From an uncultured Candidatus Saccharibacteria bacterium (GTDB lineage: Bacteria > Patescibacteriota > Saccharimonadia > Saccharimonadales > Saccharimonadaceae), in assembly GCA_947090635.1 (NCBI GenBank), contig CAMUOM010000001.1, positions 42,277 through 106,276 of the forward strand: a stretch of DNA of 64,000 bases, written 5' to 3'. The notes beneath the pieces were generated by a model. The model was given only the letters and a program-made list of their open reading frames with translations. It did not search any database and was not told the origin of the DNA. Below are positions 1-64,000 of the stretch, piece after piece. The stretch's first letter is position 1, and the number at the start of each line of letters is the position of its first letter. Made by a program: the position numbers and the translations under genes.

Positions 1-2121
1 GACCAACACGCCATAAGTTTCCTTGAGCTGTGGTTCCATCGACGGATGCGGATAAGTAATCGGCTCCTCGCCGTGCTTACGCTTAATAAAAGTATCAATA
101 AACTGCATCGGGCCCGGGCGGTACAATGCCACCATAGCAATAATGTCCTCAAATTGCGTTGGCTTTAGGTCCTTTAAGTAACGCTTCATGCCAGCTGATT
201 CAAGCTGAAACACTCCAGTGGTATCACCCCGCTGCAATAATTTATACGCCTCTTGGTCATCTAGTGGCAAATGGATTAAGTCTAGATTATCACCATACAC
301 CTTGCGAATGATACGGCGGCAATTGTCAATAATCGTCAAGTTGGATAGACCCAAAAAGTCCATTTTTAGCAGGCCCATTTCCTCTACTTCTGGGGCTGGG
401 AACTGTGTCGTGATAACACCCTTCTGAGCAATCTCAAGCGGGATAATATTGATTAATGGCTCCGGCGCAATCACCGTACCGCAAGCATGTACGCCATGAC
501 TACGAATCGTACCTTCTAGCTGAATCGAATAGTCATACACCCGCTTCGCCGTCGGATTAGTGTCATACTCATGCTTCAAATCTGGGTCGCTGGCAATTAA
601 ATCCTTTAAAGTGGCATGATGCGATGATTGTGGCCCGCTCGGCACCAACTTTGATAAACGGTCTGCCTCAGCGTAAGGCACCTCTAGCACCCGCGCCACA
701 TCGCGCACCGCGGCGCGCGACGCCATCGTACCAAATGTCACAATATTGCAAACATGGTCATGGCCATATTTGTCAGCACAATACTGAATCACAGCATCAC
801 GACAAGTATCTTGCATATCGACATCAATATCCGGCATGGAAATACGTTCTGGATTCAAGAAACGCTCAAACAGCAGGTCATACTTTAACGGGTCAAGGTC
901 AGTAATGTTAATCGCGTAAGAGACAATTGACCCAGCCGCTGAACCACGCCCTGGCCCAAACACATAGCCCTGACTCTTACCCCAGTTAATAAAGTCCTGC
1001 ACAATCAAGAAGTAGCCTTCATAACCCATCGAACCAATCACACCAAGCTCCATCTCAGCCCGCTCACGCACTTCGTCCGACAACATCGGCTTGATATCTT
1101 CGATGGCATATTTCTCGGCCTCTTCCGGCTTCATACCGTTATAACGCACCAGTAAACCATGATAAACCAACTTATGAAAATACGAGTGCTCCGTCTCACC
1201 CTCTGGCAAAGACGGGAACTTTGGAATCAAAATCTGGCCAAGTTTTATCTCCACATTACAACGGTCAGCAATTCGCTTGGTATTTAATATCGCTTCTGGG
1301 CAATCATCCTTCCAGTGGTCAATAATGTCACGCGGGTCAGTTAAGTGAAGCTCAAAGTCCTCTAGCGACATGCGATTTTTATCGCTCAAAAACGACCCTG
1401 TGCCCACACATAGTAATATTTCATGTGCTTTCTGATATTCATGCGATAAATAGTGGCCATCACATGTCACCACCAACGGAATGTCTAATTCCTTCGACAT
1501 CTTCATTAGACCATTGTTTATTGTCTCCTGCACCTTCCAATGCGTATGACTTCGCGGATGGCCGTGGTCTTGTAGTTCTAGATAGTAACGGTCGCCGAAC
1601 ACACTCTTATACCATTTTGCGATCTCAACAGCATGCTCATAATCACCCGTCTTAAGCGCCACACCAACTTCACCCGAAGCACAACCTGACAAGACAATCA
1701 GGCCGGCATTCAATTTCTCTAATAGCTCATGGTCAACACGCGGCTTATAGTACATCCCCTCCAGATTAGCCGTCGAAGAAAGGCGCATCAGATTCTTAAA
1801 ACCTTCGTCATTCATTGCTAGCACTGTTAGGTGAAAACGTTGCTTGTCTTTAGCAGGGTCGTGGTCTTGCATACGGCGCGCCGCCACATAAGTTTCGATA
1901 CCTAAAATCGGCTTGAGCCCAGCGGCGTTCGCCTTCTTGTAGTAGGTCAGTACACCAGACAACGTACCATGGTCGGTAATCGCTGCCGCCTCCATGCCAA
2001 ATTCCTTACACTTGCTAATCAAATCATCCAACTGCGTCATGCCGTCAAGCACGCTGTAGGTGGTATGATTGTGCAAGTGTACGAAATCACTGGGCTTAAA
2101 TTCGTACTTTCCCTCACTCAT
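1..2121 (-). CDS. dnaE: DNA polymerase III alpha subunit, N-terminal part (continues beyond window start)
   Basis: Reverse-strand translation from ATG at 2119-2121 gives MSEGKYEFKPSDFVHLHNHTTYSVLDG, the PHP-domain N-terminus typical of DnaE. The frame stays open to position 1. TGcTATAAT lies 7 nt upstream of the ATG. Confidence 0.9.
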   Translation of the reverse strand, partial: MSEGKYEFKPSDFVHLHNHTTYSVLDGMTQLDDLISKCKEFGMEAAAITDHGTLSGVLTYYKKANAAGLKPILGIETYVAARRMQDHDPAKDKQRFHLTVLAMNDEGFKNLMRLSSTANLEGMYYKPRVDHELLEKLNAGLIVLSGCASGEVGVALKTGDYEHAVEIAKWYKSVFGDRYYLELQDHGHPRSHTHWKVQETINNGLMKMSKELDIPLVVTCDGHYLSHEYQKAHEILLCVGTGSFLSDKNRMSLEDFELHLTDPRDIIDHWKDDCPEAILNTKRIADRCNVEIKLGQILIPKFPSLPEGETEHSYFHKLVYHGLLVRYNGMKPEEAEKYAIEDIKPMLSDEVRERAEMELGVIGSMGYEGYFLIVQDFINWGKSQGYVFGPGRGSAAGSIVSYAINITDLDPLKYDLLFERFLNPERISMPDIDVDMQDTCRDAVIQYCADKYGHDHVCNIVTFGTMASRAAVRDVARVLEVPYAEADRLSKLVPSGPQSSHHATLKDLIASDPDLKHEYDTNPTAKRVYDYSIQLEGTIRSHGVHACGTVIAPEPLINIIPLEIAQKGVITTQFPAPEVEEMGLLKMDFLGLSNLTIIDNCRRIIRKVYGDNLDLIHLPLDDQEAYKLLQRGDTTGVFQLESAGMKRYLKDLKPTQFEDIIAMVALYRPGPMQFIDTFIKRKHGEEPITYPHPSMEPQLKETYGVLV

Positions 2122-2195
2122 TATGCCCATTATAGCACATATGCTTACGACGACCTAATCACTAAAGCTACCCTTACATTTACCCGTTTACTTAT

Positions 2196-2534
2196 TTAGC
2201 CTTTAAAGTGTATCGGGGCGCCTTCGTCACTAGCTGGTGGTTCGGTGCCATTACGGCACTTAAAGAAATTTGCCCAATATGGGTTCTCTTTATCAAACAG
2301 CGCCTTTTGTTCTGGCGTAAACTTCCACGGGTAATCACACCATAAGTTAAATATCCTGTGGCGGTCAAAAGAGACTAATAACTCACCCATCATCCTATCT
2401 CCAAAATCAACTTTAGGTTTGTAAGATAAAAAGTGATCTACCCAATATATCTGGTCTTTTTTATTTCTTTTCTCAAAGACATATATGCTATGACCTCGTC
2501 TAATACTATTTGACGGTATCCTTATCTCCTGCAT
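2196..2534 (-). CDS. Small conserved hypothetical protein; paralog of 32904..33206
   Basis: 112-aa ORF whose C-terminal block KFTPEQKALFDKENPYWA-FF is identical to the ORF at 32904..33206. Nucleotide differences between the two copies are synonymous. AGGAG lies about 10 nt upstream. Confidence 0.7.
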   Translation of the reverse strand: MQEIRIPSNSIRRGHSIYVFEKRNKKDQIYWVDHFLSYKPKVDFGDRMMGELLVSFDRHRIFNLWCDYPWKFTPEQKALFDKENPYWANFFKCRNGTEPPASDEGAPIHFKG

Positions 2535-2607
2535 TTATGAATATCTCCTAATATTAATATACCCTATACGCCAACTGAATGTAATAAGAGATGCCTTGTC
2601 AAATAAC

Positions 2608-2700
2608 TTGACTTTCTAATTGGAGTTTGACAGAATAGAAGTATAAGGCGATTTGGGATCGCGAGCACCTATAGTTCGCGGTCGCTGAATCGCCTTTTTA
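2608..2700 (+). ncRNA. Candidate small structured RNA unit A1 (promoter + hairpin + U-tract)
   Basis: -35 TTGACT at 2608-2613, 17-nt spacer, weak -10 CAGAAT. Hairpin 2645-2696 has outer stem aaggcgatt/aatcgcctt and inner stem gatcgcg/cgcggtc with one G-U pair. It is followed by TTTTT. Confidence 0.4.
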
Positions 2701-2719
2701 GTATTATATAAAAATCCCG

Positions 2720-2811
2720 TTGACTTTTTGAGCTTTATTTAATATAATAAACGTATAAGGCGATTTGGGATCGTGGAATGCATATTCTGCGGTCGCTGAA
2801 TCGCCTTTTTT
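2720..2811 (+). ncRNA. Candidate small structured RNA unit A2 (promoter + hairpin + U-tract)
   Basis: -35 TTGACT at 2720-2725, 17-nt spacer, consensus -10 TATAAT at 2743-2748. Hairpin 2757-2807 has the same outer stem as A1 and is followed by TTTTTT. Confidence 0.45.
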
Positions 2812-2925
2812 AATACCGTAATTTTAAAATAATCATTTAGAATTACAGCAAAAGATTTAATATAGTTGTATTAGAATCGCAAGTAACTTTAAAATACACT
2901 CAATTGCCACTCATAGAAACTCAAC

Positions 2926-2969
2926 AATCTATCACTCGTCGGTTGGTTATATAGATAGAGTGATAGATT
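2926..2969. repeat. Perfect 12-bp inverted repeat (aatctatcactc / gagtgatagatt) with a 20-nt spacer
   Basis: Arms lie at 2926-2937 and 2958-2969 and are exact reverse complements. The repeat is intergenic, between the hairpin units and the ytxH-like gene. Confidence 0.6.
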
Positions 2970-3019
2970 AGACTTATTTAACCTAGCTTATAGCGAGCCT
3001 ATTCTATAGCACATAAGCT

Positions 3020-3343
3020 TTATTTTTGGGTATTTTTGCGGAGATTTGCAATGTCGTCTTTTAATTCTTGAGCTTCGTCTTTAGCAAAATCAGAGATATT
3101 GCCAGCGTGCTTAGTTGCAATATCAGCCGTAGCATCAAAACCATCTTGTGCCGCCTGCTTAACGTCAGCTGCCTTCTGAGTAGCTGCATCCTTTAACTCA
3201 TTAGCCTTATTGGCTAAATCAGCACGCGTCTCTTTACCCGATTTTGGTGCAGTTAGTAAACCAACGATAGCGCCAGCTGCAATACCAAGCAGGGCACCTA
3301 GCGCAAACTTACCAGCACCGGATTTGTTATTCTGATTCGACAT
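3020..3343 (-). CDS. YtxH-like stress protein (DUF948/YtxH family)
   Basis: The N-terminus GALLGIAAGAIVGLLTAPKSGKETR matches the YtxH motif. The rest is Ala/Lys/Asp-rich. AAGGAGG SD upstream. Confidence 0.7.
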   Translation of the reverse strand: MSNQNNKSGAGKFALGALLGIAAGAIVGLLTAPKSGKETRADLANKANELKDAATQKAADVKQAAQDGFDATADIATKHAGNISDFAKDEAQELKDDIANLRKNTQK

Positions 3344-3617
3344 GATTATTCCTCCTTTTATTCAAATAATATCTAATATATTTAACTATCACCTTCATAA
3401 CCACTGCTGGCGACACCAACTGACTAACCGACGCAGTGATGGTCCTGACATTGCGCGAACTCTCGCAAAGATTATTACTAATGTCTTCAACATTGCTGAC
3501 CACGTGTTTAATCTTACGCGAGATGCGAATCAGAATGATTGCAAGGGCAATTCCTAGCGCCAAAAACACGGCTAGCGCAATCGCCAATATAACAACCAAT
3601 ATCTGAAATACGTCCAT
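3327..3617 (-). CDS. Small membrane protein (DUF948-like), adjacent to the YtxH-like gene
   Basis: N-terminal TM helix MDVFQILVVILAIALAVFLALGIALAIILI. The start was chosen at the ATG at 3615-3617 because TGcTATATT lies 7 nt upstream. The track ORF extends further upstream from a TTG. Confidence 0.5.
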   Translation of the reverse strand: MDVFQILVVILAIALAVFLALGIALAIILIRISRKIKHVVSNVEDISNNLCESSRNVRTITASVSQLVSPAVVMKVIVKYIRYYLNKRRNNHVESE

Positions 3618-3685
3618 TAAGCTAAATATAGCATAAACATAATAAATAGTCAAATAAAAGACCCAGCATAGCTGGGCCTTTGGGA

Positions 3686-4567
3686 TTATCGTTTAATTAT
3701 ATAGTCACGCAAGCGGTCATAGCAAGCTTCGTCATGGTCATGTACGTAGCTTAGCGTTGCTCGGCAATAATTCTCCGGATCGCCCGTAGTACGCCAGCGA
3801 CCCTCGGTTCGCTCAACATACACTGGCTTCTGCATTGCTAGCTTCGTGATAGCATCTACTGTCCAGAGTTCGCGGTCTTTACCGATAGCATTTGGCTTGA
3901 GGTACTCAAATATCTCTGGCGTTAGTAGATAGCGGCCATAAGACGCTAAAGTCGATGGTGCCTTGCCAATCTCTGGCTTTTCAACAATGTTGTCAAGTAG
4001 ATTGCCGTTCTTTAGCTTAACAATACCGTACTTGTCAACTTGGCTTTCATCAATTTCCTGCGTCATAATCACGCCCGCTGCATCAGAGTGCTTTGCGTAA
4101 GCCTCCAACAAAGTAGCAACATCGGATGAGCCAAACACCACATCATCGCTATAAAGCACCACAAATGCTTCATCTGGGAAGATGAAATCTCGTTTGTAGG
4201 CGGTTACTAACGGTGAACCGTTGCCGTATGGCAAAGCTTGGTCTTGCTCGATGATGCTAATCTTCGGGAAGTTTAGCACATGATTAACCTTCTCAAAGCG
4301 GTCCGTCTTGCCCTGACTGCGCAGTTGTTTACGAATGCGTGTCGCGCCATTGTTGAAATAGTCTTCATAAATCGGCTTACCTTCAGGGGTAGTCACAATG
4401 ATGATATCAACAATTCCTGCTTGGGCACACTCCTCAACTGCCAGCTGTATTACTGGCTTATCCCAAATAGGTAACATACCCTTCGGGATAGTCTTGGTGA
4501 TTGGCAAGAAACGGCTTGCATAACCTGCATCAGTGATAATTGCCTTGGTAGGCATTTTATATATCAT
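3686..4567 (-). CDS. galU: UTP--glucose-1-phosphate uridylyltransferase
   Basis: KAIITDAGYASRFLPITKTIPKGMLPI is the nucleotidyltransferase signature, and the length fits GalU. The start was chosen at the Met with AAGGAG 7 nt upstream. Confidence 0.85.
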   Translation of the reverse strand: MIYKMPTKAIITDAGYASRFLPITKTIPKGMLPIWDKPVIQLAVEECAQAGIVDIIIVTTPEGKPIYEDYFNNGATRIRKQLRSQGKTDRFEKVNHVLNFPKISIIEQDQALPYGNGSPLVTAYKRDFIFPDEAFVVLYSDDVVFGSSDVATLLEAYAKHSDAAGVIMTQEIDESQVDKYGIVKLKNGNLLDNIVEKPEIGKAPSTLASYGRYLLTPEIFEYLKPNAIGKDRELWTVDAITKLAMQKPVYVERTEGRWRTTGDPENYCRATLSYVHDHDEACYDRLRDYIIKR

Positions 4568-4649
4568 TTTAAACTCCTTTAATATCCCTCGAATGTACTG
4601 GGGCAAACCCCTATTACTATGATATCACACTGATTTTGCTAGTGCTTGG

Positions 4650-6140
4650 CTATTGCAGCTTTTTGCGCAAAATGTCCTGCGCGAGGCTTGGATTAGCTTT
4701 GCCTTTAGAAGCCTTCATTACTTGACCAACCAAGAAGCCAATCACCTTTTCGTTACCCGCCTTGAAATCAGCCACCGCCTTTTGGCAAGCTGCGCTGGCA
4801 ATCACTTCGTCAACGACCTTTTCGATCGCGCCAGTATCGCTCACCTGCAAAAGATTCTTACTCTTAGCAATCTCCTCTGGGTTGGCATCCTTTACTAATA
4901 GCTCGGCAAATATTTCTTTACCAGCAGTTGAAGATACCTGTTTTTGTTCTAACATCTGTGCTAGCTTAACCAAATGTTCAACACTCGGCAAATTTAGTTC
5001 CTTCTTAGCGGCATCAGTATCGTCCTCGCTTGGCAGTGCAGAGGCAAACAAGTTAGCGATACGGCGGGCCACTTGGTCGCCAGCTTGGTCGATAATCTTG
5101 CCAACCAATTCCGCAACAATTTCAGTATTAAGCAACACTCGCACCACCGAATCATCCACCTGCATGGCAGCGAATTTAGCTCGATATTCAGCCGGCATCA
5201 TTGGCATATTTGCTTGCATCTTAGCAATATCATCATTCGTCAACACCACTGGTGGGATATCCGCATCTGGCATATAACGATAGTCCTGCGCATCTTCCTT
5301 GCCACGCTGCTTAAAGGTCTCCTGCTTCGCTTCCGACCAGCCACGCGTCTGCTGTTCGACTTCACCACCGCCTTCAATCACGGCAATTTGACGATTAATC
5401 TCATACTCCGTAGCGCGCTCGACAGCACGGAATGAGTTAAGGTTCTTTAGCTCAGTACGCGTGCCCATTGGTTCGCCCGGCTTTGCCACCGAGATATTAA
5501 CGTCAAAGCGCATATTGCCATGATACAAATCACCTAGCGTAACCTTAGCAAAAGTCATTAGAAGATGTAATTCTTCAGTGTAGGCCCGCGCCATTGCCGC
5601 TGAATGCATATCTGGCTCCGACACAATCTCCACTAGAGGCGTACCGGCGCGGTTTAAGTCTACTAACGAATGGTCGCTAAAGTGCGTCAGTTTACCAGCA
5701 TCTTCCTCGACATGAGCGTGGTGAATACGCACTGTTTCACCGGTCGGCAAATCAACATGGCCGCCCAAAATCAATGGCTCATACATCTGTGATATCTGAT
5801 ATCCCTTTGGCAAATCTGGGTAAAAATAGTGCTTGCGGTCAAACCGACTAACATGTGCAATCTTACTATTAAGGGCGTATCCAGCGCGCGCCGCCAAACG
5901 AATCGCTTCACGGTTTAACATCGGCAGCATACCTGGTAAACCATAATCAATCACGCTCACTTTAGTGTTTGGCTCCGCATCACGTGCATCATTATCTGTG
6001 GCGCTAAACAGCTTTGTCTTACTATTAAGCTGCACGTGGCACTCAATGCCAATTGTTGGCAAATAGCCCTTCACCAAATATTTTTCTACATCACCGGCAA
6101 TCACTGTGCCATGTTCACCTGCATTACCTAAATCGTTCAT
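4650..6140 (-). CDS. gatB: Asp/Glu-tRNA amidotransferase subunit B
   Basis: IGIECHVQLNSKTKLFS and the overall length and composition are GatB-like. AGGAGG SD upstream. Confidence 0.9.
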   Translation of the reverse strand: MNDLGNAGEHGTVIAGDVEKYLVKGYLPTIGIECHVQLNSKTKLFSATDNDARDAEPNTKVSVIDYGLPGMLPMLNREAIRLAARAGYALNSKIAHVSRFDRKHYFYPDLPKGYQISQMYEPLILGGHVDLPTGETVRIHHAHVEEDAGKLTHFSDHSLVDLNRAGTPLVEIVSEPDMHSAAMARAYTEELHLLMTFAKVTLGDLYHGNMRFDVNISVAKPGEPMGTRTELKNLNSFRAVERATEYEINRQIAVIEGGGEVEQQTRGWSEAKQETFKQRGKEDAQDYRYMPDADIPPVVLTNDDIAKMQANMPMMPAEYRAKFAAMQVDDSVVRVLLNTEIVAELVGKIIDQAGDQVARRIANLFASALPSEDDTDAAKKELNLPSVEHLVKLAQMLEQKQVSSTAGKEIFAELLVKDANPEEIAKSKNLLQVSDTGAIEKVVDEVIASAACQKAVADFKAGNEKVIGFLVGQVMKASKGKANPSLAQDILRKKLQ

Positions 6141-6148
6141 CATTCCTC

Positions 6149-6577
6149 CTATATTGCGCCCACTGCTTTTAGTGCTGTCTTATAAATGTCTAGCATCTGC
6201 TTTGATACCTTTAAGTCAATTCTTGTATCAACTTCATGGACTATCTTATTGCGAATCCGATGCGCCGCCCAAACTGCCTTTTGATTTTTTATTTCACCAC
6301 TAGCTGATTTTAATCGCTCCGCCATGGTATTACCTTTATAGCCTAGTTCTTTCAATGCTCGGTCGAGCAGTTTATCGGCCGACATAATAGCAAACTGATA
6401 AGTTGCAGCATTGTTTTTGTCTAGGTTATTCTCAATATCAAGCCATGCCGCACGATATTGCGCTTGGTCAAGTTTCTTCGCGGTACCGTGCGTCAAAAAG
6501 ATAATCACAAGTAACGCTAGGCCAATTAGCGCAATAACAACTAGTAGCAAAATAATTGGGAGCGGCGAATCGCCCAT
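6149..6577 (-). CDS. Small membrane-anchored protein inserted between gatA and gatB; contains an Rx4H motif
   Basis: 142 aa with an N-terminal TM helix. The C-terminal helical region carries AAHRIRNKIVHE (R-x4-H). Its start overlaps the gatA stop as TAATG, and it ends 5 nt before gatB. Confidence 0.55.
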   Translation of the reverse strand: MGDSPLPIILLLVVIALIGLALLVIIFLTHGTAKKLDQAQYRAAWLDIENNLDKNNAATYQFAIMSADKLLDRALKELGYKGNTMAERLKSASGEIKNQKAVWAAHRIRNKIVHEVDTRIDLKVSKQMLDIYKTALKAVGAI

Positions 6578-7986
6578 TAAGCCTTAGCCTCCATCTGCTT
6601 TGCCACCGCCAAAACGCCGGAGTCATCCTTCATCTTACCAATCAACTGTACGCCAACTGGCAAACCGTCAGCAGTATTACCACTCGGCACCGATATAGCT
6701 GGCAGCCCAGCCATACTTGCTGGCACCGTCATCGCATCCGCCAGATACATCTTTAGTGGATCAGAGGTGTTTTCACCTAGCTTAAAGGCAGGCGTTGGTG
6801 CGGTTGGGCAAATCAAGTAATCGTATTGCTCAAACAACTTATTGAACTCGTTAATCAATAACGTGCGAGCACGCTGCGCCTTGAGGTAATAAGCATCAAA
6901 GTAACCAGAACTCAACACGTATGAGCCAATTAAGATACGACGCTTGTTTTCATCCATAAAGCCTTCGCTACGGCTCATGCCATAGATATCGCCAAGCGAT
7001 TTAGCATTCTTAGAACGATAACCATAACGGATACCATCAAACCGGCCTAGGTTTGAAGTCACCTCAGCTGGAACCACGATGTAGTACATAGCTAGCGCAT
7101 ACTTAGCTGCCGGCAGTGATACTTCGTCAACCGTAGCACCCTGCTTTTGCAAGTGTTCAACCATAGCCTTAGTTTGCTTTACGACGTCAGAGTTGACGTC
7201 ATCCGTCATGAAGTCTTTAATTAAACCAATTTTCAGGCCTGACTTAGCTGGCTGCTCGGTCTTAAAATAGCTAGGATAAACATTGCCATCACGCTGATCT
7301 TGACCAGCTAAAATATCGCACACGATTTCCGCATCACGTACGGTTCGCGCCAATGGCCCAACCACATCAGTTGAACTAGCCATCGCCACTACACCATAGC
7401 GACTAATCATACCATAGGTTGGCTTAAATCCTACCACACCATTAAAGCTTGCTGGTTGACGAATCGAACCACCAGTGTCCGTACCCAAAGCAAACGGTAC
7501 TACACCAGCCGCCACAATCGCCGCTGAACCACCAGATGAACCACCCGGCACGCGCTCAAAATCTACTGCATTGTGAGTTGGCCCAAAATAGCTATTTTCA
7601 GTAGAACCGCCATGAGCAAAAGCGTCTAGGTTAGCCTTACCAATCAAAATAGCATCTTCTTGGTCAAGTTTATCAATTGCCGTTGCGTTAATTGGCGACT
7701 TAAAATTCTCCAAAATGTGTGCTGCCGCAGTCGTATGACCAACTTTGGTCAAAAAGTTGTCCTTAGCTACGTATGGCACACCCGCTAAACGACCAACCGG
7801 CTGACCGGCCTTAATTTTAGCATCAATTTCATCCGCCCGCTTCAAAGCTTCATCTTTAAATACCTCAAGCAGAGCGTGTAGTTCTTTAGTAGCTTCAGCA
7901 CGCGCCAAAGCCTGCTCAACTTCAGCACGAGCTGTAGTTTTGCCTGATTTAACATTAGTTACAATCTGTTCAATCTCGCTTTGCAT
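6577..7986 (-). CDS. gatA: Glu-tRNA(Gln) amidotransferase subunit A
   Basis: Amidase signature GGSSGGSAAIVAAG. 469 aa. AGGAGG SD upstream. Confidence 0.9.
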   Translation of the reverse strand: MQSEIEQIVTNVKSGKTTARAEVEQALARAEATKELHALLEVFKDEALKRADEIDAKIKAGQPVGRLAGVPYVAKDNFLTKVGHTTAAAHILENFKSPINATAIDKLDQEDAILIGKANLDAFAHGGSTENSYFGPTHNAVDFERVPGGSSGGSAAIVAAGVVPFALGTDTGGSIRQPASFNGVVGFKPTYGMISRYGVVAMASSTDVVGPLARTVRDAEIVCDILAGQDQRDGNVYPSYFKTEQPAKSGLKIGLIKDFMTDDVNSDVVKQTKAMVEHLQKQGATVDEVSLPAAKYALAMYYIVVPAEVTSNLGRFDGIRYGYRSKNAKSLGDIYGMSRSEGFMDENKRRILIGSYVLSSGYFDAYYLKAQRARTLLINEFNKLFEQYDYLICPTAPTPAFKLGENTSDPLKMYLADAMTVPASMAGLPAISVPSGNTADGLPVGVQLIGKMKDDSGVLAVAKQMEAKA

Positions 7987-7994
7987 ATCACCTC

Positions 7995-8279
7995 CTATAA
8001 TACCTTTGGCACTTTAACTTGCCCTGCCTCTTGGTCGGGAGCCAATGCTAGCAAAGTCTCGCGTGGCAACTGTTCTTCTATCACATCGTCACGCATTACA
8101 TTTTGTAGCCCTGTAACTTGAAACGTTGGCTCAACACCCTCAGTATTAAGTTCATCGAGCATATTAATATATTTCACAATATTATCAAGCTGGGTTGTGA
8201 GAGCCTCAGCCTGTTCGTCCGATACATTGATCTGACTCAGCGTCGCGAGATGGCGCACATCATCTTTACTTACACTCAT
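7995..8279 (-). CDS. gatC: Asp/Glu-tRNA amidotransferase subunit C
   Basis: 94 aa, with DVRHLATLSQINVSDEQAEALTTQLDNIVKYINML typical of GatC. TGcTATAAT lies 8 nt upstream of the ATG. Confidence 0.85.
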   Translation of the reverse strand: MSVSKDDVRHLATLSQINVSDEQAEALTTQLDNIVKYINMLDELNTEGVEPTFQVTGLQNVMRDDVIEEQLPRETLLALAPDQEAGQVKVPKVL

Positions 8280-8295
8280 TACCTATCATTATAGC

Positions 8296-8323
8296 AAAAA
8301 TCCCCGCTTTTGCGGGGATTTTG
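8296..8323. terminator. Bidirectional intrinsic terminator
   Basis: aaaaatccccgc-tttt-gcggggattttt: a GC-rich 8-bp stem flanked by an A-run and a T-run. Confidence 0.7.
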
Positions 8324-8330
8324 TTGAGCT

Positions 8331-8999
8331 TTAGTGTTGTAATAGATACTTAATTGCCCTATCTTCATTCCGTTGAGTACTATAGCTTGGAACGCTAGTC
8401 GTATTCTCATGGGTTTTCACTACGATAGCTACAATCACCATCAGTAAGGCAATACCAGCTAACGCTGCTACCACAATTGCCGCATTTGAGTTAGTTAAGC
8501 TCTTCGCCTTCATCTTACTAAACATAACTACTGCACCGATAGCACCAGCAGCACCAGCTAATGCTGGGAAGACATTACCAAACATCAAGTACTTCCAATC
8601 GCCAGAGCCACCAGCAGTCAAGAGTAGTTGCAAAATACCAGATACGGCAGTAACTACAGCAATTACTACAACAATCCAAGCAGCTGCACTCACTGACCCA
8701 GCCACACTCTTGCGTGCATCGTCGTCAACCGCATCCTTTTTATTCTTGGCTAATAAACCTTTGCAGAAAAACACTACTCCAGCACAAGCTGCTGCCATCA
8801 CGCCAGCATAAGATAAAGTAGGCGCAACTAACGACAAAATGCCGTTAGTGTCATATGATACACCACACATATAAACAATTGCCCCAACTAGCGCCATTGC
8901 ACCAGCAGTCATACCTAGTAAAATAGCAATCATCATTGCAGTGTACACTGTACGCATCGATGCCTTCTTAGCTAGACTCAATTCTTCTTTCACGTTCAT
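8331..8999 (-). CDS. Hypothetical polytopic membrane protein
   Basis: 222 aa with several Ala/Gly-rich hydrophobic segments. AGGAGG SD upstream. Confidence 0.55.
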   Translation of the reverse strand: MNVKEELSLAKKASMRTVYTAMMIAILLGMTAGAMALVGAIVYMCGVSYDTNGILSLVAPTLSYAGVMAAACAGVVFFCKGLLAKNKKDAVDDDARKSVAGSVSAAAWIVVVIAVVTAVSGILQLLLTAGGSGDWKYLMFGNVFPALAGAAGAIGAVVMFSKMKAKSLTNSNAAIVVAALAGIALLMVIVAIVVKTHENTTSVPSYSTQRNEDRAIKYLLQH

Positions 9000-9022
9000 T
9001 CCTCCTCGTTTATGTTTATATG

Positions 9023-10996
9023 TTACATTTTTTGTTTAATTTGCGCAATAGTATCGCGTAAATCTGCTGCCTTCTCAAACTCCAAATTAGCCGCCGCTAG
9101 CTCCATCTGCGCCGTTAAATCATCTACCAACACACTGTATTCCTCTGGCGGAATGCGATTTAAGTTTAATTTTGGCTTAGCGTCCTCCTTACCAGGGATA
9201 ATAGCACGCAGCCCCTCGCCAACTTCCTTTGCTACTGAATGCGGCGTAATATGATGCACCTCGTTGTAATGTTGTTGCAATGCACGGCGGCGATTTGTTT
9301 CCTCTATCGCCTCTTTCATCGAATCCGTCACACGGTCGCCATACATAATGACTCGCCCCTCAACATGACGCGCTGCACGGCCAATCGTCTGAATCAACGC
9401 TGGCGTCGAACGTAAGAACCCCTCCTTATCGGCATCAACGATGCAAACTAGCGACACTTCTGGCAAATCTAGCCCCTCACGCAACAAATTAATGCCGACC
9501 AACACATCGTATTTGCCAAGACGCAAATCTTTCAAGATATCACTTCGGTCTAAAGTAGTAATATCACTGTGAATATAAGCCGTCTTAATACCAGCCTCGA
9601 TCAAAAACTCCGTTAAATCCTCTGCCATCCGCTTCGTAAGTGTCGTCACTAGCACACGTTGATTTTTCTTTATCCGCTCACGAATCTCCGCCATGATGTC
9701 ATCAACTTGGTGTTCACTTGGTCGCACCTCGATTTCTGGGTCCAGCAGACCCGTCGGACGAATCACCTGTTCCACCGGCTGCGGCGAATGCGCCAATTCA
9801 TAATCGCCCGGTGTAGCACTCACGCAAATTAGCTGGTTAATATGCTGTTCGAACTCGCTAAATGTTAATGGACGGTTATCTAACGCACTCGGTAAACGAA
9901 AACCGTACTCTACCAGAGTCTCCTTGCGCGCTCGGTCACCATGGTACATACCACGCACCTGAGGTAATGTCATATGCGACTCATCAATCAGCATTAGATA
10001 ATCGTCTGGGAAATAATCTAGTAATGTAGTTGGTTGCTCGCCTTCACTCCGACCTGTCAAATAGCGCGAATAGTTCTCAATCCCCTTTACAAAGCCCGTC
10101 TGCTCTAGCATCTCAACATCGTATTTGATGCGCTGTGTCAAACGCTGCGCCTCAAGTAATTTACCACTCTGCTCAAAGTACTTCACGCGCTGCTCATACT
10201 CAGATTTAATTTGCTCAATAGTCTTTTTTAGCTTCTCTTCTGGTGTAGCATAATGGCTATTCGGGAAGATTCGCACTTCCTCCGGATAGCCCAGTACTTC
10301 GCCCGTTAGGGGGTCGATTTCTAGCAAGCGCTCAACTTCATCACCAAAGAACTCAATACGATAAGCCGTCTCGCGCCCTGACGGATAAATATCTACCGTA
10401 TCACCGCGTACACGAAATGTTCCGCGCGCAAAATCAAGGTCATTCCGCCGATACTGAATATCGTTAAAATGGCGCAACAACTTGGCTTGCTGATACGATT
10501 TACCCTTGACGAGATACACCGACATATCCATGTAATCAGCTGGTGAACCGATACCATAAATACAGCTCACCGACGCCACAATAATCACGTCCCGCCGCGT
10601 CAATAATGCACTGGTAGCAGCATGGCGCAAGCGCTCAATCTCTTCATTAATGCGCGAGTCCTTCTCGATATAAGTATCAGAACTAGTAATATACGCCTCT
10701 GGCTGATAATAATCAAAGTATGATACAAAATAATGTACTGCGTTATCCGGAAAGAATTGCTGAAATTCGGCAAACAATTGCGCCGCCAATGTTTTGTTAT
10801 GTGCCAAAACTAGCGTCGGACGCTTCATCTGATTAATGACATTGGCCATCGTAAAAGTCTTACCCGTGCCAGTGGCACCAAGCAAAACTTGGCAACGTTC
10901 ACCACGCTGCAAGCCATCCATCAACGCGGCAATCGCCCCTGGCTGGTCGCCCATGGGCTGATATGGCGCACATAATTTAAATTCAGCAGGATTCAT
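9023..10996 (-). CDS. uvrB: Excinuclease ABC subunit B
   Basis: Walker [10 protein letters not shown], helicase motifs and a C-terminal UvrB/UvrC interaction helix. 657 aa. Confidence 0.95.
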
Positions 10997-11046
10997 AGCA
11001 TAATCTCTTGACTTATTGCCTAATTATACTATGTTTTAGTAAAATT

Positions 11047-12030
11047 TTACAGAGTAACGGGCTTGGTTACTAGCGGTTCAAGCTCGGGACGACCGCGTAA
11101 AATTCCTGGCTTAGCACCAACATGTTGAATCACGCTCGATGAGTTAGCTGCCGCAAATAAAATCGCGTCTTCTAATTTATCACCCAAAGCATAACGTAAA
11201 GTAAAGCCAGAACAAAAAGCATCGCCTGCCCCAGTGCGGTCAACCGACATCTCCTCACCCTTATATAAACCAGCCCGCAAAGCACGCTCACGGTCAACCA
11301 CTAAAGCTCCATTAGCACCATCTGTAATGATTACCACTGGGCATAACTTACGTAGTTCACGCGCCAAATCCTCGAGCGTATCACCTGATACAATTTGCTG
11401 TGCCTCTTGCTTATTCACCGACAAAATTTCTACATTCGGCAGTAGCGCCTTTAGCTGATCTGGATGCTCTAGCTCGCGCCCACCTGGATTAAAAGCAATT
11501 TTGCAATGATTGGCTCTAGCGTACTGCATCACCTTATCATAAATCGTAAAATTGCCTACCAAAGAAGTAAGATAAATCCAATCAACCTGCCGATTCAGCT
11601 TTGTAAAATCAAAATCTTCTGGCGTAAAATACATGCCGCAACCACGATAAGTCAAGATAGTTCGCTCGCCATTCGGCGCCAACAACAGCGTAGAGTAATC
11701 AGTATTATGGTCGTCTGAATATGCCATTGCTGCATAATCAATGCCTTCAGTAGCAAACGATTTCAACACTGCCGCACCAGCCGGGTCGTGACCAATCTTA
11801 CCCATAAATGTTACTAGCTGGCCGCCACGCGCAAATGTCGTAGCAGCATTCGAAGCGCCACCACCAGTCTGATAATCAACGTGATTCACATAAATCTTGT
11901 CGCCCAATCGAACATTATAGAAACACTCTTCTGGATTAACACATACTGGGTTTAAATGGTCGACATTGCTTAAATAAACATCCTGCGTTGCGGAGCCAAC
12001 ACACAAGAAGCTCAGCGGAGCGCTATTCAC
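11047..12030 (-). CDS. PfkB-family carbohydrate kinase (phosphofructokinase / tagatose-6-P kinase-like)
   Basis: PfkB signature DTTGAGDAFCSGF near the C-terminus. GTG start overlaps the upstream aldolase stop. Confidence 0.75.
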   Translation of the reverse strand: MNSAPLSFLCVGSATQDVYLSNVDHLNPVCVNPEECFYNVRLGDKIYVNHVDYQTGGGASNAATTFARGGQLVTFMGKIGHDPAGAAVLKSFATEGIDYAAMAYSDDHNTDYSTLLLAPNGERTILTYRGCGMYFTPEDFDFTKLNRQVDWIYLTSLVGNFTIYDKVMQYARANHCKIAFNPGGRELEHPDQLKALLPNVEILSVNKQEAQQIVSGDTLEDLARELRKLCPVVIITDGANGALVVDRERALRAGLYKGEEMSVDRTGAGDAFCSGFTLRYALGDKLEDAILFAAANSSSVIQHVGAKPGILRGRPELEPLVTKPVTL

Positions 12031-12935
12031 TAGGGGCGTGCCTTTCCGGCCGAACCGAAGACTTGCATCTTACTCTCAACCACCGCCGCCACTGCTTCGC
12101 GCACTGCTGGCATCAACTTTACAATCGCGTATTGGTCAGGATTGTCTTTCAACACTTGTTCAAGGGTCTTGCGATAAGCATAACGCATATCACTATTGAT
12201 ATTAACCTTACTAGCACCCACCACGGCTGCCTCGCGGAAGAAGTGAAGTGGCGTGCCCGAACCACCATGCAATGAAATATTACAGTCAATCGCTGCACGG
12301 ATTCGCGAAAGCAATTCGATATCGAGAATCTTCGGCACTGGATATTTACCATGCAAATTACCAATGGCAGCAGCAAAAGTATCAATACCCGTTGCGTCAA
12401 CAAAGGCTTTAGCGCCCTCCGGCGTCGAAAACGTCTGCTTTACGACCTCGTAATCAATTGCCTCATTATGATAGTTAGATGACCCACCAAAATAATGCGG
12501 CTCCGACTCAACCAACGCACCGGTAAACTTCGCATATTCTACCACTTTGCGCGTAGCAGCAATAATCTCTTCATCTGTAGCATCGTGATTTGCTTGCGAC
12601 ACATCAATATGAATAAACTCAAAACCACAATCAATCGCCTCTTTACAAGATTCAATGGTTGGTGCGTGGTCAAGGTTAAGATACATTTCGATACCATATT
12701 CACGACGATAATTGTTCACCATATCGCGCAAATTTTGGCAACCAATCGCAGTAACTTCGCCATGGCTAGCTTCTACTAATACTGGCGACTGGTACTTCTG
12801 TGCCGTCTGACAAATAGCAATTAAAGTTGCCTGATCGTCAACATTAAATGCTCCTACTGCAAAATGCTCACTCCGTGCGCGCTGCATTAAATCACGTGCT
12901 GCTGTTGTATGATTTCTAATTTCTCTGATATTCAT
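12030..12935 (-). CDS. fba: Class II fructose/tagatose-bisphosphate aldolase
   Basis: FAVGAFNV, ASHGE and HLDH-type metal ligands typical of class II aldolase. Start set at the ATG with GAGGGTG SD. The track ORF begins at a GTG 2 codons upstream. Confidence 0.85.
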   Translation of the reverse strand: MNIREIRNHTTAARDLMQRARSEHFAVGAFNVDDQATLIAICQTAQKYQSPVLVEASHGEVTAIGCQNLRDMVNNYRREYGIEMYLNLDHAPTIESCKEAIDCGFEFIHIDVSQANHDATDEEIIAATRKVVEYAKFTGALVESEPHYFGGSSNYHNEAIDYEVVKQTFSTPEGAKAFVDATGIDTFAAAIGNLHGKYPVPKILDIELLSRIRAAIDCNISLHGGSGTPLHFFREAAVVGASKVNINSDMRYAYRKTLEQVLKDNPDQYAIVKLMPAVREAVAAVVESKMQVFGSAGKARP

Positions 12936-12985
12936 TGCCACCCTCTAAAATGTTATTAATTATGCTTATGTATACTATTATAGCA

Positions 12986-13966
12986 CTACTCGCCAATTAA
13001 TTGCGTAATTTGGCGTAACACACCAGCCACATCCAAACCATAATGCGCCAGTAATTCATCTGCCGTACCAGATTGGCCAAATTGGTCATTTACGCCAATT
13101 CGCTTAAAGACCTGCGGTACTACGCCGGATTCCAATAACAGTTCCGCAATTGCCGAGCCAAATCCGCCAGCCACTTGATGCTCTTCAAGAGTAACCGCGA
13201 CGGAATTTTTACCCACCTCGCGCAAAATGGTCTCACGGTCAAGTGGCTTAATTGTTGGCACATGCACCACCGAAGCGCCAATTCCCCGCTCCGCTAGCGC
13301 CTGCGCTACAAGCAATGCCGTACCAGTCATAGTGCCGGTCGAGAGTAGAGTAATGGTCGCCTCGTCGTCCTGTCGTACTACATAAGCCTTACCTATCTTA
13401 AAGTTGTCATCGGGCGTCGAAAATACCACTTGGTCAGAGCGTGGCACGCGAATATACACCGGATGTGGGTAATCATAAACCGCCTGCACTATTTGCGCCG
13501 CTTCATTGGCATCACCCGGCGCCAGCACAGTCATGTTTGGCAGTACACGCATTAACGCAATATCCTCAAGCATTTGATGTGTTGCGCCGTCGGGGCCGAC
13601 ATTTAAACCCGTATGACTGCCAATCACTTTTACTGGCTGGTCATTGAGACAAATCGTCGTCCGAATTTGTTCCCAGTTACGCCCCGGACTAAAAGCTGCA
13701 TACGCCGCAAGATAAACGGCCTTACCCTCGTGAGCCAAACCACTTGCTAGTGTCACTAAATTTTGCTCAGCAATTCCAGTTTCAATAAACCGAGCACCGT
13801 GGCGCTCTTTAAACTCCGCTAGCCCCACTGAACTCGCTAGATCAGCGGTCACCGCCACAACGTCTTGATGTTGCGCACCTAATTCTGCAAGAGCATGACC
13901 AAGTGCCTTGCGCACCGACTGATTCACTGGGTTACCCTTAATTAATTGTTCGTCCAACTTATACAT
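12986..13966 (-). CDS. Transketolase, C-terminal (pyrimidine-binding) subunit of a split enzyme
   Basis: 326 aa matching the Pyr and C-terminal domains of transketolase. Immediately downstream of the N-terminal subunit with an 8-nt overlap. Confidence 0.85.
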   Translation of the reverse strand: MYKLDEQLIKGNPVNQSVRKALGHALAELGAQHQDVVAVTADLASSVGLAEFKERHGARFIETGIAEQNLVTLASGLAHEGKAVYLAAYAAFSPGRNWEQIRTTICLNDQPVKVIGSHTGLNVGPDGATHQMLEDIALMRVLPNMTVLAPGDANEAAQIVQAVYDYPHPVYIRVPRSDQVVFSTPDDNFKIGKAYVVRQDDEATITLLSTGTMTGTALLVAQALAERGIGASVVHVPTIKPLDRETILREVGKNSVAVTLEEHQVAGGFGSAIAELLLESGVVPQVFKRIGVNDQFGQSGTADELLAHYGLDVAGVLRQITQLIGE

Positions 13967-14789
13967 TTAATTCCTCCAAAGCCTGTTGCGCCTGTTCCGC
14001 ATTTGGCACCTTACCATGCCAATGATAGTCATTTTCCATAAAGCTCACACCCTTCGCTGGCACTGTATTAGCAATAATTGTTACTGGCTGATTATTATCT
14101 TCCGGTAAATTCAGCACAGTGTTGCATATTTCAGCCACGTCATTACCATTTATTACTTTTACTAGCCAGCCAAAGCTACGCCATTTGTCAGCTAGAGGCT
14201 CTAGCGGCATGATATCCTCGGTCTTGCCAGATAATTGAATAGTATTACGGTCAACAAATACCACCAAATTATTTAGCTGAGACTTACCGGCAAACATAGC
14301 AGCCTCCCAAATATTGCCTTCATCCAATTCACCGTCACCCGTCACGCAATAGACTCGGCGCTTAGTTTGGTCAAGATATTTAATACTGTAAGCCATGCCC
14401 GCCGCCTGCGACACGCCTGAACCTAATGGTCCAGATGTAGTCTCAAGATACGGCAAAGCAGTTCGTTCCGGATGTCCCTGCAAGTGTGAACCAAATTTTC
14501 GCAAACTCATTAGCTCATCCGGCTTGATAACACCACCCTCTGCTAGAGCAGCATACAACACTGGACAAGTATGGCCAGCCGACAGCACTAATAAATCCCG
14601 CGTAGTATCGTGCGGATCGCTAAAATTATAATGCATCAGCTTAAAATACAAGCTAGCAAAAATATCCGCCAAATCAAGCGACCCAGCAGTGTGCCCCGAC
14701 CCTGCCGCAGTTAACATTTTAATAATATTACGCCGCATATTGCGGGCGTGTTCACGCAATATACCAGCTTCCGACTCAGTGATGTTCAT
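13959..14789 (-). CDS. Transketolase, N-terminal (TPP-binding) subunit of a split enzyme
   Basis: 276 aa with the TPP-binding GDGELDEGNIWEA motif. TAAAAT lies 6 nt upstream of the ATG. Confidence 0.85.
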   Translation of the reverse strand: MNITESEAGILREHARNMRRNIIKMLTAAGSGHTAGSLDLADIFASLYFKLMHYNFSDPHDTTRDLLVLSAGHTCPVLYAALAEGGVIKPDELMSLRKFGSHLQGHPERTALPYLETTSGPLGSGVSQAAGMAYSIKYLDQTKRRVYCVTGDGELDEGNIWEAAMFAGKSQLNNLVVFVDRNTIQLSGKTEDIMPLEPLADKWRSFGWLVKVINGNDVAEICNTVLNLPEDNNQPVTIIANTVPAKGVSFMENDYHWHGKVPNAEQAQQALEELNV

Positions 14790-14798
14790 GGTTATATT

Positions 14799-15455
14799 TT
14801 AACACGTTTCATCAACCAGCGCTGTCAGCTTTTGGTAAGCAACGCGAGCATTTGGCGCATGACTAATCGCCCCGCCAACATTAATCCACGAGATTCCCGC
14901 TTGCTGCAATTCAACCACGTTATCTTGGTTTGCGCCACCATCCCACTCAAGTTGAACTTGCGGGTTAATTTGTCGAACCAAGTCAACCTTTTTAAGCTGT
15001 ATTAAATCCGCCGTGCCACCTTGATATCCCAGATGACCACCAAAAATCAACACATGCTGCGCCAATTTAATCAATTCCACTGCCGACTCCGGCTGCGTTT
15101 CAGGCAATAATGCTACGCCAAATTCAATACCAAACTTAGCTAAATGTTGTGCCAAACTAGGTAATTTTACTGCTGCGCTAGCCTCAGCGTGAACAATTAC
15201 CAAATCGGGATGTAAAGAAACAATCTGATCCACCCAAGTAGCTGGATCGTGCATCATCAAATGCAATACAATTTTAGCATCAAATGGCTCAAACTGCCGC
15301 CAATAAATCTGATTTAAATTAACCGTCTCACTTGGCGCAAACTGACCGTCTGTAATATCAATGTGGATTGCCGGCGCAAACTGCACAAATTCCTGCATGC
15401 GCTGCTGATACACCGCAGGGTCGTCGGTAGTAATGGTGGGCACGATATAGGTCAT
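14799..15455 (-). CDS. rpe: Ribulose-phosphate 3-epimerase-like
   Basis: 218-aa TIM-barrel-like protein with HIDITDGQFAPSE resembling the Rpe metal-binding motif. Sits in a pentose-phosphate gene cluster. ATGA overlap with rpiB. Confidence 0.7.
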   Translation of the reverse strand: MTYIVPTITTDDPAVYQQRMQEFVQFAPAIHIDITDGQFAPSETVNLNQIYWRQFEPFDAKIVLHLMMHDPATWVDQIVSLHPDLVIVHAEASAAVKLPSLAQHLAKFGIEFGVALLPETQPESAVELIKLAQHVLIFGGHLGYQGGTADLIQLKKVDLVRQINPQVQLEWDGGANQDNVVELQQAGISWINVGGAISHAPNARVAYQKLTALVDETC

Positions 15456-15904
15456 AGCTCATCTAGCTCTTTGTTACGACGAATATAGCGCTCAGCGCCG
15501 GCAAACGGTGTCTTCAGGAAAGTATCAATGATATCCTTCCAGAGCGGTTCGTTATAATCTTTGTCTAGTACACGCGCCGGTAGGCAAAGACAATTAGCAT
15601 CATTATCATTGCGGCCATAACGCGCGTCAGATACTGAAGTAGCAACAATTGCCCGTACTCCCTTAGTGCGGTTAGCCGCCATTGCCATTCCCTGGCCGCC
15701 ACCACAAATTAAAATGGCCTGGTCGATATCATCAACCTCGTCAACTAGCTTAACCGCCGCACGATGTGCAAACTCCGGAAAATCATCGTCTGGATCAAAC
15801 TCTTGGTTTGAACAATCCGCTATTTGGTAACCTTGCTTTGTTAAATAATCTGCTATTTTATTTTTTAGATAAAACCCCTGATGGTCGGCACCCAAGTAAA
15901 TCAT
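15452..15904 (-). CDS. rpiB: Ribose-5-phosphate isomerase B
   Basis: 150 aa of the RpiB/LacAB family: MIYLGADHQG....ILICGGGQGM. AGGAGGG SD upstream. Confidence 0.85.
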   Translation of the reverse strand: MIYLGADHQGFYLKNKIADYLTKQGYQIADCSNQEFDPDDDFPEFAHRAAVKLVDEVDDIDQAILICGGGQGMAMAANRTKGVRAIVATSVSDARYGRNDNDANCLCLPARVLDKDYNEPLWKDIIDTFLKTPFAGAERYIRRNKELDEL

Positions 15905-15941
15905 TTACCCTCCTATTTACAATACTATTATAACACTTAAC

Positions 15942-15973
15942 AAAAATTAGCCCTTAATAAAGGGCTAATTTAG
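15942..15973 (-). terminator. Intrinsic terminator downstream of gap
   Basis: aaaaattagccctt-aata-aagggctaattt: stem plus a T-run on the minus strand. Confidence 0.7.
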
Positions 15974-15989
15974 TTATATATCTAGCTAG

Positions 15990-17030
<1,041 letters not shown>

Positions 17031-17051
17031 TTAGCAAAAAATAGAAATAAT

Positions 17052-19181
17052 TCAATATCGTAGCTCCGCGCCGGTATTTGGCGCACCATACTTACCACGT
17101 AAATACTTCGCTCGCACACCAGCATCATCTATATAATGCGGCAACGCAGTATGTAGCGACCGGTCACTCAAGGTTTGGTTTCTCTTCTGCAATAGATTTA
17201 GCTTATCCCAGGCCTTTTTAATAGCAGATTCAAACTGTTTATTTAAGGCATTACGCTGACGCAGCTCATTTTTAGTTTGCATTAATTCATTACGCAACGC
17301 AATATCTCTTAGGCTATTTTTCGTACTACCTTTACTTAAAGTAGTCAGTTGTGGCTGCCGTTTTGTCTCATTATTAGTGTTAGCCGTACTAGTTGTGCCA
17401 ATAGCATTTTCCGTATTATCTTTATTTTTATTCGTTATCTCAGTCGTACCATTACTATTTGGTTCAGGTTTACGCCTAAATAAAGTTCCGTGTGGTACAA
17501 ATGGCTTAATCATAGGATTCACTGGTTTTACAGGTTTAAATTCCAATTTACCATCGCCATTTAAAGATGGATGATGCCCATCGCCACCAAAAACATTTGG
17601 GTTATTCGGTATCTGAGGCTTATCGTAGGTGTATTGACCTACGACGGTTTTACGTCCATTGATATCTTCTATAGACACCGCCACCGTACCAACATGCAAT
17701 GACGGCGGCACAGAAAATTGCACCGTATTATCATCCAAATATTCAATTTTATCCGTAGTTAATTCTACGCCACCAAAAAATATTTTCTTGAGCAAATGTT
17801 CATTTTTGCCCATGGAAATCGTTAAATCAGGCGTGATATCCGGTATAGACTCGTTGCCAGTATGTAACTCATATAGTCTACCACTAGCACTCAAGCCGAG
17901 AACCACACCAGTAGTATACTCATTTAAACCCGGCTGCAGTGGAATTAAACGTATAATTTTTTCATTCAGAGGAGTAGCGATGTTAATCCACGAATTATTA
18001 TCCCCTACATACAACATAAAAACATCACCCGCTTCATTTAACGCAAAATGACCAGCTAAACCGTCATCCAATAATTGTCCAATCGGCTCACGCGTTGGTG
18101 GTAATGGCAAACCACCCTGAACGCCGCCGCCGTTAAAAGCAAAGGCTATCGCGCCATCTGATACTATAAAAGCCTGTTCTGCGTTAGCACTAGTTCCGTT
18201 AGGGTCTAACGAGCCAGCCGATACATGCGTAAACCCATAGCTCTCAGGAGCTAAATTATATTTATTTTTCAATAATGCCCTCGGCACTGAACTAGTCGAC
18301 CAAGTATACGGCATATCTTTGGTAATCGCAGCTATATCATGTGTTATTGGATTAACAGCAACTTCCCTTACCCTACCATCAAACTCTTTCGTATATATAA
18401 TCGGATTACGGTCTAGATATGACCACACAGCTACGCCGTCAGCACCAGCTTGACAGTCACTATTGTCACTACAAATTCTCGCAACAATAGATGTATCGTT
18501 AATTTCACCAACAATATTAACGTCAAGTACTTTATAATTATCTAGCGGCAAAGGCTTTGGCTCATTGCCGTCACCCCAGAAATAGGCTGTGCCATCTTCC
18601 AATAGCGCTACCGATGCATTGTGCTTTGCTGTGATAGCAATGGCAGCCTTTGGCAACTTAACTATCACCGCCTGTTGCGCGTTAATATGAATATTATCGT
18701 CAGACACATAGCCAAGCTGTCCCCAATCATTATCACCCCAAGCCACAACTGACCCGTTATACAATAGAGCTAGCTCGTGACGATCACCTCTAGCATAAGA
18801 TTTAATTCTGCCAATCGGCTTACGAACTTCGCCCGACAAGTATGGACTGTGTAAAGTAATAACATCACCACCCAACGTTAAGCCAGACTTAGAGCTTAAA
18901 CCATATGGCTTATTTACTGGCTTATTATCTGCACTAGAACTATCATTATTCGCACTAGCCTCTAAATTCACCTTGTCAGTAGAATTACTAGGCTCATTAG
19001 GATTAGTGTTTGCTACATTGAAATTTACCGTCTCTCGATCTTCCCCTTCAACAACATCAGACGATGTATCAGGGTCTTCGCTACTGCCCACCAGCAAATC
19101 CTCAGCTAGCGCCACTTGCGGCATAGCCATTAATACTACACCTACCGCAATTACCATACACGACCGAACTTTTTTAAACAT
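17052..19181 (-). CDS. Secreted RCC1-repeat (beta-propeller) protein with an IPT/TIG-like domain and a coiled-coil C-terminal tail
   Basis: Signal peptide MFKKVRSCMVIAVGVVLMAMPQVALA. RCC1 signature ALLYNGSVVAWGDNDWGQLGY, with further repeats. TIG-like beta segment. The C-terminal 120 aa are rich in heptad-like K/Q/L. GGGGG SD upstream. Confidence 0.7.
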   Translation of the reverse strand: MFKKVRSCMVIAVGVVLMAMPQVALAEDLLVGSSEDPDTSSDVVEGEDRETVNFNVANTNPNEPSNSTDKVNLEASANNDSSSADNKPVNKPYGLSSKSGLTLGGDVITLHSPYLSGEVRKPIGRIKSYARGDRHELALLYNGSVVAWGDNDWGQLGYVSDDNIHINAQQAVIVKLPKAAIAITAKHNASVALLEDGTAYFWGDGNEPKPLPLDNYKVLDVNIVGEINDTSIVARICSDNSDCQAGADGVAVWSYLDRNPIIYTKEFDGRVREVAVNPITHDIAAITKDMPYTWSTSSVPRALLKNKYNLAPESYGFTHVSAGSLDPNGTSANAEQAFIVSDGAIAFAFNGGGVQGGLPLPPTREPIGQLLDDGLAGHFALNEAGDVFMLYVGDNNSWINIATPLNEKIIRLIPLQPGLNEYTTGVVLGLSASGRLYELHTGNESIPDITPDLTISMGKNEHLLKKIFFGGVELTTDKIEYLDDNTVQFSVPPSLHVGTVAVSIEDINGRKTVVGQYTYDKPQIPNNPNVFGGDGHHPSLNGDGKLEFKPVKPVNPMIKPFVPHGTLFRRKPEPNSNGTTEITNKNKDNTENAIGTTSTANTNNETKRQPQLTTLSKGSTKNSLRDIALRNELMQTKNELRQRNALNKQFESAIKKAWDKLNLLQKRNQTLSDRSLHTALPHYIDDAGVRAKYLRGKYGAPNTGAELRY

Positions 19182-19263
19182 GACGCCCCCTAAATTTAAA
19201 TTATTACAGCCGCTAAAGAATATAGTTATATTATAACGCTAATGCTTATTTTGTCCAGTAAAG

Positions 19264-19272
19264 TGCTATAAT
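19264..19272 (+). promoter_or_regulatory. Extended -10 element (TGcTATAAT) 6 nt upstream of the rel ATG; implies a leaderless mRNA
   Basis: gtgctataat-tgtcat-ATG. There is no SD. Confidence 0.6.
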
Positions 19273-19278
19273 TGTCAT

Positions 19279-20763
19279 ATGAAAGAAGCAACAGAATTTT
19301 TAAAGCTCGCACGGCAGAAGTTTGCGGACGATAAAGACTACCAAAAAATCGTCTTAGCGCTTGATTTTGCTACCGAGAAGCACGCTGGTCAAAAACGCCT
19401 CAGCGGCGAACCATACATCATCCACCCAATTGCTGTTGCGACAATTCTCTGTGAATGGAACATGGACCGCGACTCCGTTGTCGCCGGTCTACTACATGAT
19501 GTCGCTGAAGATACCGGCACAGATTTAGGCGAAATAGGCGCAAAATTTGGCGATGACGTAGCGTTATTGGTTGATGGCGTCACTAAAATCAGCAAGGCAC
19601 GCAGTGGACGCGATGATATTACTCACTATCTACCAAAAACTAAAGACAACCTAACTAAACTGTTAGTTGCTATTGGGGCCGACGTCCGTGTCATTATTAT
19701 TAAATTGGCTGACCGCCTACACAATCTACGCACGCTCCAATATCAAACCCGTGAAAAACAACTTAAAAAAGCACGTGAAAGCCTTGAGGTATTTGGCCCG
19801 CTCGCCGACCGACTCAATATGGGGCGAGTACGCGTTGAGATTGAAGACTTAAGCTTTAAATACCTCGCACCAAAACGCTATGAAAAATTACGCGCCTTAA
19901 TTGACCGAAGAATCAGCGAAAGCAAACAGACTATCGACCAAGTTCGTAATGAAGTAAGCAAAAAGTTGGCCGAAGAAAAAATCCCTTGTCATGTAGAAGG
20001 GCGTATTAAGTCAGTTTATTCACTTCATAAAAAGTTGACCAAACACTCTGATATTAACGACATCTACGACCTCATGGCACTACGTGTTATCACCGACGAC
20101 GTCTCATCTTGCTATCTCGTACTCGGCTTACTTCACCAGATGTATACTCCAATGCCTGGGCGCATCAAAGACTATATTGCGCGGCCAAAAACTAACGGCT
20201 ATCAGTCGCTACACACTACAGTGACTACACCAGAAGGTCAAGTCGTAGAGTTCCAGATCCGCACTAAACAAATGCATGAATACGCCGAACGTGGTCTTGC
20301 TGCGTCATTCCATTACAATGAGCAAAAGCTAACCGATACCTACAAGCGCGGCGGACTGGCGCCTCTGCCAGCTAACCTAAACTGGATTCACGAGCTCCAA
20401 GTAGCTGCCGCTAAGTTGCGTGCCGGTAAGCAAGTCAACTTTGACGCCTTTAAGGTCAACCTATTCTCCGACCGCATTTTCGTCTATTCACCACGTGGCG
20501 ACATCTTCGACTTGCCATCTGGCGCCTTGCCACTCGACTTTGCCTACCAAGTTCACTCCGACGTAGCCGCCAAGGCTGCTGGCTTTATGGTTAATGGGCG
20601 ACTGGTTAAGTTCGATACACCACTTAAGTCAGGCGATGTCGTAGAAGTAATTACACGCAAAAATGTCATTCCGCACCTTGATTGGCTAAATAAAATCGCC
20701 ACCGGTCGTGCACGACGCAAGTTGCGCAATCAGCTCAGTAAAAATAGCCAGATTAATCAGTAA
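19279..20763 (+). CDS. rel: Bifunctional (p)ppGpp synthetase/hydrolase, RelA/SpoT homolog (HD + synthetase + TGS domains; no ACT domain)
   Basis: HD motif HDVAEDT. Synthetase motif YQSLHTTV. The C-terminal TGS-like segment ends at 494 aa. Confidence 0.9.
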   Translation: MKEATEFLKLARQKFADDKDYQKIVLALDFATEKHAGQKRLSGEPYIIHPIAVATILCEWNMDRDSVVAGLLHDVAEDTGTDLGEIGAKFGDDVALLVDGVTKISKARSGRDDITHYLPKTKDNLTKLLVAIGADVRVIIIKLADRLHNLRTLQYQTREKQLKKARESLEVFGPLADRLNMGRVRVEIEDLSFKYLAPKRYEKLRALIDRRISESKQTIDQVRNEVSKKLAEEKIPCHVEGRIKSVYSLHKKLTKHSDINDIYDLMALRVITDDVSSCYLVLGLLHQMYTPMPGRIKDYIARPKTNGYQSLHTTVTTPEGQVVEFQIRTKQMHEYAERGLAASFHYNEQKLTDTYKRGGLAPLPANLNWIHELQVAAAKLRAGKQVNFDAFKVNLFSDRIFVYSPRGDIFDLPSGALPLDFAYQVHSDVAAKAAGFMVNGRLVKFDTPLKSGDVVEVITRKNVIPHLDWLNKIATGRARRKLRNQLSKNSQINQ

Positions 20764-20774
20764 TCACCAAAATT

Positions 20775-20803
20775 AATAAGCGCCCCGTAAGGCGCTTATT
20801 TTG
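20775..20803. terminator. Bidirectional intrinsic terminator between rel and ppa
   Basis: aataagcgcc-ccgtaa-ggcgcttatttt. Confidence 0.7.
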
Positions 20804-20816
20804 TTAACTAAACTTA

Positions 20817-21344
20817 TTAGCGATTTGCCCAGCGCTGCTGTGCTTCACGAATCACCGCTTTAGCAGCATTTAGACCTTCAATACCCTTGACTTCAGTTGA
20901 ACCAGGCTTCTTAAGGTCCTTATAGTGTGCAAAATGAAACTCAATTTGCTTCTTTAGCTGCGCTGGGACGTCGTCAATCGTCTGATACTTATTACCAGTC
21001 TCACGGTCATCGGCTGGAACAACAATCACTTTGTCATCCACTTCGCCACCATCAACAAACTTCAATACACCCAAAACGCGAGCTTCTACAACCACACCAG
21101 TTGGCAACGGGTCATCAGTCAAGATTAAAGCGTCTAGTTCGTCGCCATCTTCATCTAATGTCTGCGGAATAAACCCATAATTGGTTGGCTTAGCAAATAC
21201 CTTTGGCTCTACACGATCGAGTGCCATCACTTTTTTATTGCGACGCCACTCAATTTTATTGTTGCTACCCTTTGGGATTTCATTTACTACATTGATAATA
21301 CCAGCATCGACATCGCCAGCATCAAATACTTCGTTCCAGTCCAT
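20817..21344 (-). CDS. ppa: Inorganic pyrophosphatase (family I)
   Basis: 175 aa with a DGDELDAL-type acidic cluster and overall family I PPase similarity. AAGGAG SD upstream. Confidence 0.9.
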   Translation of the reverse strand: MDWNEVFDAGDVDAGIINVVNEIPKGSNNKIEWRRNKKVMALDRVEPKVFAKPTNYGFIPQTLDEDGDELDALILTDDPLPTGVVVEARVLGVLKFVDGGEVDDKVIVVPADDRETGNKYQTIDDVPAQLKKQIEFHFAHYKDLKKPGSTEVKGIEGLNAAKAVIREAQQRWANR

Positions 21345-21365
21345 AAATCTCCTTCTGTTATAGGG

Positions 21366-22097
21366 CTATTTTACCATACCTGACTCAGTACGGCCAAATT
21401 CGTCACGTGATTTAATTGATTTAACTTCGTCCTCAGTATCATGCTTAAATTTCTGAATATCATCATAAATTTTTGCTGCTTCACGCGCCGCTTCCTCAGA
21501 CTGAGATTTAGCGGTATTAGCCTTCTCCATTACAGTACGAACAATGTTTTGCGCATCATCAAACTTCGGTACCCGGCCACCAGCAGGCGCTTGGTCAATA
21601 AATTCATTGGCTGACTCAGGAATTGCAATATCATCAGTGTGATTCTTAACCGTCTCATCAATTGATTTTAATAGAGCCTGCACTGCCACTAGGGCTCGTG
21701 CTACGGTAGCATCATATTCGCTAGTATATGTCTTAATGAAGTCGAGCTTAACTGGGTCGGTTACGTTAAAGGTAGTATCCACTGGTGTCTGAATAACACT
21801 CGGCACAGCTGGTTCTACTGTTGGCTCTGGCTCTGGAGTGGGAGCTGGTTCATCTTGAATCTCACTAAAGTTACCAACCTTAGATTTATCGCTGGTATTA
21901 ATTGTCTCATTAGTAACCAGCTCTTCTCGCTTGCCGTCAACACTAATTGTGTCATTACCTAGACCATATCCAGCCAACGGGTCAATATTAAAATCAGTCG
22001 TAGTCGAATTTAACACTGGTTGACTAGTAGTCGCATTATTAGTAGCTTGCGCTACCGTACTAGCACTTCCGCTAGTAAATACTGATGGTATATCCAC
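21366..22097 (-). CDS. Hypothetical protein with a Thr/Pro-rich linker (PAPTPEPEPTVEPAVP)
   Basis: 243-aa ORF starting at a GTG, with GGGAGGG just upstream. Low-complexity N-terminal half. Confidence 0.45.
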   Translation of the reverse strand: MDIPSVFTSGSASTVAQATNNATTSQPVLNSTTTDFNIDPLAGYGLGNDTISVDGKREELVTNETINTSDKSKVGNFSEIQDEPAPTPEPEPTVEPAVPSVIQTPVDTTFNVTDPVKLDFIKTYTSEYDATVARALVAVQALLKSIDETVKNHTDDIAIPESANEFIDQAPAGGRVPKFDDAQNIVRTVMEKANTAKSQSEEAAREAAKIYDDIQKFKHDTEDEVKSIKSRDEFGRTESGMVK

Positions 22098-22177
22098 ATG
22101 CCCTCCCTAAGTTATCTTGTAAATATAATAGCACAAGCATATTATGCTATGCAAGTTATTTTTGGTATAATATAAGT

Positions 22178-23179
22178 ATGTTGCACGCAACACCAAAACT
22201 ATTGTTGCCAAAAGACTATATTGAGGATGTGACAAATTGCGCCCAAAAAGCTCAGGCTCGCATTTACCTAACTAGTCTAACTCTTTTTGAAGATGGCGCC
22301 ACCCAACCATTAATTGATGCCCTAATCGCCGCCGCAAAACGCGGAGTTGATGTACATGTCATGGCTGATTTTATGACTTTTATGTACGCCGAACAACACA
22401 CACGCAATATTTGTAAATTCCTTACCGGAGCCACTAGCCGTAAATCCGATCAAATTCGCAAACAACTAATCGAAGCGGGCGCAAAATTCTCTTGGCTTGG
22501 TTGCTATAATGTGCCACTTTGTATTGGCCGCACCCACTCAAAATGGTGCGTCATCGACGACACTGTATTCACGTTCGGCGGTGTCAATGCTGAAGGTGTA
22601 GCCGTAACCAAGCAAGCTGATTATATGTTCAAGCTAATTGATGCGCGCCTAGCGACAAAACTAGTTGCCGAACAACTAGACATCGAAGCCATCAATCAGA
22701 ATCCCAAACACCGCATCAATAAATCATTCAAATTGCCCTATGGAACCGTATTAATCGATAGCGGCAAAATGAACCGTTCACTAATTTACCGGCGCACACT
22801 TCAACTAGCTCAAAAGGCCAACCACGTCACTCTAGTGTCTCAATACTGCCCAAGCGGTAAACTTGGTAAAGAAATTGCTCGCAAATCAGCTGAGGTTTAT
22901 TTTAACCGTAAATCCCTTGCTGACAGTAAACTTAATAAAATACTTATTGGTTCATCGAAACTTGTTGCCAGTATGCACAACCTCTACACGCGCGACCGTT
23001 ACATTCATGCCAAATTTGCCATTTTTACCATGCCAGATGGTAACAAGGTAGCTATTACTGGTTCACACAACTTTACTACTGCCGGCTCATTCTTTGGCAC
23101 TAGAGAAATCGCACTCGAAACTACTGATAATAGAATTATCAATCAACTCGAACACTTTCTTGAGACTGAAATTAAATAA
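22178..23179 (+). CDS. Phospholipase D-family protein with two HKD motifs (soluble, 333 aa)
   Basis: HSKWCVIDD and HAKFAIFT....GSHNFT motifs. Start set at the ATG with TGgTATAAT 6 nt upstream. The track ORF extends 93 nt further upstream into the divergent gene. Confidence 0.7.
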   Translation: MLHATPKLLLPKDYIEDVTNCAQKAQARIYLTSLTLFEDGATQPLIDALIAAAKRGVDVHVMADFMTFMYAEQHTRNICKFLTGATSRKSDQIRKQLIEAGAKFSWLGCYNVPLCIGRTHSKWCVIDDTVFTFGGVNAEGVAVTKQADYMFKLIDARLATKLVAEQLDIEAINQNPKHRINKSFKLPYGTVLIDSGKMNRSLIYRRTLQLAQKANHVTLVSQYCPSGKLGKEIARKSAEVYFNRKSLADSKLNKILIGSSKLVASMHNLYTRDRYIHAKFAIFTMPDGNKVAITGSHNFTTAGSFFGTREIALETTDNRIINQLEHFLETEIK

Positions 23180-23194
23180 TTTAATCTTTAGTAA

Positions 23195-23232
23195 TTTAAA
23201 TAGAGGCTGAATCGTGTCAGCCTCTATAAAAT
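23195..23232. terminator. Bidirectional intrinsic terminator
   Basis: tagaggctga-atcgtg-tcagcctcta, flanked by A/T runs. Confidence 0.7.
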
Positions 23233-23243
23233 CAACTACTTAA

Positions 23244-23864
23244 TTAATTTTGTTTTTGTGTCAGGTCAACAATTGATACTACAAACTTAAGTGGTGAATT
23301 AGGAGCAATTCCTGCCGTACCCTCTTTACCATATGCCATGTCAGCCGGAATGGTCAATAGATACGTACCACCAACACGACGTCCCGTTAGACCTTCTTGC
23401 CAGCCCTTAATTACTTGACCAAGACTAAATTTGGCTGCTTCTAGATTGCCACCAACATTAGTACTATCAAATATCTTACCGTCTGCAGTCCAACCGGTGT
23501 AATTAGCGCTAATCGTATCACCAGCGCTTACTGTCGCACCAGTACCTTCTTGGAGTACATCAACTTTCAAACTGGTCACTGAATTAGCATCAAACTTGCC
23601 AACTTGATTCTCATGGCCAGGCAATGGCTTTAATGATTTTTGACGTTCCTCTTGCATCTTCTCAGCCATTTGTCGTTGTTTATCTAATTTCTCCTTATAA
23701 TCAGCCATTATTTTATCATTAACTATCTTATTTGAATCAGTCTTTGGTAGTAGCGATGCAATAATCATCGACGCAAAACCAACTACCGTAAATACTACCA
23801 TCATGATGGCAACAATCCAAATCGCCACGCGCTCTTTTATTGGTGTTTTATCGTATGAACTCAT
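23244..23864 (-). CDS. FKBP-type peptidyl-prolyl cis-trans isomerase with an N-terminal membrane anchor
   Basis: C-terminal FKBP domain GDTISANYTGWTADGKIFDST....GWQEGLTGRRVGGTYLLTIPADMAYG. N-terminal TM helix. AGGAGG SD upstream. Confidence 0.8.
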   Translation of the reverse strand: MSSYDKTPIKERVAIWIVAIMMVVFTVVGFASMIIASLLPKTDSNKIVNDKIMADYKEKLDKQRQMAEKMQEERQKSLKPLPGHENQVGKFDANSVTSLKVDVLQEGTGATVSAGDTISANYTGWTADGKIFDSTNVGGNLEAAKFSLGQVIKGWQEGLTGRRVGGTYLLTIPADMAYGKEGTAGIAPNSPLKFVVSIVDLTQKQN

Positions 23865-23878
23865 TTTTCCTCCTATTA

Positions 23879-26380
23879 TTATACAATTTTAGCATTAATT
23901 TGGCTGGCATTTTTCTCTAACCGATGCATTAAAACAGCCACTTCCTTAGTATCTACTGTCTTAGCTCGATCATAGAATTCAATATGCAACGTTATATTAC
24001 GTTCATCCTCGGCTGGCGTAAAAATATCGCCCGGCGTAACTTCGATAGCCAACTCACTATTTGCTAACTGCTTCAAAGTGTAATCCATTACTTCTGCAAA
24101 CGTAACTGCAGTCGGTACACGATAGGTAATATCACGTGCCGTACCCTGATAACGTAACACTGGAGTATAGCGTTTAGTAGTCAACTGCTTGGCGGTTAAC
24201 TGATCGGTGAATAGACGAAATGCCGCAACATGCTCAGGTAGCTTGAAGTCGCGACGCACATCAGCCTTTAACTCGCCCACCACACCAATCAAAACCTTTC
24301 CTAGATACAGTGCAGCTGAACGAAGTGGCTCAAATAAGTCGTTACTAGCATCTAATGATGCAGCTAGCTGGTCTAACCGCACATAAGTCACATCATTGTG
24401 CCCTAAGACATAATTCACTACCTGCTTTGCTTGATAAAATGCCGAATAGTCATTATTCTTTGCTACGACGACACCGCTAACCTCTGGGAATTCTGCTGGC
24501 AAGCTTGGCTCATCTGGATCCATTTGCCCCTTACGATGCACCTTTCCCGCCTCAAATAACATAAAGTTATCGTAATTGGCCCGTAAATTATCGCGCGCCG
24601 ACTCCAATAGCTCCGGCAGCAAACTACGCCGATAATACTGTAAGTCGGGTGAAATAGCATTAACAATGCGGTAAGCTAAATCACAACGGTCGTGCGTAGC
24701 CGCAAATAGCTCCTTTGGAATAAATGAATAACGTAGCACCTCATTGCCGCCCTGCTCACGCAAACGGTCCAAGATTGCCCGCCTTGTCGCGTACAGCGGA
24801 TTCATTGGCACTGCGCTAAAATCGCGCCGTGGCACAGTCAAAGCAATATTGTCATAACCATTAACTCGGCCGATATCCTCAATAATATCTTCTCTGATGT
24901 TGTTATCTGGTCGCCACCATGGGATGGTAACTGTTACATTATCATCTACTACCACTGAATCGTACTGCAAATTTTCTAACGTACGCCGCACCAGGTCAGC
25001 GCTATACGGCTCACCGTGAAAGGTGCCCAAAGTATCTGTCACTAGCTGCAACGGGAAAGTTACTTTACGCGATACCACCGTAGCGTCACCAGCCTCCGCA
25101 ACTTCACTCGCCACAGTAGCACCAGCATACTGACGTAGTAATGCTACAGCGCGCACTAATACTGGATGATTAAGCGGCGCCGGCTGCCCCTTCGTGAAGC
25201 GCGTAATAGCTTCACTAAAAATACCATGCCTAAATTGCGTATTGCGCAAATTATAGAGGTTAAATGTCGCCGACTCAAGCAAAACGCGCTTTGTTTGCAC
25301 ATCAACCTCAGTAGACTTACCGCCCATTGCACCGGCCAATGCAACTGGCACGTTATTGGCGGTGTCACCAGCGCAAATCACAATATCTTTACTAGTTAAA
25401 GTAACCTCTTTGTCATCAAGTAGCACTAGCTTTTCGCCATCGCGCGCCGCACGCACTACAACATCAGGCTGACCAGTCGGCGAAACCGCAATAAATTTAT
25501 CAAGGTCAAAAGCGTGTAATGGCTGGCCGCTTTCGAGCATCAATAGATTTGTTAAGTCAACTACCGCCGTCGTACTACGCACCCCATTACGACCAAGACG
25601 TGAACGAAGTTTAAGTGGCAAAGTCGCCGTCGCATCAACTTGCGACAAAGCAACACATTCATAATGCGGACACAACTCCGTATCAGCAATCATCACACGT
25701 GGCATAACCTCTTGATGGTCTACCGTCTGAGTAACTGCCAAATCATTAAACCAAGCTGGCACGCGCGCCGATTGGCCTAGAATCGCCGCCACTTCGCGCG
25801 CAAAACCAATCATGCCAAAGCAATCTGGACGATGTGTCAAACTCTTATTCTCAACTTCCAAAAGTGTATCATCCAGATCCAGTAGCTCAACTAGTGGCTC
25901 GCCAATGTACGCTTTAGGGTCATCTACCTCAAGAATACCATCGTGCTCATCCCATAAATCTAGTTCCGCTGGGCTAGCCATCATCCCCTGACTTAGTACA
26001 CCGCGCAGCTTACGAGCACTCAAAGTCAGCTCGTCTTCCTTGCCATAACTTGCCGGCACGATAGTCTTTGGTGGCAACCATACCGCCTTCATTCCGGCAT
26101 GCACATTAGGTGCACCGCAAACCACTTGCACCGTACCGTCATCGTTTCGTGGCACATCAGGCGTCGCACCACCATCATCAATCTGACAAACATGTAAGTG
26201 GTCACTATTGGGATGGTCGATAGCCGTTTTTACTTCAACCACTACTGCACCTTGATAGTGCGCCGCCAAGTCAGTCGTACTCTCAATTTCAACTAGCAGA
26301 CGGCCAATTTTATCAGCTAACTCAGCCGGCGCTAGGTTAATATCAACATATTGTTTTAACCAATTTACTGAAATAATCAT
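23879..26380 (-). CDS. pheT: Phenylalanine--tRNA ligase beta subunit
   Basis: 833 aa. tRNA-binding, B3/4, B5 and catalytic-like domains in the usual order. AAGGAG SD upstream. Confidence 0.95.
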   Translation of the reverse strand: MIISVNWLKQYVDINLAPAELADKIGRLLVEIESTTDLAAHYQGAVVVEVKTAIDHPNSDHLHVCQIDDGGATPDVPRNDDGTVQVVCGAPNVHAGMKAVWLPPKTIVPASYGKEDELTLSARKLRGVLSQGMMASPAELDLWDEHDGILEVDDPKAYIGEPLVELLDLDDTLLEVENKSLTHRPDCFGMIGFAREVAAILGQSARVPAWFNDLAVTQTVDHQEVMPRVMIADTELCPHYECVALSQVDATATLPLKLRSRLGRNGVRSTTAVVDLTNLLMLESGQPLHAFDLDKFIAVSPTGQPDVVVRAARDGEKLVLLDDKEVTLTSKDIVICAGDTANNVPVALAGAMGGKSTEVDVQTKRVLLESATFNLYNLRNTQFRHGIFSEAITRFTKGQPAPLNHPVLVRAVALLRQYAGATVASEVAEAGDATVVSRKVTFPLQLVTDTLGTFHGEPYSADLVRRTLENLQYDSVVVDDNVTVTIPWWRPDNNIREDIIEDIGRVNGYDNIALTVPRRDFSAVPMNPLYATRRAILDRLREQGGNEVLRYSFIPKELFAATHDRCDLAYRIVNAISPDLQYYRRSLLPELLESARDNLRANYDNFMLFEAGKVHRKGQMDPDEPSLPAEFPEVSGVVVAKNNDYSAFYQAKQVVNYVLGHNDVTYVRLDQLAASLDASNDLFEPLRSAALYLGKVLIGVVGELKADVRRDFKLPEHVAAFRLFTDQLTAKQLTTKRYTPVLRYQGTARDITYRVPTAVTFAEVMDYTLKQLANSELAIEVTPGDIFTPAEDERNITLHIEFYDRAKTVDTKEVAVLMHRLEKNASQINAKIV

Positions 26381-26389
26381 CCCGTCTCC

Positions 26390-27412
26390 TTAATTAAACT
26401 TCCTTAAGAATGCTAATTTACCCGATTCAAAGTGACGCAAATCTTCAATACCATATTTCAACATCACTAATCGCTCTAGGCCACCACCCCAAGCAAAGCC
26501 ACGATACTTAGTCGGATCGATACCAGCCTCTTTTAACACATTCGGATGTAGCATACCACAACCCAACATCTCCAGCCATTCGCCACCCTTACCGCCGCCG
26601 CCTAAAGCTGCCGGCTTTTCAATAGCAAATTCTAAGCTCGGCTCTGTAAACGGGAAGTATCCCGGCTGCGTCTTAATACGTAACCGCTGGCCATAATAAG
26701 CTTCAAAGAAGTTAGCTAGCAGCCCCAGCATTTGACCAAGACTAGCATCACGCGACACATATACACCTTCAAACTGATTAAACGTATGGTCATGTGTCAC
26801 ATCAGCATCCTCATTGCGAAACACGCGACCGTAATGAATCTCGGCAATCGCTTCACCAGCTTCCAATTTAGCTAAGCCATTTTTAAGCGTACGATTCTCC
26901 ATTGCCGTAGTATGAGCCGGTGGAATATAGCCCTCCTCGGTGCGGAAAGTATCATAGCCATCACGCGCAGGATGATTCGGCGGAAAGTTAAGACTTGTAA
27001 ACATATGGTAGTCATCATCAATTTGCCGCGCTTCGTTGCATTCAAAACCCATCCGCATAAAGATATCAACTACCGACTTTAGCTCATCAGTCAACGGATG
27101 TAACGTACCCTGCTCAACCGGTAAAGCCTGTGGATGCGGCTTAATTTTACCCATCGCACTAGAGTCAAATGGCGCTGTCACATCGAGTGGTTCCACACTA
27201 GCATTTAATTTAGCCGCCTCATAATCTGCCGCAAGCTTGGTCAATTCTTGCTTTAGCTGATTAATTTTACGGCCAAATTCCGCTCGCTCCGCCTGCGGCA
27301 AGGTTGCAATTTGCCGATATAAGTCCTTCAGTTCCGGCGCTTTCAGTACTTCGCTTGGATTCTCCTGCTGTGCGCGCGCCAGCAATAACTTTCTCGCTTC
27401 CTCTAAGTTCAT
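26390..27412 (-). CDS. pheS: Phenylalanine--tRNA ligase alpha subunit
   Basis: Class II motifs including FTEPSLEF and GFAWGGGLERLVML. TAAAAT lies 6 nt upstream of the ATG. Confidence 0.95.
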   Translation of the reverse strand: MNLEEARKLLLARAQQENPSEVLKAPELKDLYRQIATLPQAERAEFGRKINQLKQELTKLAADYEAAKLNASVEPLDVTAPFDSSAMGKIKPHPQALPVEQGTLHPLTDELKSVVDIFMRMGFECNEARQIDDDYHMFTSLNFPPNHPARDGYDTFRTEEGYIPPAHTTAMENRTLKNGLAKLEAGEAIAEIHYGRVFRNEDADVTHDHTFNQFEGVYVSRDASLGQMLGLLANFFEAYYGQRLRIKTQPGYFPFTEPSLEFAIEKPAALGGGGKGGEWLEMLGCGMLHPNVLKEAGIDPTKYRGFAWGGGLERLVMLKYGIEDLRHFESGKLAFLRKFN

Positions 27413-27430
27413 AGTACTATTTTACCACCG

Positions 27431-28060
27431 TTAGCGAATCGCCTCAAACTGCTGCTGAAACTCTGTCTTTTTCTTATTTACGTAGTCACGAGCAGTATTA
27501 ATCGAACGATAACTACACGACAGGGCTGCGTCGCCCTCTTTGCTTAAATCTTTATAGTTAACACTATTTGTCGCTGTATCTTTAAACTTACGCATCACAC
27601 TCAAACATTTACTGTTATCGTTAGGTAATTTACTAATACTATCGATTGCATCGTCAATTTTATTAATAAATTTGCCGCTAAGCGTTTTATCTTTCGAAAC
27701 ACCTTTATTAAAATCTTCAGCCCAATCAGAATAAACACTGTTAGCCTTATTAAAATTCTGCACATCACTAATCAATTTCTGATAAATTGATTGCAGCTGA
27801 TCCATTTGCACATAGCCCTTTGCTAGCTCGCGAATCACGGGCAACTTTGCTATCACAATATTACGTAGTTCTGCTGGACGAGTCAGCGCCTTGCCCGACA
27901 CTACTGCCCCATACTGCGTATGCACATCCAACCGATACTGGTCCAACGCCATGCGCGTGTCTCGTACTATGTAAACTGACACACATAAAATCACTGCTAT
28001 AAAGAACAATAACCAACCAAGAGTTATTTTTTGCCAACGTTTAAAAACAAACTTCGCCAT
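27431..28060 (-). CDS. Hypothetical membrane-anchored protein
   Basis: 209 aa with an N-terminal TM helix. GAGGAG SD upstream. Its start overlaps the upstream stop as TAATG. Confidence 0.5.
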   Translation of the reverse strand: MAKFVFKRWQKITLGWLLFFIAVILCVSVYIVRDTRMALDQYRLDVHTQYGAVVSGKALTRPAELRNIVIAKLPVIRELAKGYVQMDQLQSIYQKLISDVQNFNKANSVYSDWAEDFNKGVSKDKTLSGKFINKIDDAIDSISKLPNDNSKCLSVMRKFKDTATNSVNYKDLSKEGDAALSCSYRSINTARDYVNKKKTEFQQQFEAIR

Positions 28061-28287
28061 TATCTCCTCACAAATAATGCTGCCAATATTATCACAACCG
28101 CAATAGCAACAATCGTTACAACTACTCCCCAGGGACTGCGTGCATCATCATGCTCAGTTTGCTCTACACGTTTATTATTATGTTCACCCAATTCATGCTG
28201 CGCGCGCTGACGCTTTTCTTCTAATTCAGCCCTAATTCGCTTCTGAAGCTCAGTCTTTTCTTCAGTACTATCGTATACAATAGACAT
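28060..28287 (-). CDS. Small C-terminally anchored membrane protein
   Basis: Charged helical N-terminus and a C-terminal TM helix VVVTIVAIAVVIILAALFV. Start chosen at the ATG with GATATAAT 7 nt upstream. The track ORF begins 12 codons earlier. Confidence 0.4.
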   Translation of the reverse strand: MSIVYDSTEEKTELQKRIRAELEEKRQRAQHELGEHNNKRVEQTEHDDARSPWGVVVTIVAIAVVIILAALFVRR

Positions 28288-28381
28288 ATGCATAATTATA
28301 TCACAAAATTTAACCTTGTACATTTACCCTAAAATGCGTTAAAATAGTAATCGTAATTTAATCAAAAGGAGGGATTAAAAC

Positions 28382-29554
28382 ATGGCTACAAAGAAGAGTA
28401 GCAAACGTGCCGCCGCTAAGAAGTCACTCAAGACTACTAAGGCAGAACACGTCAGCGAGAAAGCTCCCGTAGAAGAAGTTGCTATTGCAGATACAACTGA
28501 ACCAGAAGAGTCTAAAGCTGTCGAAGAAACTACCACTAAAGCTGAAGTATCTAAGGCTGAAGAAACTAAAGAAGAGGCTAAGAAAGAAGCCAAACCAGAA
28601 GTTACTGATACTAAGACTGTAAAGGCTAAGAAAGAAAAGGCTCCAAAGCCATCGATTATTGATAACCTTGCTGACATCAACCCAACTGCAATGCTAGTTG
28701 AGCTATTTGGCACTTTCGTCCTGTCAGCTGCCGTATTGCGCTTAGCTACAAACAGCAATTTTGGGGTGATCGCTATGTCGTTAGTTTTTGTCATATTGGT
28801 CATCGTATTTGGCGCAATTTCTGGCGCACACTTCAACCCTGCAATTTCCGTTGCAGCTTGGGTCAACCGCAAAATAAATGGTGCTAAGGCATTCGCCTAC
28901 ATCGTCGCTCAAGTTGTCGGTGCATCACTAGCTGTGCTAGTTATTTCGCTACTTACCACCGCTAATTACGACCTCGGTAATGATATCGAGCAATTAGCAG
29001 TTAAGAGCGGCGTCGTCACCGAAGAGGAAATCGCCAAAGATGGTGGCGTTGAAGGTTGGGCCAAGAAGTATCTTGAGAAAAATGGGCAAAAGGTCGAAAA
29101 GGGTAAAACTGCTGTTGAGATGCTTGCCGAAAATGCTGGTCTTGATAAGAACCGTGGCGTTGGTGTAGATGTTTCAGCTAAGACCAAGATTTATACTCAG
29201 CCAGCTTTAGCACAGCATAAAGAATGGGGTGCACTCATTACTGAATTCATCGGTAGTATTATCTTCGGTGTTGGTGCAGGCTTCGCGCTATTCAATAAGA
29301 AGAAGAATGCTGTTGCTAACGGCCTAGCCATGGGTCTTGGTATGCTAACTGGTTTAACTGTTGCCGGTGCAACTTCAATCTTGAACCCAGCGCTAGCTAT
29401 CGCTGTTGGCGCTTATCACATGGGCAACGCCGCAACCGTACTATGGCCAATTGCCGTTTACGTACTTGCAGCCGTCCTCGGTATGCTAGCTGGCGTTAGC
29501 GCTTATCGTCTAGTTGTTCGCAATAGCGACAATAGCGATGAATTCGAAGCTTAG
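28382..29554 (+). CDS. MIP-family channel (aquaporin/glycerol facilitator-like) with a long K/E/T-rich N-terminal extension and a large inter-repeat insertion
   Basis: Two NPA boxes: SGAHFNPAISVAAW and ILNPALAIAVGAY. About 100 aa of charged low-complexity N-terminus. An ~80-aa soluble insertion separates the two half-repeats. Strong AAGGAGGG SD upstream. Confidence 0.75.
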   Translation: MATKKSSKRAAAKKSLKTTKAEHVSEKAPVEEVAIADTTEPEESKAVEETTTKAEVSKAEETKEEAKKEAKPEVTDTKTVKAKKEKAPKPSIIDNLADINPTAMLVELFGTFVLSAAVLRLATNSNFGVIAMSLVFVILVIVFGAISGAHFNPAISVAAWVNRKINGAKAFAYIVAQVVGASLAVLVISLLTTANYDLGNDIEQLAVKSGVVTEEEIAKDGGVEGWAKKYLEKNGQKVEKGKTAVEMLAENAGLDKNRGVGVDVSAKTKIYTQPALAQHKEWGALITEFIGSIIFGVGAGFALFNKKKNAVANGLAMGLGMLTGLTVAGATSILNPALAIAVGAYHMGNAATVLWPIAVYVLAAVLGMLAGVSAYRLVVRNSDNSDEFEA

Positions 29555-29570
29555 TCTAAGCTAATAAATT

Positions 29571-29597
29571 AATCCCCTCGCATGAGGGGATTTTTGT
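29571..29597 (+). terminator. Intrinsic terminator after the MIP gene
   Basis: aatcccctc-gcat-gaggggatttttg. Confidence 0.75.
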
Positions 29598-29614
29598 TTA
29601 CTATTTATATTCGA

Positions 29615-30679
29615 TTACTGATTACTTGGACGGTCAACCGTAAGTGGTTCAACCGGGTCATCCGCTTTATCTGCAATCTTGATAATATCCTTATCAACCT
29701 TAGCAAATTCTTTATAAGCGTTATTGTAATGGTTAACCGTGGTACCAAGGCTCACACCCAACTTTGACATATATTCATTGTAACGTTCAATGTGCATACC
29801 AAGCTGCGCCACACGCTTCTGAATTTCCTTCGCCTGCTCTTCAATCTGCAAACTACGTAAACCTTGAATTACGGTTTCAAGATATGCCATAAAGCTCGTT
29901 GGGCTAACGATAATTACATGACGGTCACGGAAGGCGTACTCAATTAAGTCGCGCGACGACGCACCATCGCCCACACGGTCTTTTAAGAGGTCGTAATACA
30001 TGCTTTCGCTCGGAATGAACATGAAGGCAAAATCCATTGTGCCTTCATCTGGCCGAATATACTTCGCTGTCTCATCAATTCGCCCCTTGATATCTTGTTT
30101 AACTCGCCGAAGTAGTTGCTCGCGCTGGTCTTTATCGGTCGCCTCAATATAACGATTATAATTTTCGAGCGAGAATTTTGAATCAACCGGCAAGATACGC
30201 CGCTTGTCCAAGAATATCACTGCGTCGACAATCTCGCCATTCTTAAATTTATACTGCGCCTGCCACTGATTTGGTGGTAATACATTCTCTAGCAGTGAAT
30301 TGAGATAGAATTCACCAAACACACCGCGCTGCTTTGGATTTTGCAATACATTTTGCAGCGTCTTTAACTCATCTGCCACATCCACCACTCGCTTATTAGT
30401 CTCATCCAACTTCGTTAAACGGCGGCTCACATCGTTCACGATCGCCACACTTTGACGCAGCTGTTCCTGCATTGAATCTTGTGTACGATTTAACTTGTCG
30501 TCGAACGTCTTTGATAAATTCGTCGATAAACTCGACACTTCGCTGCGTAAATTTAAAATATCAGCTTGCAGATAGCGTTCAGCATCACTTGGCTGCTTAC
30601 GCTGCAATTTAATTAAACACATTACCAATAAACCAGTTACGACTACTAATAACGCGGTAATAATATACTCTATGTTCAT
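29615..30679 (-). CDS. rmuC: DNA recombination protein RmuC
   Basis: N-terminal TM helix, a long coiled coil and the conserved RmuC C-terminal region. 354 aa. Confidence 0.8.
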   Translation of the reverse strand: MNIEYIITALLVVVTGLLVMCLIKLQRKQPSDAERYLQADILNLRSEVSSLSTNLSKTFDDKLNRTQDSMQEQLRQSVAIVNDVSRRLTKLDETNKRVVDVADELKTLQNVLQNPKQRGVFGEFYLNSLLENVLPPNQWQAQYKFKNGEIVDAVIFLDKRRILPVDSKFSLENYNRYIEATDKDQREQLLRRVKQDIKGRIDETAKYIRPDEGTMDFAFMFIPSESMYYDLLKDRVGDGASSRDLIEYAFRDRHVIIVSPTSFMAYLETVIQGLRSLQIEEQAKEIQKRVAQLGMHIERYNEYMSKLGVSLGTTVNHYNNAYKEFAKVDKDIIKIADKADDPVEPLTVDRPSNQ

Positions 30680-30703
30680 ACTATTAGTTTAGCACAAGCT
30701 AAA

Positions 30704-31504
30704 CTATAGTTCCGACCAGCTAGTCGCGGCTGCCGGCACAATATCTTTACACCAAATGCGCCACGCTGCCACATTGGTCGCCACTATACCACTCCATACT
30801 TTGAGCGGCTGCGCAAAATCCTGGCTAACTACCCGCCCATGTTGCGCCACAAACAAATGGTCATCATTAAATAGCACTATCGCAGCAGGATACGTGGTAG
30901 TAAATTTATGAAGTAAATCCGCCGTCGGCTTCGCGCCCAGCGATAATGTCACCATGCGCGGATAATACACCGCGCGCGCCAGCTTCTGCAGCTGCGCAAT
31001 CCCCAATACCAAAGTAACGTTTTCATGATTCAGCACCGATTCCGCCTCATTTACTATCAAATCGACCGCATCACGCGTAATTGTTATGTGTACTGTCGGA
31101 TAATTGGCCATCGTTTCAACTAGCAAACTAGCGGTCTCGGCATTGCCGCCCAAATCGCCAATAATCAATAAATTGCCCGACCACTCACAAGCGGCGTCAA
31201 TAATTCCATTCGCCTTTTTCGCCAAGCCACCCGATGGATTCGATGGCGCAAAAATCAAATCGTCGATTCGCGCCGACACCATACTTGGCAGTTTATTCTT
31301 TAACGCATCCGGCATGATTACCCGAATCTGGCCAACCTTAGCTTTCAATGCCGCCTCATAACTATTAGCTACCGCGGCAAAACCATGTGCCGACCCGCCT
31401 ACAATCGTTAAACTACCAGACTGGTCACGTCGCTCAGGACGGCTCCACAATGCATCAGTAAAAATCGGCTTCCCAACTGCTTGACGCTGCCAATAATCTT
31501 CCAT
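30704..31504 (-). CDS. nnr: NAD(P)H-hydrate dehydratase-like (YjeF C-terminal domain family)
   Basis: LTIVGGSAHGFAAVANSYEAALKA and LLIIGDLGG resemble the YjeF_C ribokinase-like fold. The TAATG overlap with xth (shared A at 31504) indicates coupling. Confidence 0.6.
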   Translation of the reverse strand: MEDYWQRQAVGKPIFTDALWSRPERRDQSGSLTIVGGSAHGFAAVANSYEAALKAKVGQIRVIMPDALKNKLPSMVSARIDDLIFAPSNPSGGLAKKANGIIDAACEWSGNLLIIGDLGGNAETASLLVETMANYPTVHITITRDAVDLIVNEAESVLNHENVTLVLGIAQLQKLARAVYYPRMVTLSLGAKPTADLLHKFTTTYPAAIVLFNDDHLFVAQHGRVVSQDFAQPLKVWSGIVATNVAAWRIWCKDIVPAAATSWSEL

Positions 31505-32307
31505 TATCGTAGCCTCACGCTAATCGGACAATGGTCCGAACCCATTTGATTTGCATAAATCTGCGCATCAATAATTCGCTCCTTCAGCCTCTCGTCCACC
31601 ATAAAATAGTCAATCCGCCAACCAACGTTATTTTCGCGCGCATGCGCCCAATGCGACCACCAAGTATATTGCTCCGGCAAATCGCCGTGTATCACGCGAA
31701 AACTATCTACGAATCCTTGCGCAGTATACTGATGCCAGCCATCACGCTCTTCATCAGTAAAACCAGCTTTACCTCGATTTTGCTTCGGGTGCGCCAAATC
31801 GATTTCTTCAGCCGCAACATTCAAATCGCCACAAAACACTACTGGCTTAGTTTGCTTTAACTGTGCCATGTAAGCTAAAAATGCTTTATCCCATTGCTGT
31901 TCGCGTAGACGAAGTCGGCTCAAATCACTTTTTGCGTTCGGTGTATAAACCGTCACCAAATAATAGTCACCCAAATCAATCGTAATTACACGCCCTTCCT
32001 GATTCGGGTCGCCATACGCATCAGCCACCAAATACTGCTGCACGATATCATCTGGCAAGTTATATGTAACTACAGCATCGTCCGCCACTCCTCGGCGCAC
32101 TAATAATGCCGTGCCACTATACCCAGCCTTAGTGGCACTATTATAAATAATGTTATAATCACCAAAATCGGCCTTGATTTGCTCCGGCTTACATTTTATC
32201 TCTTGTAGCCCCATTACGTCCGGCTGTACCTTAGCCAAAAACTCTTGCAAACCGCCTTTATTTAGCACCGCCCTCAGACCATTAACATTCCACGAAGCCA
32301 GCAACAT
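31504..32307 (-). CDS. xthA: Exodeoxyribonuclease III (AP endonuclease)
   Basis: N-terminal SWNVNGLRA. The C-terminal catalytic residues DYF...SDHCPI are present. 267 aa. Confidence 0.9.
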   Translation of the reverse strand: MLLASWNVNGLRAVLNKGGLQEFLAKVQPDVMGLQEIKCKPEQIKADFGDYNIIYNSATKAGYSGTALLVRRGVADDAVVTYNLPDDIVQQYLVADAYGDPNQEGRVITIDLGDYYLVTVYTPNAKSDLSRLRLREQQWDKAFLAYMAQLKQTKPVVFCGDLNVAAEEIDLAHPKQNRGKAGFTDEERDGWHQYTAQGFVDSFRVIHGDLPEQYTWWSHWAHARENNVGWRIDYFMVDERLKERIIDAQIYANQMGSDHCPISVRLR

Positions 32308-32813
32308 CAGCGCACACCTCGCTTTAGCTCACGCGCCGTATCGCGCTGCTTGATAGCTTGGCGCTTATCATATTGTTTCTTGCCTTTACCAAGCATGATG
32401 ACTAATTTAATATACCGCGCATGCGTCAATAATTTAGTTGGCACTACAGTCAAGCCTTTACTGCGCGCCTCAACAACCCGCGCAATTTCCTTACGCTGAG
32501 CGAGTACCTTAATAGCATCAGTACTTACCGTGGTAGCTGATTGACCGCTACCGCGTGGCGCATTATTTTGCAACGTAAAAGAAGCGTTGATTAAATACAA
32601 TTCATCACCGCGCGGCCCGCGCTTTGGCACCACATAAGCCCCCTTCAAACTAACTCGATTTAATCGCGCCGCTTTTACTTCAAGCCCAGTCAGCGACAAG
32701 CCAACCGTCAAACTATCCGACAAACTATAATCGTAGCTAGCGCGTCGGTTAATTATTACTCCGGTAGACGCTTTATTTTGCTTATGTCCACGCCGCGTCA
32801 CTGATTTTCCCAT
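32307..32813 (-). CDS. smpB: SsrA-binding protein
   Basis: 168 aa with the SmpB core (NRRASYDY....LTGLEVKAAR) and a basic C-terminal tail. TCCTATAAT lies 7 nt upstream of the ATG. Confidence 0.85.
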   Translation of the reverse strand: MGKSVTRRGHKQNKASTGVIINRRASYDYSLSDSLTVGLSLTGLEVKAARLNRVSLKGAYVVPKRGPRGDELYLINASFTLQNNAPRGSGQSATTVSTDAIKVLAQRKEIARVVEARSKGLTVVPTKLLTHARYIKLVIMLGKGKKQYDKRQAIKQRDTARELKRGVR

Positions 32814-32903
32814 ATCTTATATTATAGGATACTTGCGCATAACGTGCCAGTGTTTACCAAATAAACTCACTACAACCTAGGTTTTTGAACTAAATTTATA
32901 TAA

Positions 32904-33206
32904 TTAACCATTTAACGTAGCCATTGTATCTTCATCACTAGTTAATGGTTTAATATCATTACGATCTCGAAAAAAGCTTGCCCAATACGGGTTTTCTTTA
33001 TCGAATAGTGCCTTTTGCTCTGGCGTAAACTTCCGTGTGTAGTCACTAAAGATATTAAAAACTGTTTTGCGGTCAAATGAGACTAAGAATTCACCCTCTC
33101 TGTCATATACACTAACCCAATAAATTTTGTCATTGGGGTTTTCTTTGTAAAATTTATATTTACCTTGGTATAAATGTTTGTCATTACTTTTTCGCATAGT
33201 GCGCAT
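32904..33206 (-). CDS. Small conserved hypothetical protein; paralog of 2196..2534
   Basis: 100 aa. LVSFDR...KFTPEQKALFDKENPYWASFF is shared with the 2196..2534 ORF. AAGGAA SD upstream. Confidence 0.7.
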   Translation of the reverse strand: MRTMRKSNDKHLYQGKYKFYKENPNDKIYWVSVYDREGEFLVSFDRKTVFNIFSDYTRKFTPEQKALFDKENPYWASFFRDRNDIKPLTSDEDTMATLNG

Positions 33207-33235
33207 TCCTTCTTTTACTAATTACCATGTAAATA

Positions 33236-33329
33236 TTGACTAATACCGTACTCTTTAGTAAAATACATATATAAAGTGATTTGGGGTCGCGGCCTGGTAA
33301 AGGCGACGGTGTCAAATCACCTGTTTTTT
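33236..33329 (+). ncRNA. Candidate small structured RNA unit B1 (promoter + hairpin + U-tract); homolog of A1
   Basis: -35 TTGACT at 33236-33241, 17-nt spacer, -10 TAAAAT at 33259-33264. Hairpin 33273-33323 with outer stem aagtgattt/aaatcac, then TTTTTT. The motif tattatata follows the terminator, as in A1. Confidence 0.45.
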
Positions 33330-33341
33330 ATATTATATATT

Positions 33342-33396
33342 ATAAACGATTTAGAATTGTGAAATGCATATTTCGCGGTCGCTAAATCGTCTTTTT
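33342..33396 (+). ncRNA. Candidate small structured RNA unit B2; homolog of A2
   Basis: Hairpin with outer stem acgattta/taaatcgt. The 3' half gcatatttcgcggtcgctaaatcgtcttttt is nearly identical to the A2 3' half. Only a -10-like TATATT precedes it, with no clear -35. Confidence 0.4.
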
Positions 33397-33456
33397 GAAT
33401 ATTTTTATTTTTCCTACTTAGCACAATAAATAAACATTTATGATATACTTTTAATA

Positions 33457-34473
33457 ATGCAGCGCTTAACTGTTAATTTAGTTTCTGAAAGCGAATTTAG
33501 TGTGCAAGGGCATGGCGTCCACACCGCATATCTTGAGATGCGCCATTTGTTAGAAAAACAATCCGGAATCAATCTACTGGTCAATGCCAAACCACTAGCT
33601 GACACTGACATTACTCATATCCATACTATCGGCCTATTTTCATTGCTACGTTTATTGTCGCGGCGCGGTGGCAAAAAAATTGTCAGCGCCCACATGGTAC
33701 CAGATAGTCTGGTCGGTTCAATCGTTGGCGCTCGGTGGTGGCTACCACTATTCAGCCGTTATCTATGCTGGTTCTACAACCACGCCGATACGCTTATCGC
33801 GGTTTCACCTTACACCAAGCAGGTTCTATTAAAGCTAGGCATTAAAGCGCCGATTGTCGTAATTGATAATTCTATCGACACCTCCGCCTATCAAACATCA
33901 GACGAGCAGAAAGCTAAATTAAGGCGCGAGCTACACTTGTCGCCTAGTAAATTTATTGTCATTGGTAGCGGTCAAATTCAGCCGCGCAAACGATTCAGTA
34001 CGTTTCTTCAGGTTGCCGCGGCACTACCAAAATTTCAATTCATCTGGGTAGGCGGAATTCCATTTAAAGCTGCCGGCTCAGATTATCTAGGGCTTAATCA
34101 TCTTATCAAGCACCACCCCAAAAATGTCTTGGTAACTGGAGTTGTACCACAAGCTGAAGCACGTAAATACACCCGCGCCGCCGACGTAATGTTTATGCCA
34201 TCAATTCAAGAAACCTTCGGGCTATCCATTGTCGAAGGTGCCGCCAGTGGTTTGCCGGTAGTAGTACGCGATATTGCCGACTACAATGCCACTTTCGGGC
34301 AAGACGTCTTACGTGGCGATGAACATAATTTTACTGAATTGATTCAATCGCTCGCCGATGACCCAGATTTTTATCACAAATACCGACAAAAATCACACCA
34401 TCTAGCACAAAAATATGACTCTAACCGCACTGCGAGTAAACTATTAGCAGTTTATCGTAAGCTAGCGCATTAA
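33457..34473 (+). CDS. Glycosyltransferase family 4 (GT-B fold)
   Basis: C-terminal EX7E region ETFGLSIVEGAASGLPVV. 338 aa. An extended-10-like TGaTATACT lies 7 nt upstream of the ATG. Confidence 0.75.
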   Translation: MQRLTVNLVSESEFSVQGHGVHTAYLEMRHLLEKQSGINLLVNAKPLADTDITHIHTIGLFSLLRLLSRRGGKKIVSAHMVPDSLVGSIVGARWWLPLFSRYLCWFYNHADTLIAVSPYTKQVLLKLGIKAPIVVIDNSIDTSAYQTSDEQKAKLRRELHLSPSKFIVIGSGQIQPRKRFSTFLQVAAALPKFQFIWVGGIPFKAAGSDYLGLNHLIKHHPKNVLVTGVVPQAEARKYTRAADVMFMPSIQETFGLSIVEGAASGLPVVVRDIADYNATFGQDVLRGDEHNFTELIQSLADDPDFYHKYRQKSHHLAQKYDSNRTASKLLAVYRKLAH

Positions 34474-34495
34474 TGTGGTATAATAATCACACAAT

Positions 34496-35773
34496 ATGCG
34501 CATTGGTTTATTTACCGATACCTATCGACCCGCTCAAAACGGCGTTGTTTTAGTAGTAGATGTGACGCGTCGCGAATTAGAGAAGATGGGGCACGAAGTC
34601 TGGGTATTTGCACCGAGCGCTAACCTCTTAAATGAAGTATCAGAGGTGGATGCCGAAGATGACCACCTAATTCACTTTCCAACCATCCGCGGAGCAGGCT
34701 TTAAAGAAGGGCAATTGCCACTATTTTATTCACCACACTTGCTTGCTAAAGTACAAGACCTTAGAATTGACGTTCTCCACTTTTTTACCGCCGGCCAAAT
34801 GGCCATGTTTTGCTGTTACGCCGCCCGCAAGACTGGCGCAGTTCTAATTGGTCAGCACTGCACTGATACTTACGAGTATTCCGACAGCTACCGCTTATTA
34901 AAGGTTGGCTATGCTGCAATGGCTACACTAATGCCGCTTGCCGTCAATATGTCACGCGAACAGCGTCTTGACTTCGTTCGCAATATCGCCGACCACAAAA
35001 GCGAAGATTCGTGGGGACGGCGACTAGTAGGTAATATGCTAGCTCTCTGGTACCAAGCTTGCGATGAAGTGATTGCGGTTAGCGAAAAGTCAGCCAACCA
35101 GCTCCGCGAGATTGCCGCCACCAATAACTGCAGCATTAATCTCACTACTATTCCAACCGGCGTCAATCAACCACGAGTTCCAGATGAAGCTGAAATCGAT
35201 GCTTTCTGCGCCACACACCATATCGACCGGCACGCTAATAACCTAATCTATTTTGGCCGACTAGGGCAAGAGAAAAATCTTGACCTGCTGATTCCAGTAA
35301 TTGAGCGCGTCCGCCAGTCAGTGCCAGATGCCAACTTAATCTTTGCTGGCGACTGGGAATATCGCACTCATCTCGAAGAGCTGGCGGCTGCAAGCCCAGC
35401 ACACGACCACATCTACTTTGTCGGGCGTTACCCGCATCGCGATGTCGGTATTTTAACCGCCATCAGCAAGATATACCTCTTCCCGTCACTCACTGACACT
35501 CAAGGATTGGCAGTGACAGAGGCGGCATACGGTGGATTACCAATTGTTTTGTGCGACCCATTAGCACCAGCCTGCTTTATTGACCACAAAAACGGCTATA
35601 CTGCGCAAAATGACGCCGCTGATTTTGCCAATAAAGTTATTGATTTGTTGCAGCACCCCGTGCGCTATCGTAACTTTAGTAATTGTTCCAAGCAGCTTGC
35701 CGCCGAGCTAACCGAAACAAAACAAACCGAGAAAGTAGTCGAAGTTTACCGCCAAGCCCTCAAACGCCAATAG
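34496..35773 (+). CDS. Glycosyltransferase family 4 (GT-B fold)
   Basis: N-terminal MRIGLFTDTYRPAQNGV and C-terminal TDTQGLAVTEAAYGGLPIV, both typical GT4 blocks. 425 aa. Confidence 0.75.
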   Translation: MRIGLFTDTYRPAQNGVVLVVDVTRRELEKMGHEVWVFAPSANLLNEVSEVDAEDDHLIHFPTIRGAGFKEGQLPLFYSPHLLAKVQDLRIDVLHFFTAGQMAMFCCYAARKTGAVLIGQHCTDTYEYSDSYRLLKVGYAAMATLMPLAVNMSREQRLDFVRNIADHKSEDSWGRRLVGNMLALWYQACDEVIAVSEKSANQLREIAATNNCSINLTTIPTGVNQPRVPDEAEIDAFCATHHIDRHANNLIYFGRLGQEKNLDLLIPVIERVRQSVPDANLIFAGDWEYRTHLEELAAASPAHDHIYFVGRYPHRDVGILTAISKIYLFPSLTDTQGLAVTEAAYGGLPIVLCDPLAPACFIDHKNGYTAQNDAADFANKVIDLLQHPVRYRNFSNCSKQLAAELTETKQTEKVVEVYRQALKRQ

Positions 35774-35812
35774 CCACTCCGCAAGTGGCTATTTTAAGCT
35801 AATAGCAACTAG

Positions 35813-36082
35813 TTACTTGATATAACCGCCGTCGCGCAGCTGTTCATCAATATTAGCGCGGTCAAAACCTAGAATAATTTTACCATTAATATCAATCACT
35901 GGCACACCGCGGAAGTTACCGCCAATCTTTTTCATCAGCTCATCCTGCGCCGCTGGATCTTCCTCGATATTCTTATCTTCAAATGGCACATGCAAGCTAG
36001 TTAAGTATTGTTGCGCCATTTTACAATACGCACACCAATTAGTGCTGTAAATAATAACTGGGGTTTTACCGTCCTGATTCAT
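35813..36082 (-). CDS. Glutaredoxin-like protein (NrdH/YruB type)
   Basis: 89 aa with a CAYC active site and the thioredoxin-fold pattern VIIYSTNWCAYCKMAQQYL....GVPVIDING. AAGGAG SD upstream. Confidence 0.7.
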   Translation of the reverse strand: MNQDGKTPVIIYSTNWCAYCKMAQQYLTSLHVPFEDKNIEEDPAAQDELMKKIGGNFRGVPVIDINGKIILGFDRANIDEQLRDGGYIK

Positions 36083-36149
36083 AGTTCTCCTTTGGTCTAC
36101 GTATATAATTACGTTCTAAACCATATTATAGCACTTAAGTTTATAATTG

Positions 36150-36344
36150 TTAATATAAGTGCTTCGTCAAATGCCATCCACCACAAAACATACAGTGGTA
36201 AACACGAAGCCGCAACTGACCAGTCAAATCATTTAATTCTTGGGCGCGCGCCACATCCTCAGCTTCACGCTCTGAATTATATTTATTTTTTCCGCACGAA
36301 CGCTGCGTAGGCGCAGGCATGACAATCTTGTGCTTACGCGACAT
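36150..36344 (-). CDS. Candidate small Cys/His-rich protein (64 aa) between trxB and the glutaredoxin gene
   Basis: MSRKHKIVMPAPTQRSCGKNKYNSEREAEDVARAQELNDLTGQLRLRVYHCMFCGGWHLTKHLY. Has a CxxC plus His and a weak resemblance to bL33-type zinc ribbons. No SD or -10 near the ATG. The ATG overlaps the trxB 3' end by 11 nt. Confidence 0.3.
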   Translation of the reverse strand: MSRKHKIVMPAPTQRSCGKNKYNSEREAEDVARAQELNDLTGQLRLRVYHCMFCGGWHLTKHLY

Positions 36345-37287
36345 TACTAATGCTTTTAATATACTGTCGAATCTTAAATACCGCTTGTGTGCCCTCGGCT
36401 GAAGCTGACACGATTTGCTTAACCGACCCAGCACGCACATCGCCAGCTGCAAATACACCAGCAATATTGGTCTGCATCTGAGCATCCGTCTTCACGCAGC
36501 CAACTTCATCAAGCTCAACTCCCGAATCCGCCAAGAATCCAGTATTCGGCGTAGAACCAGCAAAAATAAAGATGCCGTCCGCTGTCACGGTTTGCTGCAT
36601 GGCAGGATCATCGGTCTTATAGGTACTCAGCCCAACCACATTGCGATGCTCGTCCAGTTTAATTTCATCTGGCGTCCAGCCTTCCAACAACGTAATTTTA
36701 CCGTCTTTAATGTATTGTGCTAGCTCATCTTTTAGAATTGCACTCGCCTTAATATAGCTCCGCACTACCATAGTTAAATGTTTAGCAAACTTGGTTAAAT
36801 AAAATGCCTCTTGAACCGCTGAATTAGCGCCACCAATCACAATCAACTCACGCCCCTTATACAACGCGCCATCGCATGTCGCACAATAATGCACACCACG
36901 CCCAGTTAGTTTGTCTTCTAGTGGCAAGCCCAAACGCCGATATTGCGCACCCGTAGCCACCAAACACGCCTTTGCTTCGTAAATGTCACCCTCGCGCGTT
37001 GAAACTTGCACTAACTCACCAACCTTTTTTACTGCCGTTGCCTCAGCAAACTTAATTACTGCGCCAAAGCGCTCCGCTTGGTCTTGATAATCCTGCGCCA
37101 AGCTCATACCCTCAATTCCCTGGCTAAATCCTGGGTAATTATCTACTCGGTCAATAGTTGCCATTACGCCACCGACTAGTGCACGCTCTAACACTACGGT
37201 CTTAATACCCTCGCGTGTCGCATAAATCGCTGCCGTTAACGCTGCTGGGCCGCCGCCTACAATCACTAAGTCGTAATCTTGATTCAT
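36334..37287 (-). CDS. trxB: Thioredoxin-disulfide reductase
   Basis: FAD motif DLVIVGGGPA, redox-active CATCDG and NADPH motif GGANSAVQEA. TGcTATAAT lies 6 nt upstream of the ATG. Confidence 0.9.
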   Translation of the reverse strand: MNQDYDLVIVGGGPAALTAAIYATREGIKTVVLERALVGGVMATIDRVDNYPGFSQGIEGMSLAQDYQDQAERFGAVIKFAEATAVKKVGELVQVSTREGDIYEAKACLVATGAQYRRLGLPLEDKLTGRGVHYCATCDGALYKGRELIVIGGANSAVQEAFYLTKFAKHLTMVVRSYIKASAILKDELAQYIKDGKITLLEGWTPDEIKLDEHRNVVGLSTYKTDDPAMQQTVTADGIFIFAGSTPNTGFLADSGVELDEVGCVKTDAQMQTNIAGVFAAGDVRAGSVKQIVSASAEGTQAVFKIRQYIKSISNVA

Positions 37288-37304
37288 ATTACGATTATAG
37301 CAAA

Positions 37305-39038
37305 TTACACCTGAGTGAGTAACAGCACCTGATATGGAGCAAGCGTAATTTTGTCACCACTGTTAATCTGCTTTAATGGCTCACCCACAAAATCAGCCGA
37401 ATAGCCCGACCACGCCGAATTAAATGCCACTTGCCACGTGCTGCCCGGCAAATTAATTTGGTAGTTATGCCACTTTAAGCCGCTAAAGTTCGCCAACACG
37501 ATTACTGGTTGTTGCCCAGTATCACCGCGTTGATACATTAGCACCCGACAATTCTCGTCGGCCAACAAAATATGAAGTGCTGGTGATTGCAATCCGCCAG
37601 TTTGATGATATTGATTACGCCTCAGGGCAATTAAATCACGGTGCGCCGACACAATACCCCCAAATTGGTCAATATTAGCCCAATCTAGTGAATTCCAATC
37701 ATTAAAATCACCGCCCTGCAAAAATTCCGAACCCGCCAGCAACATTGGTACACCAGGCGCAGTCAATGCAATAGCAGAAGTTAAAATAGCAATCCGACGC
37801 GCATTGATACTATGTACATCCTTCACTGCAACTGCCACCATTCGCGAACCACCGTTAGCCGCCGTATCATGACTATCCGCAAACACAATGCGCTGTTGCC
37901 AACAATTATTAAAGCTTTGTCCTAGCACATTACAAAGATTAGCTAAGCCTGGCGCTTCACTCCCGATATGAAGAGCACCGCGCAACACATGCGGCAAACC
38001 TAAATCCCATTGTGCATCAAATCCCGCGCCGCCCGCTAGTTGTGACGCCGTAATAGCACTATTGCCAGCACAATCCTCGGCAATCACTAAAGAACCTGGC
38101 TTAATTTTATGCGACACACGTGTAATTTCAGACAGCAAGCTCCAAGCCTCTGGAATATCATGCGCTGGGTCGTTGTTGTTACCGGCAGTATTACGCATAT
38201 AAATCGTACTATCCACCCTAAAACCATCAACGTGGTAATTGCTCAGCCACATCGACACATTATCAAGAATAAACTCCCGCACTTCTGGACGGCCAAAGTC
38301 CGGCCGACTGCCCCACGGCGTATCGCCGCGCTGGTCGTTATAAAAATAAATACCCCCACGGCCATTTTCGCTCCAGCCATCAAACTGCCATAAATCATTG
38401 TCGGCCGAAAAATGGTTATAAACCACATCAAGAATCACTTCAAGCCCACGCTTATGCGCCTCCTTGACAAAGGTCTTCATGCCAAATGCACCACCATACT
38501 GACTTTCTACAGAATAAATTGCACTCGGCGCATAGCCCCAACCAAAACTCTCCGCCATCGATGTCACCGGCATTAACTCCAGTGTAGTTACACCTAAATC
38601 TTGCAAATAATCAAGACGCTCAATTGCCGATGCAAAAGTACCAGTAGTCGACGGGTCGGGGCGATTAAACGTCCCAATGTGAATCTCGTAAATTACCCGT
38701 TGTTCCGCCGGCTGCGGCACTACTACCTCATACCCCTGCCAGTCAAAACTACTATCGTACACCACAGATTTACCATCGTTACTATCAGTTAAGACGCGCC
38801 CACGTGGGTCATTGCGATACTTCACTTGGCCATCATAGCCGGTAATCTGATATTTATAAGCATGGCCTGGTTCAACACCATCCACCCGCACCGACCAATA
38901 GCCAGTAGTTCGGTCGACCTCCATAGCAATCGGCTGCCACTTCGAAAAATCACCCACAACCGACACAGCACGAGCAAACGGCGCCCACAATCGAAACACC
39001 GTATAATCTTCATGTTGTTCTAGACCCAACCGACTCAT
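37305..39038 (-). CDS. GH13-family alpha-glucan enzyme with N-terminal CBM48 (branching/debranching or TreZ-like)
   Basis: CBM48-like N-terminus FRLWAPFARAVSVVGDFSKW. GH13 blocks EVILDVVYNHF and VDGFRVDSTIYM. Start set at MSRLG with TAAAAT 7 nt upstream. The track ORF begins 24 codons earlier. Confidence 0.75.
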   Translation of the reverse strand: MSRLGLEQHEDYTVFRLWAPFARAVSVVGDFSKWQPIAMEVDRTTGYWSVRVDGVEPGHAYKYQITGYDGQVKYRNDPRGRVLTDSNDGKSVVYDSSFDWQGYEVVVPQPAEQRVIYEIHIGTFNRPDPSTTGTFASAIERLDYLQDLGVTTLELMPVTSMAESFGWGYAPSAIYSVESQYGGAFGMKTFVKEAHKRGLEVILDVVYNHFSADNDLWQFDGWSENGRGGIYFYNDQRGDTPWGSRPDFGRPEVREFILDNVSMWLSNYHVDGFRVDSTIYMRNTAGNNNDPAHDIPEAWSLLSEITRVSHKIKPGSLVIAEDCAGNSAITASQLAGGAGFDAQWDLGLPHVLRGALHIGSEAPGLANLCNVLGQSFNNCWQQRIVFADSHDTAANGGSRMVAVAVKDVHSINARRIAILTSAIALTAPGVPMLLAGSEFLQGGDFNDWNSLDWANIDQFGGIVSAHRDLIALRRNQYHQTGGLQSPALHILLADENCRVLMYQRGDTGQQPVIVLANFSGLKWHNYQINLPGSTWQVAFNSAWSGYSADFVGEPLKQINSGDKITLAPYQVLLLTQV

Positions 39039-39068
39039 TACTACAATTTTAACACAAGCGTGATAAAC

Positions 39069-39077
39069 TGGTATAAT
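39069..39077 (+). promoter_or_regulatory. Extended -10 (TGgTATAAT) 7 nt upstream of the SGNH hydrolase ATG; leaderless
   Basis: ctggtataat-tttatta-ATG. Confidence 0.55.
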
Positions 39078-39084
39078 TTTATTA

Positions 39085-39726
39085 ATGAAAGCAACTGAAC
39101 CAATTACCATTCTATGCTACGGCGACAGTAATACTTGGGGCAAGGACCCAACCGCCAACCAGCGCTACCCCTTCGCCGACCGCTGGCCAAATATTTTAGC
39201 GCAAAACTTGGGCGACAACTATCACGTTATAGCCGAAGGTGAACTAGGTCGCACTATCATTTTCGACGACGAAGACCCAAGCGTCCCTTGTCGCAATGGC
39301 TACACATTACTAGCGCCGTTGCTCGATAGCCATCGACCAGATTATCTCGTGGTTATGCTTGGCACTAATGACACCCGCTTTTTCAATAACGCCAGTCCAA
39401 CCGAAATTGCCGAGCACTATGTACACTACTTACGCGCTTGCCAAGAATATCACTGTCGGATGATTATCATAGCACCGCAGCCAGCTAGTGACGGTTTTAT
39501 TGACCCAGCAACCGGCCTAAGTGCCAACAAGTGTTTTAACGAGGATAGCTTCCATAAAATGCAAAAGTTGCCAGATGCAATGCGTAAATTTGCTGCCGAG
39601 CACAACGTTGATTTTATCGACCCAACCGACTTTGCTGCTGTCGGCCCCGACCATCTACACTGGACAAAAGACACACATCGCCAATTTGCCGACAAATTAA
39701 CTGCTTATTTTAAAAATCTCGCCTAA
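39085..39726 (+). CDS. SGNH/GDSL-family hydrolase (esterase/lipase-like)
   Basis: GDS block ILCYGDSNTWG near the N-terminus. Catalytic DxxH (DHLHWT) near the C-terminus. 213 aa. Confidence 0.75.
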   Translation: MKATEPITILCYGDSNTWGKDPTANQRYPFADRWPNILAQNLGDNYHVIAEGELGRTIIFDDEDPSVPCRNGYTLLAPLLDSHRPDYLVVMLGTNDTRFFNNASPTEIAEHYVHYLRACQEYHCRMIIIAPQPASDGFIDPATGLSANKCFNEDSFHKMQKLPDAMRKFAAEHNVDFIDPTDFAAVGPDHLHWTKDTHRQFADKLTAYFKNLA

Positions 39727-39731
39727 TTTAT

Positions 39732-39761
39732 TTGACATTTAAATTGCCTTAGGTATATAAT
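39732..39761 (+). promoter_or_regulatory. Sigma70-type promoter for tRNA-Gln
   Basis: -35 TTGACA at 39732-39737, 18-nt spacer, -10 TATAAT at 39756-39761. This puts the start about 10 nt before the mature tRNA 5' end. Confidence 0.65.
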
Positions 39762-39777
39762 AATTGTCGTTGGCTAT

Positions 39778-39851
39778 TGGGGATTGGCCAAGCGGTAAGG
39801 CACTGGGTTCTGGTCCCAGGATCGGGGGTTCGAATCCCTCATCCCCAGCCA
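39778..39851 (+). tRNA. tRNA-Gln (anticodon CUG), CCA encoded
   Basis: Cloverleaf: acceptor tggggat/atcccca, D-arm gcc-aagcggtaa-ggc, anticodon stem ctggg/cccag, loop ttCTGgt, T-arm ggggg-ttcgaat-ccctc, discriminator G, CCA. Close to E. coli tRNA-Gln. Confidence 0.9.
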
Positions 39852-39859
39852 TGATATTA

Positions 39860-39890
39860 TTAAACGCAGTTTATCAACTGCGTTTTTTGT
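39860..39890 (+). terminator. Intrinsic terminator after tRNA-Gln
   Basis: aaacgcagtt-tatc-aactgcgttttttg. Confidence 0.8.
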
Positions 39891-39903
39891 TTCCAACCAC
39901 TAT

Positions 39904-41541
39904 TTAGGCCGCTCCAACTTGCAGTACGGTACCACCGAGCTTACGACGAAAATAATTATCGTGCGAAATATAAATGATAGCCCCTGCGTACCCCGCTAGC
40001 GCCTGTTCTAGCTCTTCGATACTTGGCAAATCAAGGTGTGAGGTCGGCTCGTCTAGAATAATTAAATCCGGATTATTAGCAAGCATACGAATAATTTGCA
40101 GCCGAGCCTTCTGACCACCAGATAAATTATCAACCAACATATTACCATCGCCCTCAGTAAACAAATAGTTGCTGAGTAACTGCCGAATTTTAGTATCGCT
40201 AATCGGCAAATCTCGCCTGAGATAAATTTGCTCAATCGCCGCCTTTAAGGTCAACCCAGCATACTGGCCACCTTCTTCCTGTTCGTAAATACCAATACGA
40301 ATCTGGCTGTCTAAATGCGCCTCGCCTGCAAAGATTTTCGGTCCAGCGAGACCCAATATAGCCTTAAGTAGCGTACTCTTACCCACGCCGTTACGGCCAC
40401 GCAGCTCAAGACGCTCACCACTCCGCAACGCAAAATTAATGTGCTCCAAAATTGGCGCCTGATAGCCCACTGCCAAATCAATCGCTTGCACGAGCGGCCG
40501 CTCACTCCGCAATTTCTCACCCTTCATTGACACTTTAATGTTTTTTGCCTGATATTTCGCATAACGATCAGCATCTTTGTAACCAACTTGCGCTAAAGAC
40601 TCACGGTCAATCCAAAAACTCGGCCGCTCTTTATTTGACAACTCATCCAATTCAGCGCGAGCATTCTCCTCAAGTCGTTTAAACTGATGAATTGTCGCCG
40701 GATTGCGCGCTTTCTCCTTTAATCGCTTATAATCAATCACCTTTTGTTGCAAATTCTTCATTCGCTTCTCAATCTGCTCGTAATCTTGCATTGCCGTAGC
40801 TGTGCCATGTAAATTCTGCCGAATATAATCATCATAATTACCCTTGTAACTTACCGACATGCCATCCTTTATCTCGATAATGCGGTCAACATGTTGCAAG
40901 ACGTCGCGGTCATGCGTAATAATCAACATCGCTTCCGGCGCCGCCACCAACCAATTGATAAATTGTTCCTTAGCTACATAGTCCATAAAGTTAGTTGGCT
41001 CGTCAATCAGTGCCAAATCTGCCTTTGCATGCATAATTTTAATCACTTCACTAAGGCGCTTTTGGCCACCCGACAAGCTCTTAAATGGCTGCTCCATTAC
41101 ACCATCAAGCTGGAATTTCTTTAGCTCCTCCTCAACTTCACCCTGAATATTGTAGTATCCGCGCTCGCCAAATTCATCAAGTGCAGCGCTATAACGCTCA
41201 ATCTGTTTATCTGTTGGATTTTCGAGTAGCGGAAACTCGCGCAACGTTCGCGACAAACTAGCATAATGCGGCAGACCAGCTAAAATATATTCAGTCGCTG
41301 TTGAATCACGCACCTTGTCATATTCCTGCGATGTTGACACTAACGAAGCGCCCTTACGCAAAATAATCTGGCCAGTGTAGTCATTATCTTCACCGGTAAT
41401 GATTCCAAACAGTGTCGACTTGCCAATGCCGTTACGACCAATCAGGCCGACTTTTTCGCCAGACTCAAGCGTAAACTTTACATTAGTATAAAGCTGCTTC
41501 ACGCCAAAAGATTTTTCACTGACCGCCACCTGAAGTAACAT
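39904..41541 (-). CDS. ABC-F family ATPase (two ABC domains, no TM; EttA/Uup-like)
   Basis: Two Walker A sites (GRNGIGKST and GRNGVGKST) and two LSGGQ signatures. 545 aa. TGcTAAAAT lies 8 nt upstream of the ATG. Confidence 0.85.
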   Translation of the reverse strand: MLLQVAVSEKSFGVKQLYTNVKFTLESGEKVGLIGRNGIGKSTLFGIITGEDNDYTGQIILRKGASLVSTSQEYDKVRDSTATEYILAGLPHYASLSRTLREFPLLENPTDKQIERYSAALDEFGERGYYNIQGEVEEELKKFQLDGVMEQPFKSLSGGQKRLSEVIKIMHAKADLALIDEPTNFMDYVAKEQFINWLVAAPEAMLIITHDRDVLQHVDRIIEIKDGMSVSYKGNYDDYIRQNLHGTATAMQDYEQIEKRMKNLQQKVIDYKRLKEKARNPATIHQFKRLEENARAELDELSNKERPSFWIDRESLAQVGYKDADRYAKYQAKNIKVSMKGEKLRSERPLVQAIDLAVGYQAPILEHINFALRSGERLELRGRNGVGKSTLLKAILGLAGPKIFAGEAHLDSQIRIGIYEQEEGGQYAGLTLKAAIEQIYLRRDLPISDTKIRQLLSNYLFTEGDGNMLVDNLSGGQKARLQIIRMLANNPDLIILDEPTSHLDLPSIEELEQALAGYAGAIIYISHDNYFRRKLGGTVLQVGAA

Positions 41542-41608
41542 ATAACATATTTTAGCATACCTATGGCATTATTATGGCTTAAGCGCTAAAATAGATATAA
41601 GGAATTTT

Positions 41609-42244
41609 ATGATATCATTCAAACAACTCGGCGACACTCTCAATAGCATCTGGTGGCTAGCACTAGCCAGCAGTGTGACAGGCATTCTATTTGGTGGTGC
41701 TATTCTGCTATGGCCACATTATATTCTCAATGTACTTATTTATTTTATTGCCTTCTGTGTAATAGCTGCTTCCATTTTTACACTAGCCCGTAGTATCAAC
41801 CAGCCCAAGCTTCGTCCACTCTGGTGGTTACCCTCTCTATGGTCAATAATTGGTATTGTTGGTGGCATATATATCATCATTGCCCCATCGATTATGCACA
41901 TCGCAATCGGCATTGTACTAGCCGTATTTATTATTCTACAATCTTTTTTTGATATCATTACCGCTAGTTACTCCAACCCAGACCAAAATCGCCTCAACAT
42001 GTTAATTCTGGGCATTGCCGGCTTAATTTTTGGTGCAACCGCATTATTTCTACCACAATTAACCGCTGATGCTATGATTTGGCTCGTCGGGGTCTATATT
42101 TTTGCACATGGCATTTTATCTGCCTATTATCTATACCAGATTCGCCGTACCGCGCTAAAATTGGTCAAGCCAATCACCAACCCACGCGAAGCTAATGCAA
42201 TCGAAGCTGAAGTCAAACCAATAGAATTACATAAGGACAATTAA
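41609..42244 (+). CDS. HdeD/DUF308-family membrane protein
   Basis: 211 aa of repeated hydrophobic helices with a Trp/Gly-rich pattern typical of DUF308. Confidence 0.6.
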   Translation: MISFKQLGDTLNSIWWLALASSVTGILFGGAILLWPHYILNVLIYFIAFCVIAASIFTLARSINQPKLRPLWWLPSLWSIIGIVGGIYIIIAPSIMHIAIGIVLAVFIILQSFFDIITASYSNPDQNRLNMLILGIAGLIFGATALFLPQLTADAMIWLVGVYIFAHGILSAYYLYQIRRTALKLVKPITNPREANAIEAEVKPIELHKDN

Positions 42245-43053
42245 TGGATATTATTACTTTTATTGAAACACTTATTCTCGGCGCCGTCCAAGGCTTAACT
42301 GAATTCATCCCAGTGTCATCATCAGGGCATCTTATTGTACTGGGCGACATCTTTCGCGACCACAATAATCTCCATCTTTTGGTACAAGCACTCGATTTTG
42401 GTACCGTCCTAGCGCTAATCATCTTCTTCCGTCATCGCATCGCCGACCTCTTTCGGCAAGTATTTATTAAACGCGACTACAAACTATTACGCAACCTTAT
42501 TATTACCGCATTTCCAGTATGCTTAGTTGGACTAGTCCTTCACAAATTAATCGAACACTCCGACTTCTTCACTTCCGCTACAGTAGTAGCAATTGCCATG
42601 GGCTTAGTAGGTATCTTGATGATAATTCTCGATAAATTACCGCATAAATCGAGTGTTGCCGACGGACATGAGTTAACTCCACTGCGCGCTCTCGTTATTG
42701 GCTTAGCACAATGTTGCGCACTAATTCCGGGCGTATCTCGCTCTGGTTCCACCATTATCGCCGGCGAATTTATGGGGTTAAACTCAAAAGCTGCCGCTGA
42801 ATATTCATTTATGGCTTCTTTGCCAGTCATGCTAGCCCTCGTTGCAAAATTAATTGTCGGCGATCACAGTTATCTGATTCAAGCTTGGCCAATAGTATTG
42901 CTGGGCAATATCGCCGCCTTCATCTTCGGCATAGCTGCCATTAAATTCCTACTAAATTATCTCTCAAAGCGTGGCGTCAAAGCTTTCGGCTACTATCGCG
43001 TCATCCTCGCCGCCATTATCGTTGTCGTCTGTATCGGCATCAAAGCGTTTTAG
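42244..43053 (+). CDS. uppP: Undecaprenyl-diphosphatase
   Basis: The N-terminus GAVQGLTEFIPVSSSGHL and the later SRSGSTI block are BacA/UppP signatures. Its ATG overlaps the upstream stop as TAATG. Confidence 0.85.
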   Translation: MDIITFIETLILGAVQGLTEFIPVSSSGHLIVLGDIFRDHNNLHLLVQALDFGTVLALIIFFRHRIADLFRQVFIKRDYKLLRNLIITAFPVCLVGLVLHKLIEHSDFFTSATVVAIAMGLVGILMIILDKLPHKSSVADGHELTPLRALVIGLAQCCALIPGVSRSGSTIIAGEFMGLNSKAAAEYSFMASLPVMLALVAKLIVGDHSYLIQAWPIVLLGNIAAFIFGIAAIKFLLNYLSKRGVKAFGYYRVILAAIIVVVCIGIKAF

Positions 43054-43113
43054 CATTAGCATTATTTAGAATAATTTAGTATAATTATATATAGTTATTG
43101 AAGAGGGGGGTAT

Positions 43114-45201
43114 ATGTCTAATAGTATTAGAATTAGCAGCGTCAAACTATGGCGCGATCGGCTCATTTTAGCCATCATATTAACGATACCATTTATTTAT
43201 TTTTTAGCAATTGACTTGTTTGGCAACAATGTGCTATTCGCACAAGAGCTTAAACCATACACCGCCCCAGCATCATTTATTATTGACACTATTGCCATTG
43301 TATACTTAGGATCTAGTTTCTTTCACAATATGATTCGTGGTTTACGACAACGTCTATTCAATATGGATAGTATTATATTTATCGGCACAGCCACCGCTTA
43401 CGTCTACTCATGGGTATCTTATCTGACATATATCGTCAACCAGCGCAGCATCTTCATGAACTATTCATTCACCACACCGCACCTCTATTTTGAAACTGTA
43501 GTATTTCTCTTTCTCTTCGTTACGCTCGGTAAATATGTCGAAGCTCGCGCCACACACTACACTAGTCAAAGTGTTCGCAAGCTATTACGCCTCCGTCCAC
43601 GCCGCGCACATTTAATTAACAGTGGCAATCACTCCGATATCCCAGCTCGCCGCATTCAGCCTGGCGACCGTATTTTGATTCTACCAAACGAGATCATTCC
43701 AGCAGATGGCGTAGTTGCTCGTGGCATCACTAGCGTAGACGAATCAATGATTACTGGTGAAAGTATCGCCGTAGATAAAAAGCTTGGCGATAGTGTTGTT
43801 GGCGGCACTATTAATGGGCAAGGTCAGATTGAAATTATTGCCGATTCTAGCGAAGGCGATAGTACATTGTCGCGCATTGTAGATATAATGCAAAATGCAC
43901 GCTCGTCACATCAAACATCAACTAATATTTCAGATCGTATCTCAACAATATTCGTACCATTTATTATTGCCTTTGCTCTCATAACATTCGTCATTTGGTT
44001 CTATATCCTCAACTCAGCGCTTTCGACCGCACTCATCGCCTTTATCTCAGTCTTGATGATTGCCTGCCCATGCGCCTTTGGATTAGCTGTGCCTACAGCC
44101 TTAACTACTGGTATCGATCGTGCTGCCAAATTCAATATTTTTGTCAAAAATGCCTTATCGTTCCAGAAGCTAGCTAAAGTTGATACCATCGTATTCGACA
44201 AGACCGGCACATTAACCGAGGGTAAGCCAACCGTTACCGATATTGTAGCACTACAAGGCAGCAGCAAAGTAGCTCTACAAATCGCCGCTAGCTTAGAAGA
44301 AAATAGTAACTATGCCCTAAGCCAAGCTATCGTCAAACGTGCTGAGCATAGTCGTCTAAAATTGTTACCAGTATCTGGCTTCAACGTTATTAACGGCCAA
44401 GGTGTCAGCGGTAAGGTCAATGGCAAAAAATACTTTGTTGGTAATTCTACCTTAGCCGCAAAACATCTTCGGGGTGAGTTGCCCGACACTAGTAGATTAC
44501 ATAAATCAGGCAAGCATGTTTGCTATTTGTCCACTAGTAATGAGTTAATCGCATATTTTGCTATTTCCGACCAGCCAAAACCTACCTCGGCTCATACAAT
44601 CCGCATGCTGCACAGAATGGGCATCGATACTTACTTATTATCAGGTGACAATTCAGGCACCGCAAAAGCTATAGCAAACCGCCTAGGAATTAAAAAGGTT
44701 ATTTCAAATATCACACCAGAAGGTAAAGTTGACACAATTATCTCTCTTCAGCGGGAGGGTAAATGTATTGCTATGCTTGGCGACGGCGTCAATGATGCAC
44801 CAGCTATCGCTACAGCAGATGTTGGCTTAGCCATTGGCACTGGGGCTGATATTGCTATTGAAGCAGGCGACATTGTATTAGCTTCGGGCGATCCGCTCGA
44901 CATCTGCCATGCTATCCATCTCGCTAAGGCCACCAATAGCAAATCGTACCAAAATATCTTTTTTGCTATATTCTATAACCTCATTAGTATGCCAATCGCC
45001 GCTGGCGCATTAGCGCCATTTGGCGTTCAAATGCATCCCGAGCTAGCTAGCTTGATTATGGCACTATCATCAATTGCAGTTGTTATAAATTCTACTACAT
45101 TACGTACAATAAAGTTGGGCAAACGCGACGTTATAGCGACCATTTCACCAGTTACATTGTTCATTTTGTTCTCAGCAATTTACCTAATTGTAATTCATTA
45201 A
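43114..45201 (+). CDS. P1B-type heavy-metal-translocating P-type ATPase (no N-terminal metal-binding domain)
   Basis: CPC in a TM helix (MIACPCAFGLAVPTAL). DKTGTLT phosphorylation site. GDGVNDAPA hinge. 695 aa. GAGGGGG SD upstream. Confidence 0.85.
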   Translation: MSNSIRISSVKLWRDRLILAIILTIPFIYFLAIDLFGNNVLFAQELKPYTAPASFIIDTIAIVYLGSSFFHNMIRGLRQRLFNMDSIIFIGTATAYVYSWVSYLTYIVNQRSIFMNYSFTTPHLYFETVVFLFLFVTLGKYVEARATHYTSQSVRKLLRLRPRRAHLINSGNHSDIPARRIQPGDRILILPNEIIPADGVVARGITSVDESMITGESIAVDKKLGDSVVGGTINGQGQIEIIADSSEGDSTLSRIVDIMQNARSSHQTSTNISDRISTIFVPFIIAFALITFVIWFYILNSALSTALIAFISVLMIACPCAFGLAVPTALTTGIDRAAKFNIFVKNALSFQKLAKVDTIVFDKTGTLTEGKPTVTDIVALQGSSKVALQIAASLEENSNYALSQAIVKRAEHSRLKLLPVSGFNVINGQGVSGKVNGKKYFVGNSTLAAKHLRGELPDTSRLHKSGKHVCYLSTSNELIAYFAISDQPKPTSAHTIRMLHRMGIDTYLLSGDNSGTAKAIANRLGIKKVISNITPEGKVDTIISLQREGKCIAMLGDGVNDAPAIATADVGLAIGTGADIAIEAGDIVLASGDPLDICHAIHLAKATNSKSYQNIFFAIFYNLISMPIAAGALAPFGVQMHPELASLIMALSSIAVVINSTTLRTIKLGKRDVIATISPVTLFILFSAIYLIVIH

Positions 45202-45230
45202 AAAATTGTTGTAAAAAGTGCAAAATACTA

Positions 45231-45380
45231 TTGCAACCGTATAGCGCATGTGTTAATATAATAACAAGCAAAAGTTCAAACAAAAACTTGAAACAAATAG
45301 TTCTAGAGCGAATTTTTGCTTTTGTCTCCACCACACACCTCTTTTGAGCCGGCCACTACCTCTTGCCGGCTCTTCTTTGT
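45231..45380 (+). ncRNA. Candidate short transcript in the ATPase-trmD intergenic region (promoter to terminator, about 115 nt)
   Basis: -35 TTGCAA at 45231-45236, 17-nt spacer, -10 TAATAT at 45254-45259. Terminator hairpin agccggc-N11-gccggct at 45347-45371 followed by cttctttg. No ORF. Confidence 0.2.
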
Positions 45381-45382
45381 AT

Positions 45383-45420
45383 TAAAAATAGAACACTCAC
45401 ATAGTGTTCTATTTTATTTT
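45383..45420. terminator. Bidirectional intrinsic terminator (serves trmD on the minus strand)
   Basis: aaaaatagaacact-cacat-agtgttctattttatttt. Confidence 0.7.
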
Positions 45421-45432
45421 GATAAATTATAT

Positions 45433-46083
45433 CTATTTTACTTCGTGTTCACGACGCCAAGCTAATACTTTAGCGTGGTCACCCGATAATAGCACTTTTG
45501 GCACCGCTTGCCCCTCAAACACTTCTGGGCGAGTATATTGAGGGTATTCAAACTCAGCTTCATCAGAATAGCTTTCTAATGCCGTAGCCTCAGCGCCACC
45601 ACCCAGCACCCCAGGCAACAGGCGTACCACCGAATCAATAATCGACAATGCTGGCAATTCACCACCCGTCAAGACATAGCGACCAATCGATATCTTTTCA
45701 TCAACCAACGCCTCTACGCGCGCATCAAAGCCCTCGTAACGGCCACAAACGATTATATAGTTATCACTACTCTCAGCAAACTCTTGTGCCTTCTTTTGGC
45801 ACCAAATATTTGGGGTTGGCGACATTAACAACACTCTAGCGCCAGGCAACATTTCTTTGGCGCGCGTTATCGCCTTGCTTAGCGGCTCAATCATTAACAA
45901 CATGCCAGCACCACCGCCAAATGGCTTATCGTCTACTTGATGGCGCGGCCCTAGTCCAAAGTCGCGCAAATTAAGCAGCTGAAACTCCGCCTTGCCGTCT
46001 TTCTGTGCTTTCCACATCATTGATGAATTTAGTACTGGTTCAATAATTTCGGGAAATAGCGTAATAATTAAAAATCTTTTCAC
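45433..46083 (-). CDS. trmD: tRNA (guanine37-N1)-methyltransferase
   Basis: ITLFPEI near the N-terminus, and FGGGAGMLLMIEPL and LTGGELPA typical of TrmD. A GTG start was chosen just before KRFLIITLFPE, with TGcTATAAT 7 nt upstream. The upstream ATG at 46146 is the alternative. Confidence 0.75.
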   Translation of the reverse strand: MKRFLIITLFPEIIEPVLNSSMMWKAQKDGKAEFQLLNLRDFGLGPRHQVDDKPFGGGAGMLLMIEPLSKAITRAKEMLPGARVLLMSPTPNIWCQKKAQEFAESSDNYIIVCGRYEGFDARVEALVDEKISIGRYVLTGGELPALSIIDSVVRLLPGVLGGGAEATALESYSDEAEFEYPQYTRPEVFEGQAVPKVLLSGDHAKVLAWRREHEVK

Positions 46084-46199
46084 TATTAAAATTATAGCAT
46101 ACAACCAAAAAGACGCCCCTCTATCAAGGACGTCTTTCAGGCACAAATAAATCTCGCATTTATTTTATTTAGTTCGCGCACAACTTCGAACTGATATAA

Positions 46200-46580
46200 T
46201 TATATATCAAGGTCGTTGATTTCCGCAATACCTTTTTTAAGATTTTTTAGACGGTCATCAGTGTTTTCCACATTTTCAGAGGAATTATTTTCCACAGCCG
46301 ACTTGTTATCATTCTTCGACTCAGTGGAAGCATCAATCTCATCGGTATTAATAATTTTAAGATAATAGTGTTCACTATTCTTAGTGCCCAGCGCACGCAA
46401 CAAAGTACGTAACGCTACAGCAGTATCACCATGAGAACCGATAATACGCCCTAAATCAGACTTGTTAACCCAAAGTTTAAGCAACACGCCAGATTCATCG
46501 GTAACGCGCTCTATTCTAACGTCTTTCGGATTTTCTACAATCTGTTCAGTAATGTATTTAATAAAATCTTTTTCAATCAT
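46200..46580 (-). CDS. KH-domain RNA-binding protein (YlqC/UPF0109-like) with an Asn/Ser/Glu-rich C-terminal tail
   Basis: LKLWVNKSDLGRIIGSHGDTAVALRTLL is a KH-like GxxG segment. It sits in the usual position in the rpsP operon. AAGGAG SD upstream of the chosen ATG. Confidence 0.6.
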   Translation of the reverse strand: MIEKDFIKYITEQIVENPKDVRIERVTDESGVLLKLWVNKSDLGRIIGSHGDTAVALRTLLRALGTKNSEHYYLKIINTDEIDASTESKNDNKSAVENNSSENVENTDDRLKNLKKGIAEINDLDI

Positions 46581-46667
46581 ATTCCCACTCCTTTCATTAA
46601 CATTGATATGATACAAAAACAACCTTAGCTACCCATCAAGCCATTAGCCAGATGGGCAGCAACTTAT

Positions 46668-47009
46668 TTAAGCTTCGACAGCTTCAGCCTCTTTGGGCTG
46701 ATTCTTGCGTAGCTTTTCTGGATTACGAACAGCACCCTTTTGCGCAGCGCTAAATTTCTTAACCCAGCTAGGTAATGCAACACCTTCCTTCTCAAACAGA
46801 GCGGCAACACGAGTAGTTGGCTGCGCACCATTTGATAGAAACTTGTTAGCATCGTCCTTATTTAATTCAACAGCCTTGGTATGAGGATTGTAAGAGCCTA
46901 AATAGCTCACGACCTTACCACTAGTTGGATGGCTATGTGAATCTTGTACTACAATGCGATAAGTCGCATAATGCGCCTTACCTAATCGTTGTAAACGGAT
47001 AGTTAACAT
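46668..47009 (-). CDS. rpsP: 30S ribosomal protein S16
   Basis: MLTIRLQRLGKAHYATYRIVVQDSHSHPTSGKVVSYLGSYNP matches the bS16 N-terminal consensus. GAGGA SD upstream. Confidence 0.85.
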   Translation of the reverse strand: MLTIRLQRLGKAHYATYRIVVQDSHSHPTSGKVVSYLGSYNPHTKAVELNKDDANKFLSNGAQPTTRVAALFEKEGVALPSWVKKFSAAQKGAVRNPEKLRKNQPKEAEAVEA

Positions 47010-47115
47010 TTCTTCCTCTTCGTCCTTTTTTAACTCTTAATGACGGCTTAAGTATTATTTTACTCTACATCGACCAATAACGCAATAGCAAAATCAACAT
47101 CTTGTGTGCTAAAAC

Positions 47116-47158
47116 GCCAAAAAGAAAAGCCCTCTCTAGAGCTCCGTTAGAGAGGGGG
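47116..47158 (-). terminator. Strong intrinsic terminator on the minus strand, about 115 nt upstream of rpsP
   Basis: 9-bp stem ccctctcta/tagagaggg with a 9-nt loop, followed on the minus strand by cttttctttttgg. Confidence 0.7.
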
Positions 47159-47432
47159 GTATACCTTAAATATTTTTACTGTGATAGCAAACCATAAAAA
47201 AGCTCACGTAAAAATAATCATAGTAGCGCAATTAGCGAATCAATCCTTGGAGTGAACGTGGAGGAGACTCAGCCAATCGGGTATATAGCACATGCCTACA
47301 ACTCGGAGAGTGCTTGCTACTAAGTAGACATAGCCTGCGCCATTGCAGGCTAAATTGTTTTCACTTTACATCTCACCCCTAGAGCAGGAATTGAGACACT
47401 TTTACATTACCACACTTTATTATTTTAGTCAA
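47159..47432 (-). ncRNA. Candidate non-coding transcript between glyS and rpsP
   Basis: Minus-strand -35 TTGACT (plus-strand 47427-47432), 17-nt spacer, -10 TAATGT (47404-47409). No ORF of 60 aa or more on either strand. Ends at the 47116-47158 terminator. No SRP, tmRNA or RNase P motifs were recognised. Confidence 0.25.
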
Positions 47433-47526
47433 ATATGTCACTTACATTTAGACCTGTTATGCTACATGGTAACTATAGTTTCACAGATTCCCAATAATCT
47501 TTGGCTCTCCTCACTACTTTAGTCAA

Positions 47527-48876
47527 CTAATCTTGAAAATGATTGACTAACTCAGTAATTTTAACTCGCTCCTGCTCAGTAGTATCACGGTTACGCACCG
47601 TCACGCTATCGTCGTCTAGACTATCAAAGTCAACTACTACGCAGCTTGGCACACCAATCTCGTCGGCTTTACGATAGCGCTTACCGATGTTGCCACTATC
47701 ATCCCAGTTTATGCGGCCTGGGAAAGCATCATTAAGCTCATCATATACTGCCTTAGCTTTAGTTACTAACTCCGGCTTATTCTTTAGCAGCGGCGATACT
47801 GTTACTAGTACTGGTGCTAGTGCCTTTGGCAAACGCAACACATTACGCTTACTACCACCAACTTCATCCTGTTGGTAAAATGCACTCAGGATTGCCATAA
47901 CTAGGCGTTCAACACCAAACGAAGGCTCAATCACGTGTGGCACAAATGGTTCACTACCATCCTTAGGGCGATATTCCATCGACTTCTTCGCTACACGTTC
48001 AATATTCTTTAAATCAAAATCGGTACGGTAGGCAATACCCATCAATTCTTCACGGCCAATTGGGTAATCAAATTCAACATCAACCGTACGACGACTATAG
48101 TGCGCTCGGTCGTTTTCTGGCACCTCATACTCATGAATCTTATCTGCCGGTAAACCAATCACCTGTTCCAAAAATTCATGTACTAGTTTTAATAGAGACT
48201 CAAAATGCTTTTCCCACTCATCCGGCTTCACAAAATACTCGATTTCCATCTGCTCAAACTCGCGCGAGCGAAAAATGAAATCACGTGGGCTAATCTCATT
48301 GCGAAACGCCTTACCTTGTTGAGCTAAACCAAATGGCAAATCAGGGTAAACCGTATCCACCACATTACGGTAATTTGTAAAAATGCCCTGCGCAGTCTCT
48401 GGTCGCAAATAGGCCACCGCATCAGCTGTATCAATTGGCCCCACCGTTGTCTTGAACATCATATTAAAGCTTCGCACCTCAGACAATTCGTTGCCATCCG
48501 GCGATTTTATATTGTGCTCACGAATCAACTTGGTAATTTCATCGTTACTTAAGCCCTCAGCTGAGATACCGGCGTCTTTCAATAAGTGGTCGGCACGATA
48601 ACGGCGATGATTAACTAAATCTTCTACCAATGGATCAGCAAAAGTTGCGACATGTCCCGATGCCTGCCATACTTTAGGATTCATAATAATAGCAGCATCT
48701 ACACCGTAAATCTCGCGATGATGGTCAACAAAAAATTGCCACCATAAATCCTTTACACGACGCTTCAATTCGACACCAAGCGGGCCCCAATCCCAAGTGC
48801 CAGCGAGGCCACCATAAACATCTGACCCCTGATAAATAAACCCTCGACGCTTACATAGCGATATAATATCTTCCAT
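47527..48876 (-). CDS. glyQS: Glycine--tRNA ligase (alpha2 homodimeric type)
   Basis: CKRRGFIYQGSDVYGGLAGTWDWGPLG is the hallmark N-terminus of alpha2 GlyRS. 449 aa. TGcTATAAT lies 7 nt upstream of the ATG. Confidence 0.9.
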   Translation of the reverse strand: MEDIISLCKRRGFIYQGSDVYGGLAGTWDWGPLGVELKRRVKDLWWQFFVDHHREIYGVDAAIIMNPKVWQASGHVATFADPLVEDLVNHRRYRADHLLKDAGISAEGLSNDEITKLIREHNIKSPDGNELSEVRSFNMMFKTTVGPIDTADAVAYLRPETAQGIFTNYRNVVDTVYPDLPFGLAQQGKAFRNEISPRDFIFRSREFEQMEIEYFVKPDEWEKHFESLLKLVHEFLEQVIGLPADKIHEYEVPENDRAHYSRRTVDVEFDYPIGREELMGIAYRTDFDLKNIERVAKKSMEYRPKDGSEPFVPHVIEPSFGVERLVMAILSAFYQQDEVGGSKRNVLRLPKALAPVLVTVSPLLKNKPELVTKAKAVYDELNDAFPGRINWDDSGNIGKRYRKADEIGVPSCVVVDFDSLDDDSVTVRNRDTTEQERVKITELVNHFQD

Positions 48877-48891
48877 AATACTATTATAGCA

Positions 48892-49584
48892 CTACACCTG
48901 CGCGGCAGCTGCAGCCAAATAAACCGCATTAGATAATACAGCGTCATCTATACCGACTAAACGCGCCGCTACGGCGGCGTCATTCGCTAAAAGCACCCGC
49001 AATAATTTTAATACTACGGTATTATACCGTCCCTGCGGGTTAAAAACAAATACACCGTCCGCCTTATTGTAATCATAGCTCGCGCCTTCCACCAGCTGCA
49101 TCCCGTTGCTATCCGTCAATAAGTTTAATTCCATTCCAGATAAACGTGCTAACTTCAAATAAAACCATGTCTTCACAATACGCAAATCAACCGTTGACTT
49201 ATCCAATAACTCAATTACACCCAACAGAATGTCATATAACTCCGGCGACTCAATCGCGTCAGCTAATTTAGACGTTCGTTTGATAGCATCATAGCCAAAC
49301 TGCAATCGGTCATAATCGGTCATAATATAATCATAAAAATGCATTAGACGCGCACTTGTTAACGTCCACATCCCTTGCAGATTCATTGCGCTCTTCGCCA
49401 AACTAAGTTCACATGTAGCAAACAGTTCGATACAACCAGCCAAGCGCGACTGCTCCCGACGCACGCCACGTGCAATCACCGCCAACTGGCCGTGTTCACG
49501 CGTCAAGACGCTCAAAATTCGATCTGCTTCCTTGTAATTAGTCCGACGCAAAATAATGCCAGTAACTTTCAGCGTATCACTCAT
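48892..49584 (-). CDS. recO: DNA repair protein RecO
   Basis: N-terminal OB-fold region LKVTGIILRRTNYKEADRILSVLTREHGQ. About 230 aa. Its ATG overlaps the upstream stop as ATGA. Confidence 0.75.
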   Translation of the reverse strand: MSDTLKVTGIILRRTNYKEADRILSVLTREHGQLAVIARGVRREQSRLAGCIELFATCELSLAKSAMNLQGMWTLTSARLMHFYDYIMTDYDRLQFGYDAIKRTSKLADAIESPELYDILLGVIELLDKSTVDLRIVKTWFYLKLARLSGMELNLLTDSNGMQLVEGASYDYNKADGVFVFNPQGRYNTVVLKLLRVLLANDAAVAARLVGIDDAVLSNAVYLAAAAAQV

Positions 49585-49943
49585 GCCGACAACCCCCAAA
49601 TTACCTGCTTTAAGTCTGACGGACTATAAGTAGACTTATCAAATACAAACTTAACACCAAAAGCAGCAACATCATCAAGCTTAATTGCCCTGCCGCTAGC
49701 AGACAATATTACCTTTGGTAATTTTAATGTATCGTTATAACTTGCCATCTCATTCAGCAGTGTCATTACATTATCCGCTCCCAAATGCCAATCACACACC
49801 AGCACGTCCGGCAAACCATCATTAATTAGGTCAAATATTACCCGTGGGTTACTCTCTACGATAACATCTGCACCAAAATATCTTAAACTATTTGCCAAAC
49901 TAGCCGCAAACCATCTATCGTCGTCTAACAAAATAATTTTCAT
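49581..49943 (-). CDS. Single-domain response-regulator receiver (CheY-like) protein
   Basis: Acidic pair LLDDD, putative phospho-acceptor Asp in VLVCDWHLG, and the Ser and Lys positions are present. ATGA overlap with the upstream HK-like gene. Confidence 0.55.
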   Translation of the reverse strand: MKIILLDDDRWFAASLANSLRYFGADVIVESNPRVIFDLINDGLPDVLVCDWHLGADNVMTLLNEMASYNDTLKLPKVILSASGRAIKLDDVAAFGVKFVFDKSTYSPSDLKQVIWGLSA

Positions 49944-50629
49944 ATCAATTCCAACAAACTAAGCTGTCTACTTTCTGGTAAATGCGCTTCTATCGTCATT
50001 CCACCTTGACGGTGACAATGAAAAGCAATGCTGCCTTGCATTGCACGAGTTATCTGTTCAGCTAACAATAAATTAAGGCTACTCATCAATGGTCTACTAG
50101 CTACTGGGTTTAATTGATTAATATATACCGCGCCACAAACGTCCTTCGCAAATGGCGCGCCGTTATCTCTTAACTCTAGCACAACTTCACGATTGCGAGT
50201 TAATCGCGCACTTAACTTCACCGTTTTTCTACTATAGCGTAGTGCATCTAAACTAAACCGTACTAACAATTGTTTTAAAGCATTGTAATTACCGGTCAAA
50301 AGTGGTGAACGTTTTGGCAGTACACAAATAAATTGACAAGATAACTGTTGTGCCTCCGGCTGAACCTCCGCCTGCACTGCCATCAACAACCTATCAACCG
50401 ATACCGGCTCAAGAACTAAATCTTCAAGTGGGCTACTTGCAATACTAAGTTCGTCTACTACGCCTAAGGCTTCAGTTAAAGTAGATTGCATCCGTGCCAA
50501 TGTTATCGGCTCCGCGCCACACTGTCCAACCTCAAAAGCCAACTGGCGCAAACGTACTAGCGGAGTTCGTAAATCGCGCGTGGCCGCCGCCACAGACAAA
50601 GCCCCTAAACTTGCCCCCACTTGTTTCAT
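49940..50629 (-). CDS. Cytoplasmic histidine-kinase-like protein (DHp + HATPase_c) with Arg in place of the H-box His
   Basis: The H-box region reads AATRDLRTPL, against the consensus sHELRTPL. ATP-lid elements LELRDNGAPF and RQGGMTIEA are present. No TM helix or sensor domain. TGcTATACT lies 6 nt upstream of the ATG. Confidence 0.55.
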   Translation of the reverse strand: MKQVGASLGALSVAAATRDLRTPLVRLRQLAFEVGQCGAEPITLARMQSTLTEALGVVDELSIASSPLEDLVLEPVSVDRLLMAVQAEVQPEAQQLSCQFICVLPKRSPLLTGNYNALKQLLVRFSLDALRYSRKTVKLSARLTRNREVVLELRDNGAPFAKDVCGAVYINQLNPVASRPLMSSLNLLLAEQITRAMQGSIAFHCHRQGGMTIEAHLPESRQLSLLELI

Positions 50630-50693
50630 ATTCTCAGTATAGCAAAAAGTAGCATTTTTATGCTACTTATGCTAATAATTTGAATTCGTTTAG

Positions 50694-51380
50694 CTAAGGC
50701 TGGAATTGCAACGTACGCAAAATTGTTTCGTCAAAATCTTTCTTAAAGTCTTTACTGTCTACATATAACTTCAAAGTTTTATCGCGTACTCTAAATACCA
50801 CTACTGATCCATTAATGGTTTGCGCCAGCTGCCCATCGAATCGCATGCCTTTATAGCCGTCAAAGCCTTCGCGCGCGCCAATAGTAACCGGGCTAGCCTT
50901 AATACTACCTTTATCAACTGCACTCTTAAAGTCCAACAACGTTTTTGCGTAATCATTCGGCGAAACCACAACGCGCAAAGCATATGGAGTAACACCGGGA
51001 TTTACCACAGGAACCATAATTGGGTAAAAATAAAGTGTTAAGTTATCACCATCAGATGTTGCAACATAGCCAGACCATGTCTTTGGATAATCAAAGCGCA
51101 CCGATCCAGTCTCTGCTGGACCCTGATAATGCCGATTTGGCGTCTTTTCACGCTGCATAAACTCAGCATTATCTTGCTTGGTCTGCAACGCCTTCGCCTG
51201 TGTAACGGCTTGATCAATTTTTGCTTGGCCATTCTTCTGCCAGTTAACCATCCCCGAATATGCCCAAATAAACGCAATACAAGCACCAAATAAGAATACG
51301 CCTAGAATAATTGTTGACACTAGAAGCGGACTGACCGAACCGCGTTCGCTTGCCCTATAATCCGACCCATTATCATTCAT
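50694..51380 (-). CDS. Hypothetical membrane-anchored protein
   Basis: 228 aa with one N-terminal TM helix. TAAAAT lies 5 nt upstream of the ATG. Confidence 0.45.
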   Translation of the reverse strand: MNDNGSDYRASERGSVSPLLVSTIILGVFLFGACIAFIWAYSGMVNWQKNGQAKIDQAVTQAKALQTKQDNAEFMQREKTPNRHYQGPAETGSVRFDYPKTWSGYVATSDGDNLTLYFYPIMVPVVNPGVTPYALRVVVSPNDYAKTLLDFKSAVDKGSIKASPVTIGAREGFDGYKGMRFDGQLAQTINGSVVVFRVRDKTLKLYVDSKDFKKDFDETILRTLQFQP

Positions 51381-51428
51381 GATTTCATTTTAACATAAGC
51401 ATAAAACAAGTGCAACTCGCAAGAATAG

Positions 51429-51665
51429 CTAGTCTTGTAATTTGAGCTTAATTTCATTAACCTTATTCTCTGTAGTTGACAACTTACGCTTAATAGCCTC
51501 AGCTAACTTAGCACCGCGGTCGAATTTAACGCTTGCCACCTCTACATCAACATCACCAGCATTAAACCAGTCAACGATTGACTTCAGCTCATTCATTAAA
51601 TCAGTCAGGCTTTGTTGCATTAACTCCTCATCTCCCTGCTTTTTTAAGTTATTTGTCTCTGACAT
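51429..51665 (-). CDS. xseB: Exodeoxyribonuclease VII small subunit
   Basis: 78-aa helical protein with the XseB-like LTDLMNELKSIVDWFNAGDVDVEVASVKFDRGAKL. Located immediately after xseA. Confidence 0.75.
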   Translation of the reverse strand: MSETNNLKKQGDEELMQQSLTDLMNELKSIVDWFNAGDVDVEVASVKFDRGAKLAEAIKRKLSTTENKVNEIKLKLQD

Positions 51666-52866
51666 TCTTTACCTCCATTGCAATTAATTTTTTATCAGTC
51701 TCGGCCGTTACATTCATTCCAATTCGCCACTCATGCGGCACGCCATGCTGCTCAGTCCAGATAATAGCATAGCCACGCTTCAGAACAGCTTGTGGGTCGT
51801 ATGCTTGCAAAGCCGAAATTAACGCTATTGCTCTACCTTGAGTGTCTCCTAAACTACGCATCATCTGATTATTTAGTTGCATAGTCAACGTAACTAACTC
51901 AGATTGTATATTATTTACTACTAGCGACATACTATTGTTTAACTGCGTCGCAAGACGAGTTAATTTGTCACGTCGCTGCTGCGCATCCAACACTAACACA
52001 TCAACCATCGACTTTAAATAATGAGTAGTTGTAGCGATTAATTCCCTTCGGTCTGGTACTAGCAGTTCAGCCGCATTAGACGGCGTCGATGCGCGCTTAT
52101 CTGCTACTAAGTCGATCAACGTAGTATCTATTTCATGACCGACACCGGTTAGGGTGGGGATTCGCGAAGCCGCTACTGTTCGTACCAGCTTTTCATCGTC
52201 AAATACCGCCAAATCTTCACGTGATCCACCACCGCGCAAAATACATAACACTTCTGGCGGATTTGGTAGCTCATTAAACTGCCGAATCGCTGCAATAATC
52301 TGGTCAGCCGCCGCATCACCCTGCACCTGAGTAGAAATAACATCAATTTGTATACCGCCCATCCGCGCATTAACAATTTTAATAAAATCTTTATAGCCAG
52401 CTGCCTGATTTGACGATATCACACCGATATGTTGCGGTAGAGCAGGCAATATCCTCTTACGATCCTCATCAAACAGCCCTTCCTTGGATAACTTTTGCTT
52501 CAATAGCTCAAAAGCTCGCTTAATCGCTCCTTCACCAATCGGCCTGATTGCTCGAACAGTCAGCGAAAACCGTCCCCACTTAGTTAAATTCGGCGTTGCA
52601 CGCACCTTTACCTGCATACCATCCGCTAATTCCATACGAAGAGAATACACCGACATGAAACAATTTAGTACGGATGTATCATCCTTTAAATCAAAAAACA
52701 CCCATTTGCCTTGATTTATTTTAAAGTTAGCTACTTCGCCCACTATATCAATCGTTGGTACCGCAGTGTCTAGAACCTGGTTAATAACATCTATTGCCTG
52801 CGCTACCGTAAAGCACGGTGGCATTCCGGGTAATTTATCCTCTAAATCACTATCTACGCTGGTCAT
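51649..52866 (-). CDS. xseA: Exodeoxyribonuclease VII large subunit
   Basis: N-terminal OB-fold and the central catalytic region. 405 aa. Its end overlaps xseB. Confidence 0.85.
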   Translation of the reverse strand: MTSVDSDLEDKLPGMPPCFTVAQAIDVINQVLDTAVPTIDIVGEVANFKINQGKWVFFDLKDDTSVLNCFMSVYSLRMELADGMQVKVRATPNLTKWGRFSLTVRAIRPIGEGAIKRAFELLKQKLSKEGLFDEDRKRILPALPQHIGVISSNQAAGYKDFIKIVNARMGGIQIDVISTQVQGDAAADQIIAAIRQFNELPNPPEVLCILRGGGSREDLAVFDDEKLVRTVAASRIPTLTGVGHEIDTTLIDLVADKRASTPSNAAELLVPDRRELIATTTHYLKSMVDVLVLDAQQRRDKLTRLATQLNNSMSLVVNNIQSELVTLTMQLNNQMMRSLGDTQGRAIALISALQAYDPQAVLKRGYAIIWTEQHGVPHEWRIGMNVTAETDKKLIAMEVKNVRDK

Positions 52867-53989
52867 GTTTAGTTTCTATCTCTTCTTGATAGGACGGCCG
52901 TCCATATTTATGCAATGCATACTGATAGGCTATAAATCCAGTAGATAACGTACCCATCAAAAGCAGCATCCTAGCCAGCATCACACCCGTCAAAGCCATT
53001 GCCGAATCAACACCTCCCGTAGCCAAAACCGTCACCATCATAGCCTCATAAGCACCAATTCCGCCCGGCGTAATCATGAAGTTTCCGCAGATGGTCGCAG
53101 CTCCATAAGCAATTAGCAATACAGATGGGTCAACGACTACGCCCAGTGCTAGAAATGTTACAAAAAATAACGATACATCTAGTAAATTAAACGCAAAACT
53201 CCAAGCAATTGGTTGCTTCAATAGCTTACGGTCACGTTTTAGCGCACTAACGTCTTCATTAAAATCTAGAAAAAATTTATCTAGTTTACTAGCTGCTACA
53301 AAACGCTTACGGCGACCAAATGTCATCATCCGACCAAAGCGATTACTTAAATCAGCCAGCCAATGCGAAAAGCTAATAATACGGATTTTATTACCAAAAA
53401 TATAATTACCAAACAATAGCACCAATAATAATACTGTTATCGCTACAGCCGAACTAACTACCACCCAATGTGCCGCTAAATTTTGTACCGTAGCCCAAAT
53501 TAAAGCGAGGAGCATTAGCACCATAAACGTACCAAACACCACTAAAAACCGCATTACTTGGGTCATGGTGGCCTGCCCTGTTGGTACGCCATGGTGCTTT
53601 AAGCGCCATACCATATAAGAAGCACCAGCCACACCCGCAGCCGGAAAAACATGGTCCACAAAGGTGAACTCTAGCGCCATACCAGTGGCTTGCAAACGAG
53701 AAACATCCTTTAGCTGCCCACGCTGTCGCAAATAAGAGAAAAATACCTCTGTGTTAGCGTAATACGACATAAATTGTAATGGTATTAACAACAAAATCAA
53801 ATACAAATTAGCATGCCATAAGATATGCCACGCTCGAACGATTTCCTTGTGTGCGCTAAACAGCACAATAACCAAGAAAATCATCATGATAATATTAAGC
53901 CAGAGTTTTATTCCGCCACAACGCTTACGCCAAATATTTGCCCGTACGCGTAGAAATGCTCGACGAAAATCCTCCTTAAATTTAGACAT
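52850..53989 (-). CDS. Flippase-like polytopic membrane protein (UPF0104 / lysyl-PG synthase TM-domain family)
   Basis: About 8 TM helices with a GxxxG-rich C-terminal part. Start set at MSKFKE with GATATAAT 6 nt upstream. The track ORF begins 6 codons earlier. Confidence 0.55.
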   Translation of the reverse strand: MSKFKEDFRRAFLRVRANIWRKRCGGIKLWLNIIMMIFLVIVLFSAHKEIVRAWHILWHANLYLILLLIPLQFMSYYANTEVFFSYLRQRGQLKDVSRLQATGMALEFTFVDHVFPAAGVAGASYMVWRLKHHGVPTGQATMTQVMRFLVVFGTFMVLMLLALIWATVQNLAAHWVVVSSAVAITVLLLVLLFGNYIFGNKIRIISFSHWLADLSNRFGRMMTFGRRKRFVAASKLDKFFLDFNEDVSALKRDRKLLKQPIAWSFAFNLLDVSLFFVTFLALGVVVDPSVLLIAYGAATICGNFMITPGGIGAYEAMMVTVLATGGVDSAMALTGVMLARMLLLMGTLSTGFIAYQYALHKYGRPSYQEEIETKHDQRR

Positions 53990-54054
53990 AACTATATTAT
54001 ATCGCATTACTGCACATTAGCTAAATTTATTCTCCTCTGATATAATATAAATTA

Positions 54055-55263
54055 ATGATTATATTCATATTGGGCCGCCAACCAGAAATTGGTTGCGCTG
54101 AACTGGCGGCCGTCTTCTCTCAGAAACCTCGCTTAATCGCCAATCACTGTGCAGCGCTAGACATTGATAGAAAAACAGCATTGCAATCAGCAACGCGTCT
54201 TGGCGGTACAGTAAAAATCGCTGAAGTCATTGATACGATAGATCAAAATAGCTCTGCTATCGCCGAACTAATCAATAACTTATTCTCTAATATTGAAGGT
54301 AAAGTAACCCTTGGCATCTCAGACTATAGTCAAGGTGCAACGCGCCGAACTGCAGCCAACTTAGCTAAGCAAGCCTCTGCAATACTTAAGACTAGCCATT
54401 CGGTTCGACTTGTACCGATTACCGACGCTACACTATCTTCTGCCACAGTAGAACACAATGGGCTTTACCATGATAACCTTAAAAAATGTGAGCTAGTTTT
54501 CATTGCTATACGCAACAAATGGGTTGTAGCACGTACTATTTTTGTACAAAACATCGAATCATACACCCTACGCGACCGCAAGCGACCTTGTCGTGACGCC
54601 CGCAACGGCATGCTACCACCAAAGCTAGCACAAATAATTATTAACCTAGCTTTAGGAGCAACAAACTCAAAATGCCAAAACAATAATTCCTATCTACTAG
54701 ACCCATTCTGTGGTACTGGCGTAATATTACAAGAAGCATTGCTCATGGGATTAAATAATTGTTATGGCACCGACCTCAATCCTCAGATGTCAGAATATAC
54801 CGTTAAGAACATTGCCTGGATAAATGAACTAATGTCCAAACGTCATAGCCAACTCGATTTAGCTAAGTGCAGATTTAAGACTGCTGATGCTACCGAATTT
54901 AAGTGGTGCAAGCAATCAGACACCATAAATCTCAACCTGACCACTGTTGCCACTGAAACCTATCTTGGCCGCCCCTATACAACAGAGCCAAACCTCAACG
55001 AGTTAAAAGATAACATTAAAAATTGCGATATCATCCTAGGCAAATTTATCCATAACTTAGCCCCACAATTGACAGTTGGCGCAGGCATTTGTTTAGCTGT
55101 TCCAGCATGGTTTGTTCATGATAAAATTCATCATTTAAGCTGCTTTAATGAGCAGAATCTAAGCTTGCTTCACCTTAAAGATATACAACCCAATCACCTC
55201 ATCTATCACCGCGATGAACAAATTGTTGGTCGCGAACTTATAGTTCTACAAAAGCTAGCCTAG
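54055..55263 (+). CDS. Putative SAM-dependent RNA methyltransferase (UPF0020/Trm11-RlmL-like)
   Basis: Motif I LLDPFCGTGVILQEA. The N-terminal domain resembles THUMP/ferredoxin-like modules of RNA m2G methyltransferases. TGaTATAAT lies 8 nt upstream of the ATG. Confidence 0.55.
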   Translation: MIIFILGRQPEIGCAELAAVFSQKPRLIANHCAALDIDRKTALQSATRLGGTVKIAEVIDTIDQNSSAIAELINNLFSNIEGKVTLGISDYSQGATRRTAANLAKQASAILKTSHSVRLVPITDATLSSATVEHNGLYHDNLKKCELVFIAIRNKWVVARTIFVQNIESYTLRDRKRPCRDARNGMLPPKLAQIIINLALGATNSKCQNNNSYLLDPFCGTGVILQEALLMGLNNCYGTDLNPQMSEYTVKNIAWINELMSKRHSQLDLAKCRFKTADATEFKWCKQSDTINLNLTTVATETYLGRPYTTEPNLNELKDNIKNCDIILGKFIHNLAPQLTVGAGICLAVPAWFVHDKIHHLSCFNEQNLSLLHLKDIQPNHLIYHRDEQIVGRELIVLQKLA

Positions 55264-55365
55264 ATATTATGCGGTAAGCAGTCATAAAACTATTGCGACA
55301 CAAGGCCAAATAGTGTATAATAATAAACTGAATAGTAATCGATTAATCGAAGGAGATAATTTAAT

Positions 55366-55638
55366 ATGTCACACGTGAAAGCTGGTGGTTCATCAAAGAA
55401 CAACCATAATAACGCTGGTCATCGCCTAGGCGTCAAGCGCTTTGGTGGCCAAAAGGTCAACGCTGGCGAAGTAATTGTCCGTCAAGTTGGTGCAACTAAA
55501 ATTGCCGGTGAAGGTGCTTATACTAGCCGTAACTTTACCATTCATGCCGCTAAAGATGGTGTTGTAACATTCATTAAGCGTCGTGTTCGTAACTTTGCCG
55601 GTAAGACCGTTACTCGCACCGAAGTTACCGTTAAATAA
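55366..55638 (+). CDS. rpmA: 50S ribosomal protein L27
   Basis: HRLGVKRFGGQKVNAGEVIVRQVG is the bL27 signature. AAGGAG SD upstream. Confidence 0.9.
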   Translation: MSHVKAGGSSKNNHNNAGHRLGVKRFGGQKVNAGEVIVRQVGATKIAGEGAYTSRNFTIHAAKDGVVTFIKRRVRNFAGKTVTRTEVTVK

Positions 55639-55659
55639 TAACTCATTTCTACTAGTAGC

Positions 55660-55688
55660 TAAACCCCGCACTTAAGCGGGGTTTTATT
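55660..55688 (+). terminator. Intrinsic terminator after rpmA
   Basis: aaccccgc-acttaa-gcggggttttattg. Confidence 0.75.
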
Positions 55689-55702
55689 GTGTATCGCTTA
55701 AC

Positions 55703-55733
55703 TAAAACACCTGCATTACTGCAGGGTGTTTTA
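55703..55733 (-). terminator. Intrinsic terminator after the receiver-domain gene (bidirectional)
   Basis: aaaacacctgca-ttac-tgcagggtgtttt. Confidence 0.7.
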
Positions 55734-55735
55734 CA

Positions 55736-56131
55736 CTAGGCATTGTCAGTATTATCTAGCCCCAAATGATGCTTGATTCGGTCTACTACATCACTAATCA
55801 CTACCTGAGACTTAACTAAAAAGTCATCAGCACCCAATTCCTTGGCCCTCTCCGCATCCTTAGGTTGAGACAAAGCCGTCAACATAATGATATGTATATT
55901 TTTAGTTTGCTCAGTATTACGCAGAATATCAAGCACGTCAAAGCCATTCATACGTGGCATCATTACATCAAGTAGAATTAGATTAGGCTTAAAGTCAATA
56001 GCATCTTTAAGCGCTTCCTCACCATCTTTACTGCGCCGTGTATCAAATCCTTCAAGCTGAAGACGCTGACGATAGATTTCAGCCAACGTATCATCGTCTT
56101 CTACCAAAAGAATTCGAGTCTTAGATTCCAT
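55736..56131 (-). CDS. Single-domain response-regulator receiver (CheY-like) protein
   Basis: Canonical REC: VEDDD, LILLDVMMP, IIMLTA and the Lys in DFLVKS. Start set at M3 with TATACT 6 nt upstream. Confidence 0.7.
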   Translation of the reverse strand: MESKTRILLVEDDDTLAEIYRQRLQLEGFDTRRSKDGEEALKDAIDFKPNLILLDVMMPRMNGFDVLDILRNTEQTKNIHIIMLTALSQPKDAERAKELGADDFLVKSQVVISDVVDRIKHHLGLDNTDNA

Positions 56132-56174
56132 ACTCATAGTATACCGTTAATGTTTTAATATTGCAACCATTTTA

Positions 56175-56876
56175 CTATTTTTTCTGTAATTTCGCCTTGT
56201 AATAAGCAATGGCCTGATGCGCTGCTTGCTGTTGCGCCAACTGCTTACTGCCGCCTTCGCCACTTCCCCACTCAACTTCATCAACAAAAACCCCAATGGT
56301 AAATTTTTTGTCATGGTCGGGGCCAGACTCGGCTAATACGCGATACTTCGGAGTCACACCACAATAGCGCTGCGATATTTCCTGCAAATACGATTTCGCA
56401 TCACGCCAAGAACCATCCTCAATAATCTTGTCAATATTCTTAATAATATGTTTGTCGATAATCTTTTTTGCCGCATCAAAGCCTTGGTCGAGATACACCG
56501 CACCAATTGTTGCTTCAAAACAATTAGCTATAATATGCAACTTGGAATGTTCTGTACCATTTTGTTCACCTTTACTCATTCGCACTAGCTTAGCATATCC
56601 AAGCTCTTCACCAGCATCACGAATCGACTCTGTTCGCACTAGCGCTGCGCGCCAAGATGTCAATACTCCTTCTGGTAAATCGAAATGTTTAAACAAATAC
56701 TCAGTAGTTACTAGTTCCAAAACAGCATCACCTAAAAACTCTAGCCGCTCATTATGAGCGCGCGCTAGCTTACGATGTTCATTCACATAGCTACGGTGAG
56801 TTAAAGCAGTTACAATTAGTGATGGATTATTAAATTCAAATCCCAACGACTGCTGTGCCCAAGCTTGATAGGGCAC
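56175..56876 (-). CDS. rnc: Ribonuclease III
   Basis: Catalytic ERLEFLGDAVLEL and a C-terminal dsRBD. Start chosen at GTG (VPYQAW..., 20 aa before ALTHRS) with GAAGGTG SD 8 nt upstream. The track ORF extends 35 codons further upstream from a TTG. Confidence 0.8.
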   Translation of the reverse strand: MPYQAWAQQSLGFEFNNPSLIVTALTHRSYVNEHRKLARAHNERLEFLGDAVLELVTTEYLFKHFDLPEGVLTSWRAALVRTESIRDAGEELGYAKLVRMSKGEQNGTEHSKLHIIANCFEATIGAVYLDQGFDAAKKIIDKHIIKNIDKIIEDGSWRDAKSYLQEISQRYCGVTPKYRVLAESGPDHDKKFTIGVFVDEVEWGSGEGGSKQLAQQQAAHQAIAYYKAKLQKK

Positions 56877-56981
56877 AAAGTCTACACCTTCAACCTCTGG
56901 TACAATCGGCTCATCAGCCGGACGAGGCTCAAAATCGGAAAAAACAGCCCGCTTTTGGCGAGTATTCTTAACTCTAGACAA

Positions 56982-57623
56982 CTAAATTTCTCCCTTCTGT
57001 TCTAGACGACGATAACCTAGACGCATTAATTTAGCAATATCCTTATAAGCAATAATTTTCACCGCAGCATCATACGAGAACCAACGAATTCCACTCATCC
57101 AATCTTCCTTCTTAATATCGTTGGTGTCACCCAACGCCTTAAATAAGTAGATTTGTGTACTCATTAGCACTAGTACATTGTCGCGACGATAACGAAAATG
57201 GATCTTACCCAACCAGCAAACTGGCTCAAGCTGATGCACACCAGCCTCCTCACCAATTTCACGAATAGCTGTCTCTTGTGCGGTTTCGCCCACTTCAATA
57301 TGACCCTTAGGAATCGTCCAACGCTCAAATCGGTCGGCCACCAACAATATTTCTAAACCGGTAGGGCCGAAGCGATAAATCACACCACCAGCCGTTGCTT
57401 CACGTGATATTTCACTAATAGCCGGGCGACGACGCTCGTAAACTGCTCGTTTTAATGATGCGCTTGGTGTATCAACATGCTGGATAGGCTGCTTAACTAC
57501 TACAGCGCTAGGCTGCGTTGATTGCCTTTTTGTGGCCACGGCACGTGCACGCACCTTAGCGATCTGTTTAACCCTAAGCTGATGCTGCCTGCGAATCCTG
57601 TTTTTGTTGCTCGCCTTGCTCAT
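56982..57623 (-). CDS. NUDIX hydrolase with a 75-aa Arg/Lys-rich N-terminal extension
   Basis: Nudix box GHIEVGETAQETAIREIGEEAGV. AAGGAA SD 7 nt upstream of the ATG. The first 50 nt overlap the nusB 3' end. Confidence 0.7.
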   Translation of the reverse strand: MSKASNKNRIRRQHQLRVKQIAKVRARAVATKRQSTQPSAVVVKQPIQHVDTPSASLKRAVYERRRPAISEISREATAGGVIYRFGPTGLEILLVADRFERWTIPKGHIEVGETAQETAIREIGEEAGVHQLEPVCWLGKIHFRYRRDNVLVLMSTQIYLFKALGDTNDIKKEDWMSGIRWFSYDAAVKIIAYKDIAKLMRLGYRRLEQKGEI

Positions 57624-58062
57624 TCACTTTTCCTTCGTTCATATGGCGCCAGATTGTACCTAATACACCATTAACAAAACGAGAGGAATTTTCCGCGCCA
57701 AATGATTTAGCTAGTTCAATTGCTTCATTAATCGCCACCTTTGGTGGTACTTTACCGCTAAATTCACTAAGCTCAAACACTGCCATTCGCAAAACATCGC
57801 GGTCAACAATTGCAATCTGATTTAGTGGCCAATCTGGTGCAACTGGAGCAATAATAGCATCTAACTGCCGACCAGCTTTATTTACACCCATTACTAACCG
57901 CCGGACAAACTCTTTGTCATCAACGCGGTCTTCATAACGCTCAAGATTACGCGCTAAAATTTCATCAATTTTAGCAGTTTCGTCGCCTAAACGCTCACGA
58001 AAATCATATTCATACAATGTTTGTAGTGCGATAATCCTACCTAAATGCCGATTACTTGCCAT
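57574..58062 (-). CDS. nusB: Transcription antitermination factor NusB
   Basis: RIIALQTLYEYDF and the helical NusB fold pattern. 162 aa. GAGGGGA SD upstream. Confidence 0.85.
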   Translation of the reverse strand: MASNRHLGRIIALQTLYEYDFRERLGDETAKIDEILARNLERYEDRVDDKEFVRRLVMGVNKAGRQLDAIIAPVAPDWPLNQIAIVDRDVLRMAVFELSEFSGKVPPKVAINEAIELAKSFGAENSSRFVNGVLGTIWRHMNEGKVNEQGEQQKQDSQAASA

Positions 58063-58108
58063 GGAAACTCCCCTCGTTTGTTTTAATGTTCAATCTAACG
58101 TATATTTA

Positions 58109-58252
58109 TTAATGCTTGCTGCCAGTATCATGCTTAGTGGTATAAGCTTTTACTGGTGATTTGGCGTTTACGGCGCGCGCTAACTTCAATACTAGTTGAC
58201 TACGACGATTACCGGTACGACGTGGACTTGTTTGCTTCTTTGGTTTACCCAT
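58109..58252 (-). CDS. rpmF: Probable 50S ribosomal protein L32 (47 aa, Cys-less form); not in the supplied ORF track
   Basis: MGKPKKQTSPRRTGNRRSQLVLKLARAVNAKSP matches the bL32 pattern KKxTSxxRRxxRRSH. A perfect AAGGAG lies 8 nt upstream of the ATG at 58250-58252. Ends in a double stop. Confidence 0.4.
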   Translation of the reverse strand: MGKPKKQTSPRRTGNRRSQLVLKLARAVNAKSPVKAYTTKHDTGSKH

Positions 58253-58325
58253 TTAAATTATTCTCCTTCTTTAATTACACTTACTACCATAGTAACACTT
58301 TTGGGTTATAAACGCAAATCTCAGC

Positions 58326-58354
58326 TTGACATATATAAACGTTTATGTTAATAT
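58326..58354 (+). promoter_or_regulatory. Consensus sigma70 promoter directly abutting the LysM gene ATG (leaderless)
   Basis: -35 TTGACA at 58326-58331, 17-nt spacer, -10 TAATAT at 58349-58354, then 6 nt to the ATG at 58361. Confidence 0.6.
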
Positions 58355-58360
58355 GTAGAC

Positions 58361-58831
58361 ATGATTAGCGAATATAGTCATCAAAACAAAAATAACAATA
58401 CATCAATCGAATCCGACCGGCGCTATTACCGAAAACTTGCTGTTGGTACATTAGCCACAACCATTGCACTATGTGGACTAGGCAATATAATCGGCGATTT
58501 AACACATCACGACGAGCCATTTCCCAAAGAGCCTACTCCAGCTAGAGAGAAGGTATTGTCTTATAAAGAGCTCGGGTCAAATCATACCATAGAGTATACC
58601 GTGCGCTATGGCGACACGTTATCTGAAATAGCAGACGATTTACAACAAGATAATGTCAATCTACAAGACAACAGTAATTCTCAAATTGTAGACTCAATTA
58701 TTAAAGCCAATAAATTAGATGGTTTTGTTGTTGATACTAAAATAAAATTACCAGACGATGACGGTGTTAATAGCCCACAATCACACGTCAATAATCACGC
58801 ATTACCACCCGACACCAAACCGCAGTATTAA
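58361..58831 (+). CDS. LysM-domain protein with an N-terminal membrane anchor
   Basis: TM helix LAVGTLATTIALCGLGNIIG. LysM core YTVRYGDTLSEIADDL. Confidence 0.6.
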   Translation: MISEYSHQNKNNNTSIESDRRYYRKLAVGTLATTIALCGLGNIIGDLTHHDEPFPKEPTPAREKVLSYKELGSNHTIEYTVRYGDTLSEIADDLQQDNVNLQDNSNSQIVDSIIKANKLDGFVVDTKIKLPDDDGVNSPQSHVNNHALPPDTKPQY

Positions 58832-58847
58832 GCAAGGATAAATCATA

Positions 58848-59060
58848 GTGTTAAATAACCGAAACCCCAACCACAATAAAGACCCGCATAATAAGCGCTA
58901 TCAAAAGATGCTTAGTGTACTAGCTATAATGACAACTGTAGTGGAAGTTGCCTATGCCTTATCACCATTGTTACAACAAGATAATAACAACAATAACACT
59001 GTCGAAATATCACAAGTGTCAAACAACAATAATAGCCAAAACCACGAACAATACCTATAA
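58848..59060 (+). CDS. Small hypothetical protein (Asn-rich, one TM helix)
   Basis: 70-aa ORF starting at a GTG. Low complexity. Weak support. Confidence 0.25.
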   Translation: MLNNRNPNHNKDPHNKRYQKMLSVLAIMTTVVEVAYALSPLLQQDNNNNNTVEISQVSNNNNSQNHEQYL

Positions 59061-59094
59061 ACGGCAAGCCCATGCTTTCGGCTATCTAAATTGA

Positions 59095-61536
59095 CTATTT
59101 TTTAACTACGATATTAACAATCTTGCCCGGTACATAGATTATTTTTGCTGGCTCCTGTTCACCAACAAACCGCGCTACATTTTCGATTGCTCGCGCCGCC
59201 GCCTCAACTTGTTCCTTGGTTGCAGTCTTGTCGATAGTTAAATCACCGCGCAATTTGCCGTTAACTTGAACCGCGATATGCATTGTATCATCTGCGAGAT
59301 ATTTCTCATCCCAACGCGGCCAATCCATCTGCTCAAGTCGAGCCTTGTCGCCATGTAATTCAGTCAACATTTCACTAGCCACGTGTGGAGCAAATGGTGA
59401 TAGTAGCTGACACAAAACCGTCAGGGCATCCAACCAATACCGGTCATCAAACCCATTGTCACGCAACTTGCTTAAACCATTTAAGTACTCCATAATAGCC
59501 GCCACAGCCGTATTAAATTGCGCATTTGTAATATCTTCCGTAACTTTCTTAGCAGCCGCGTGGCGCAAGCGTAATACTTCAAGCACATTTTTATCATTCA
59601 AAGTAACTTTATCAGCACCAGCATACTCTTGCACTAAATTCCAAACACGATTAATAAATCGGTACACTCCGCCAATTGAAGTAGTACTCCAAGCAGCATC
59701 TAAGTTGTATGGCCCAATAAACATCTCATATGTACGCAACGTATCAGCACCGTAGCCGCTATCGATAACGTCAAGTGGGTCAATTACATTGCCCTTACTC
59801 TTACTCATCTTGCAACCATCTGGTGCATTAATATATCCGTTGTAGAGCAACCGCTTAACCGGCTCACGGAAGTTAACCCAGCCCTGATCGGCAAAAAACT
59901 TAGTCCAGAAGCGAACATACAAAAGATGCGCCACGGCATGGTCACCACCAACATAAAAGTCCAACGGACACCAATAATTCACCTTCTCTGGCGACCAAGC
60001 CTGAGTATCATTATTGGCGTCACAATAACGCAATAAATACCAAGACGAGCAGGCATAGCCATCCATTGTGTCAGTTTCGCGCTTTGCTGGCGCGCCACAC
60101 TGCGGACAAACCGTATTAACCCATGCTGCTTCATTAGCAAGTGGCGACTGACCATCACCACTTGGCGCAATACTGTCTACCTCTGGTAATAACACAGGTA
60201 GATCTTTCTCTGGCACCGCAATATCGCCACAATCTGGACAATGAATGATTGGAATTGGGCATCCCCAATAACGCTGGCGTGAAATCAACCAGTCACGCAT
60301 TTTATACGTAGTTTTACTGTGGCCCAAGCCATTTTGTTCCAACCAAGCCACAATTTCTTCACGCGCTTCAGAAGTTGCCCTGCCATCAAAATCACCACTA
60401 TTAATTAAAGTACCCTCTCCAGAGTAACATTCATCTGGATTTACATCAGCACTATCTACCACTTGGCGAATCGGCAAATTAAACTTTTCGGCAAATTCGT
60501 GATCACGGTCGTCATGCGCTGGCACTGCCATCACGGCACCAGTACCGTAGCCCGACAAAACATAATCCGCAACCCAAATTGGCACGCGTTCACCAGTCGC
60601 AGGGTTGATAGCATAAGCACCAGTAAACACGCCAGTTTTTTCTTTATTCTCCTGACGCTCAATTTCACTCTTTTTAAGCGCAGTTTTAATATACTCTTTA
60701 ACTTGCTCACGCTGGCTATTAGTCACAATCTGATCAACAAGTTCGTTTTCAGGTGCTAGTACCACGAAAGTCGCACCAAATAATGTATCTGGTCGTGTAG
60801 TAAATACAGTAATTTTATTATCACTGCCATCAACCTTAAACTCGACTTCAGCACCTTTACTGCGGCCAATCCAATTGTACTGCATGCGCTTAATTTTTTC
60901 TGGCCAATCGATATCATCTAAGCCATCCAATAGCTCGTCAGCATACGCCGTAATCTTAAAGAACCACTGGCGCATCTTCTTTTTCTCTACTTCATGATGA
61001 CAACGCCAACATTTACCACCCTCTACCTGTTCGTTAGCCAGCACGGTCTTGTCTACTGGGCACCACCACTGATAACTCTCCGATTGGTACGCCAAGCCGT
61101 GCTTAAATAATTGTGTGAACACCCACTGTGTCCAATGGTAATATTTTGGATCTGATGTATTAATTTCGCGCGTCCAATCGACCGCCATACCGAGGCGATG
61201 ATACTGTTTTTTAAAATTAGCAATATTAGTGGCCGTCACATCCTTTGGCGAAACATGCATCTTTAGAGCATAATTTTCCGCCGGTAAGCCGAATGTATCC
61301 CAACCAATTGGACGCAACACATTAAATCCCTGCTGGCGATAAAATCGAGCCAATACGTCAACAATTGTAAAATTACGTACATGCCCTACATGCAAACCGG
61401 CGCCAGAAGGATATGGGAACATCTCCGCCACATACAATTTATTCTTATTGCTGTTATCAACAGCGGCAAATGGCTTTTCCTTAAGCCAGATATCTTGCCA
61501 CTTAGCCTCAATCTTTACCGGTTCGTATCGTTTCAT
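59095..61536 (-). CDS. leuS: Leucine--tRNA ligase
   Basis: HVGH (PYPSGAGLHVGH) and KMSKS motifs. 813 aa. TGcTAGAAT lies 6 nt upstream of the ATG. Confidence 0.95.
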   Translation of the reverse strand: MKRYEPVKIEAKWQDIWLKEKPFAAVDNSNKNKLYVAEMFPYPSGAGLHVGHVRNFTIVDVLARFYRQQGFNVLRPIGWDTFGLPAENYALKMHVSPKDVTATNIANFKKQYHRLGMAVDWTREINTSDPKYYHWTQWVFTQLFKHGLAYQSESYQWWCPVDKTVLANEQVEGGKCWRCHHEVEKKKMRQWFFKITAYADELLDGLDDIDWPEKIKRMQYNWIGRSKGAEVEFKVDGSDNKITVFTTRPDTLFGATFVVLAPENELVDQIVTNSQREQVKEYIKTALKKSEIERQENKEKTGVFTGAYAINPATGERVPIWVADYVLSGYGTGAVMAVPAHDDRDHEFAEKFNLPIRQVVDSADVNPDECYSGEGTLINSGDFDGRATSEAREEIVAWLEQNGLGHSKTTYKMRDWLISRQRYWGCPIPIIHCPDCGDIAVPEKDLPVLLPEVDSIAPSGDGQSPLANEAAWVNTVCPQCGAPAKRETDTMDGYACSSWYLLRYCDANNDTQAWSPEKVNYWCPLDFYVGGDHAVAHLLYVRFWTKFFADQGWVNFREPVKRLLYNGYINAPDGCKMSKSKGNVIDPLDVIDSGYGADTLRTYEMFIGPYNLDAAWSTTSIGGVYRFINRVWNLVQEYAGADKVTLNDKNVLEVLRLRHAAAKKVTEDITNAQFNTAVAAIMEYLNGLSKLRDNGFDDRYWLDALTVLCQLLSPFAPHVASEMLTELHGDKARLEQMDWPRWDEKYLADDTMHIAVQVNGKLRGDLTIDKTATKEQVEAAARAIENVARFVGEQEPAKIIYVPGKIVNIVVKK

Positions 61537-61560
61537 GATACTATTCTAGCACACTAATAA

Positions 61561-62859
61561 TTACTTATTACTTGATTCTATGGCAAAATTATCTTTAATA
61601 CGAGCAAAACAGTTTTGTTTTTTTGTCATCCAATCTTCACTTTGACGCACCAATTTAGCCGAATCAGCCGAATCATTCAACAATATCTTAGTAGCTTCTT
61701 CAGCAAAAATACCGTTTTGTGACCCCTTAATTAAAATAACAGCGCCCGATTTCATAAATTGATTCACAAGCTTACCTGCCTCAATTGGACTCATAAATTT
61801 AAAGACCCGACAACCTTTCTTCTCAGCCTCCGGCGCCAAATAACGAGCCGCTTCATCACCAATCGTAACAACCGCGTCAAGCTTCTTGGGGTCACAAGCT
61901 TTACCAACTTGCTTATGCGCACTTTGCGACACATTGCCAAGCTCATTCATCGACCCCAGCACTGCTATGTGCTGCGGAGCACTTATTTGATATAGTGTCT
62001 TCAATGCAGCAATAGCTGCCACTGGTGAAGAATTATACGTATCATCAATTAGTGTCGTGTTCTTACGGCCGCGCAATGGGTTCATTCTGCCAGAAACAGG
62101 TACTAAATTAGCTAATCCTGCCTTAATTTCATCTGGTGACATATTAAGCTGTTTCGCTACAGCTACAGCAGCAATTGCAGCGCCCATGTTATACTCACCA
62201 ACATACTTAACCGTAGCGTTAATATCATCAGCACAAACCTTATAACCATCTAATGGGCTACCCTGAATCTTTTTAAAGTGATATTGCCCACTATCTACAC
62301 CGTAACTTAATACTTTATCGCTTTGTACCAGCTTCCAATAATTATGCGCCACAGCATCCTTGTTGATTAGCACTGTCTTAGCAAATTTACCAACCGACAA
62401 CTCTTCGCGCGCTACATCTCCTAAGCCTCCAGAAAAATTCTCCATATGCTCTTCAGCCACCGCAGTAACTACAGCAATATCAGCCTGCAAATAATTACCA
62501 AACGCGGCAATGTCACCTGGCTTGTCTGTCGCCAGCTCCTGTACAATTACATCAACATCTGATTTTGATTTAATTACACGACGCATGTCACTAAAAACAC
62601 GTAGCCAAGCAGTAATAGTCTTCAACTCCGAAGCGCTAGGATATTTAACTCCCAATAATGTCGTTGGAACAGACATTTCGCTATTAAGGTTGGTTGGTTC
62701 CATGCGCACTTTAAAGCGTTTTTGGAGTACTGTGGCAATCGCATTTTTAGTAGTGGTCTTACCTACTGCGCCAACCACTACCACTAAAATAGGGTGATGC
62801 CGTTTAAAATACTTTGCTACATAATTTTCAAGACGCTGTCTAACAAACTGCTTAAACAT
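61561..62859 (-). CDS. murF: Mur ligase family protein, MurF-like (UDP-MurNAc-tripeptide--D-Ala-D-Ala ligase)
   Basis: P-loop VVGAVGKTTTKNAI and the Mur ligase middle and C-terminal domains. 432 aa. TGgTATAAT lies 6 nt upstream of the ATG. Confidence 0.7.
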   Translation of the reverse strand: MFKQFVRQRLENYVAKYFKRHHPILVVVVGAVGKTTTKNAIATVLQKRFKVRMEPTNLNSEMSVPTTLLGVKYPSASELKTITAWLRVFSDMRRVIKSKSDVDVIVQELATDKPGDIAAFGNYLQADIAVVTAVAEEHMENFSGGLGDVAREELSVGKFAKTVLINKDAVAHNYWKLVQSDKVLSYGVDSGQYHFKKIQGSPLDGYKVCADDINATVKYVGEYNMGAAIAAVAVAKQLNMSPDEIKAGLANLVPVSGRMNPLRGRKNTTLIDDTYNSSPVAAIAALKTLYQISAPQHIAVLGSMNELGNVSQSAHKQVGKACDPKKLDAVVTIGDEAARYLAPEAEKKGCRVFKFMSPIEAGKLVNQFMKSGAVILIKGSQNGIFAEEATKILLNDSADSAKLVRQSEDWMTKKQNCFARIKDNFAIESSNK

Positions 62860-62866
62860 AGCTTTA

Positions 62867-64000
62867 TTATACCACGCTACGCTTCGAGCGCACGAACCAC
62901 GCTATAATACCTATTACATACGCGCCAACAAACATCCCAACACATATCGGCACAACCAAATCCCAGCTAAATTTATATTGCAAGATATGATTTAATTGCG
63001 GCAAAACCAATACTAATGCAAACAAACCAGCACAAGCAGTAATCAACCCAACTTTCCATAATTTCATCGGCTGAGCCAAAATAACCAGTACAAGCACGCC
63101 AAGCCCCATCATGACAACTGACACTGCCGTACTAAAGTAATCTGCATCAAGTGACGGATATGAACAAGCTAACTTATATGTAAATATCATAGCAGCCGCA
63201 CTTACTACACCCACTGGAATAGCAAATTTTAAGACACGCTTCATAAATCCCTTAACGTACACTTTATTATTTGGTGCCAAAGCCAAGAAAAATGCCGGCA
63301 TACCAATACTCAAAACAGAGATTACTGTCATGTGCTTTGGTAGTAATGGATACGGCTCGCGCAAGAACGTAAGCAACAAAGCCAAAACCAAGGAATATAC
63401 ATTCTTAATGATAAACAAATTAGCTACTCGCTCAATATTAGCTATCACACGGCGCCCCTCAGATAACACTAGTGGCAAATGAGCAAAATCGCTGTCAAGC
63501 AATACCAACTCCGCCACCGCCTTAGTCGCCGTGGCTCCGCTATTCATTGCTACGCCCAAATCAGCCTGTTTTAGCGCTAACGCATCGTTAACACCGTCAC
63601 CAGTCATAGCTACCACCTGTCCGGCGTCTTGCAAAGCACGACAAATCTGTCGCTTTTGCTCTGGCTGTACCCGGCCAAATACATTATAATGTTTAATTAG
63701 TTTCATAAACTCTTCGCGCTGAATATCTCCCATATCTGGGTCTGGCAATTTTCTGGCGTCAAATGTCTTGGCGTCCAAACCAACCGACTTCGCCACGGCC
63801 CCAACTGTCACTGGCGAATCACCCGATATTACCTTAATATCAACACCCTGGCTTATAAAATAATTTAATGTTTTCTTAGCATTTGGCCGTATTTGCTCAC
63901 TTAATACCACTAGCGCTAACGGATTAACGCGTTTAAAATTAACCCCCGCCGCGCGCGGAATCAAATCACTCCTCACTAACGCTAGTACTCGTTTGCCCTC
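62867..64000 (-). CDS. P-type cation-transporting ATPase, C-terminal part (N-terminus lies beyond the window end)
   Basis: Hinge motif GDGVNDALALKQADLGVAM and 4 C-terminal TM helices. The frame stays open to the window edge. Confidence 0.8.
   Translation of the reverse strand, partial: EGKRVLALVRSDLIPRAAGVNFKRVNPLALVVLSEQIRPNAKKTLNYFISQGVDIKVISGDSPVTVGAVAKSVGLDAKTFDARKLPDPDMGDIQREEFMKLIKHYNVFGRVQPEQKRQICRALQDAGQVVAMTGDGVNDALALKQADLGVAMNSGATATKAVAELVLLDSDFAHLPLVLSEGRRVIANIERVANLFIIKNVYSLVLALLLTFLREPYPLLPKHMTVISVLSIGMPAFFLALAPNNKVYVKGFMKRVLKFAIPVGVVSAAAMIFTYKLACSYPSLDADYFSTAVSVVMMGLGVLVLVILAQPMKLWKVGLITACAGLFALVLVLPQLNHILQYKFSWDLVVPICVGMFVGAYVIGIIAWFVRSKRSVV

Follow-up and report, generated by a model that had tools for sequence, protein, structure and literature searches.

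The window analyzed here is a 64-kb stretch of DNA from a genome of Candidatus Saccharibacteria (TM7). It carries two cassettes, at 2131-2895 and 32904-33396, each consisting of a DUF7675/phrog_6473 gene on the minus strand and two units on the plus strand, a unit being a sigma70 promoter followed by a hairpin of ~50 nt and a T-run (T5-6). We refer to the two arrangements as modules A and B and to their units as A1, A2, B1 and B2. The features, with the evidence for each in brackets, are as follows.

2131-2195, minus strand: phage-derived segment downstream of the module A DUF7675 gene, up to the dnaE -10 box (blastn to a prophage locus)
2196-2534, minus strand: DUF7675/phrog_6473 gene, paralog A, 112 aa (Pfam E 9e-26; PHROG E 6e-20)
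2556-2585, minus strand: paralog A's own promoter, ATTACA-18-TATATT or, read equally, TTACAT-17-TATATT (promoter scan)
2608-2636, plus strand: unit A1 promoter, TTGACT-17-TGaCAGAAT, with TG before the -10 box (promoter scan)
2643-2699, plus strand: predicted small RNA A1, ~57 nt with inferred ends; hairpin 2645-2696, T-run 2695-2699 (fold, covariance model)
2720-2748, plus strand: unit A2 promoter, TTGACT-17-TATAAT, 11/12 consensus positions (promoter scan)
2755-2811, plus strand: predicted small RNA A2, ~57 nt; hairpin 2757-2807, T-run 2806-2811 (fold, covariance model)
2815-2895, minus strand: remnant of the 3' end of a phage CdiA_C-like domain, ~80 nt, no intact gene (blastn vs prophage segment L012)
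32904-33206, minus strand: DUF7675 gene, paralog B, 100 aa, upstream of smpB (Pfam E 8e-28)
33236-33264, plus strand: unit B1 promoter, TTGACT-17-TAAAAT (promoter scan)
33271-33329, plus strand: predicted small RNA B1; hairpin 33276-33320, T-run 33324-33329 (fold, covariance model)
33309-33336, plus strand: unit B2 weak promoter, GTGTCA-16-TATTAT, no TTGAC box, overlapping the B1 terminator (promoter scan)
33343-33396, plus strand: predicted small RNA B2; hairpin 33346-33390, T-run 33392-33396 (fold, covariance model)

The 112-aa ORF that the initial annotation placed immediately upstream of dnaE is indeed found there, ending 74 nt from that gene, and belongs to DUF7675. Both paralogs score well above the Pfam cut-off of 27 bits (90 and 96.5 bits for A and B), and the phrog_6473 profile matched paralog B at E 2e-24. 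Paralog B ends 90 nt upstream of smpB, and each paralog has the same orientation as the gene that follows it. The dnaE start codon is at 2121-2119 on the minus strand, and its product contains the PHP, DNA_pol3_alpha and finger domains. The two paralogs share 53% identity, so the suggestion that the whole arrangement recurs some 30 kb away holds, with a paralogous gene and two units at the second site. The paralog A protein is 97% identical to its counterpart in the MAG CAMXXV01, and a 6.2-kb stretch around module B has 92% DNA identity to TM7-H1 (CP026537). The predicted DUF7675 structure has five beta-strands and three short helices (pLDDT 79.6). No fold relatives of the model were found, an NCBIfam profile search gave no matches and a literature search on DUF7675 found no papers.

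Paralog A has a promoter of its own (2585-2556, minus strand), which the initial annotation missed and which lies back-to-back with the promoter of unit A1. We considered and discarded the idea that the unit RNA opens a Shine-Dalgarno/anti-Shine-Dalgarno hairpin in the DUF7675 leader, since this promoter leaves a leader of ~20 nt and the complementarity is not conserved. On the plus strand, the absence of a downstream gene that had been reported is correct for module A; in module B the last terminator is followed, at a distance of 58 nt, by the start of a glycosyltransferase gene.

All elements described for the four tandem promoter-hairpin-T-run units were recovered at their expected positions, although the promoter of B2 is weak. 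The hairpins of A1 and A2 fold at -33.6 and -30.2 kcal/mol (z -6.1 and -6.9), each with a covariance model score of 79 bits, and those of B1 and B2 at -22.5 and -17.7 kcal/mol. Across the four, z-scores against shuffled sequence range from -6.9 to -3.7, so that folding, one of the proposed checks, came out in favor of the initial annotation. A chance origin had also been disputed, and the numbers bear this out: a degenerate pattern matched three times in the window, with 0.00 matches expected from shuffles, and the covariance-model E-values of the four units range from 1e-11 to 1e-20, the E-values of the models built here being rough. With filters off, the 53-unit model described below found nothing beyond the four units in the whole 64-kb window.

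A first covariance model, built from the four window copies, was run on 80 DUF7675 loci taken from one-genome-per-species GTDB contigs and on further contigs, covering about 6-16 kb around each related locus. This search, which had been proposed as a check, found more than 60 further units, all in six closely related Saccharibacteria genomes. Relative to DUF7675, all units occupy the opposite strand, and they are arranged head to tail in arrays of one to five with a period of 110-112 nt. Every instance sits in a DUF7675-bearing cassette or in the parent prophage, which answers the question of whether the hairpins always neighbor homologs of the small protein. A second model built from 53 units gave no match at E<1 in 374 kb representing 67 DUF7675 loci outside the clade (Clostridia, Bacteroidales, Fibrobacter, Fusobacterium, three more Saccharibacteria loci and two phage loci). 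No units were present in ~50 kb of housekeeping flanks of the cassettes (L081, L088-L091), and a scan of IMG/VR viral contigs with the RNA pattern gave 0 matches. A single pattern match in a JGI metagenome was rejected as chance, as it lies inside a solute-binding protein gene and receives no covariance-model score. Rfam 15, searched at gathering and permissive thresholds, contains no relevant family; its sole match in the window is a tRNA at 39778, and at the units E-values exceed 3, far under gathering scores. Because the motif occurs only four times in the window and was found neither in the flanks and outside loci nor in IMG/VR, with one chance match in the JGI data, it appears to be neither a generic terminator nor widespread. 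The family of motifs placed next to unrelated genes that had been named as a possible refutation was thus not seen in the window or in the ~50 kb of flanks, and the units appear specific to one genus-level Saccharibacteria clade.

The anatomy of 48 distinct units was then tabulated. A -35 box is present in 45 of the 48 (TTGACT in 33) and is followed after ~17 nt by a -10 box that usually reads TAnnAT and carries a TG extension in 18 units. The distance from the end of the -10 box to a conserved (C/T)ATAAGG is 5 nt in 38/45 units. The promoter, a strong one of sigma70 type, lies 5-7 nt before the predicted RNA 5' end. The stem-loop has 19-23 bp and is followed by a U5-7 terminator, the T-run of 5-7 being present in 47/48 units. 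Single-stranded sequence is almost confined to a loop of 4-9 nt. Midway along the stem, every variant has a 1-nt bulge or a 2x3 internal loop. About six discrete types of apical stem-loop can be distinguished, with compensatory changes between types, and several types can occur within one array. Promoter boxes, promoter-hairpin spacing and U-tract are conserved, while the spacers between units have diverged. The base of the stem was also considered as a mimic of a Shine-Dalgarno or anti-Shine-Dalgarno sequence, an idea that was dropped as GGUGAU is found in only a minority of units.

Several measures point to selection on the RNA structure. Stem positions pair in 92.5% of cells, compared with 31-51% when partners are slid, and two-sided changes occur at 9/18 pairs with a score matched by 0/500 shuffles, although the units compared with one another include both orthologs and paralogs, and gene conversion may have influenced the outcome. 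Folding energies average -24.1 kcal/mol for the promoter strand but -15.1 kcal/mol for the complement, and the promoter strand is favored in 43/45 units (p 6e-9). The stems contain a mean of 4.3 G-U pairs, and therefore the promoter-strand hairpin is far stabler than its complement. Since stability is so much greater on that strand, the data point to selection on an RNA of the promoter strand, as opposed to a DNA palindrome or an opposite transcript.

Taken together, the conserved promoter and terminator layout, the compensatory stem changes and the strand bias argue that the units are autonomous small-RNA genes and not generic terminators or leaders, and each unit is very probably an autonomous transcription unit for a predicted hairpin RNA of about 57-60 nt. 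The initial annotation's view of autonomous structured RNA genes forming a functional module is strengthened by the same observations. The units do have the G+C-rich stem and U-tract of a generic intrinsic terminator, and in module B the glycosyltransferase gene follows closely, in keeping with a leader attenuator. A role as ordinary terminators or leader attenuators of neighboring genes is nevertheless extremely improbable. Generic terminators stand at the 3' ends of co-oriented genes, with copies at many gene ends, and neither was found: the sole feature upstream on the plus strand is each unit's own promoter, no other gene end in the window carries the motif, and a downstream gene in the same orientation is lacking in module A and in most related arrays.

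The derivation of the cassettes could be traced to three apparently intact prophage segments, L012 (in TM7-H1), L004 and L005, the last carried by the 97% relative of the window genome. The gene order in these prophages is an SPP1-type portal, an ORF of 795-799 aa, a DUF7675 gene overlapping the stop codon of that ORF, a DUF4355 scaffold and the capsid. The long ORF combines a CdiA_C-like PD-(D/E)xK-type domain (PF18451, matched by the stand-alone form at E 5e-6), a linker, a Mu F/SPP1 gp7 (MuF) minor-head domain and a further C-terminal domain. In each of the three prophages, one unit with promoter and terminator lies antisense exactly in the CdiA_C-like/MuF linker, and the long ORF stays open through it in 3/3 prophages despite differing unit variants. 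By this anatomy the prophage units have the layout of cis-antisense genes, each with its own promoter opposite to and within a gene; in the window, the overlapped gene is absent. The long ORF contains no in-frame ATG from which the MuF part alone could start. A programmed -1 frameshift at an A_AAA_AAG heptamer with a sense-strand hairpin was also considered and rejected, as the heptamer is in frame in 1/3 prophages and the zero frame is open.

By blastn, window positions 2131-2895 are homologous to the prophage, with L004 2933-3388 aligning to window 2586-2131 and L012 997-1174 to window 2895-2720. No CdiA_C-like or MuF gene was found in the window by tblastn. The right end of the window was considered as a possible prophage and rejected, since it encodes leuS and other housekeeping genes. 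The chromosomal cassettes retain the unit or units, the last ~27 MuF codons and DUF7675. The DUF7675 promoter is present in A-type cassettes and in 2/3 intact prophages, in both cases inside those last ~27 codons; its spacing and -10 box deviate in one cassette subtype. The same deletion junction occurs in all cassettes and in none of the prophages, and the cassettes therefore go back to a single deletion product. This ancestral event removed the MuF body and joined the RNA unit to DUF7675, after which the cassette spread to several chromosomal sites, in the window upstream of dnaE and smpB, while its units multiplied into arrays. The adjacency of units and DUF7675 is the product of this loss of the intervening minor-head gene, a prophage derivation that was not visible to the initial annotation.

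The positions reached by the cassettes raise the question of whether the DNA arrangement alone could matter, with head-on promoters and terminators stopping read-through into DUF7675 and the essential gene beyond, and the RNA having no role. Cassettes lie just upstream of dnaE, smpB and cysS, and the units always oppose the flanking operon, whose upstream gene is ytxH-like in the window and DHH or CdiA_C-like elsewhere. Between the ytxH-like gene and DUF7675 we found no convincing minus-strand terminator, the only candidate being a weak 5-bp stem inside A1. We nonetheless regard such a transcriptional insulator, an alternative that the initial annotation had named, as unlikely: it needs no conserved hairpin sequence, strand-specific G-U pairing, compensatory changes or discrete apical types, and the prophage unit lies inside an ORF that must be transcribed through.

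Both the protein gene and the units appear to be kept in the chromosome. DUF7675 copies have dN/dS values of 0.07-0.2 with dS up to about 1; compared with related copies, the values are 0.07-0.10 for paralog A and 0.08-0.14 for paralog B. The B1 hairpin is 98% identical to its TM7-H1 ortholog, while neighboring genes are 88-94% identical. A syntenic locus in several genomes has the order DHH, array, DUF7675, portal fragment, CdiA_C-like, units, DUF7675, cysS, and the array at this orthologous DHH-to-cysS locus contains one, four or five units. The CdiA_C-like ORF is sometimes broken (L002/L089); elsewhere (L006, L007), stand-alone CdiA_C-like ORFs of 158 aa are convergent with arrays and overlap them by ~20 nt. 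Because of the low dN/dS, the identity of B1 and the synteny with broken CdiA_C-like ORFs, the DUF7675 gene and the RNA units can be said to persist while the surrounding phage genes decay.

These observations also bear on whether the units are neutral or selfish prophage debris, in which tandem duplicates are homogenized by gene conversion and have no present function. The cassettes are prophage-derived, some neighboring phage genes have decayed and array size is unstable; moreover, some units have mismatched 5' and 3' arms and fold weakly (L002:2706, -14.9 kcal/mol; L006:1778, -16.7 kcal/mol). Gene conversion instead of selection could partly uphold unit similarity. As a full account, however, debris is very unlikely, given that promoter hexamers, spacing and stem pairing are retained while spacers diverge, that changes in the stem are compensatory, that B1 exceeds its neighboring genes in identity between genomes, and that the adjacent DUF7675 gene is under strong purifying selection.

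The sole sequence shown to be complementary to the units is the sense strand of the phage CdiA_C-like::MuF gene, and our tentatively favored reading is that the units may serve in antisense silencing of that gene. The predicted RNA would act as an antisense regulator of the CdiA_C-like::MuF mRNA, in cis within the prophage and in trans from the chromosomal cassettes. Pairing between RNA and mRNA would start at the loop and lead to degradation of the duplex or to a block of its translation, so that a toxin-like morphogenesis gene of resident or incoming phages would be kept silent. Against this reading stands the lack of CdiA_C-like and MuF genes in the window, and any antisense target there would therefore have to be met in trans. 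In addition, since the RNA has almost no single strand beyond its 4-9 nt loop, pairing in trans would be limited to near-identical complementary hairpins.

A protein target has also to be considered, with the RNA as a decoy or antitoxin-like molecule that neutralizes either DUF7675 or, as type III antitoxins do with their toxins, the CdiA_C-like domain, and with array size setting the dose. Arrays of up to five units, and their variation in number at one orthologous locus, are no less compatible with an RNA that titrates a protein stoichiometrically than with an antisense RNA, and almost wholly double-stranded units would make poor seed-pairing RNAs. DUF7675 accompanies the units in every cassette, and the stand-alone CdiA_C-like ORFs converge with arrays. 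On balance we consider this fairly unlikely. The window and several other cassettes have no CdiA_C-like gene and some copies of it are disrupted; the units lie on the opposite strand with one promoter each, unlike ToxI-type arrays; neither the CdiA_C-like protein nor DUF7675 matches PADLOC; and dosage needs no mixture of apical types within an array.

An extension of the antisense reading would make the chromosomal cassettes a heritable RNA-based anti-phage repertoire, in which a captured phage antisense gene was multiplied and its apical specificities diversified. Units and diversified DUF7675 paralogs, the latter with a hypervariable loop, would together silence or block the MuF minor-head gene of incoming related phages. 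We put this forward as a speculative and quite doubtful proposal.

Comparisons with known systems were used to place the units. IS10 RNA-OUT, R1 CopA and lambda OOP are RNAs of ~60-90 nt that form one long bulged stem-loop, have their own promoter and terminator, and are antisense to their target. The layout of the units, a bulged stem-loop with its own promoter and antisense to a putative target, would correspond to this design, the likeness being clearest for the prophage unit inside the CdiA_C-like::MuF gene. The known cases are single-copy and lie over a 5' leader or gene end, whereas the prophage unit lies in an interdomain linker and has descendants in detached arrays. These cis-antisense hairpin RNAs, together with prophage type I antitoxins, are the closest in likely mode of action. 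Among the latter, the antisense RNAs of B. subtilis txpA/RatA and bsrG/SR4 and of E. coli ralR/RalA, encoded in prophages or prophage remnants, silence a toxin with RNase III (PMC3531473, PMC3834814). The convergent 3' overlap of units with CdiA_C-like ORFs in L006 and L007 resembles these systems. In contrast to their small membrane peptides, the putative toxin of the Saccharibacteria loci would be a ~158-aa domain of nuclease type that in many cases is part of a head protein, and the window cassettes have no toxin gene. Sequence inspection found no conserved small ORF with a ribosome-binding site opposite the units, and a toxic mini-ORF in the style of Ibs/Sib was discarded, as neither a start codon nor a ribosome-binding site is conserved there.

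The nearest case in architecture is NsiR1 of heterocystous cyanobacteria, a ~60 nt RNA whose gene occurs as 12 tandem direct repeats in Anabaena PCC 7120, with a promoter for every copy (PMC4030482). The Saccharibacteria arrays share the organization of tandem ~60-nt RNA genes, with a promoter and a terminator for each repeat and an RNA length that is predicted. The units have no sequence or structure homology to NsiR1 and no Rfam match. Moreover, NsiR1 is chromosomal, HetR-dependent and targets host mRNAs, whereas the units are phage-derived, are accompanied by DUF7675 and carry sigma70 promoters of the consensus type.

ToxI consists of 36-nt repeats that share one promoter and the strand of toxN, and ToxN cuts their common transcript. 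Like ToxIN, the arrays are tandem short structured RNA repeats adjoining a nuclease-type gene on mobile DNA, but they have a 110-nt period, individual promoters and terminators, and the opposite strand. No ToxN/AbiQ homolog was found and PADLOC gave no match. A CRISPR array does not describe the units either: the apparent spacers are conserved promoters, and tandem and direct repeat scans of the window show no CRISPR-like array.

The protein gene can be compared with the MuF polymorphic-toxin loci of temperate phages, which contain a portal, a long MuF protein with an extra domain and a small ORF (PMC5576092). DUF7675 occupies the position of the small ORF after MuF, where an immunity protein would be expected. 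This holds in L012, L004 and L005 and in Butyrivibrio phage Ceridwen, in which DUF7675 directly follows a MuF-annotated gene; in pneumococcal phages (Streptococcus phage IPP67) it has the equivalent position, with upstream genes annotated only as hypothetical. It is also present in Streptococcus satellite phages. DUF7675 differs from a toxin-specific immunity protein in lying after MuF in phages of both Butyrivibrio and Streptococcus and in its very strong conservation across phyla, and its motifs, invariant across phyla in the sequences compared, argue against a toxin-specific immunity role. We know of no RNA component described for MuF loci. On these comparisons, the units are a new lineage-restricted family of predicted small RNAs, unusual in having been nested in a phage head gene, then captured and multiplied.

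According to a 2022 preprint, the Saccharibacteria model strain TM7x has no validated small RNAs. Our results provide, for a phylum without validated small RNAs, a well-defined candidate small-RNA family, described by a covariance model and over 60 copies, and for which RNA ends are clearly predicted. They also reveal a traceable route by which a candidate regulatory RNA gene nested in a phage structural gene can be freed through a deletion, carried within a cassette to sites near essential genes and amplified into arrays. The system offers a way to study DUF7675/phrog_6473, a widespread phage protein encoded directly after MuF. Should the RNAs indeed be directed against the phage gene, they would represent a simple RNA-based form of phage control in very small genomes, and an anti-phage repertoire, if real, would amount to innate antisense immunity in a reduced-genome epibiont.

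At the orthologous locus between DHH and DUF7675 (phage protein family phrog_6473), the promoter-hairpin units form arrays of 1, 4 or 5 units depending on the genome, and their copy number at this locus is therefore unstable. The arrays lie at the following positions in three related Saccharibacteria loci:

L088, 7010-7069: array at the DHH / DUF7675 locus
L081, 3834-4226: array at the DHH / DUF7675 locus
L089, 6381-6885: array at the DHH / DUF7675 locus

The essential genes dnaE, smpB and cysS are found directly downstream of cassettes and in the same orientation (window 2121-2534 and 32307-33206; L081 6001-7815). Since a scan of the window found no terminator between cassette and essential gene, the DUF7675 promoter may feed into the adjoining essential genes. 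A TATAAT box ends exactly 7 nt 5' of the ATG of both dnaE (window 2119-2134, minus strand) and smpB (32811-32826, minus strand), which suggests that their mRNAs are leaderless. A 13-bp inverted repeat (AATCTATCACTC...GAGTGATAGATT) was also observed at window 2926-2969, where the fold has an energy of -17.3 kcal/mol (z -2.65). It is located between module A, the cassette upstream of dnaE, and the following gene:

Window 3020-3343: YtxH-family gene

A double cassette is found upstream of cysS in the contig L091 (ENA ERZ937978, SRR3187099). Because this contig was obtained from a human skin metagenome, this Saccharibacteria clade is human-associated.

In the TM7-H1 prophage (L012), the minor-head protein (627-3014) carries a CdiA_C-like nuclease-type domain at its N-terminus and a C-terminal domain of approximately 200 aa that matches phrog_7104 and is otherwise unassigned. 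The layout is similar to that of MuF polymorphic toxins, but differs in that the nuclease-like domain is N-terminal. On the coding strand of the prophage L004, the A-run 5' of the hairpin reads A_AAA_AAG in frame (1065-1075), which makes it a slippery site of the dnaX type with a stem-loop behind it on the sense strand. In L012 (1081-1140) and in a further prophage, L005 (1068-1128), this sequence is out of frame on the sense strand. The zero frame remains open in the region of the slippery site and hairpin.

The A-type Saccharibacteria DUF7675 paralogs contain a hypervariable insert of 11 to 15 residues (alignment A1):

Residues 36-50 of the protein encoded at window 2196-2534 (minus strand): hypervariable insert

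The same alignment indicates that the insert is missing in the B-type paralog and in homologs from other phyla, and that the protein is nearly invariant outside it. In Streptococcus, DUF7675 homologs are located at the ends of several phage-satellite records (for example, MK448364.1 8400-8600) and also occur in full phages, which hints at a role for this family in helper-satellite or phage-phage interference.

Follow-up and report, generated by a model that had tools for sequence, protein, structure and literature searches.

Extended -10 promoters and leaderless genes in described systems

Extended -10 promoters are known from low-GC Gram-positive bacteria, in which T-R-T-G-n precedes TATAAT and the -35 element is dispensable, and they normally drive leadered mRNAs that depend on a Shine-Dalgarno (SD) sequence. 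The same TRTGn element was found here, but fused to the start codon, in a 64-kb stretch of DNA from a Saccharibacteria (TM7) genome, the whole of which is referred to as the window. The G+C content of the window is 42-47%.

Promoters so close to the start codon have been described elsewhere. The GeneMarkS-2 paper defines a group C of genomes, in which the first genes of operons have a Pribnow-type box at 6-8 nt from the start and the others an SD sequence at this same distance, and predicts a leaderless share of 25-50% of operons (Lomsadze et al. 2018, PMC6028130). The group is drawn mainly from Actinobacteria, 90% of which belong to it, and from Deinococcus-Thermus (97%), and the main text makes no mention of Saccharibacteria or CPR (PMC6028130). 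The window is like group C in having a promoter-like motif 6-8 nt from first-gene starts and SD sequences at other genes.

Transcription starts in Mycobacterium tuberculosis have been mapped experimentally (Cortes et al. 2013, PMC3898074), whereas those in the window are predictions. Shared features are a TANNNT -10 with no -35 consensus, a purine start immediately preceded by a pyrimidine, and close divergent promoters. The leaderless genes of M. tuberculosis include half of its mapped aminoacyl-tRNA synthetase genes but no ribosomal protein gene (PMC3898074); the same tendency is seen in the window, where pheS, glyQS and leuS are of the leaderless type and rpsP and rpmA are SD-led. The two differ in that TGn accompanies 7% of the TANNNT promoters of M. 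tuberculosis but 23 of the 26 here, GTG is as common as ATG there as against one GTG and 25 ATG here, and the median leader is 55 nt there compared with a predicted ~10-45 nt in the window (PMC3898074). In Deinococcus deserti the leaderless share is comparable to that of start-proximal promoters here (26/38), but the genome is larger and GC-rich, and GTG is the start codon in 17% of the leaderless genes (de Groot et al. 2014, PMC4007540, in the parts of that paper used). Promoter boxes overlap upstream stop codons in the window, and those parts hold no comparable report for D. deserti.

A search of the full-text literature for leaderless mRNAs, SD sequences and transcription start sites in Saccharibacteria and CPR found no paper stating that Saccharibacteria have leaderless mRNAs. 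The one Saccharibacteria set of transcription start sites found, 188 sites in N. lyticus TM7x, was inferred from RNA-seq coverage and is imprecise (PMC12641261), and promoters and UTRs go unmentioned in a TM7x transcriptome preprint. The organisation is known from Actinobacteria and Deinococcus and is predicted here in a CPR lineage, with an unusually strict TGn and extreme compaction. As leaderless genes are well known, the finding adds a phylum to those with this organisation and introduces no new principle.

The -10 box and its spacing

About 40% of the genes of the window have a promoter -10 box near enough to the ATG for transcription to start on the start codon. The box has the extended -10 consensus T-R-T-G-n-T-A-t-A-A-T and ends 6-8 nt 5' of the start codon in 25 of ~65 genes (6 nt in 14, 7 nt in nine and 8 nt in two); one further gene (34496) has it at 11 nt. 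An earlier, sequence-only reading had claimed such a box without an SD at many genes. This holds for the 26 genes below, called leaderless-type here, except that the gap had been given as 5-8 nt. All five of its plus-strand and all twelve of its minus-strand examples were found, the site at rel exactly as described, with corrected box starts for the methyltransferase (54038) and LysM (58346) genes. Each line gives the box, the gap to the start codon and the start codon itself.

19264-19281, plus strand: rel (RelA/SpoT, 494 aa); TGCTATAAT at 19264-19272, 6 nt (tgtcat), ATG at 19279-19281; residue 8 aligns to NF008303 profile position 7; divergent junction of 97 bp
22163-22180, plus strand: PLD-like gene, 333 aa; TGGTATAAT, 6 nt, ATG
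33441-33459, plus strand: glycosyltransferase, 338 aa; TGATATACT, 7 nt, ATG; residue 6 aligns to profile position 3
34476-34498, plus strand: glycosyltransferase, 425 aa; TGGTATAAT, 11 nt, ATG; predicted leader of 4-5 nt, borderline case
39069-39087, plus strand: SGNH/GDSL hydrolase; TGGTATAAT, 7 nt, ATG; back-to-back with GH13 across a 46-bp intergenic region
54038-54057, plus strand: methyltransferase, 402 aa; TGATATAAT, 8 nt, ATG; divergent pair with the flippase-like gene, 65 bp
58346-58363, plus strand: LysM protein; TGTTAATAT, 6 nt, ATG; perfect TTGACA -35 at 17 bp
2119-2137, minus strand: dnaE; TGCTATAAT, 7 nt, ATG; residue 11 aligns to profile position 3
3615-3633, minus strand: 96-aa protein, without a match in a family search; TGCTATATT, 7 nt, ATG; TTGACT -35
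8277-8296, minus strand: gatC; TGCTATAAT, 8 nt, ATG; promoter adjoins a terminator hairpin; residue 3 aligns to profile position 1
14787-14804, minus strand: transketolase N-terminal half (tktN); TGTTAAAAT, 6 nt, ATG; first three bases of the -10 box are the TAA stop of upstream rpe
27410-27427, minus strand: pheS; TGGTAAAAT, 6 nt, ATG; 18 nt past the upstream stop codon
28285-28303, minus strand: 75-aa protein; TGATATAAT, 7 nt, ATG
30677-30694, minus strand: rmuC-like gene; TGCTAAACT, 6 nt, ATG
32811-32829, minus strand: smpB; TCCTATAAT, 7 nt, ATG; without TG
37285-37302, minus strand: trxB; TGCTATAAT, 6 nt, ATG; residue 1 aligns to profile position 1
39036-39054, minus strand: GH13 glucan enzyme, 577 aa; TGTTAAAAT, 7 nt, ATG; paired with the SGNH/GDSL hydrolase
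41539-41557, minus strand: ABC-F ATPase; TGCTAAAAT, 7 nt, ATG; residue 3 aligns to profile position 3
46081-46099, minus strand: trmD; TGCTATAAT, 7 nt, GTG, the sole non-ATG case; residue 3 aligns to profile position 2
48874-48891, minus strand: glyQS; TGCTATAAT, 6 nt, ATG; box directly after the upstream TAG stop; residue 1 aligns to profile position 1
50627-50644, minus strand: histidine-kinase-like gene; TGCTATACT, 6 nt, ATG; promoter adjoins a terminator
51378-51395, minus strand: 228-aa protein; TGTTAAAAT, 6 nt, ATG
53987-54004, minus strand: flippase-like gene, 379 aa; CGATATAAT, 6 nt, ATG; without TG
56129-56146, minus strand: response-regulator receiver (REC) gene; CGGTATACT, 6 nt, ATG; without TG; residue 1 aligns to profile position 1
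61534-61551, minus strand: leuS; TGCTAGAAT, 6 nt, ATG
62857-62874, minus strand: murF; TGGTATAAT, 6 nt, ATG; upstream TAA stop lies within TATAAT

Alignment of the 26 sites gave T-17 in 19, T-15 in 24, G-14 in 25, A-9 in 25 and A-8 in 21. T-15 and G-14 occur jointly in 23, i.e. as a TG one base 5' of the -10 hexamer, so that the TGn of the earlier reading applies to these, with TCC, CGA and CGG instead at smpB, the flippase-like gene and REC. A pyrimidine lies just before the ATG in 18 of the 26, as expected of a Y(-1)R(+1) start, and no leaderless-type gene begins with TTG, which is confined to the other genes. Five sites are weaker cases: the three without TG, the one with GTG and the one with the 11-nt gap.

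The -35 region of the 26 sites carries <0.4 bit per position and a good -35 is present in three; the best match averages 3.0/6 positions compared with 2.5/6 at random positions (p=0.01), a slight excess. A classical two-hexamer promoter scan gave 68 against 48.8 +/- 7.6, a weak enrichment, and missed most of the sites, which fits -35-independent promoters and makes such a scan of little use as a detector.

Chance TANNNT near starts might be produced by AT-rich intergenic DNA together with the TAA and TAG stop codons of upstream genes. In favour of such an artefact of composition, at a G+C content of 42-47%, the upstream stop codon lies within the box in two cases and directly precedes it in several. 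A scan for TANNNT upstream of starts in the window used a mechanical start set, the first ATG of the longest ORFs of >=100 aa (n=49). TANNNT was commoner than expected, with 13 of the 49 having it at gap 6 compared with 2.2% of other ATGs, and the increase takes the form of a sharp peak at gap 6-7 with no broad rise. TG stands ahead of TANNNT in 15 of the 18 boxes at gap 6-8 in this set. TGNTANNNT at gap 6-8 was found at 15/49 mechanical starts and 1.2% of other ATGs (binomial p=1.5e-17). Over the window, TGNTANNNT followed by ATG at 6-8 nt was observed 40 times, as against 11.6 +/- 3.5 (maximum 21) in 300 dinucleotide shuffles, while an E. coli control gave 2/42 annotated starts and no peak. 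Moreover, ten cases are at divergent junctions, which have no upstream stop codon. On the shuffles and the E. coli control composition was rejected as the cause, and it retains next to no probability; the box near starts is real and far above chance. Rfam searches (gathering threshold and E<=0.05) returned tRNA-Gln alone, so no RNA gene accounts for any box.

Shine-Dalgarno sequences and two predicted initiation modes

Comparison of the 26 leaderless-type genes with the 38 other genes of the window showed that an SD (GGAG, GAGG or AGGA at -18 to -4) precedes none of the former and 30 of the latter (Fisher p=4e-11), the same 4-mers being found upstream of 6.6% of all ATGs. With a looser list of nine motifs, in which GGGGG, AAGG and GGGA are also accepted, 32 of the 38 are SD-led. 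The genes to which the sequence-only reading had assigned an SD (gatA, gatB, gap, ppa, the FKBP gene, pheT, the MIP gene, rpmA, nusB and rpsP) have GGAGG or AGGAG 3-10 nt upstream. Box and SD are mutually exclusive, and the view of that reading that two initiation modes are mixed is confirmed for the window at the level of the DNA.

The box as a promoter

Twelve SD-led genes likewise have high-scoring copies of the box matrix, 16-51 nt upstream, with predicted leaders of ~10-45 nt where a promoter is visible. Four of them serve as contrast:

15927-15935, minus strand: rpiB; TGTTATAAT 22 nt upstream of the ATG with GGAGG between; predicted leader of ~15 nt
12977-12985, minus strand: fba, SD-led; TGCTATAAT 41 nt upstream
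36125-36133, minus strand: glutaredoxin gene, SD-led; TGCTATAAT 42 nt upstream
21368-21376, minus strand: ppa, SD-led; TGGTAAAAT 23 nt upstream

The presence of the same motif at such distances argues that it is the promoter of the organism and not a ribosome-binding site, and leaderless-type genes make up 26 of the 38 start-proximal promoters predicted in the window. At divergent junctions, where a gene must have its own promoter, 10 of the 16 genes are leaderless-type. Divergent pairs 46-97 bp apart have back-to-back -10 boxes, each at the leaderless distance; the 46-bp region at 39039-39084 holds two 9-nt boxes with 14 nt between them and 7 nt on either side.

The position of the genes relative to their upstream neighbours is also informative. 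No box was found in the window at genes overlapping or abutting the upstream gene, the shortest distance for a leaderless-type gene being 7 nt, whereas the distance is <=0 for 10 of 26 SD genes and for four of five co-directional genes with neither signal. Sixteen of the 26 leaderless-type genes follow a co-directional neighbour, and for eight of these the distance is only 7-24 nt, which leaves no room for a terminator; a terminator precedes gatC, trmD, the histidine-kinase-like gene (50629) and the gene of the 96-aa protein (3617). Read-through transcripts in which such ATGs are internal and SD-less must, to judge from these distances, also exist.

The 16 co-directional genes, and the eight without a terminator in particular, leave room for translation from read-through mRNA, and the A/T-rich motif could then be a non-SD translation signal on polycistronic mRNA, either a ribosome-binding site of the GeneMarkS-2 group B/Bacteroidetes type or an S1-binding enhancer. 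This is quite unlikely, as conservation falls on the positions that sigma-70 reads (T-12, A-11, T-7 and the TG at -15/-14) and an AU-rich enhancer would have no need of a near-invariant G (25/26). Nor could a ribosome-binding role be played by the matrix copies 16-51 nt upstream of SD-led genes, and the box is over-represented at divergent junctions, where each gene needs a promoter of its own. In group B the motif stands shortly before both first and internal genes and is hence no promoter, a distribution not seen in the window, where internal genes that overlap or are coupled lack the box.

Predicted mode of initiation

Many transcription units of the source genome are very probably leaderless. 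A housekeeping sigma-70-type RNA polymerase would recognise the extended -10 (TRTGnTAtAAT) with little or no help from a -35. Since the gap between box and ATG is the normal distance from a -10 to the transcription start, we infer a start on or near the ATG, 7-9 nt 3' of the element, which in leaderless-type genes would be the A of the ATG. The mRNA would thus begin with AUG, and the ribosome would be expected to engage the 5'-terminal start codon directly, without SD pairing. Where the gap is 7-8 nt, one or two extra nucleotides may be present at the 5' end of the RNA. Operon-internal genes and a minority of first genes would use a GGAGG-type SD instead, with a short leader (~10-45 nt) where a promoter is visible. 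All the predictions of the sequence-only reading at the level of the DNA hold, and its start on the A of the ATG is the likely consequence.

Start codons

The boxes might be real promoters whose starts have been mis-assigned, the true starts lying downstream behind an SD in mRNAs with ordinary leaders. The starts at 3617, 28287 and 53989, which belong to small or unknown proteins, are provisional, and public gene calls differ for three genes. The start of the 75-aa protein is uncertain because it is called at 87 or 77 aa, and that of the flippase-like gene is less certain because public calls use an ATG six codons upstream. Profile alignments whose first residue is between 1 and 11 nevertheless fix eleven starts (GlyRS, TrxB, REC, TrmD, ABC-F, GatC, the glycosyltransferase at 33457, Rel, DnaE, SmpB and TktN). 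Orthologues or relatives back those of leuS, murF, REC, PLD and GH13, and about eight other starts are provisional; the N-terminus of LeuS is conserved across lineages and those of MurF and REC in orthologues. The earlier repositioning of the PLD, GH13 and REC starts agrees with the gene calls of relatives, which begin at the leaderless ATG: all seven public cluster members of the PLD-like protein are 333 aa, which places the start there, and most close relatives of GH13 are called at 577 aa with the N-terminus MSRLGLEQ. For most leaderless-type genes no other start codon lies between the preceding in-frame stop and the ATG. In-frame alternatives further downstream have SD-like 4-mers nearby only at pheS, trxB and the flippase-like gene, and these are weak and 8-14 nt away from the alternative codon. 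Mis-assignment is therefore very unlikely to explain the pattern.

Conservation in relatives

LeuS shares 98% identity with the LeuS of Candidatus Saccharibacteria genomosp. TM7-H1, and the 80 related loci all belong to Saccharibacteria or Patescibacteria. Twelve of 16 representative Saccharibacteria lineages have the leuS box at gap 6-8, at protein identities of 58-98% and with unrelated flanking DNA. Loci of the G5 lineage (Nanoperiomorbus) have GGAGGA...TGA-ATG at leuS instead of the box, i.e. an SD together with coupling to the gene upstream. The alternation of leaderless and SD-coupled leuS among Saccharibacteria lineages suggests that the two modes readily interconvert. The murF box is kept in three lineages (L001, L047 and G5 loci). 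Comparison with L001 showed a conserved box followed by a 6-8 nt spacer to the ATG that has changed; the box is kept there at the LysM and histidine-kinase-like genes and, at gap 7, at the methyltransferase and 228-aa protein genes. REC orthologues in L001 and L004 have it at gap 6-7, and a gap-6/7 peak is also found in G3-like and other Saccharibacteria loci.

Conservation at leuS and murF argues for selection on the box itself and bears on a further explanation, that the boxes are weak internal promoters and most protein comes from read-through mRNA by re-initiation or 70S scanning. This would suit the eight genes with 7-24 nt co-directional gaps and no terminator, as well as the coupled leuS of G5 genomes, and is compatible with leaderless transcription for a subset of genes. 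It is inapplicable to the ten genes at divergent junctions and to gatC, trmD, 50629 and 3617, which follow terminators, and as a general account it has little probability.

A broader, tentative proposal, which may well prove too wide, is that Saccharibacteria, and possibly other CPR/Patescibacteria, add another major bacterial lineage to those in which leaderless mRNAs are the main form of first genes in transcription units. The source would be -35-independent TRTGn extended -10 promoters that are fused to the start codon and in many cases overlap the stop codon or terminator of the gene upstream, an arrangement hitherto undescribed and tied to extreme genome compaction and reduced ribosomes. 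The window itself offers a concrete, testable picture of how expression starts in an ultrasmall epibiotic bacterium, with one sigma-70-type promoter class and two-thirds of visible promoters predicted to yield mRNAs beginning with AUG. A minimal expression cassette for genetic tools in cultivated Saccharibacteria could be TRTGnTATAAT + 6 nt + ATG. If the broader proposal is true, many gene starts assigned by SD-based gene finders in CPR metagenome-assembled genomes would be wrong. Gene finders that expect an SD choose upstream starts, e.g. 601 aa for GH13 compared with 577 aa in most relatives, and 87 aa for the small protein.

Extended -10 boxes at start codons

The sequence-only reading had claimed that an extended -10 box stands close upstream of many ATGs, and this observation is confirmed, with slight corrections to spacing and coordinates. 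The site flagged upstream of rel reads as follows.

19264-19272 (+), -10 box TGCTATAAT, followed by tgtcat
19279-19281 (+), ATG of rel

Exact TGNTATAAT sites number 18 in the window and about two-thirds of them have a start codon 6-8 nt downstream. To avoid circularity genes were picked mechanically, by taking the longest ORFs (minimum 100 aa, no overlaps) and using the first ATG in each as its start (n=49). TANNNT ending exactly 6 nt before the start was found at 13 of these 49 starts, as against 2.2% of 2,099 other ATGs, with a lesser excess at gaps of 5, 7 and 8 nt and none at other gaps, while the TGn-extended motif at 6-8 nt preceded 15/49 starts compared with a background of 1.2% (binomial p=1.5e-17). 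The proposed check of hexamer frequency against base composition also came out clearly: TGNTANNNT with an ATG 6-8 nt downstream was observed 40 times, well above the 11.6 +/- 3.5 (maximum 21) of 300 dinucleotide-preserving shuffles, and TGNTANNNT itself was commoner than in such shuffles (271 versus 182 +/- 14). The same treatment of 42 annotated starts of E. coli K-12 gave no peak.

Once alternative starts had been examined, 26 leaderless-type genes were counted among the ~65 genes of the window (64 plus a putative xseB). In 21 of them TGn and TAnnnT are followed by an ATG at 6-8 nt; the TG is missing from three genes, namely smpB, the flippase-like gene and REC, a response-regulator receiver gene; trmD has a GTG start and in the gene starting at 34496 the box is 11 nt away. 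The leaderless interpretation is supported, being borne out by every sequence-level test available, and this Saccharibacteria genome would have the leaderless organisation known from other bacteria, here highly compacted and with strict extended -10 boxes.

Promoter or ribosome-binding site

Several observations argue that the box is a promoter rather than a ribosome-binding site. A weight matrix made from the leaderless-type sites and applied upstream of genes led by a Shine-Dalgarno (SD) sequence gave strong matches 16-51 nt upstream of twelve of them, including fba, rpiB, gap, ppa, the gene for a 243-aa protein at 22097, the FKBP and MIP genes, glutaredoxin and DUF308, with GGAGG between box and ATG. 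In that position the box, by its placement, can only be a promoter, which implies short predicted leaders of ~10-45 nt. Box and SD are mutually exclusive: an SD-like 4-mer was present at none of the 26 leaderless-type genes but at 30 of the 38 others (background 6.6%), in agreement with the earlier claims that box-bearing genes have no SD and that two initiation modes coexist. Genes at divergent junctions need a promoter of their own, and of the 16 such genes ten are leaderless-type, five SD-led and one has neither signal. GH13 and the SGNH hydrolase gene are 46 bp apart; in this interval two 9-nt boxes, separated by 14 nt, each stand 7 nt from the adjoining gene. The 65-bp flippase/methyltransferase region is built alike. 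No leaderless-type gene overlaps the gene upstream (minimum gap 7 nt), whereas among co-directional genes overlap or direct contact is seen at 10/26 SD-led and 4/5 signal-less ones, as expected for operon-internal, coupled genes.

Promoter architecture

Alignment of the 26 sites on the hexamer gave an extension of T-17 (19/26), R-16, T-15 (24/26), G-14 (25/26) and n, and a core of T-12, A-11, t-10 (18/26), A-9 (25/26), A-8 (21/26) and T-7. The -35 region holds <0.4 bit per position, and its best match averages 3.0 of 6, barely above the 2.5 obtained at random positions (p=0.01). A good -35 occurs at three leaderless-type promoters, one of them a perfect TTGACA that accompanies the weakest -10. 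By these features the boxes at leaderless-type starts are predicted extended -10 promoters. In 18/26 sites a pyrimidine immediately precedes the ATG, which is the usual context for a purine transcription start. Where a canonical -35 exists the polymerase apparently continues to use it, since tRNA-Gln has a perfect two-hexamer promoter without TG.

39732-39761 (+), TTGACA-18-TATAAT upstream of tRNA-Gln
39778-39851 (+), tRNA-Gln
39862-39885 (+), terminator hairpin downstream

Start-codon assignment

For eleven leaderless-type genes profile alignments begin at the extreme N-terminus.

Start of profile alignments in leaderless-type genes (protein, first aligned residue, profile position)
GlyRS, 1, 1
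TrxB, 1, 1
REC, 1, 1
TrmD, 3, 2
ABC-F, 3, 3
GatC, 3, 1
Glycosyltransferase at 33457, 6, 3
Rel, 8, 7
DnaE, 11, 3
SmpB, 11, 5
TktN, 3, 9

Among the starts that had been repositioned on the strength of the box, those of PLD, GH13 and REC are upheld by public calls in relatives: all close relatives of PLD start at the leaderless ATG (333 aa), most of GH13 are called at 577 aa (MSRLGLEQ...), again from the leaderless ATG, and in REC the 132-aa calls (MKPKAK... aligned with MESKTR...) agree. Public calls on this contig use upstream ATGs in three cases.

37305-39110 (-), GH13, 601 aa
52850-54007 (-), flippase-like protein, 385 aa
28060-28323 (-), small protein (75 aa from the leaderless start), 87 aa

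These upstream calls do not decide the start of the flippase-like gene, or that of the small protein, in either direction. All three public starts are likely mis-annotations by gene finders lacking a leaderless-start model.

Compaction

Sixteen leaderless-type genes lie behind a co-directional gene, eight of them at just 7-24 nt. At two junctions one triplet would serve as both translation stop and promoter bases.

14796-14804 (-), rpe stop inside the tktN hexamer TAAAAT, TGT(TAA)AAT
62866-62874 (-), HAD-protein stop TAA inside the murF TATAAT, TGGTA(TAA)T

At four further leaderless-type genes the box begins 0-3 nt from the upstream stop codon. The promoters of gatC, trmD and the genes at 50629 and 3617 each have a terminator hairpin close upstream, and at gatC and the 50629 gene the terminator T-run supplies promoter T-17 to T-15.

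8288-8330 (-), terminator and -10 box, gatC
46091-46130 (-), terminator and -10 box, trmD
50636-50668 (-), terminator and -10 box, 50629 gene

Where no terminator lies upstream, read-through transcripts must also cover leaderless-type genes.

Conservation among Saccharibacteria

The LeuS N-terminus, M-x-R-Y-x-P, is kept in all lineages, and a TGnTAnnnT-type box lies 6-8 nt before the leuS ATG in 12 of 16 representative loci (58-98% protein identity); the DNA upstream is unrelated between lineages, yet the box is present. Four Nanoperiomorbus (G5) loci (L008, L020, L025 and L053, at about position 10001), which are closely related and count as non-independent, have GGAGGA...TGA-ATG instead, an SD within the upstream gene and adjacent stop and start that would amount to translational coupling. 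Initiation of leuS appears to have switched in evolution between the leaderless and the coupled mode, G5 having lost the box. In murF the box is at a gap of 6 nt in three lineages, and the SD of nusB is kept in relatives. Compared with the closest genome the box is kept and the 6-8 nt spacer differs in sequence, sometimes by one base in length, which is the footprint expected of a promoter. Mechanical gap histograms show the 6/7-nt peak at 26% of starts in loci like Nanosyncoccus (G3), 18% in the 63% group and 30% in H1-like loci, with TG nearly always present; the G5 loci, which are richer in GC, show a weaker peak.

Comparison with known leaderless systems

The organisation of the window matches GeneMarkS-2 group C, with a Pribnow box 6-8 nt from first-gene starts, SD elsewhere and 25-50% of operons leaderless, which is reported chiefly for Actinobacteria and Deinococcus-Thermus (PMC6028130). 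Mapping of transcription start sites (TSS) ties this signature to leaderless mRNAs, both in D. deserti, with 60% leaderless, the -10 directly upstream of the start and no -35 (PMC4007540), and in M. tuberculosis, with 26% leaderless, TANNNT and no -35 (PMC3898074). The window resembles M. tuberculosis in that pheS, glyQS and leuS, which encode synthetases, are leaderless-type and the ribosomal protein genes rpsP and rpmA SD-led. TGn is found in 88% of window boxes compared with 7% in M. tuberculosis (PMC3898074). The window further differs from known systems in its nearly exclusive use of ATG, the very short predicted leaders of the remaining genes and promoters overlapping stop codons and terminators. 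The literature searched yielded no report of leaderless organisation in Saccharibacteria or the candidate phyla radiation (CPR), a CPR ribosome study makes no mention of it (PMC9297842), and the sole TSS set found for the phylum was inferred from coverage and is imprecise (PMC12641261). According to a TM7 genome note the NCBI pipeline runs GeneMarkS-2, so that annotation runs may implicitly contain a leaderless classification. Specialists in how bacteria initiate translation should find no surprise here; the use lies in annotating gene starts in CPR genomes, designing genetic tools and understanding how reduced genomes are expressed.

Organism and gene content

G+C is 42-47% and GC skew negative throughout the 64 kb. 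LeuS shares 98% identity with its counterpart in Candidatus Saccharibacteria genomosp. TM7-H1 (CP026537.1, 723 kb), 70-72% with Nanoperiomorbus and 58-60% with Nanosyncoccus, and all 80 related loci fetched were Saccharibacteria or Patescibacteria. Because other genes are just 76-88% identical to TM7-H1, the species is related to but distinct from it. Pfam and NCBIfam bear out the gene names assigned earlier: dnaE, gatCAB, uvrB, the pentose-phosphate/glycolysis cluster, rel, ppa, pheST, smpB, trxB, GH13, ABC-F, trmD, rpsP, glyQS, recO, xseA, rpmA, rnc, nusB, leuS and murF.

Two ~500-nt gaps (2535-3019 and 47010-47526) contained no ORF of at least 60 aa, and Rfam gave no hit in them with the threshold relaxed to E<=0.05. 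The second, between glyQS and rpsP, ends at a terminator-like hairpin (47145-47126, minus strand), folds slightly better than shuffles on that strand (z=-2.06) and could be an unrecognised RNA gene or a spacer. Other features are as follows.

51429-51665 (-), 78-aa ORF overlapping the xseA end by 17 nt, passed over by the 100-aa filter; by position and sequence it looks like xseB (exonuclease VII small subunit)
17052-19181 (-), 709-aa RCC1-like repeat protein, encoded divergently from rel; its start has an SD-like GGGGG run and, 48 nt upstream, a weak -10 box
43114-45201, complete P-type ATPase
62867-63964 (-), 365-aa protein resembling the C-terminal part of a P-type ATPase, its match to the HAD hydrolase domain confined to the second half (profile 85-191 at residues 13-135); near the window edge, the gene may be truncated or split
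2196-2534 and 32904-33206 (-), two small DUF7675 paralogues (E=9e-26 and 8e-28), both SD-led

Follow-up and report, generated by a model that had tools for sequence, protein, structure and literature searches.

Gene order and transcription signals upstream of recO

The window, a 64,000-nucleotide stretch of DNA from an uncultured Candidatus Saccharibacteria bacterium, carries two small genes ahead of recO: one for a histidine-kinase-like protein, designated psHK for its putative nature as a pseudo-histidine kinase, and one for a single-domain response regulator (REC). These genes and their surroundings are listed in the order of transcription.

51429 to 52866, reverse strand: xseA (52866..51649) and xseB (51665..51429), at which the conserved cluster has its upstream end
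50694 to 51380, reverse strand: membrane-anchored protein of 228 residues with an N-terminal transmembrane (TM) segment, a long helix and a weakly PsbP/DcrB-like extracytoplasmic domain; a conserved syntenic neighbor and possible part of the module
50647 to 50668, reverse strand: terminator-like hairpin with T-run, between the TM protein gene and psHK
50636 to 50644, reverse strand: TGCTATACT, resembling an extended -10 promoter element and lying 6 nt upstream of the psHK ATG (cross-locus comparison)
49940 to 50629, reverse strand: psHK, 229 residues, DHp hairpin (about 8 to 64) and degenerate CA/HATPase_c domain (about 70 to 220) (profile, alignment and model)
49940 to 49943, reverse strand: ATGA overlap of psHK stop and receiver start (base-by-base reading)
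49581 to 49943, reverse strand: single-domain response regulator, 120 residues, with D8, D9, D51, S81 and K103 intact and a clade-specific His53 (D+2)
49581 to 49584, reverse strand: ATGA overlap of receiver stop and recO ATG (base-by-base reading)
48892 to 49584, reverse strand: recO, ATG at 49584, longest ORF from a TTG at 49599 (TIGR00613, 79.7 bits)
47527 to 48876, reverse strand: glycine--tRNA ligase, dimeric type (NF003211, 569 bits)

Our reading bore out both ATGA overlaps claimed in the earlier note, as well as the linkage to recO and then to the glycyl-tRNA synthetase gene. The note had also described psHK as a sensor-less cytoplasmic protein of 229 residues, and this description holds: only 11 codons separate its ATG from the preceding stop in frame, which leaves no room for a TM or sensor domain at the N terminus. 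The 18 homologs from a word-index search, the approximately 117 short relatives from an exhaustive HMM search and dN/dS values of 0.03 to 0.22 support psHK and the receiver gene as real genes.

A generic sigma-70 scan returned no more sites than in shuffled sequence and missed the extended -10 motif, which it took a comparison of intergenic regions from different loci to bring out. Of 138 distinct upstream regions, taken from relatives with His at the phospho-acceptor site (H-clade) and from those with Arg (R-clade), 137 have it at the conserved position. Lying 6 nt before the ATG, the motif implies a leaderless or near-leaderless psHK-REC-recO transcript, of which psHK-REC would form the promoter-proximal part.

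Examined as a possible missing sensor, the TM protein yielded no link to the kinase. Its gene lies directly upstream of psHK in each of the 79 genome loci of the R-clade and in the majority of H-clade loci; the protein is strongly conserved (dN/dS 0.01 to 0.05) and has an extracytoplasmic alpha/beta domain, as would suit a split sensor of which psHK is one half and this protein the input. We nevertheless regard such an arrangement as improbable, since in so compact a genome conserved synteny says little about interaction, the hairpin and the conserved promoter motif stand between the two genes, and HK-REC-recO is intact with the TM gene elsewhere in 3 of 80 metagenome loci. Moreover, the cytoplasmic part of the TM protein comprises only about 17 residues, and its fold match to the PsbP/DcrB-like domain is weak (E 1.6e-3, TM-score 0.33 to 0.5). 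No other kinase was found in the 64-kb window. A second orphan receiver lies elsewhere in it.

Fold and altered catalytic residues of psHK

The HATPase_c match of psHK reaches 25.1 bits against a Pfam gathering cut-off of 26.4, and Pfam HisKA gives no match even at E<=10, whereas His-bearing relatives score 20 to 27 bits with HisKA; the protein nonetheless aligns over its full length with the NCBIfam RstB, EnvZ and CpxA models. The AlphaFold model (pLDDT 78, pTM 0.72) shows a DHp hairpin of two helices (residues 8 to 37 and 41 to 64) followed by an alpha/beta CA domain, in which the ATP-lid region (162 to 178) falls to a pLDDT of about 42. An HATPase_c-like domain after the DHp helix, as claimed earlier, is seen in both profile and model. 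Among 329 PDB matches to the model at E<=1e-3, the best 50 are nearly all DHp-CA proteins of the histidine-kinase type, headed by the pseudo-kinase DivL (4q20; E 8e-14, TM-score 0.72) and followed by HK853 and RetS; the sequence matches are likewise histidine kinases. Membership in a non-kinase or Ser-kinase GHKL family (SpoIIAB/RsbW type, MutL, GyrB or Hsp90), the first of which the earlier note had offered as a way to overturn its reading, was rejected on the presence of a DHp domain, the lack of any match to these families and the histidine-kinase-type structural neighbors.

Within this fold, the residues on which catalysis depends are replaced at four positions, and part of the G1 box is retained.

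50576 to 50578, reverse strand: Arg18 (codon CGC), at the phospho-acceptor His position (EnvZ H243) (alignments)
50246 to 50248, reverse strand: Asp128 (codon GAT), in place of the Mg-binding N-box Asn (EnvZ N347) (CpxA and EnvZ alignments)
50159 to 50167, reverse strand: Asp155-Asn-Gly157, G1-box remnant; the adenine-contacting Asp is kept and invariant (alignments)
50072 to 50080, reverse strand: Ser184-Leu-Asn186, in place of the G2-box Gly-Leu-Gly (EnvZ G403 and G405), within the clade-invariant segment RPLMSSLNLLLA (alignments)

That the H-E of the consensus is replaced by R-D, with loss of the autophosphorylation His, had been proposed from the motif, and four alignments agree in placing Arg18 on the acceptor His: the NCBIfam models; a phmmer alignment with solved CpxA (ATRDLRTPL against ISHELRTPL); an hhalign comparison with His-bearing relatives (99.95%, E 1e-38); and a MAFFT alignment with a hand-entered EnvZ sequence, the basis of the residue numbering, that equates Arg18 with H243 and the following Asp19 and Thr22 with D244 and T247. 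Arg18 occurs in 71 of 72 aligned sequences, the exception being the canonical L081, and Arg is invariant at this site in 24 clade representatives; Asp128 is found in 69, Ser184 in 69 and Asn186 in 70 of the 72. As residues 1 to 203 of psHK contain no His and the only three (204, 206 and 216) lie in the CA domain, there is no alternative H-box, and an intact one elsewhere in the protein was ruled out. The G1 box (DxGxG) reads D-N-G-A-P, with Asp155 and Gly157 present and the last Gly absent, a position that is not conserved in His-bearing relatives either.

Measured against class I (HisKA-type) kinases, psHK thus has the DHp-CA fold and lacks the acceptor His, the N-box Asn and the G2 GxG. Without the first two and both G2 glycines, it should no longer be able to autophosphorylate, and we consider the loss of this activity probable. 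Continued activity as a kinase or in a phosphorelay, by phospho-Arg18, another acceptor or back-transfer from the receiver, would be in keeping with the invariance of the Arg and the retained Asp155 and Gly157; in addition, Asp is able to ligate Mg2+, and the backbone of Asn can take up angles like those of glycine. To our knowledge, however, Arg autophosphorylation by a histidine kinase fold has no precedent, the DHp domain offers no other His, and three further nucleotide-site residues have changed along with the acceptor. HATPase_c scores drop from 51 to 57 bits in His-bearing relatives to 21 to 30 bits in the R-clade, and the N-to-D change alone, as far as the title of the relevant paper conveys, abolishes EnvZ kinase activity. 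We therefore judge an active enzyme very unlikely. The retained G1 residues, together with the Asp and the Asn/Ser replacements, could in principle still allow some nucleotide binding, and a loss of ATP binding is suggested by the changed residues. The earlier note had left a choice between a pseudo-kinase scaffold and a non-canonical phosphorelay; since the N-box Asn and both G2 glycines in the CA domain are gone as well, its first option is favored and the second becomes unlikely. Automated annotation would leave psHK and the receiver unnamed or call psHK a histidine kinase, which, to judge from its residues, it almost certainly is not.

A protein that has lost its kinase activity might yet act as a monofunctional phosphatase on receiver phosphorylated by another donor. 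Asp128 is the same substitution as EnvZ N347D, which is kinase-negative and phosphatase-positive according to the title of a 1996 paper by Dutta and Inouye as given in later reference lists. The His is reportedly no absolute requirement for HisKA phosphatase activity, the pocket of the receiver is complete, and psHK of the window keeps Asp19 and Thr22, corresponding to the EnvZ phosphatase motif, which makes residual phosphatase activity possible in its sublineage. This D-x-x-T motif is not conserved where psHK is, however, because 65 of 72 clade sequences have Ala in place of its Thr. The His also plays a part in the phosphatase reaction of HisKA proteins, HK853 requiring both H260 and T264, and a mere need to lack His does not account for a strictly invariant Arg. 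On balance, a phosphatase appears rather unlikely.

The receiver and the history of the pair

The earlier note had spoken of a degenerate two-component pair. This applies to the kinase; the receiver, by contrast, retains all five catalytic residues. With Pfam Response_reg it scores 26.4 bits against a cut-off of 30.2 and is in that sense divergent, while its best solved relative, RR468 (E 2e-5), can be aligned end to end, with D51, S81 and K103 on RR468 D53, T83 and K105. The five positions (D8, D9, D51, S/T81 and K103) hold without exception in 68 receivers of the R-clade and 71 of the H-clade, and the protein is thus not a pseudo-receiver by the criterion of a 2025 survey of HisKA domains. 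Several differences separate the clades, among them the following: Leu at D+2 is replaced by His in 68 of 68 R-clade sequences, T+2 changes to Ser, K+3 changes from Met to Tyr, and alpha1 positions 15, 19, 20 and 21 are switched. In the sequences compared, change in the kinase is accompanied by change in the alpha1 helix and active-site rim of the receiver. Both clades have in common the DHp alpha1 motif PLxLxRQL and a C-terminal SRQLSL motif, and a single contig carries a natural in-frame psHK-REC fusion. From the indirect evidence of the gene overlap, the fusion, the DHp motif and the clade-correlated receiver changes, we infer that psHK probably binds its receiver.

The cluster xseA-xseB-TM-HK-REC-recO-glyS recurs in both genome (79) and metagenome (80) loci. 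TM-psHK-REC-recO is present in 79 of 79 R-clade genome loci and the full cluster in 57 of the 80 metagenome loci, the remainder being truncations of it; the His-bearing kinase P0017 (in L081) sits in the same arrangement. On this synteny, xseA-xseB-TM-HK-REC-recO(-glyS) is ancestral in Saccharibacteria. The earlier note had set the locus against the Firmicutes order and remarked that the pair occupies the upstream position. The host is a Saccharibacterium and not a Firmicute, and the pair is no newcomer ahead of recO, a local insertion there being ruled out by the conserved cluster.

In the comparison with orthologs that the note had suggested, most same-locus relatives retain His, Asn and GxG, and the R/D/S.N form is confined to one monophyletic clade comprising the TM7-H1, UBA1103 and Nanoperiomorbus G5 lineages (neighbor-joining tree without support values). 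Its sister in the same tree, P0074, keeps the His and already has the D and S.N, which suggests that the ATP site was lost first. Because the patterns of the genome scan required RDL, that scan is uninformative on the frequency of Arg, and the unbiased counts come from the exhaustive HMM search; the R-clade sequence set is mostly G5.

psHK and its receiver have been conserved together, which marks psHK as a pseudo-kinase that arose by natural evolution rather than a gene in decay. Its dN/dS is 0.03 to 0.04 (the window against L001, and L003 against L002) and 0.15 to 0.22 within G5, values that indicate strong purifying selection and rule out a pseudogene. One might still imagine a decaying relic whose ORFs persist merely as a translationally coupled spacer between promoter and recO, given that the conserved promoter motif is immediately upstream of psHK, that recO is reached through the ATGA couplings, and that psHK evolves faster than its neighbors (at equal distance, 38% identity against 53 to 60% for recO and the TM protein). 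We find this hardly credible in view of these dN/dS values, the long invariant segments, the conserved length, the lack of frameshifts or stops in the 79 loci, the coordinated change of the receiver and the persistence of psHK across lineages only 36 to 50% identical, with the replacement residues invariant. psHK accordingly shows two features of pseudo-histidine kinases: a histidine kinase fold without catalytic residues, and maintenance by selection rather than decay.

Proposed role and comparison with known systems

Considering these data, we propose that psHK is probably a pseudo-histidine kinase of the DivL kind, noncatalytic but still docking its receiver. The core reading of the earlier note, a probable pseudo-kinase that is sensor-less and coupled to a receiver, is supported in this form, as neither an H-box elsewhere nor a non-kinase GHKL assignment was found. 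In our model, the ancestor would have been a canonical minimal pair at the same chromosomal position, a sensor-less kinase with a receiver-only regulator, of the type found in other Saccharibacteria-like lineages. Catalysis would then have been lost, and psHK held by purifying selection together with a receiver that kept its complete phosphorylation pocket but underwent remodeling of the alpha1 docking helix and the rim of the active site. The present psHK may be a soluble DHp-CA dimerization and docking module, whose dimer would bind the receiver via the conserved DHp alpha1 surface P-L-x-L-x-R-Q-L. As Arg18 stands where His would face Asp51, it may read or stabilize the receiver's phosphorylation state, or psHK may sequester the receiver, following a logic like that of DivL and DivK. 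The receiver phosphate would have to come from another donor, such as a small-molecule acyl phosphate or a separate kinase.

This opens the way for a bolder and quite tentative hypothesis, that of a self-contained pseudo two-component system in which the invariant Arg of an obligately kinase-dead DHp-CA dimer enters the still-functional acidic pocket of the cognate receiver, where it would read or clamp the phospho-Asp or, by mimicry, lock the unphosphorylated form. Metabolic acyl phosphates, and no kinase, would charge the receiver directly. If so, a minimal cytoplasmic pair would have been rewired in host-associated Saccharibacteria into a metabolite-state switch that shares one leaderless transcript with RecO.

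We found nothing relevant in the literature on Saccharibacteria two-component systems, response regulators or recO linkage, and likewise for Southlakia. Sequence-cluster records name neither psHK nor the receiver nor the TM protein, and in the sources queried the family, its clade-wide Arg, the paired receiver changes and the recO linkage are unnamed. The retention of the pair by recO/xseAB across the group, in regulator-poor genomes of about 0.7 Mb, suggests that it is likely important. Being small and soluble, psHK (229 residues) and the receiver (120 residues) are suited to biochemistry and structure work.

Pseudo-histidine kinases are recognized, but few are understood, and the main example is DivL of Caulobacter crescentus (4q20), which shares with psHK a DHp-CA fold without the acceptor His. 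DivL has weak or absent catalysis and is kept for binding the phosphorylated single-domain receiver DivK (PMC4211667). It differs from psHK in having a membrane anchor and multiple PAS domains instead of a bare 229-residue DHp-CA unit, in carrying Tyr rather than Arg at the acceptor site, and, in its alphaproteobacterial setting, in regulating a second kinase, CckA, whereas psHK has its own overlapping receiver gene. With about 22% identity between them and an independent origin of psHK in a Saccharibacteria-specific family, psHK is, by sequence comparison, an analog of DivL and not a member of its orthologous family. The 2025 survey, in which His-less HisKA domains make up 0.9% of those sampled (722 of 76,471), discusses pseudo-histidine kinases as a category; its His-less set is a statistical class, and psHK is one family with a clade-wide Arg.

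Engineered proteins offer a second comparison. EnvZ H243A/V and N347D, of Escherichia coli and Salmonella, are single changes made in a membrane osmosensor, and H243A serves as a kinase-dead control. psHK carries the equivalent of the H243 substitution and exactly N347D, along with changes at G403 and G405, all four fixed in nature and clade-wide; across the clade, the phosphatase Thr is not conserved.

For the docking geometry, the closest reference is the HK853-RR468 pair of Thermotoga maritima, since psHK matches HK853 and its receiver matches RR468. There, the His and the receiver Asp lie opposite each other, the geometry we assume for Arg18 and Asp51. HK853, unlike psHK, has a membrane sensor and full activity as a bifunctional kinase.

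The nearest comparison is found at the locus itself. H-clade pairs, such as that of P0017, share with psHK the length, the SRQLSL tail, the promoter motif, the DHp motif A-A-x-[ED]-L-x-x-P-L-x-L-x-R-Q-L and the xseAB-TM-HK-REC-recO-glyS neighborhood. Their kinases keep the His, the N-box Asn and the G-L-G that psHK is without, and Leu at D+2 and a different alpha1 helix distinguish their receivers. A single locus thus provides a natural comparison, holding an active or a dead form according to sister lineage, with the receiver changed in step and an apparent intermediate that keeps the His and has lost the ATP site.

Gene layout and the altered kinase core

From xseA to the synthetase gene, every gene of the region lies on the minus strand.

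Features of the region (window coordinates)
52866..51649, minus: xseA
51665..51429, minus: xseB
51380..50694, minus: membrane-anchored (TM) protein, 228 aa
50668..50647, minus: terminator-like hairpin (9 bp, then a T-run) between the TM protein gene and psHK
50636..50644, minus: extended -10-like motif (TGCTATACT), 6 nt from the psHK ATG
50629..49940, minus: psHK, the kinase-like protein, 229 aa
49943..49581, minus: receiver-only protein, 120 aa
49599/49584..48892, minus: recO, two possible starts
48876..47527, minus: glycyl-tRNA synthetase, dimeric-type

The ATGA overlaps read earlier between psHK and the receiver gene and between the latter and recO are exact (49940..49943 and 49581..49584). 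Only 11 open codons precede the psHK ATG in its frame, and homologues share this start; psHK therefore cannot carry a transmembrane or sensor domain, in line with the earlier note.

That note had also proposed, from a motif, that the phospho-acceptor histidine is missing, and our alignments bear this out. Phmmer against solved structures set ATRDLRTPL of psHK on ISHELRTPL of CpxA, the whole protein aligned with the transmitter halves of RstB, EnvZ, AtoS, QseC, and CpxA in NCBIfam, and profile-profile comparison with His-bearing relatives (probability 99.95%, E 1e-38) placed Arg18 on their histidine, as did MAFFT with that of EnvZ. The only histidines of psHK (204, 206, and 216) lie in the CA domain, so there is no displaced H-box.

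Residues of psHK and their EnvZ counterparts (MAFFT; the EnvZ numbering agrees with published residue names)
R18: H243
D19: D244
T22: T247
D128: N347
D155: D373
G157: G375
S184: G403
N186: G405

The AlphaFold model of the monomer, based on 18 aligned sequences (pLDDT 78.3, pTM 0.72), showed a helical hairpin (8-37 and 41-64) followed by an alpha/beta domain with a lid disordered at 162-178. Its top Foldseek matches were exclusively histidine-kinase-type DHp-CA proteins, led by the pseudo-kinase DivL (4q20; E 8e-14, TM 0.72) and then HK853 and RetS, which rules out the non-kinase GHKL family that had been named as an alternative.

The nucleotide site has degenerated as well: the N-box has Asp in place of the Mg-ligating Asn, and the G2 box reads S-L-N in place of G-L-G. 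Pfam HATPase_c fell short of its cut-off (25.1 of 26.4 bits) and HisKA was not detected, while His-bearing relatives reached 51-57 and 20-27 bits, respectively. The adenine-contacting Asp155 and Gly157 are kept, so that psHK may still bind nucleotide to some degree; a cryptic kinase activity seems very improbable to us. The N-box change is identical to EnvZ N347D, which the title of Dutta & Inouye 1996, cited in PMC5727384 and PMC8541618, describes as kinase-/phosphatase+. Keeping the D-x-x-T motif, the window protein could conceivably be a monofunctional phosphatase, but the Thr is Ala in 65/72 clade sequences and, according to the literature, the histidine contributes to HisKA phosphatase chemistry; we regard this reading as unlikely.

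Selection, family, and descent

Pairwise Nei-Gojobori dN/dS for psHK was 0.041 between the window and its relative L001, 0.028 between L003 and L002, and 0.16-0.22 within the Nanoperiomorbus group (G5), with dS saturated in deeper comparisons; the receiver gave 0.03-0.15. By these ratios psHK is not decaying, and we give its being a relic hardly any weight. Across the aligned sequences, mostly from G5, the segment RPLMSSLNLLLA is near-invariant, and R18 is present in 71/72 (the lone exception is the canonical locus L081), D128 and S184 in 69/72 each, and N186 in 70/72. Fixation of Arg across lineages only 36-50% identical suggests that Arg18 has a role, since a mere need to avoid His would be expected to admit other residues, such as the S/Y/N/Q/D/T/K that turn up sporadically in other parts of the family.

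Scanning one genome per species yielded 79 related loci, all from Candidatus Saccharibacteria. The closest relative is an uncultured MAG (96% identity), and others are TM7-H1 (CP026537.1; 77%), UBA1103 (49%), and Nanoperiomorbus periodonticus of G5 (~39%). The order TM protein-psHK-receiver-recO holds in 79/79 as far as the contigs reach, two short ones terminating within the cassette; long loci have xseA-xseB upstream, and those outside G5 also have a synthetase gene after recO. Long G5 loci lack this adjacent glycyl-tRNA synthetase gene and have ~3 kb inserted between xseB and the TM protein gene. Dozens of independent G5 assemblies (L013-L077) break ~200 nt upstream of the TM gene and ~100 nt downstream of recO, leaving contigs of 2.8-3.2 kb, and the cassette flanks there may be repeated or hypervariable. 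The single match outside Saccharibacteria, a KdpD-like protein of 844 aa from Streptomyces sp. NPDC085481 (L079, 4120..6654; H-box ASRDLRAPL), comes from an unrelated family of kinases and likewise carries Arg for the acceptor His.

The scan patterns contained RDL and thus favored Arg. A profile search run exhaustively over 1.84 billion representative proteins is free of this bias and gave ~117 sensor-less short relatives (200-300 aa).

Residues at the diagnostic positions among the ~117 relatives
Acceptor: His 83; Arg 24; S, Y, N, Q, D, T or K 11
N-box: Asn 90; Asp 22
G2 box: GxG 80; SxN 17

Sequences combining Arg, Asp, and S.N form one clade in a neighbor-joining tree without support values. 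Its sister, P0074, has His with D and S.N, and this one sequence, with that tree, suggests that the ATP site degenerated before the histidine was replaced. Acceptor loss seems recurrent in the family. At least a dozen scattered members of this otherwise canonical family, outside the Arg clade, have S/Y/N/D/T/K/R for His, often with the other boxes intact (P0039, P0044, P0065, P0075, P0081, P0083, P0086, P0089, P0106, P0116, P0118, P0120, and P0157).

The comparison with orthologs called for earlier places the H-to-R change at the aligned position of His-bearing relatives, and these share the locus. The His-bearing P0017 lies in xseA-xseB-TM-HK-REC-recO-...-glyS, and 57/80 metagenome loci with His-bearing members hold the full cluster, the remainder being truncations of it. 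The window pair thus descends in place from a minimal two-component system of canonical type. A Firmicute-type recO arrangement with the pair in the upstream position does not survive this comparison, and we reject insertion upstream of recO.

The receiver and the transcription unit

Over its full length the receiver can be aligned to RR468 and to the PhoB and RssB receiver domains, and its active-site residues (D8, D9, D51, S81, and K103) are invariant in 68 distinct Arg-clade and 71 His-bearing-clade sequences. By the criterion of a 2025 survey it is therefore not a pseudo-receiver, and the "degenerate two-component pair" of the earlier note holds for the kinase half, which has lost the His, N-box, and G2 box, but not for the receiver. 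The pocket rim and alpha1 switch cleanly between the clades. Alpha1 is the kinase-docking helix of the receiver in HK853-RR468.

Receiver positions (His-bearing clade; Arg clade)
D+2: Leu 70/71; His 68/68
T+2: hydrophobic; Ser 68/68
K+3: Met; Tyr 68/68
alpha1 position 15: I/L/Q/V; Ser
alpha1 position 19: Y/F; Ser
alpha1 position 21: A/S; Arg

In the kinase half, both clades carry P-L-x-L-x-R-Q-L in DHp alpha1 and have SRQLSL in a C-terminal tail. The tail motif, S-R-Q-L-S-L-L in both clades (psHK 220-226, window ~49952..49972, minus), comes after the last CA strand, and the tail is of low confidence in the model. An in-frame psHK-receiver fusion of 385 aa (P0010) occurs in L082 (5001..6158), a single ENA contig. 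The protein nearest to it, P0009, stops as usual; the fusion could be real or a sequencing error. Together, the receiver switches, the shared motif and tail, and the fusion argue for a continuing partnership of the two proteins, in a changed mode. Elsewhere, a second stand-alone receiver of 133 aa (55736..56137, minus; Pfam Response_reg 85.9 bits, canonical DD/D/T/K) adjoins rnc (56175..56981) and is another orphan, as no histidine kinase was detectable in the 64-kb window.

Upstream of the kinase gene, comparison of the spacers revealed a conserved extended -10-like motif that a generic promoter scan had missed. TGnTAnnnT occurs in 137/138 distinct upstream regions (64 Arg-clade and 73 His-clade), as TGCTATACT in 116 of the 137; in 130 of these 137, 6-10 nt separate the 3' end of the motif from the start codon. 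A Shine-Dalgarno sequence would not fit into so short a stretch, and the predicted psHK-receiver-recO mRNA is leaderless or nearly so. L001, L003, and L007, the closest relatives, have hairpins similar to that of the window, which are absent from more distant loci. The gene of the TM protein always directly precedes the kinase gene, and the protein, which belongs to no Pfam family, is under very strong constraint (dN/dS 0.01-0.05); its model combines an N-terminal TM segment and long helix with a domain weakly matching a PsbP/DcrB/Apa-like fold (E 1.6e-3). Synteny, constraint, and model yielded no functional tie to psHK.

A proposed non-catalytic partner and its precedents

From sequence, we consider it somewhat probable that psHK is a non-catalytic partner, a dimer whose DHp alpha1 docks the receiver. 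Arg18 would sit where His normally faces Asp51 of the receiver. Binding of the phosphoryl group there could make psHK a reader of the phospho-state or a protector against hydrolysis; binding of the acidic pocket itself could instead let psHK sequester the receiver. The phosphodonor, if the receiver is phosphorylated at all, would have to be something other than psHK, possibly small acyl phosphates.

The locus offers a natural series in one place (active form, apparent intermediate, and dead form), with matched receiver changes, in host-associated Saccharibacteria, whose genomes are very small. The sources queried gave no name for any family member, and the literature searched held no paper on the family. 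Pseudo-histidine kinases are nonetheless an accepted category, HisKA domains without His making up 0.9% of those sampled in the 2025 survey, and by its residues psHK would fit it. The precedent for a non-catalytic protein docking its receiver is DivL, which lacks kinase and phosphatase activity, binds ATP analogues weakly, and binds DivK~P via the normal docking surface (PMC4211667). Unlike DivL, which has Tyr at the acceptor position, psHK has Arg, and it lacks PAS domains and a membrane anchor; at ~22% identity it is not a DivL family member but a pseudo-kinase of independent origin.
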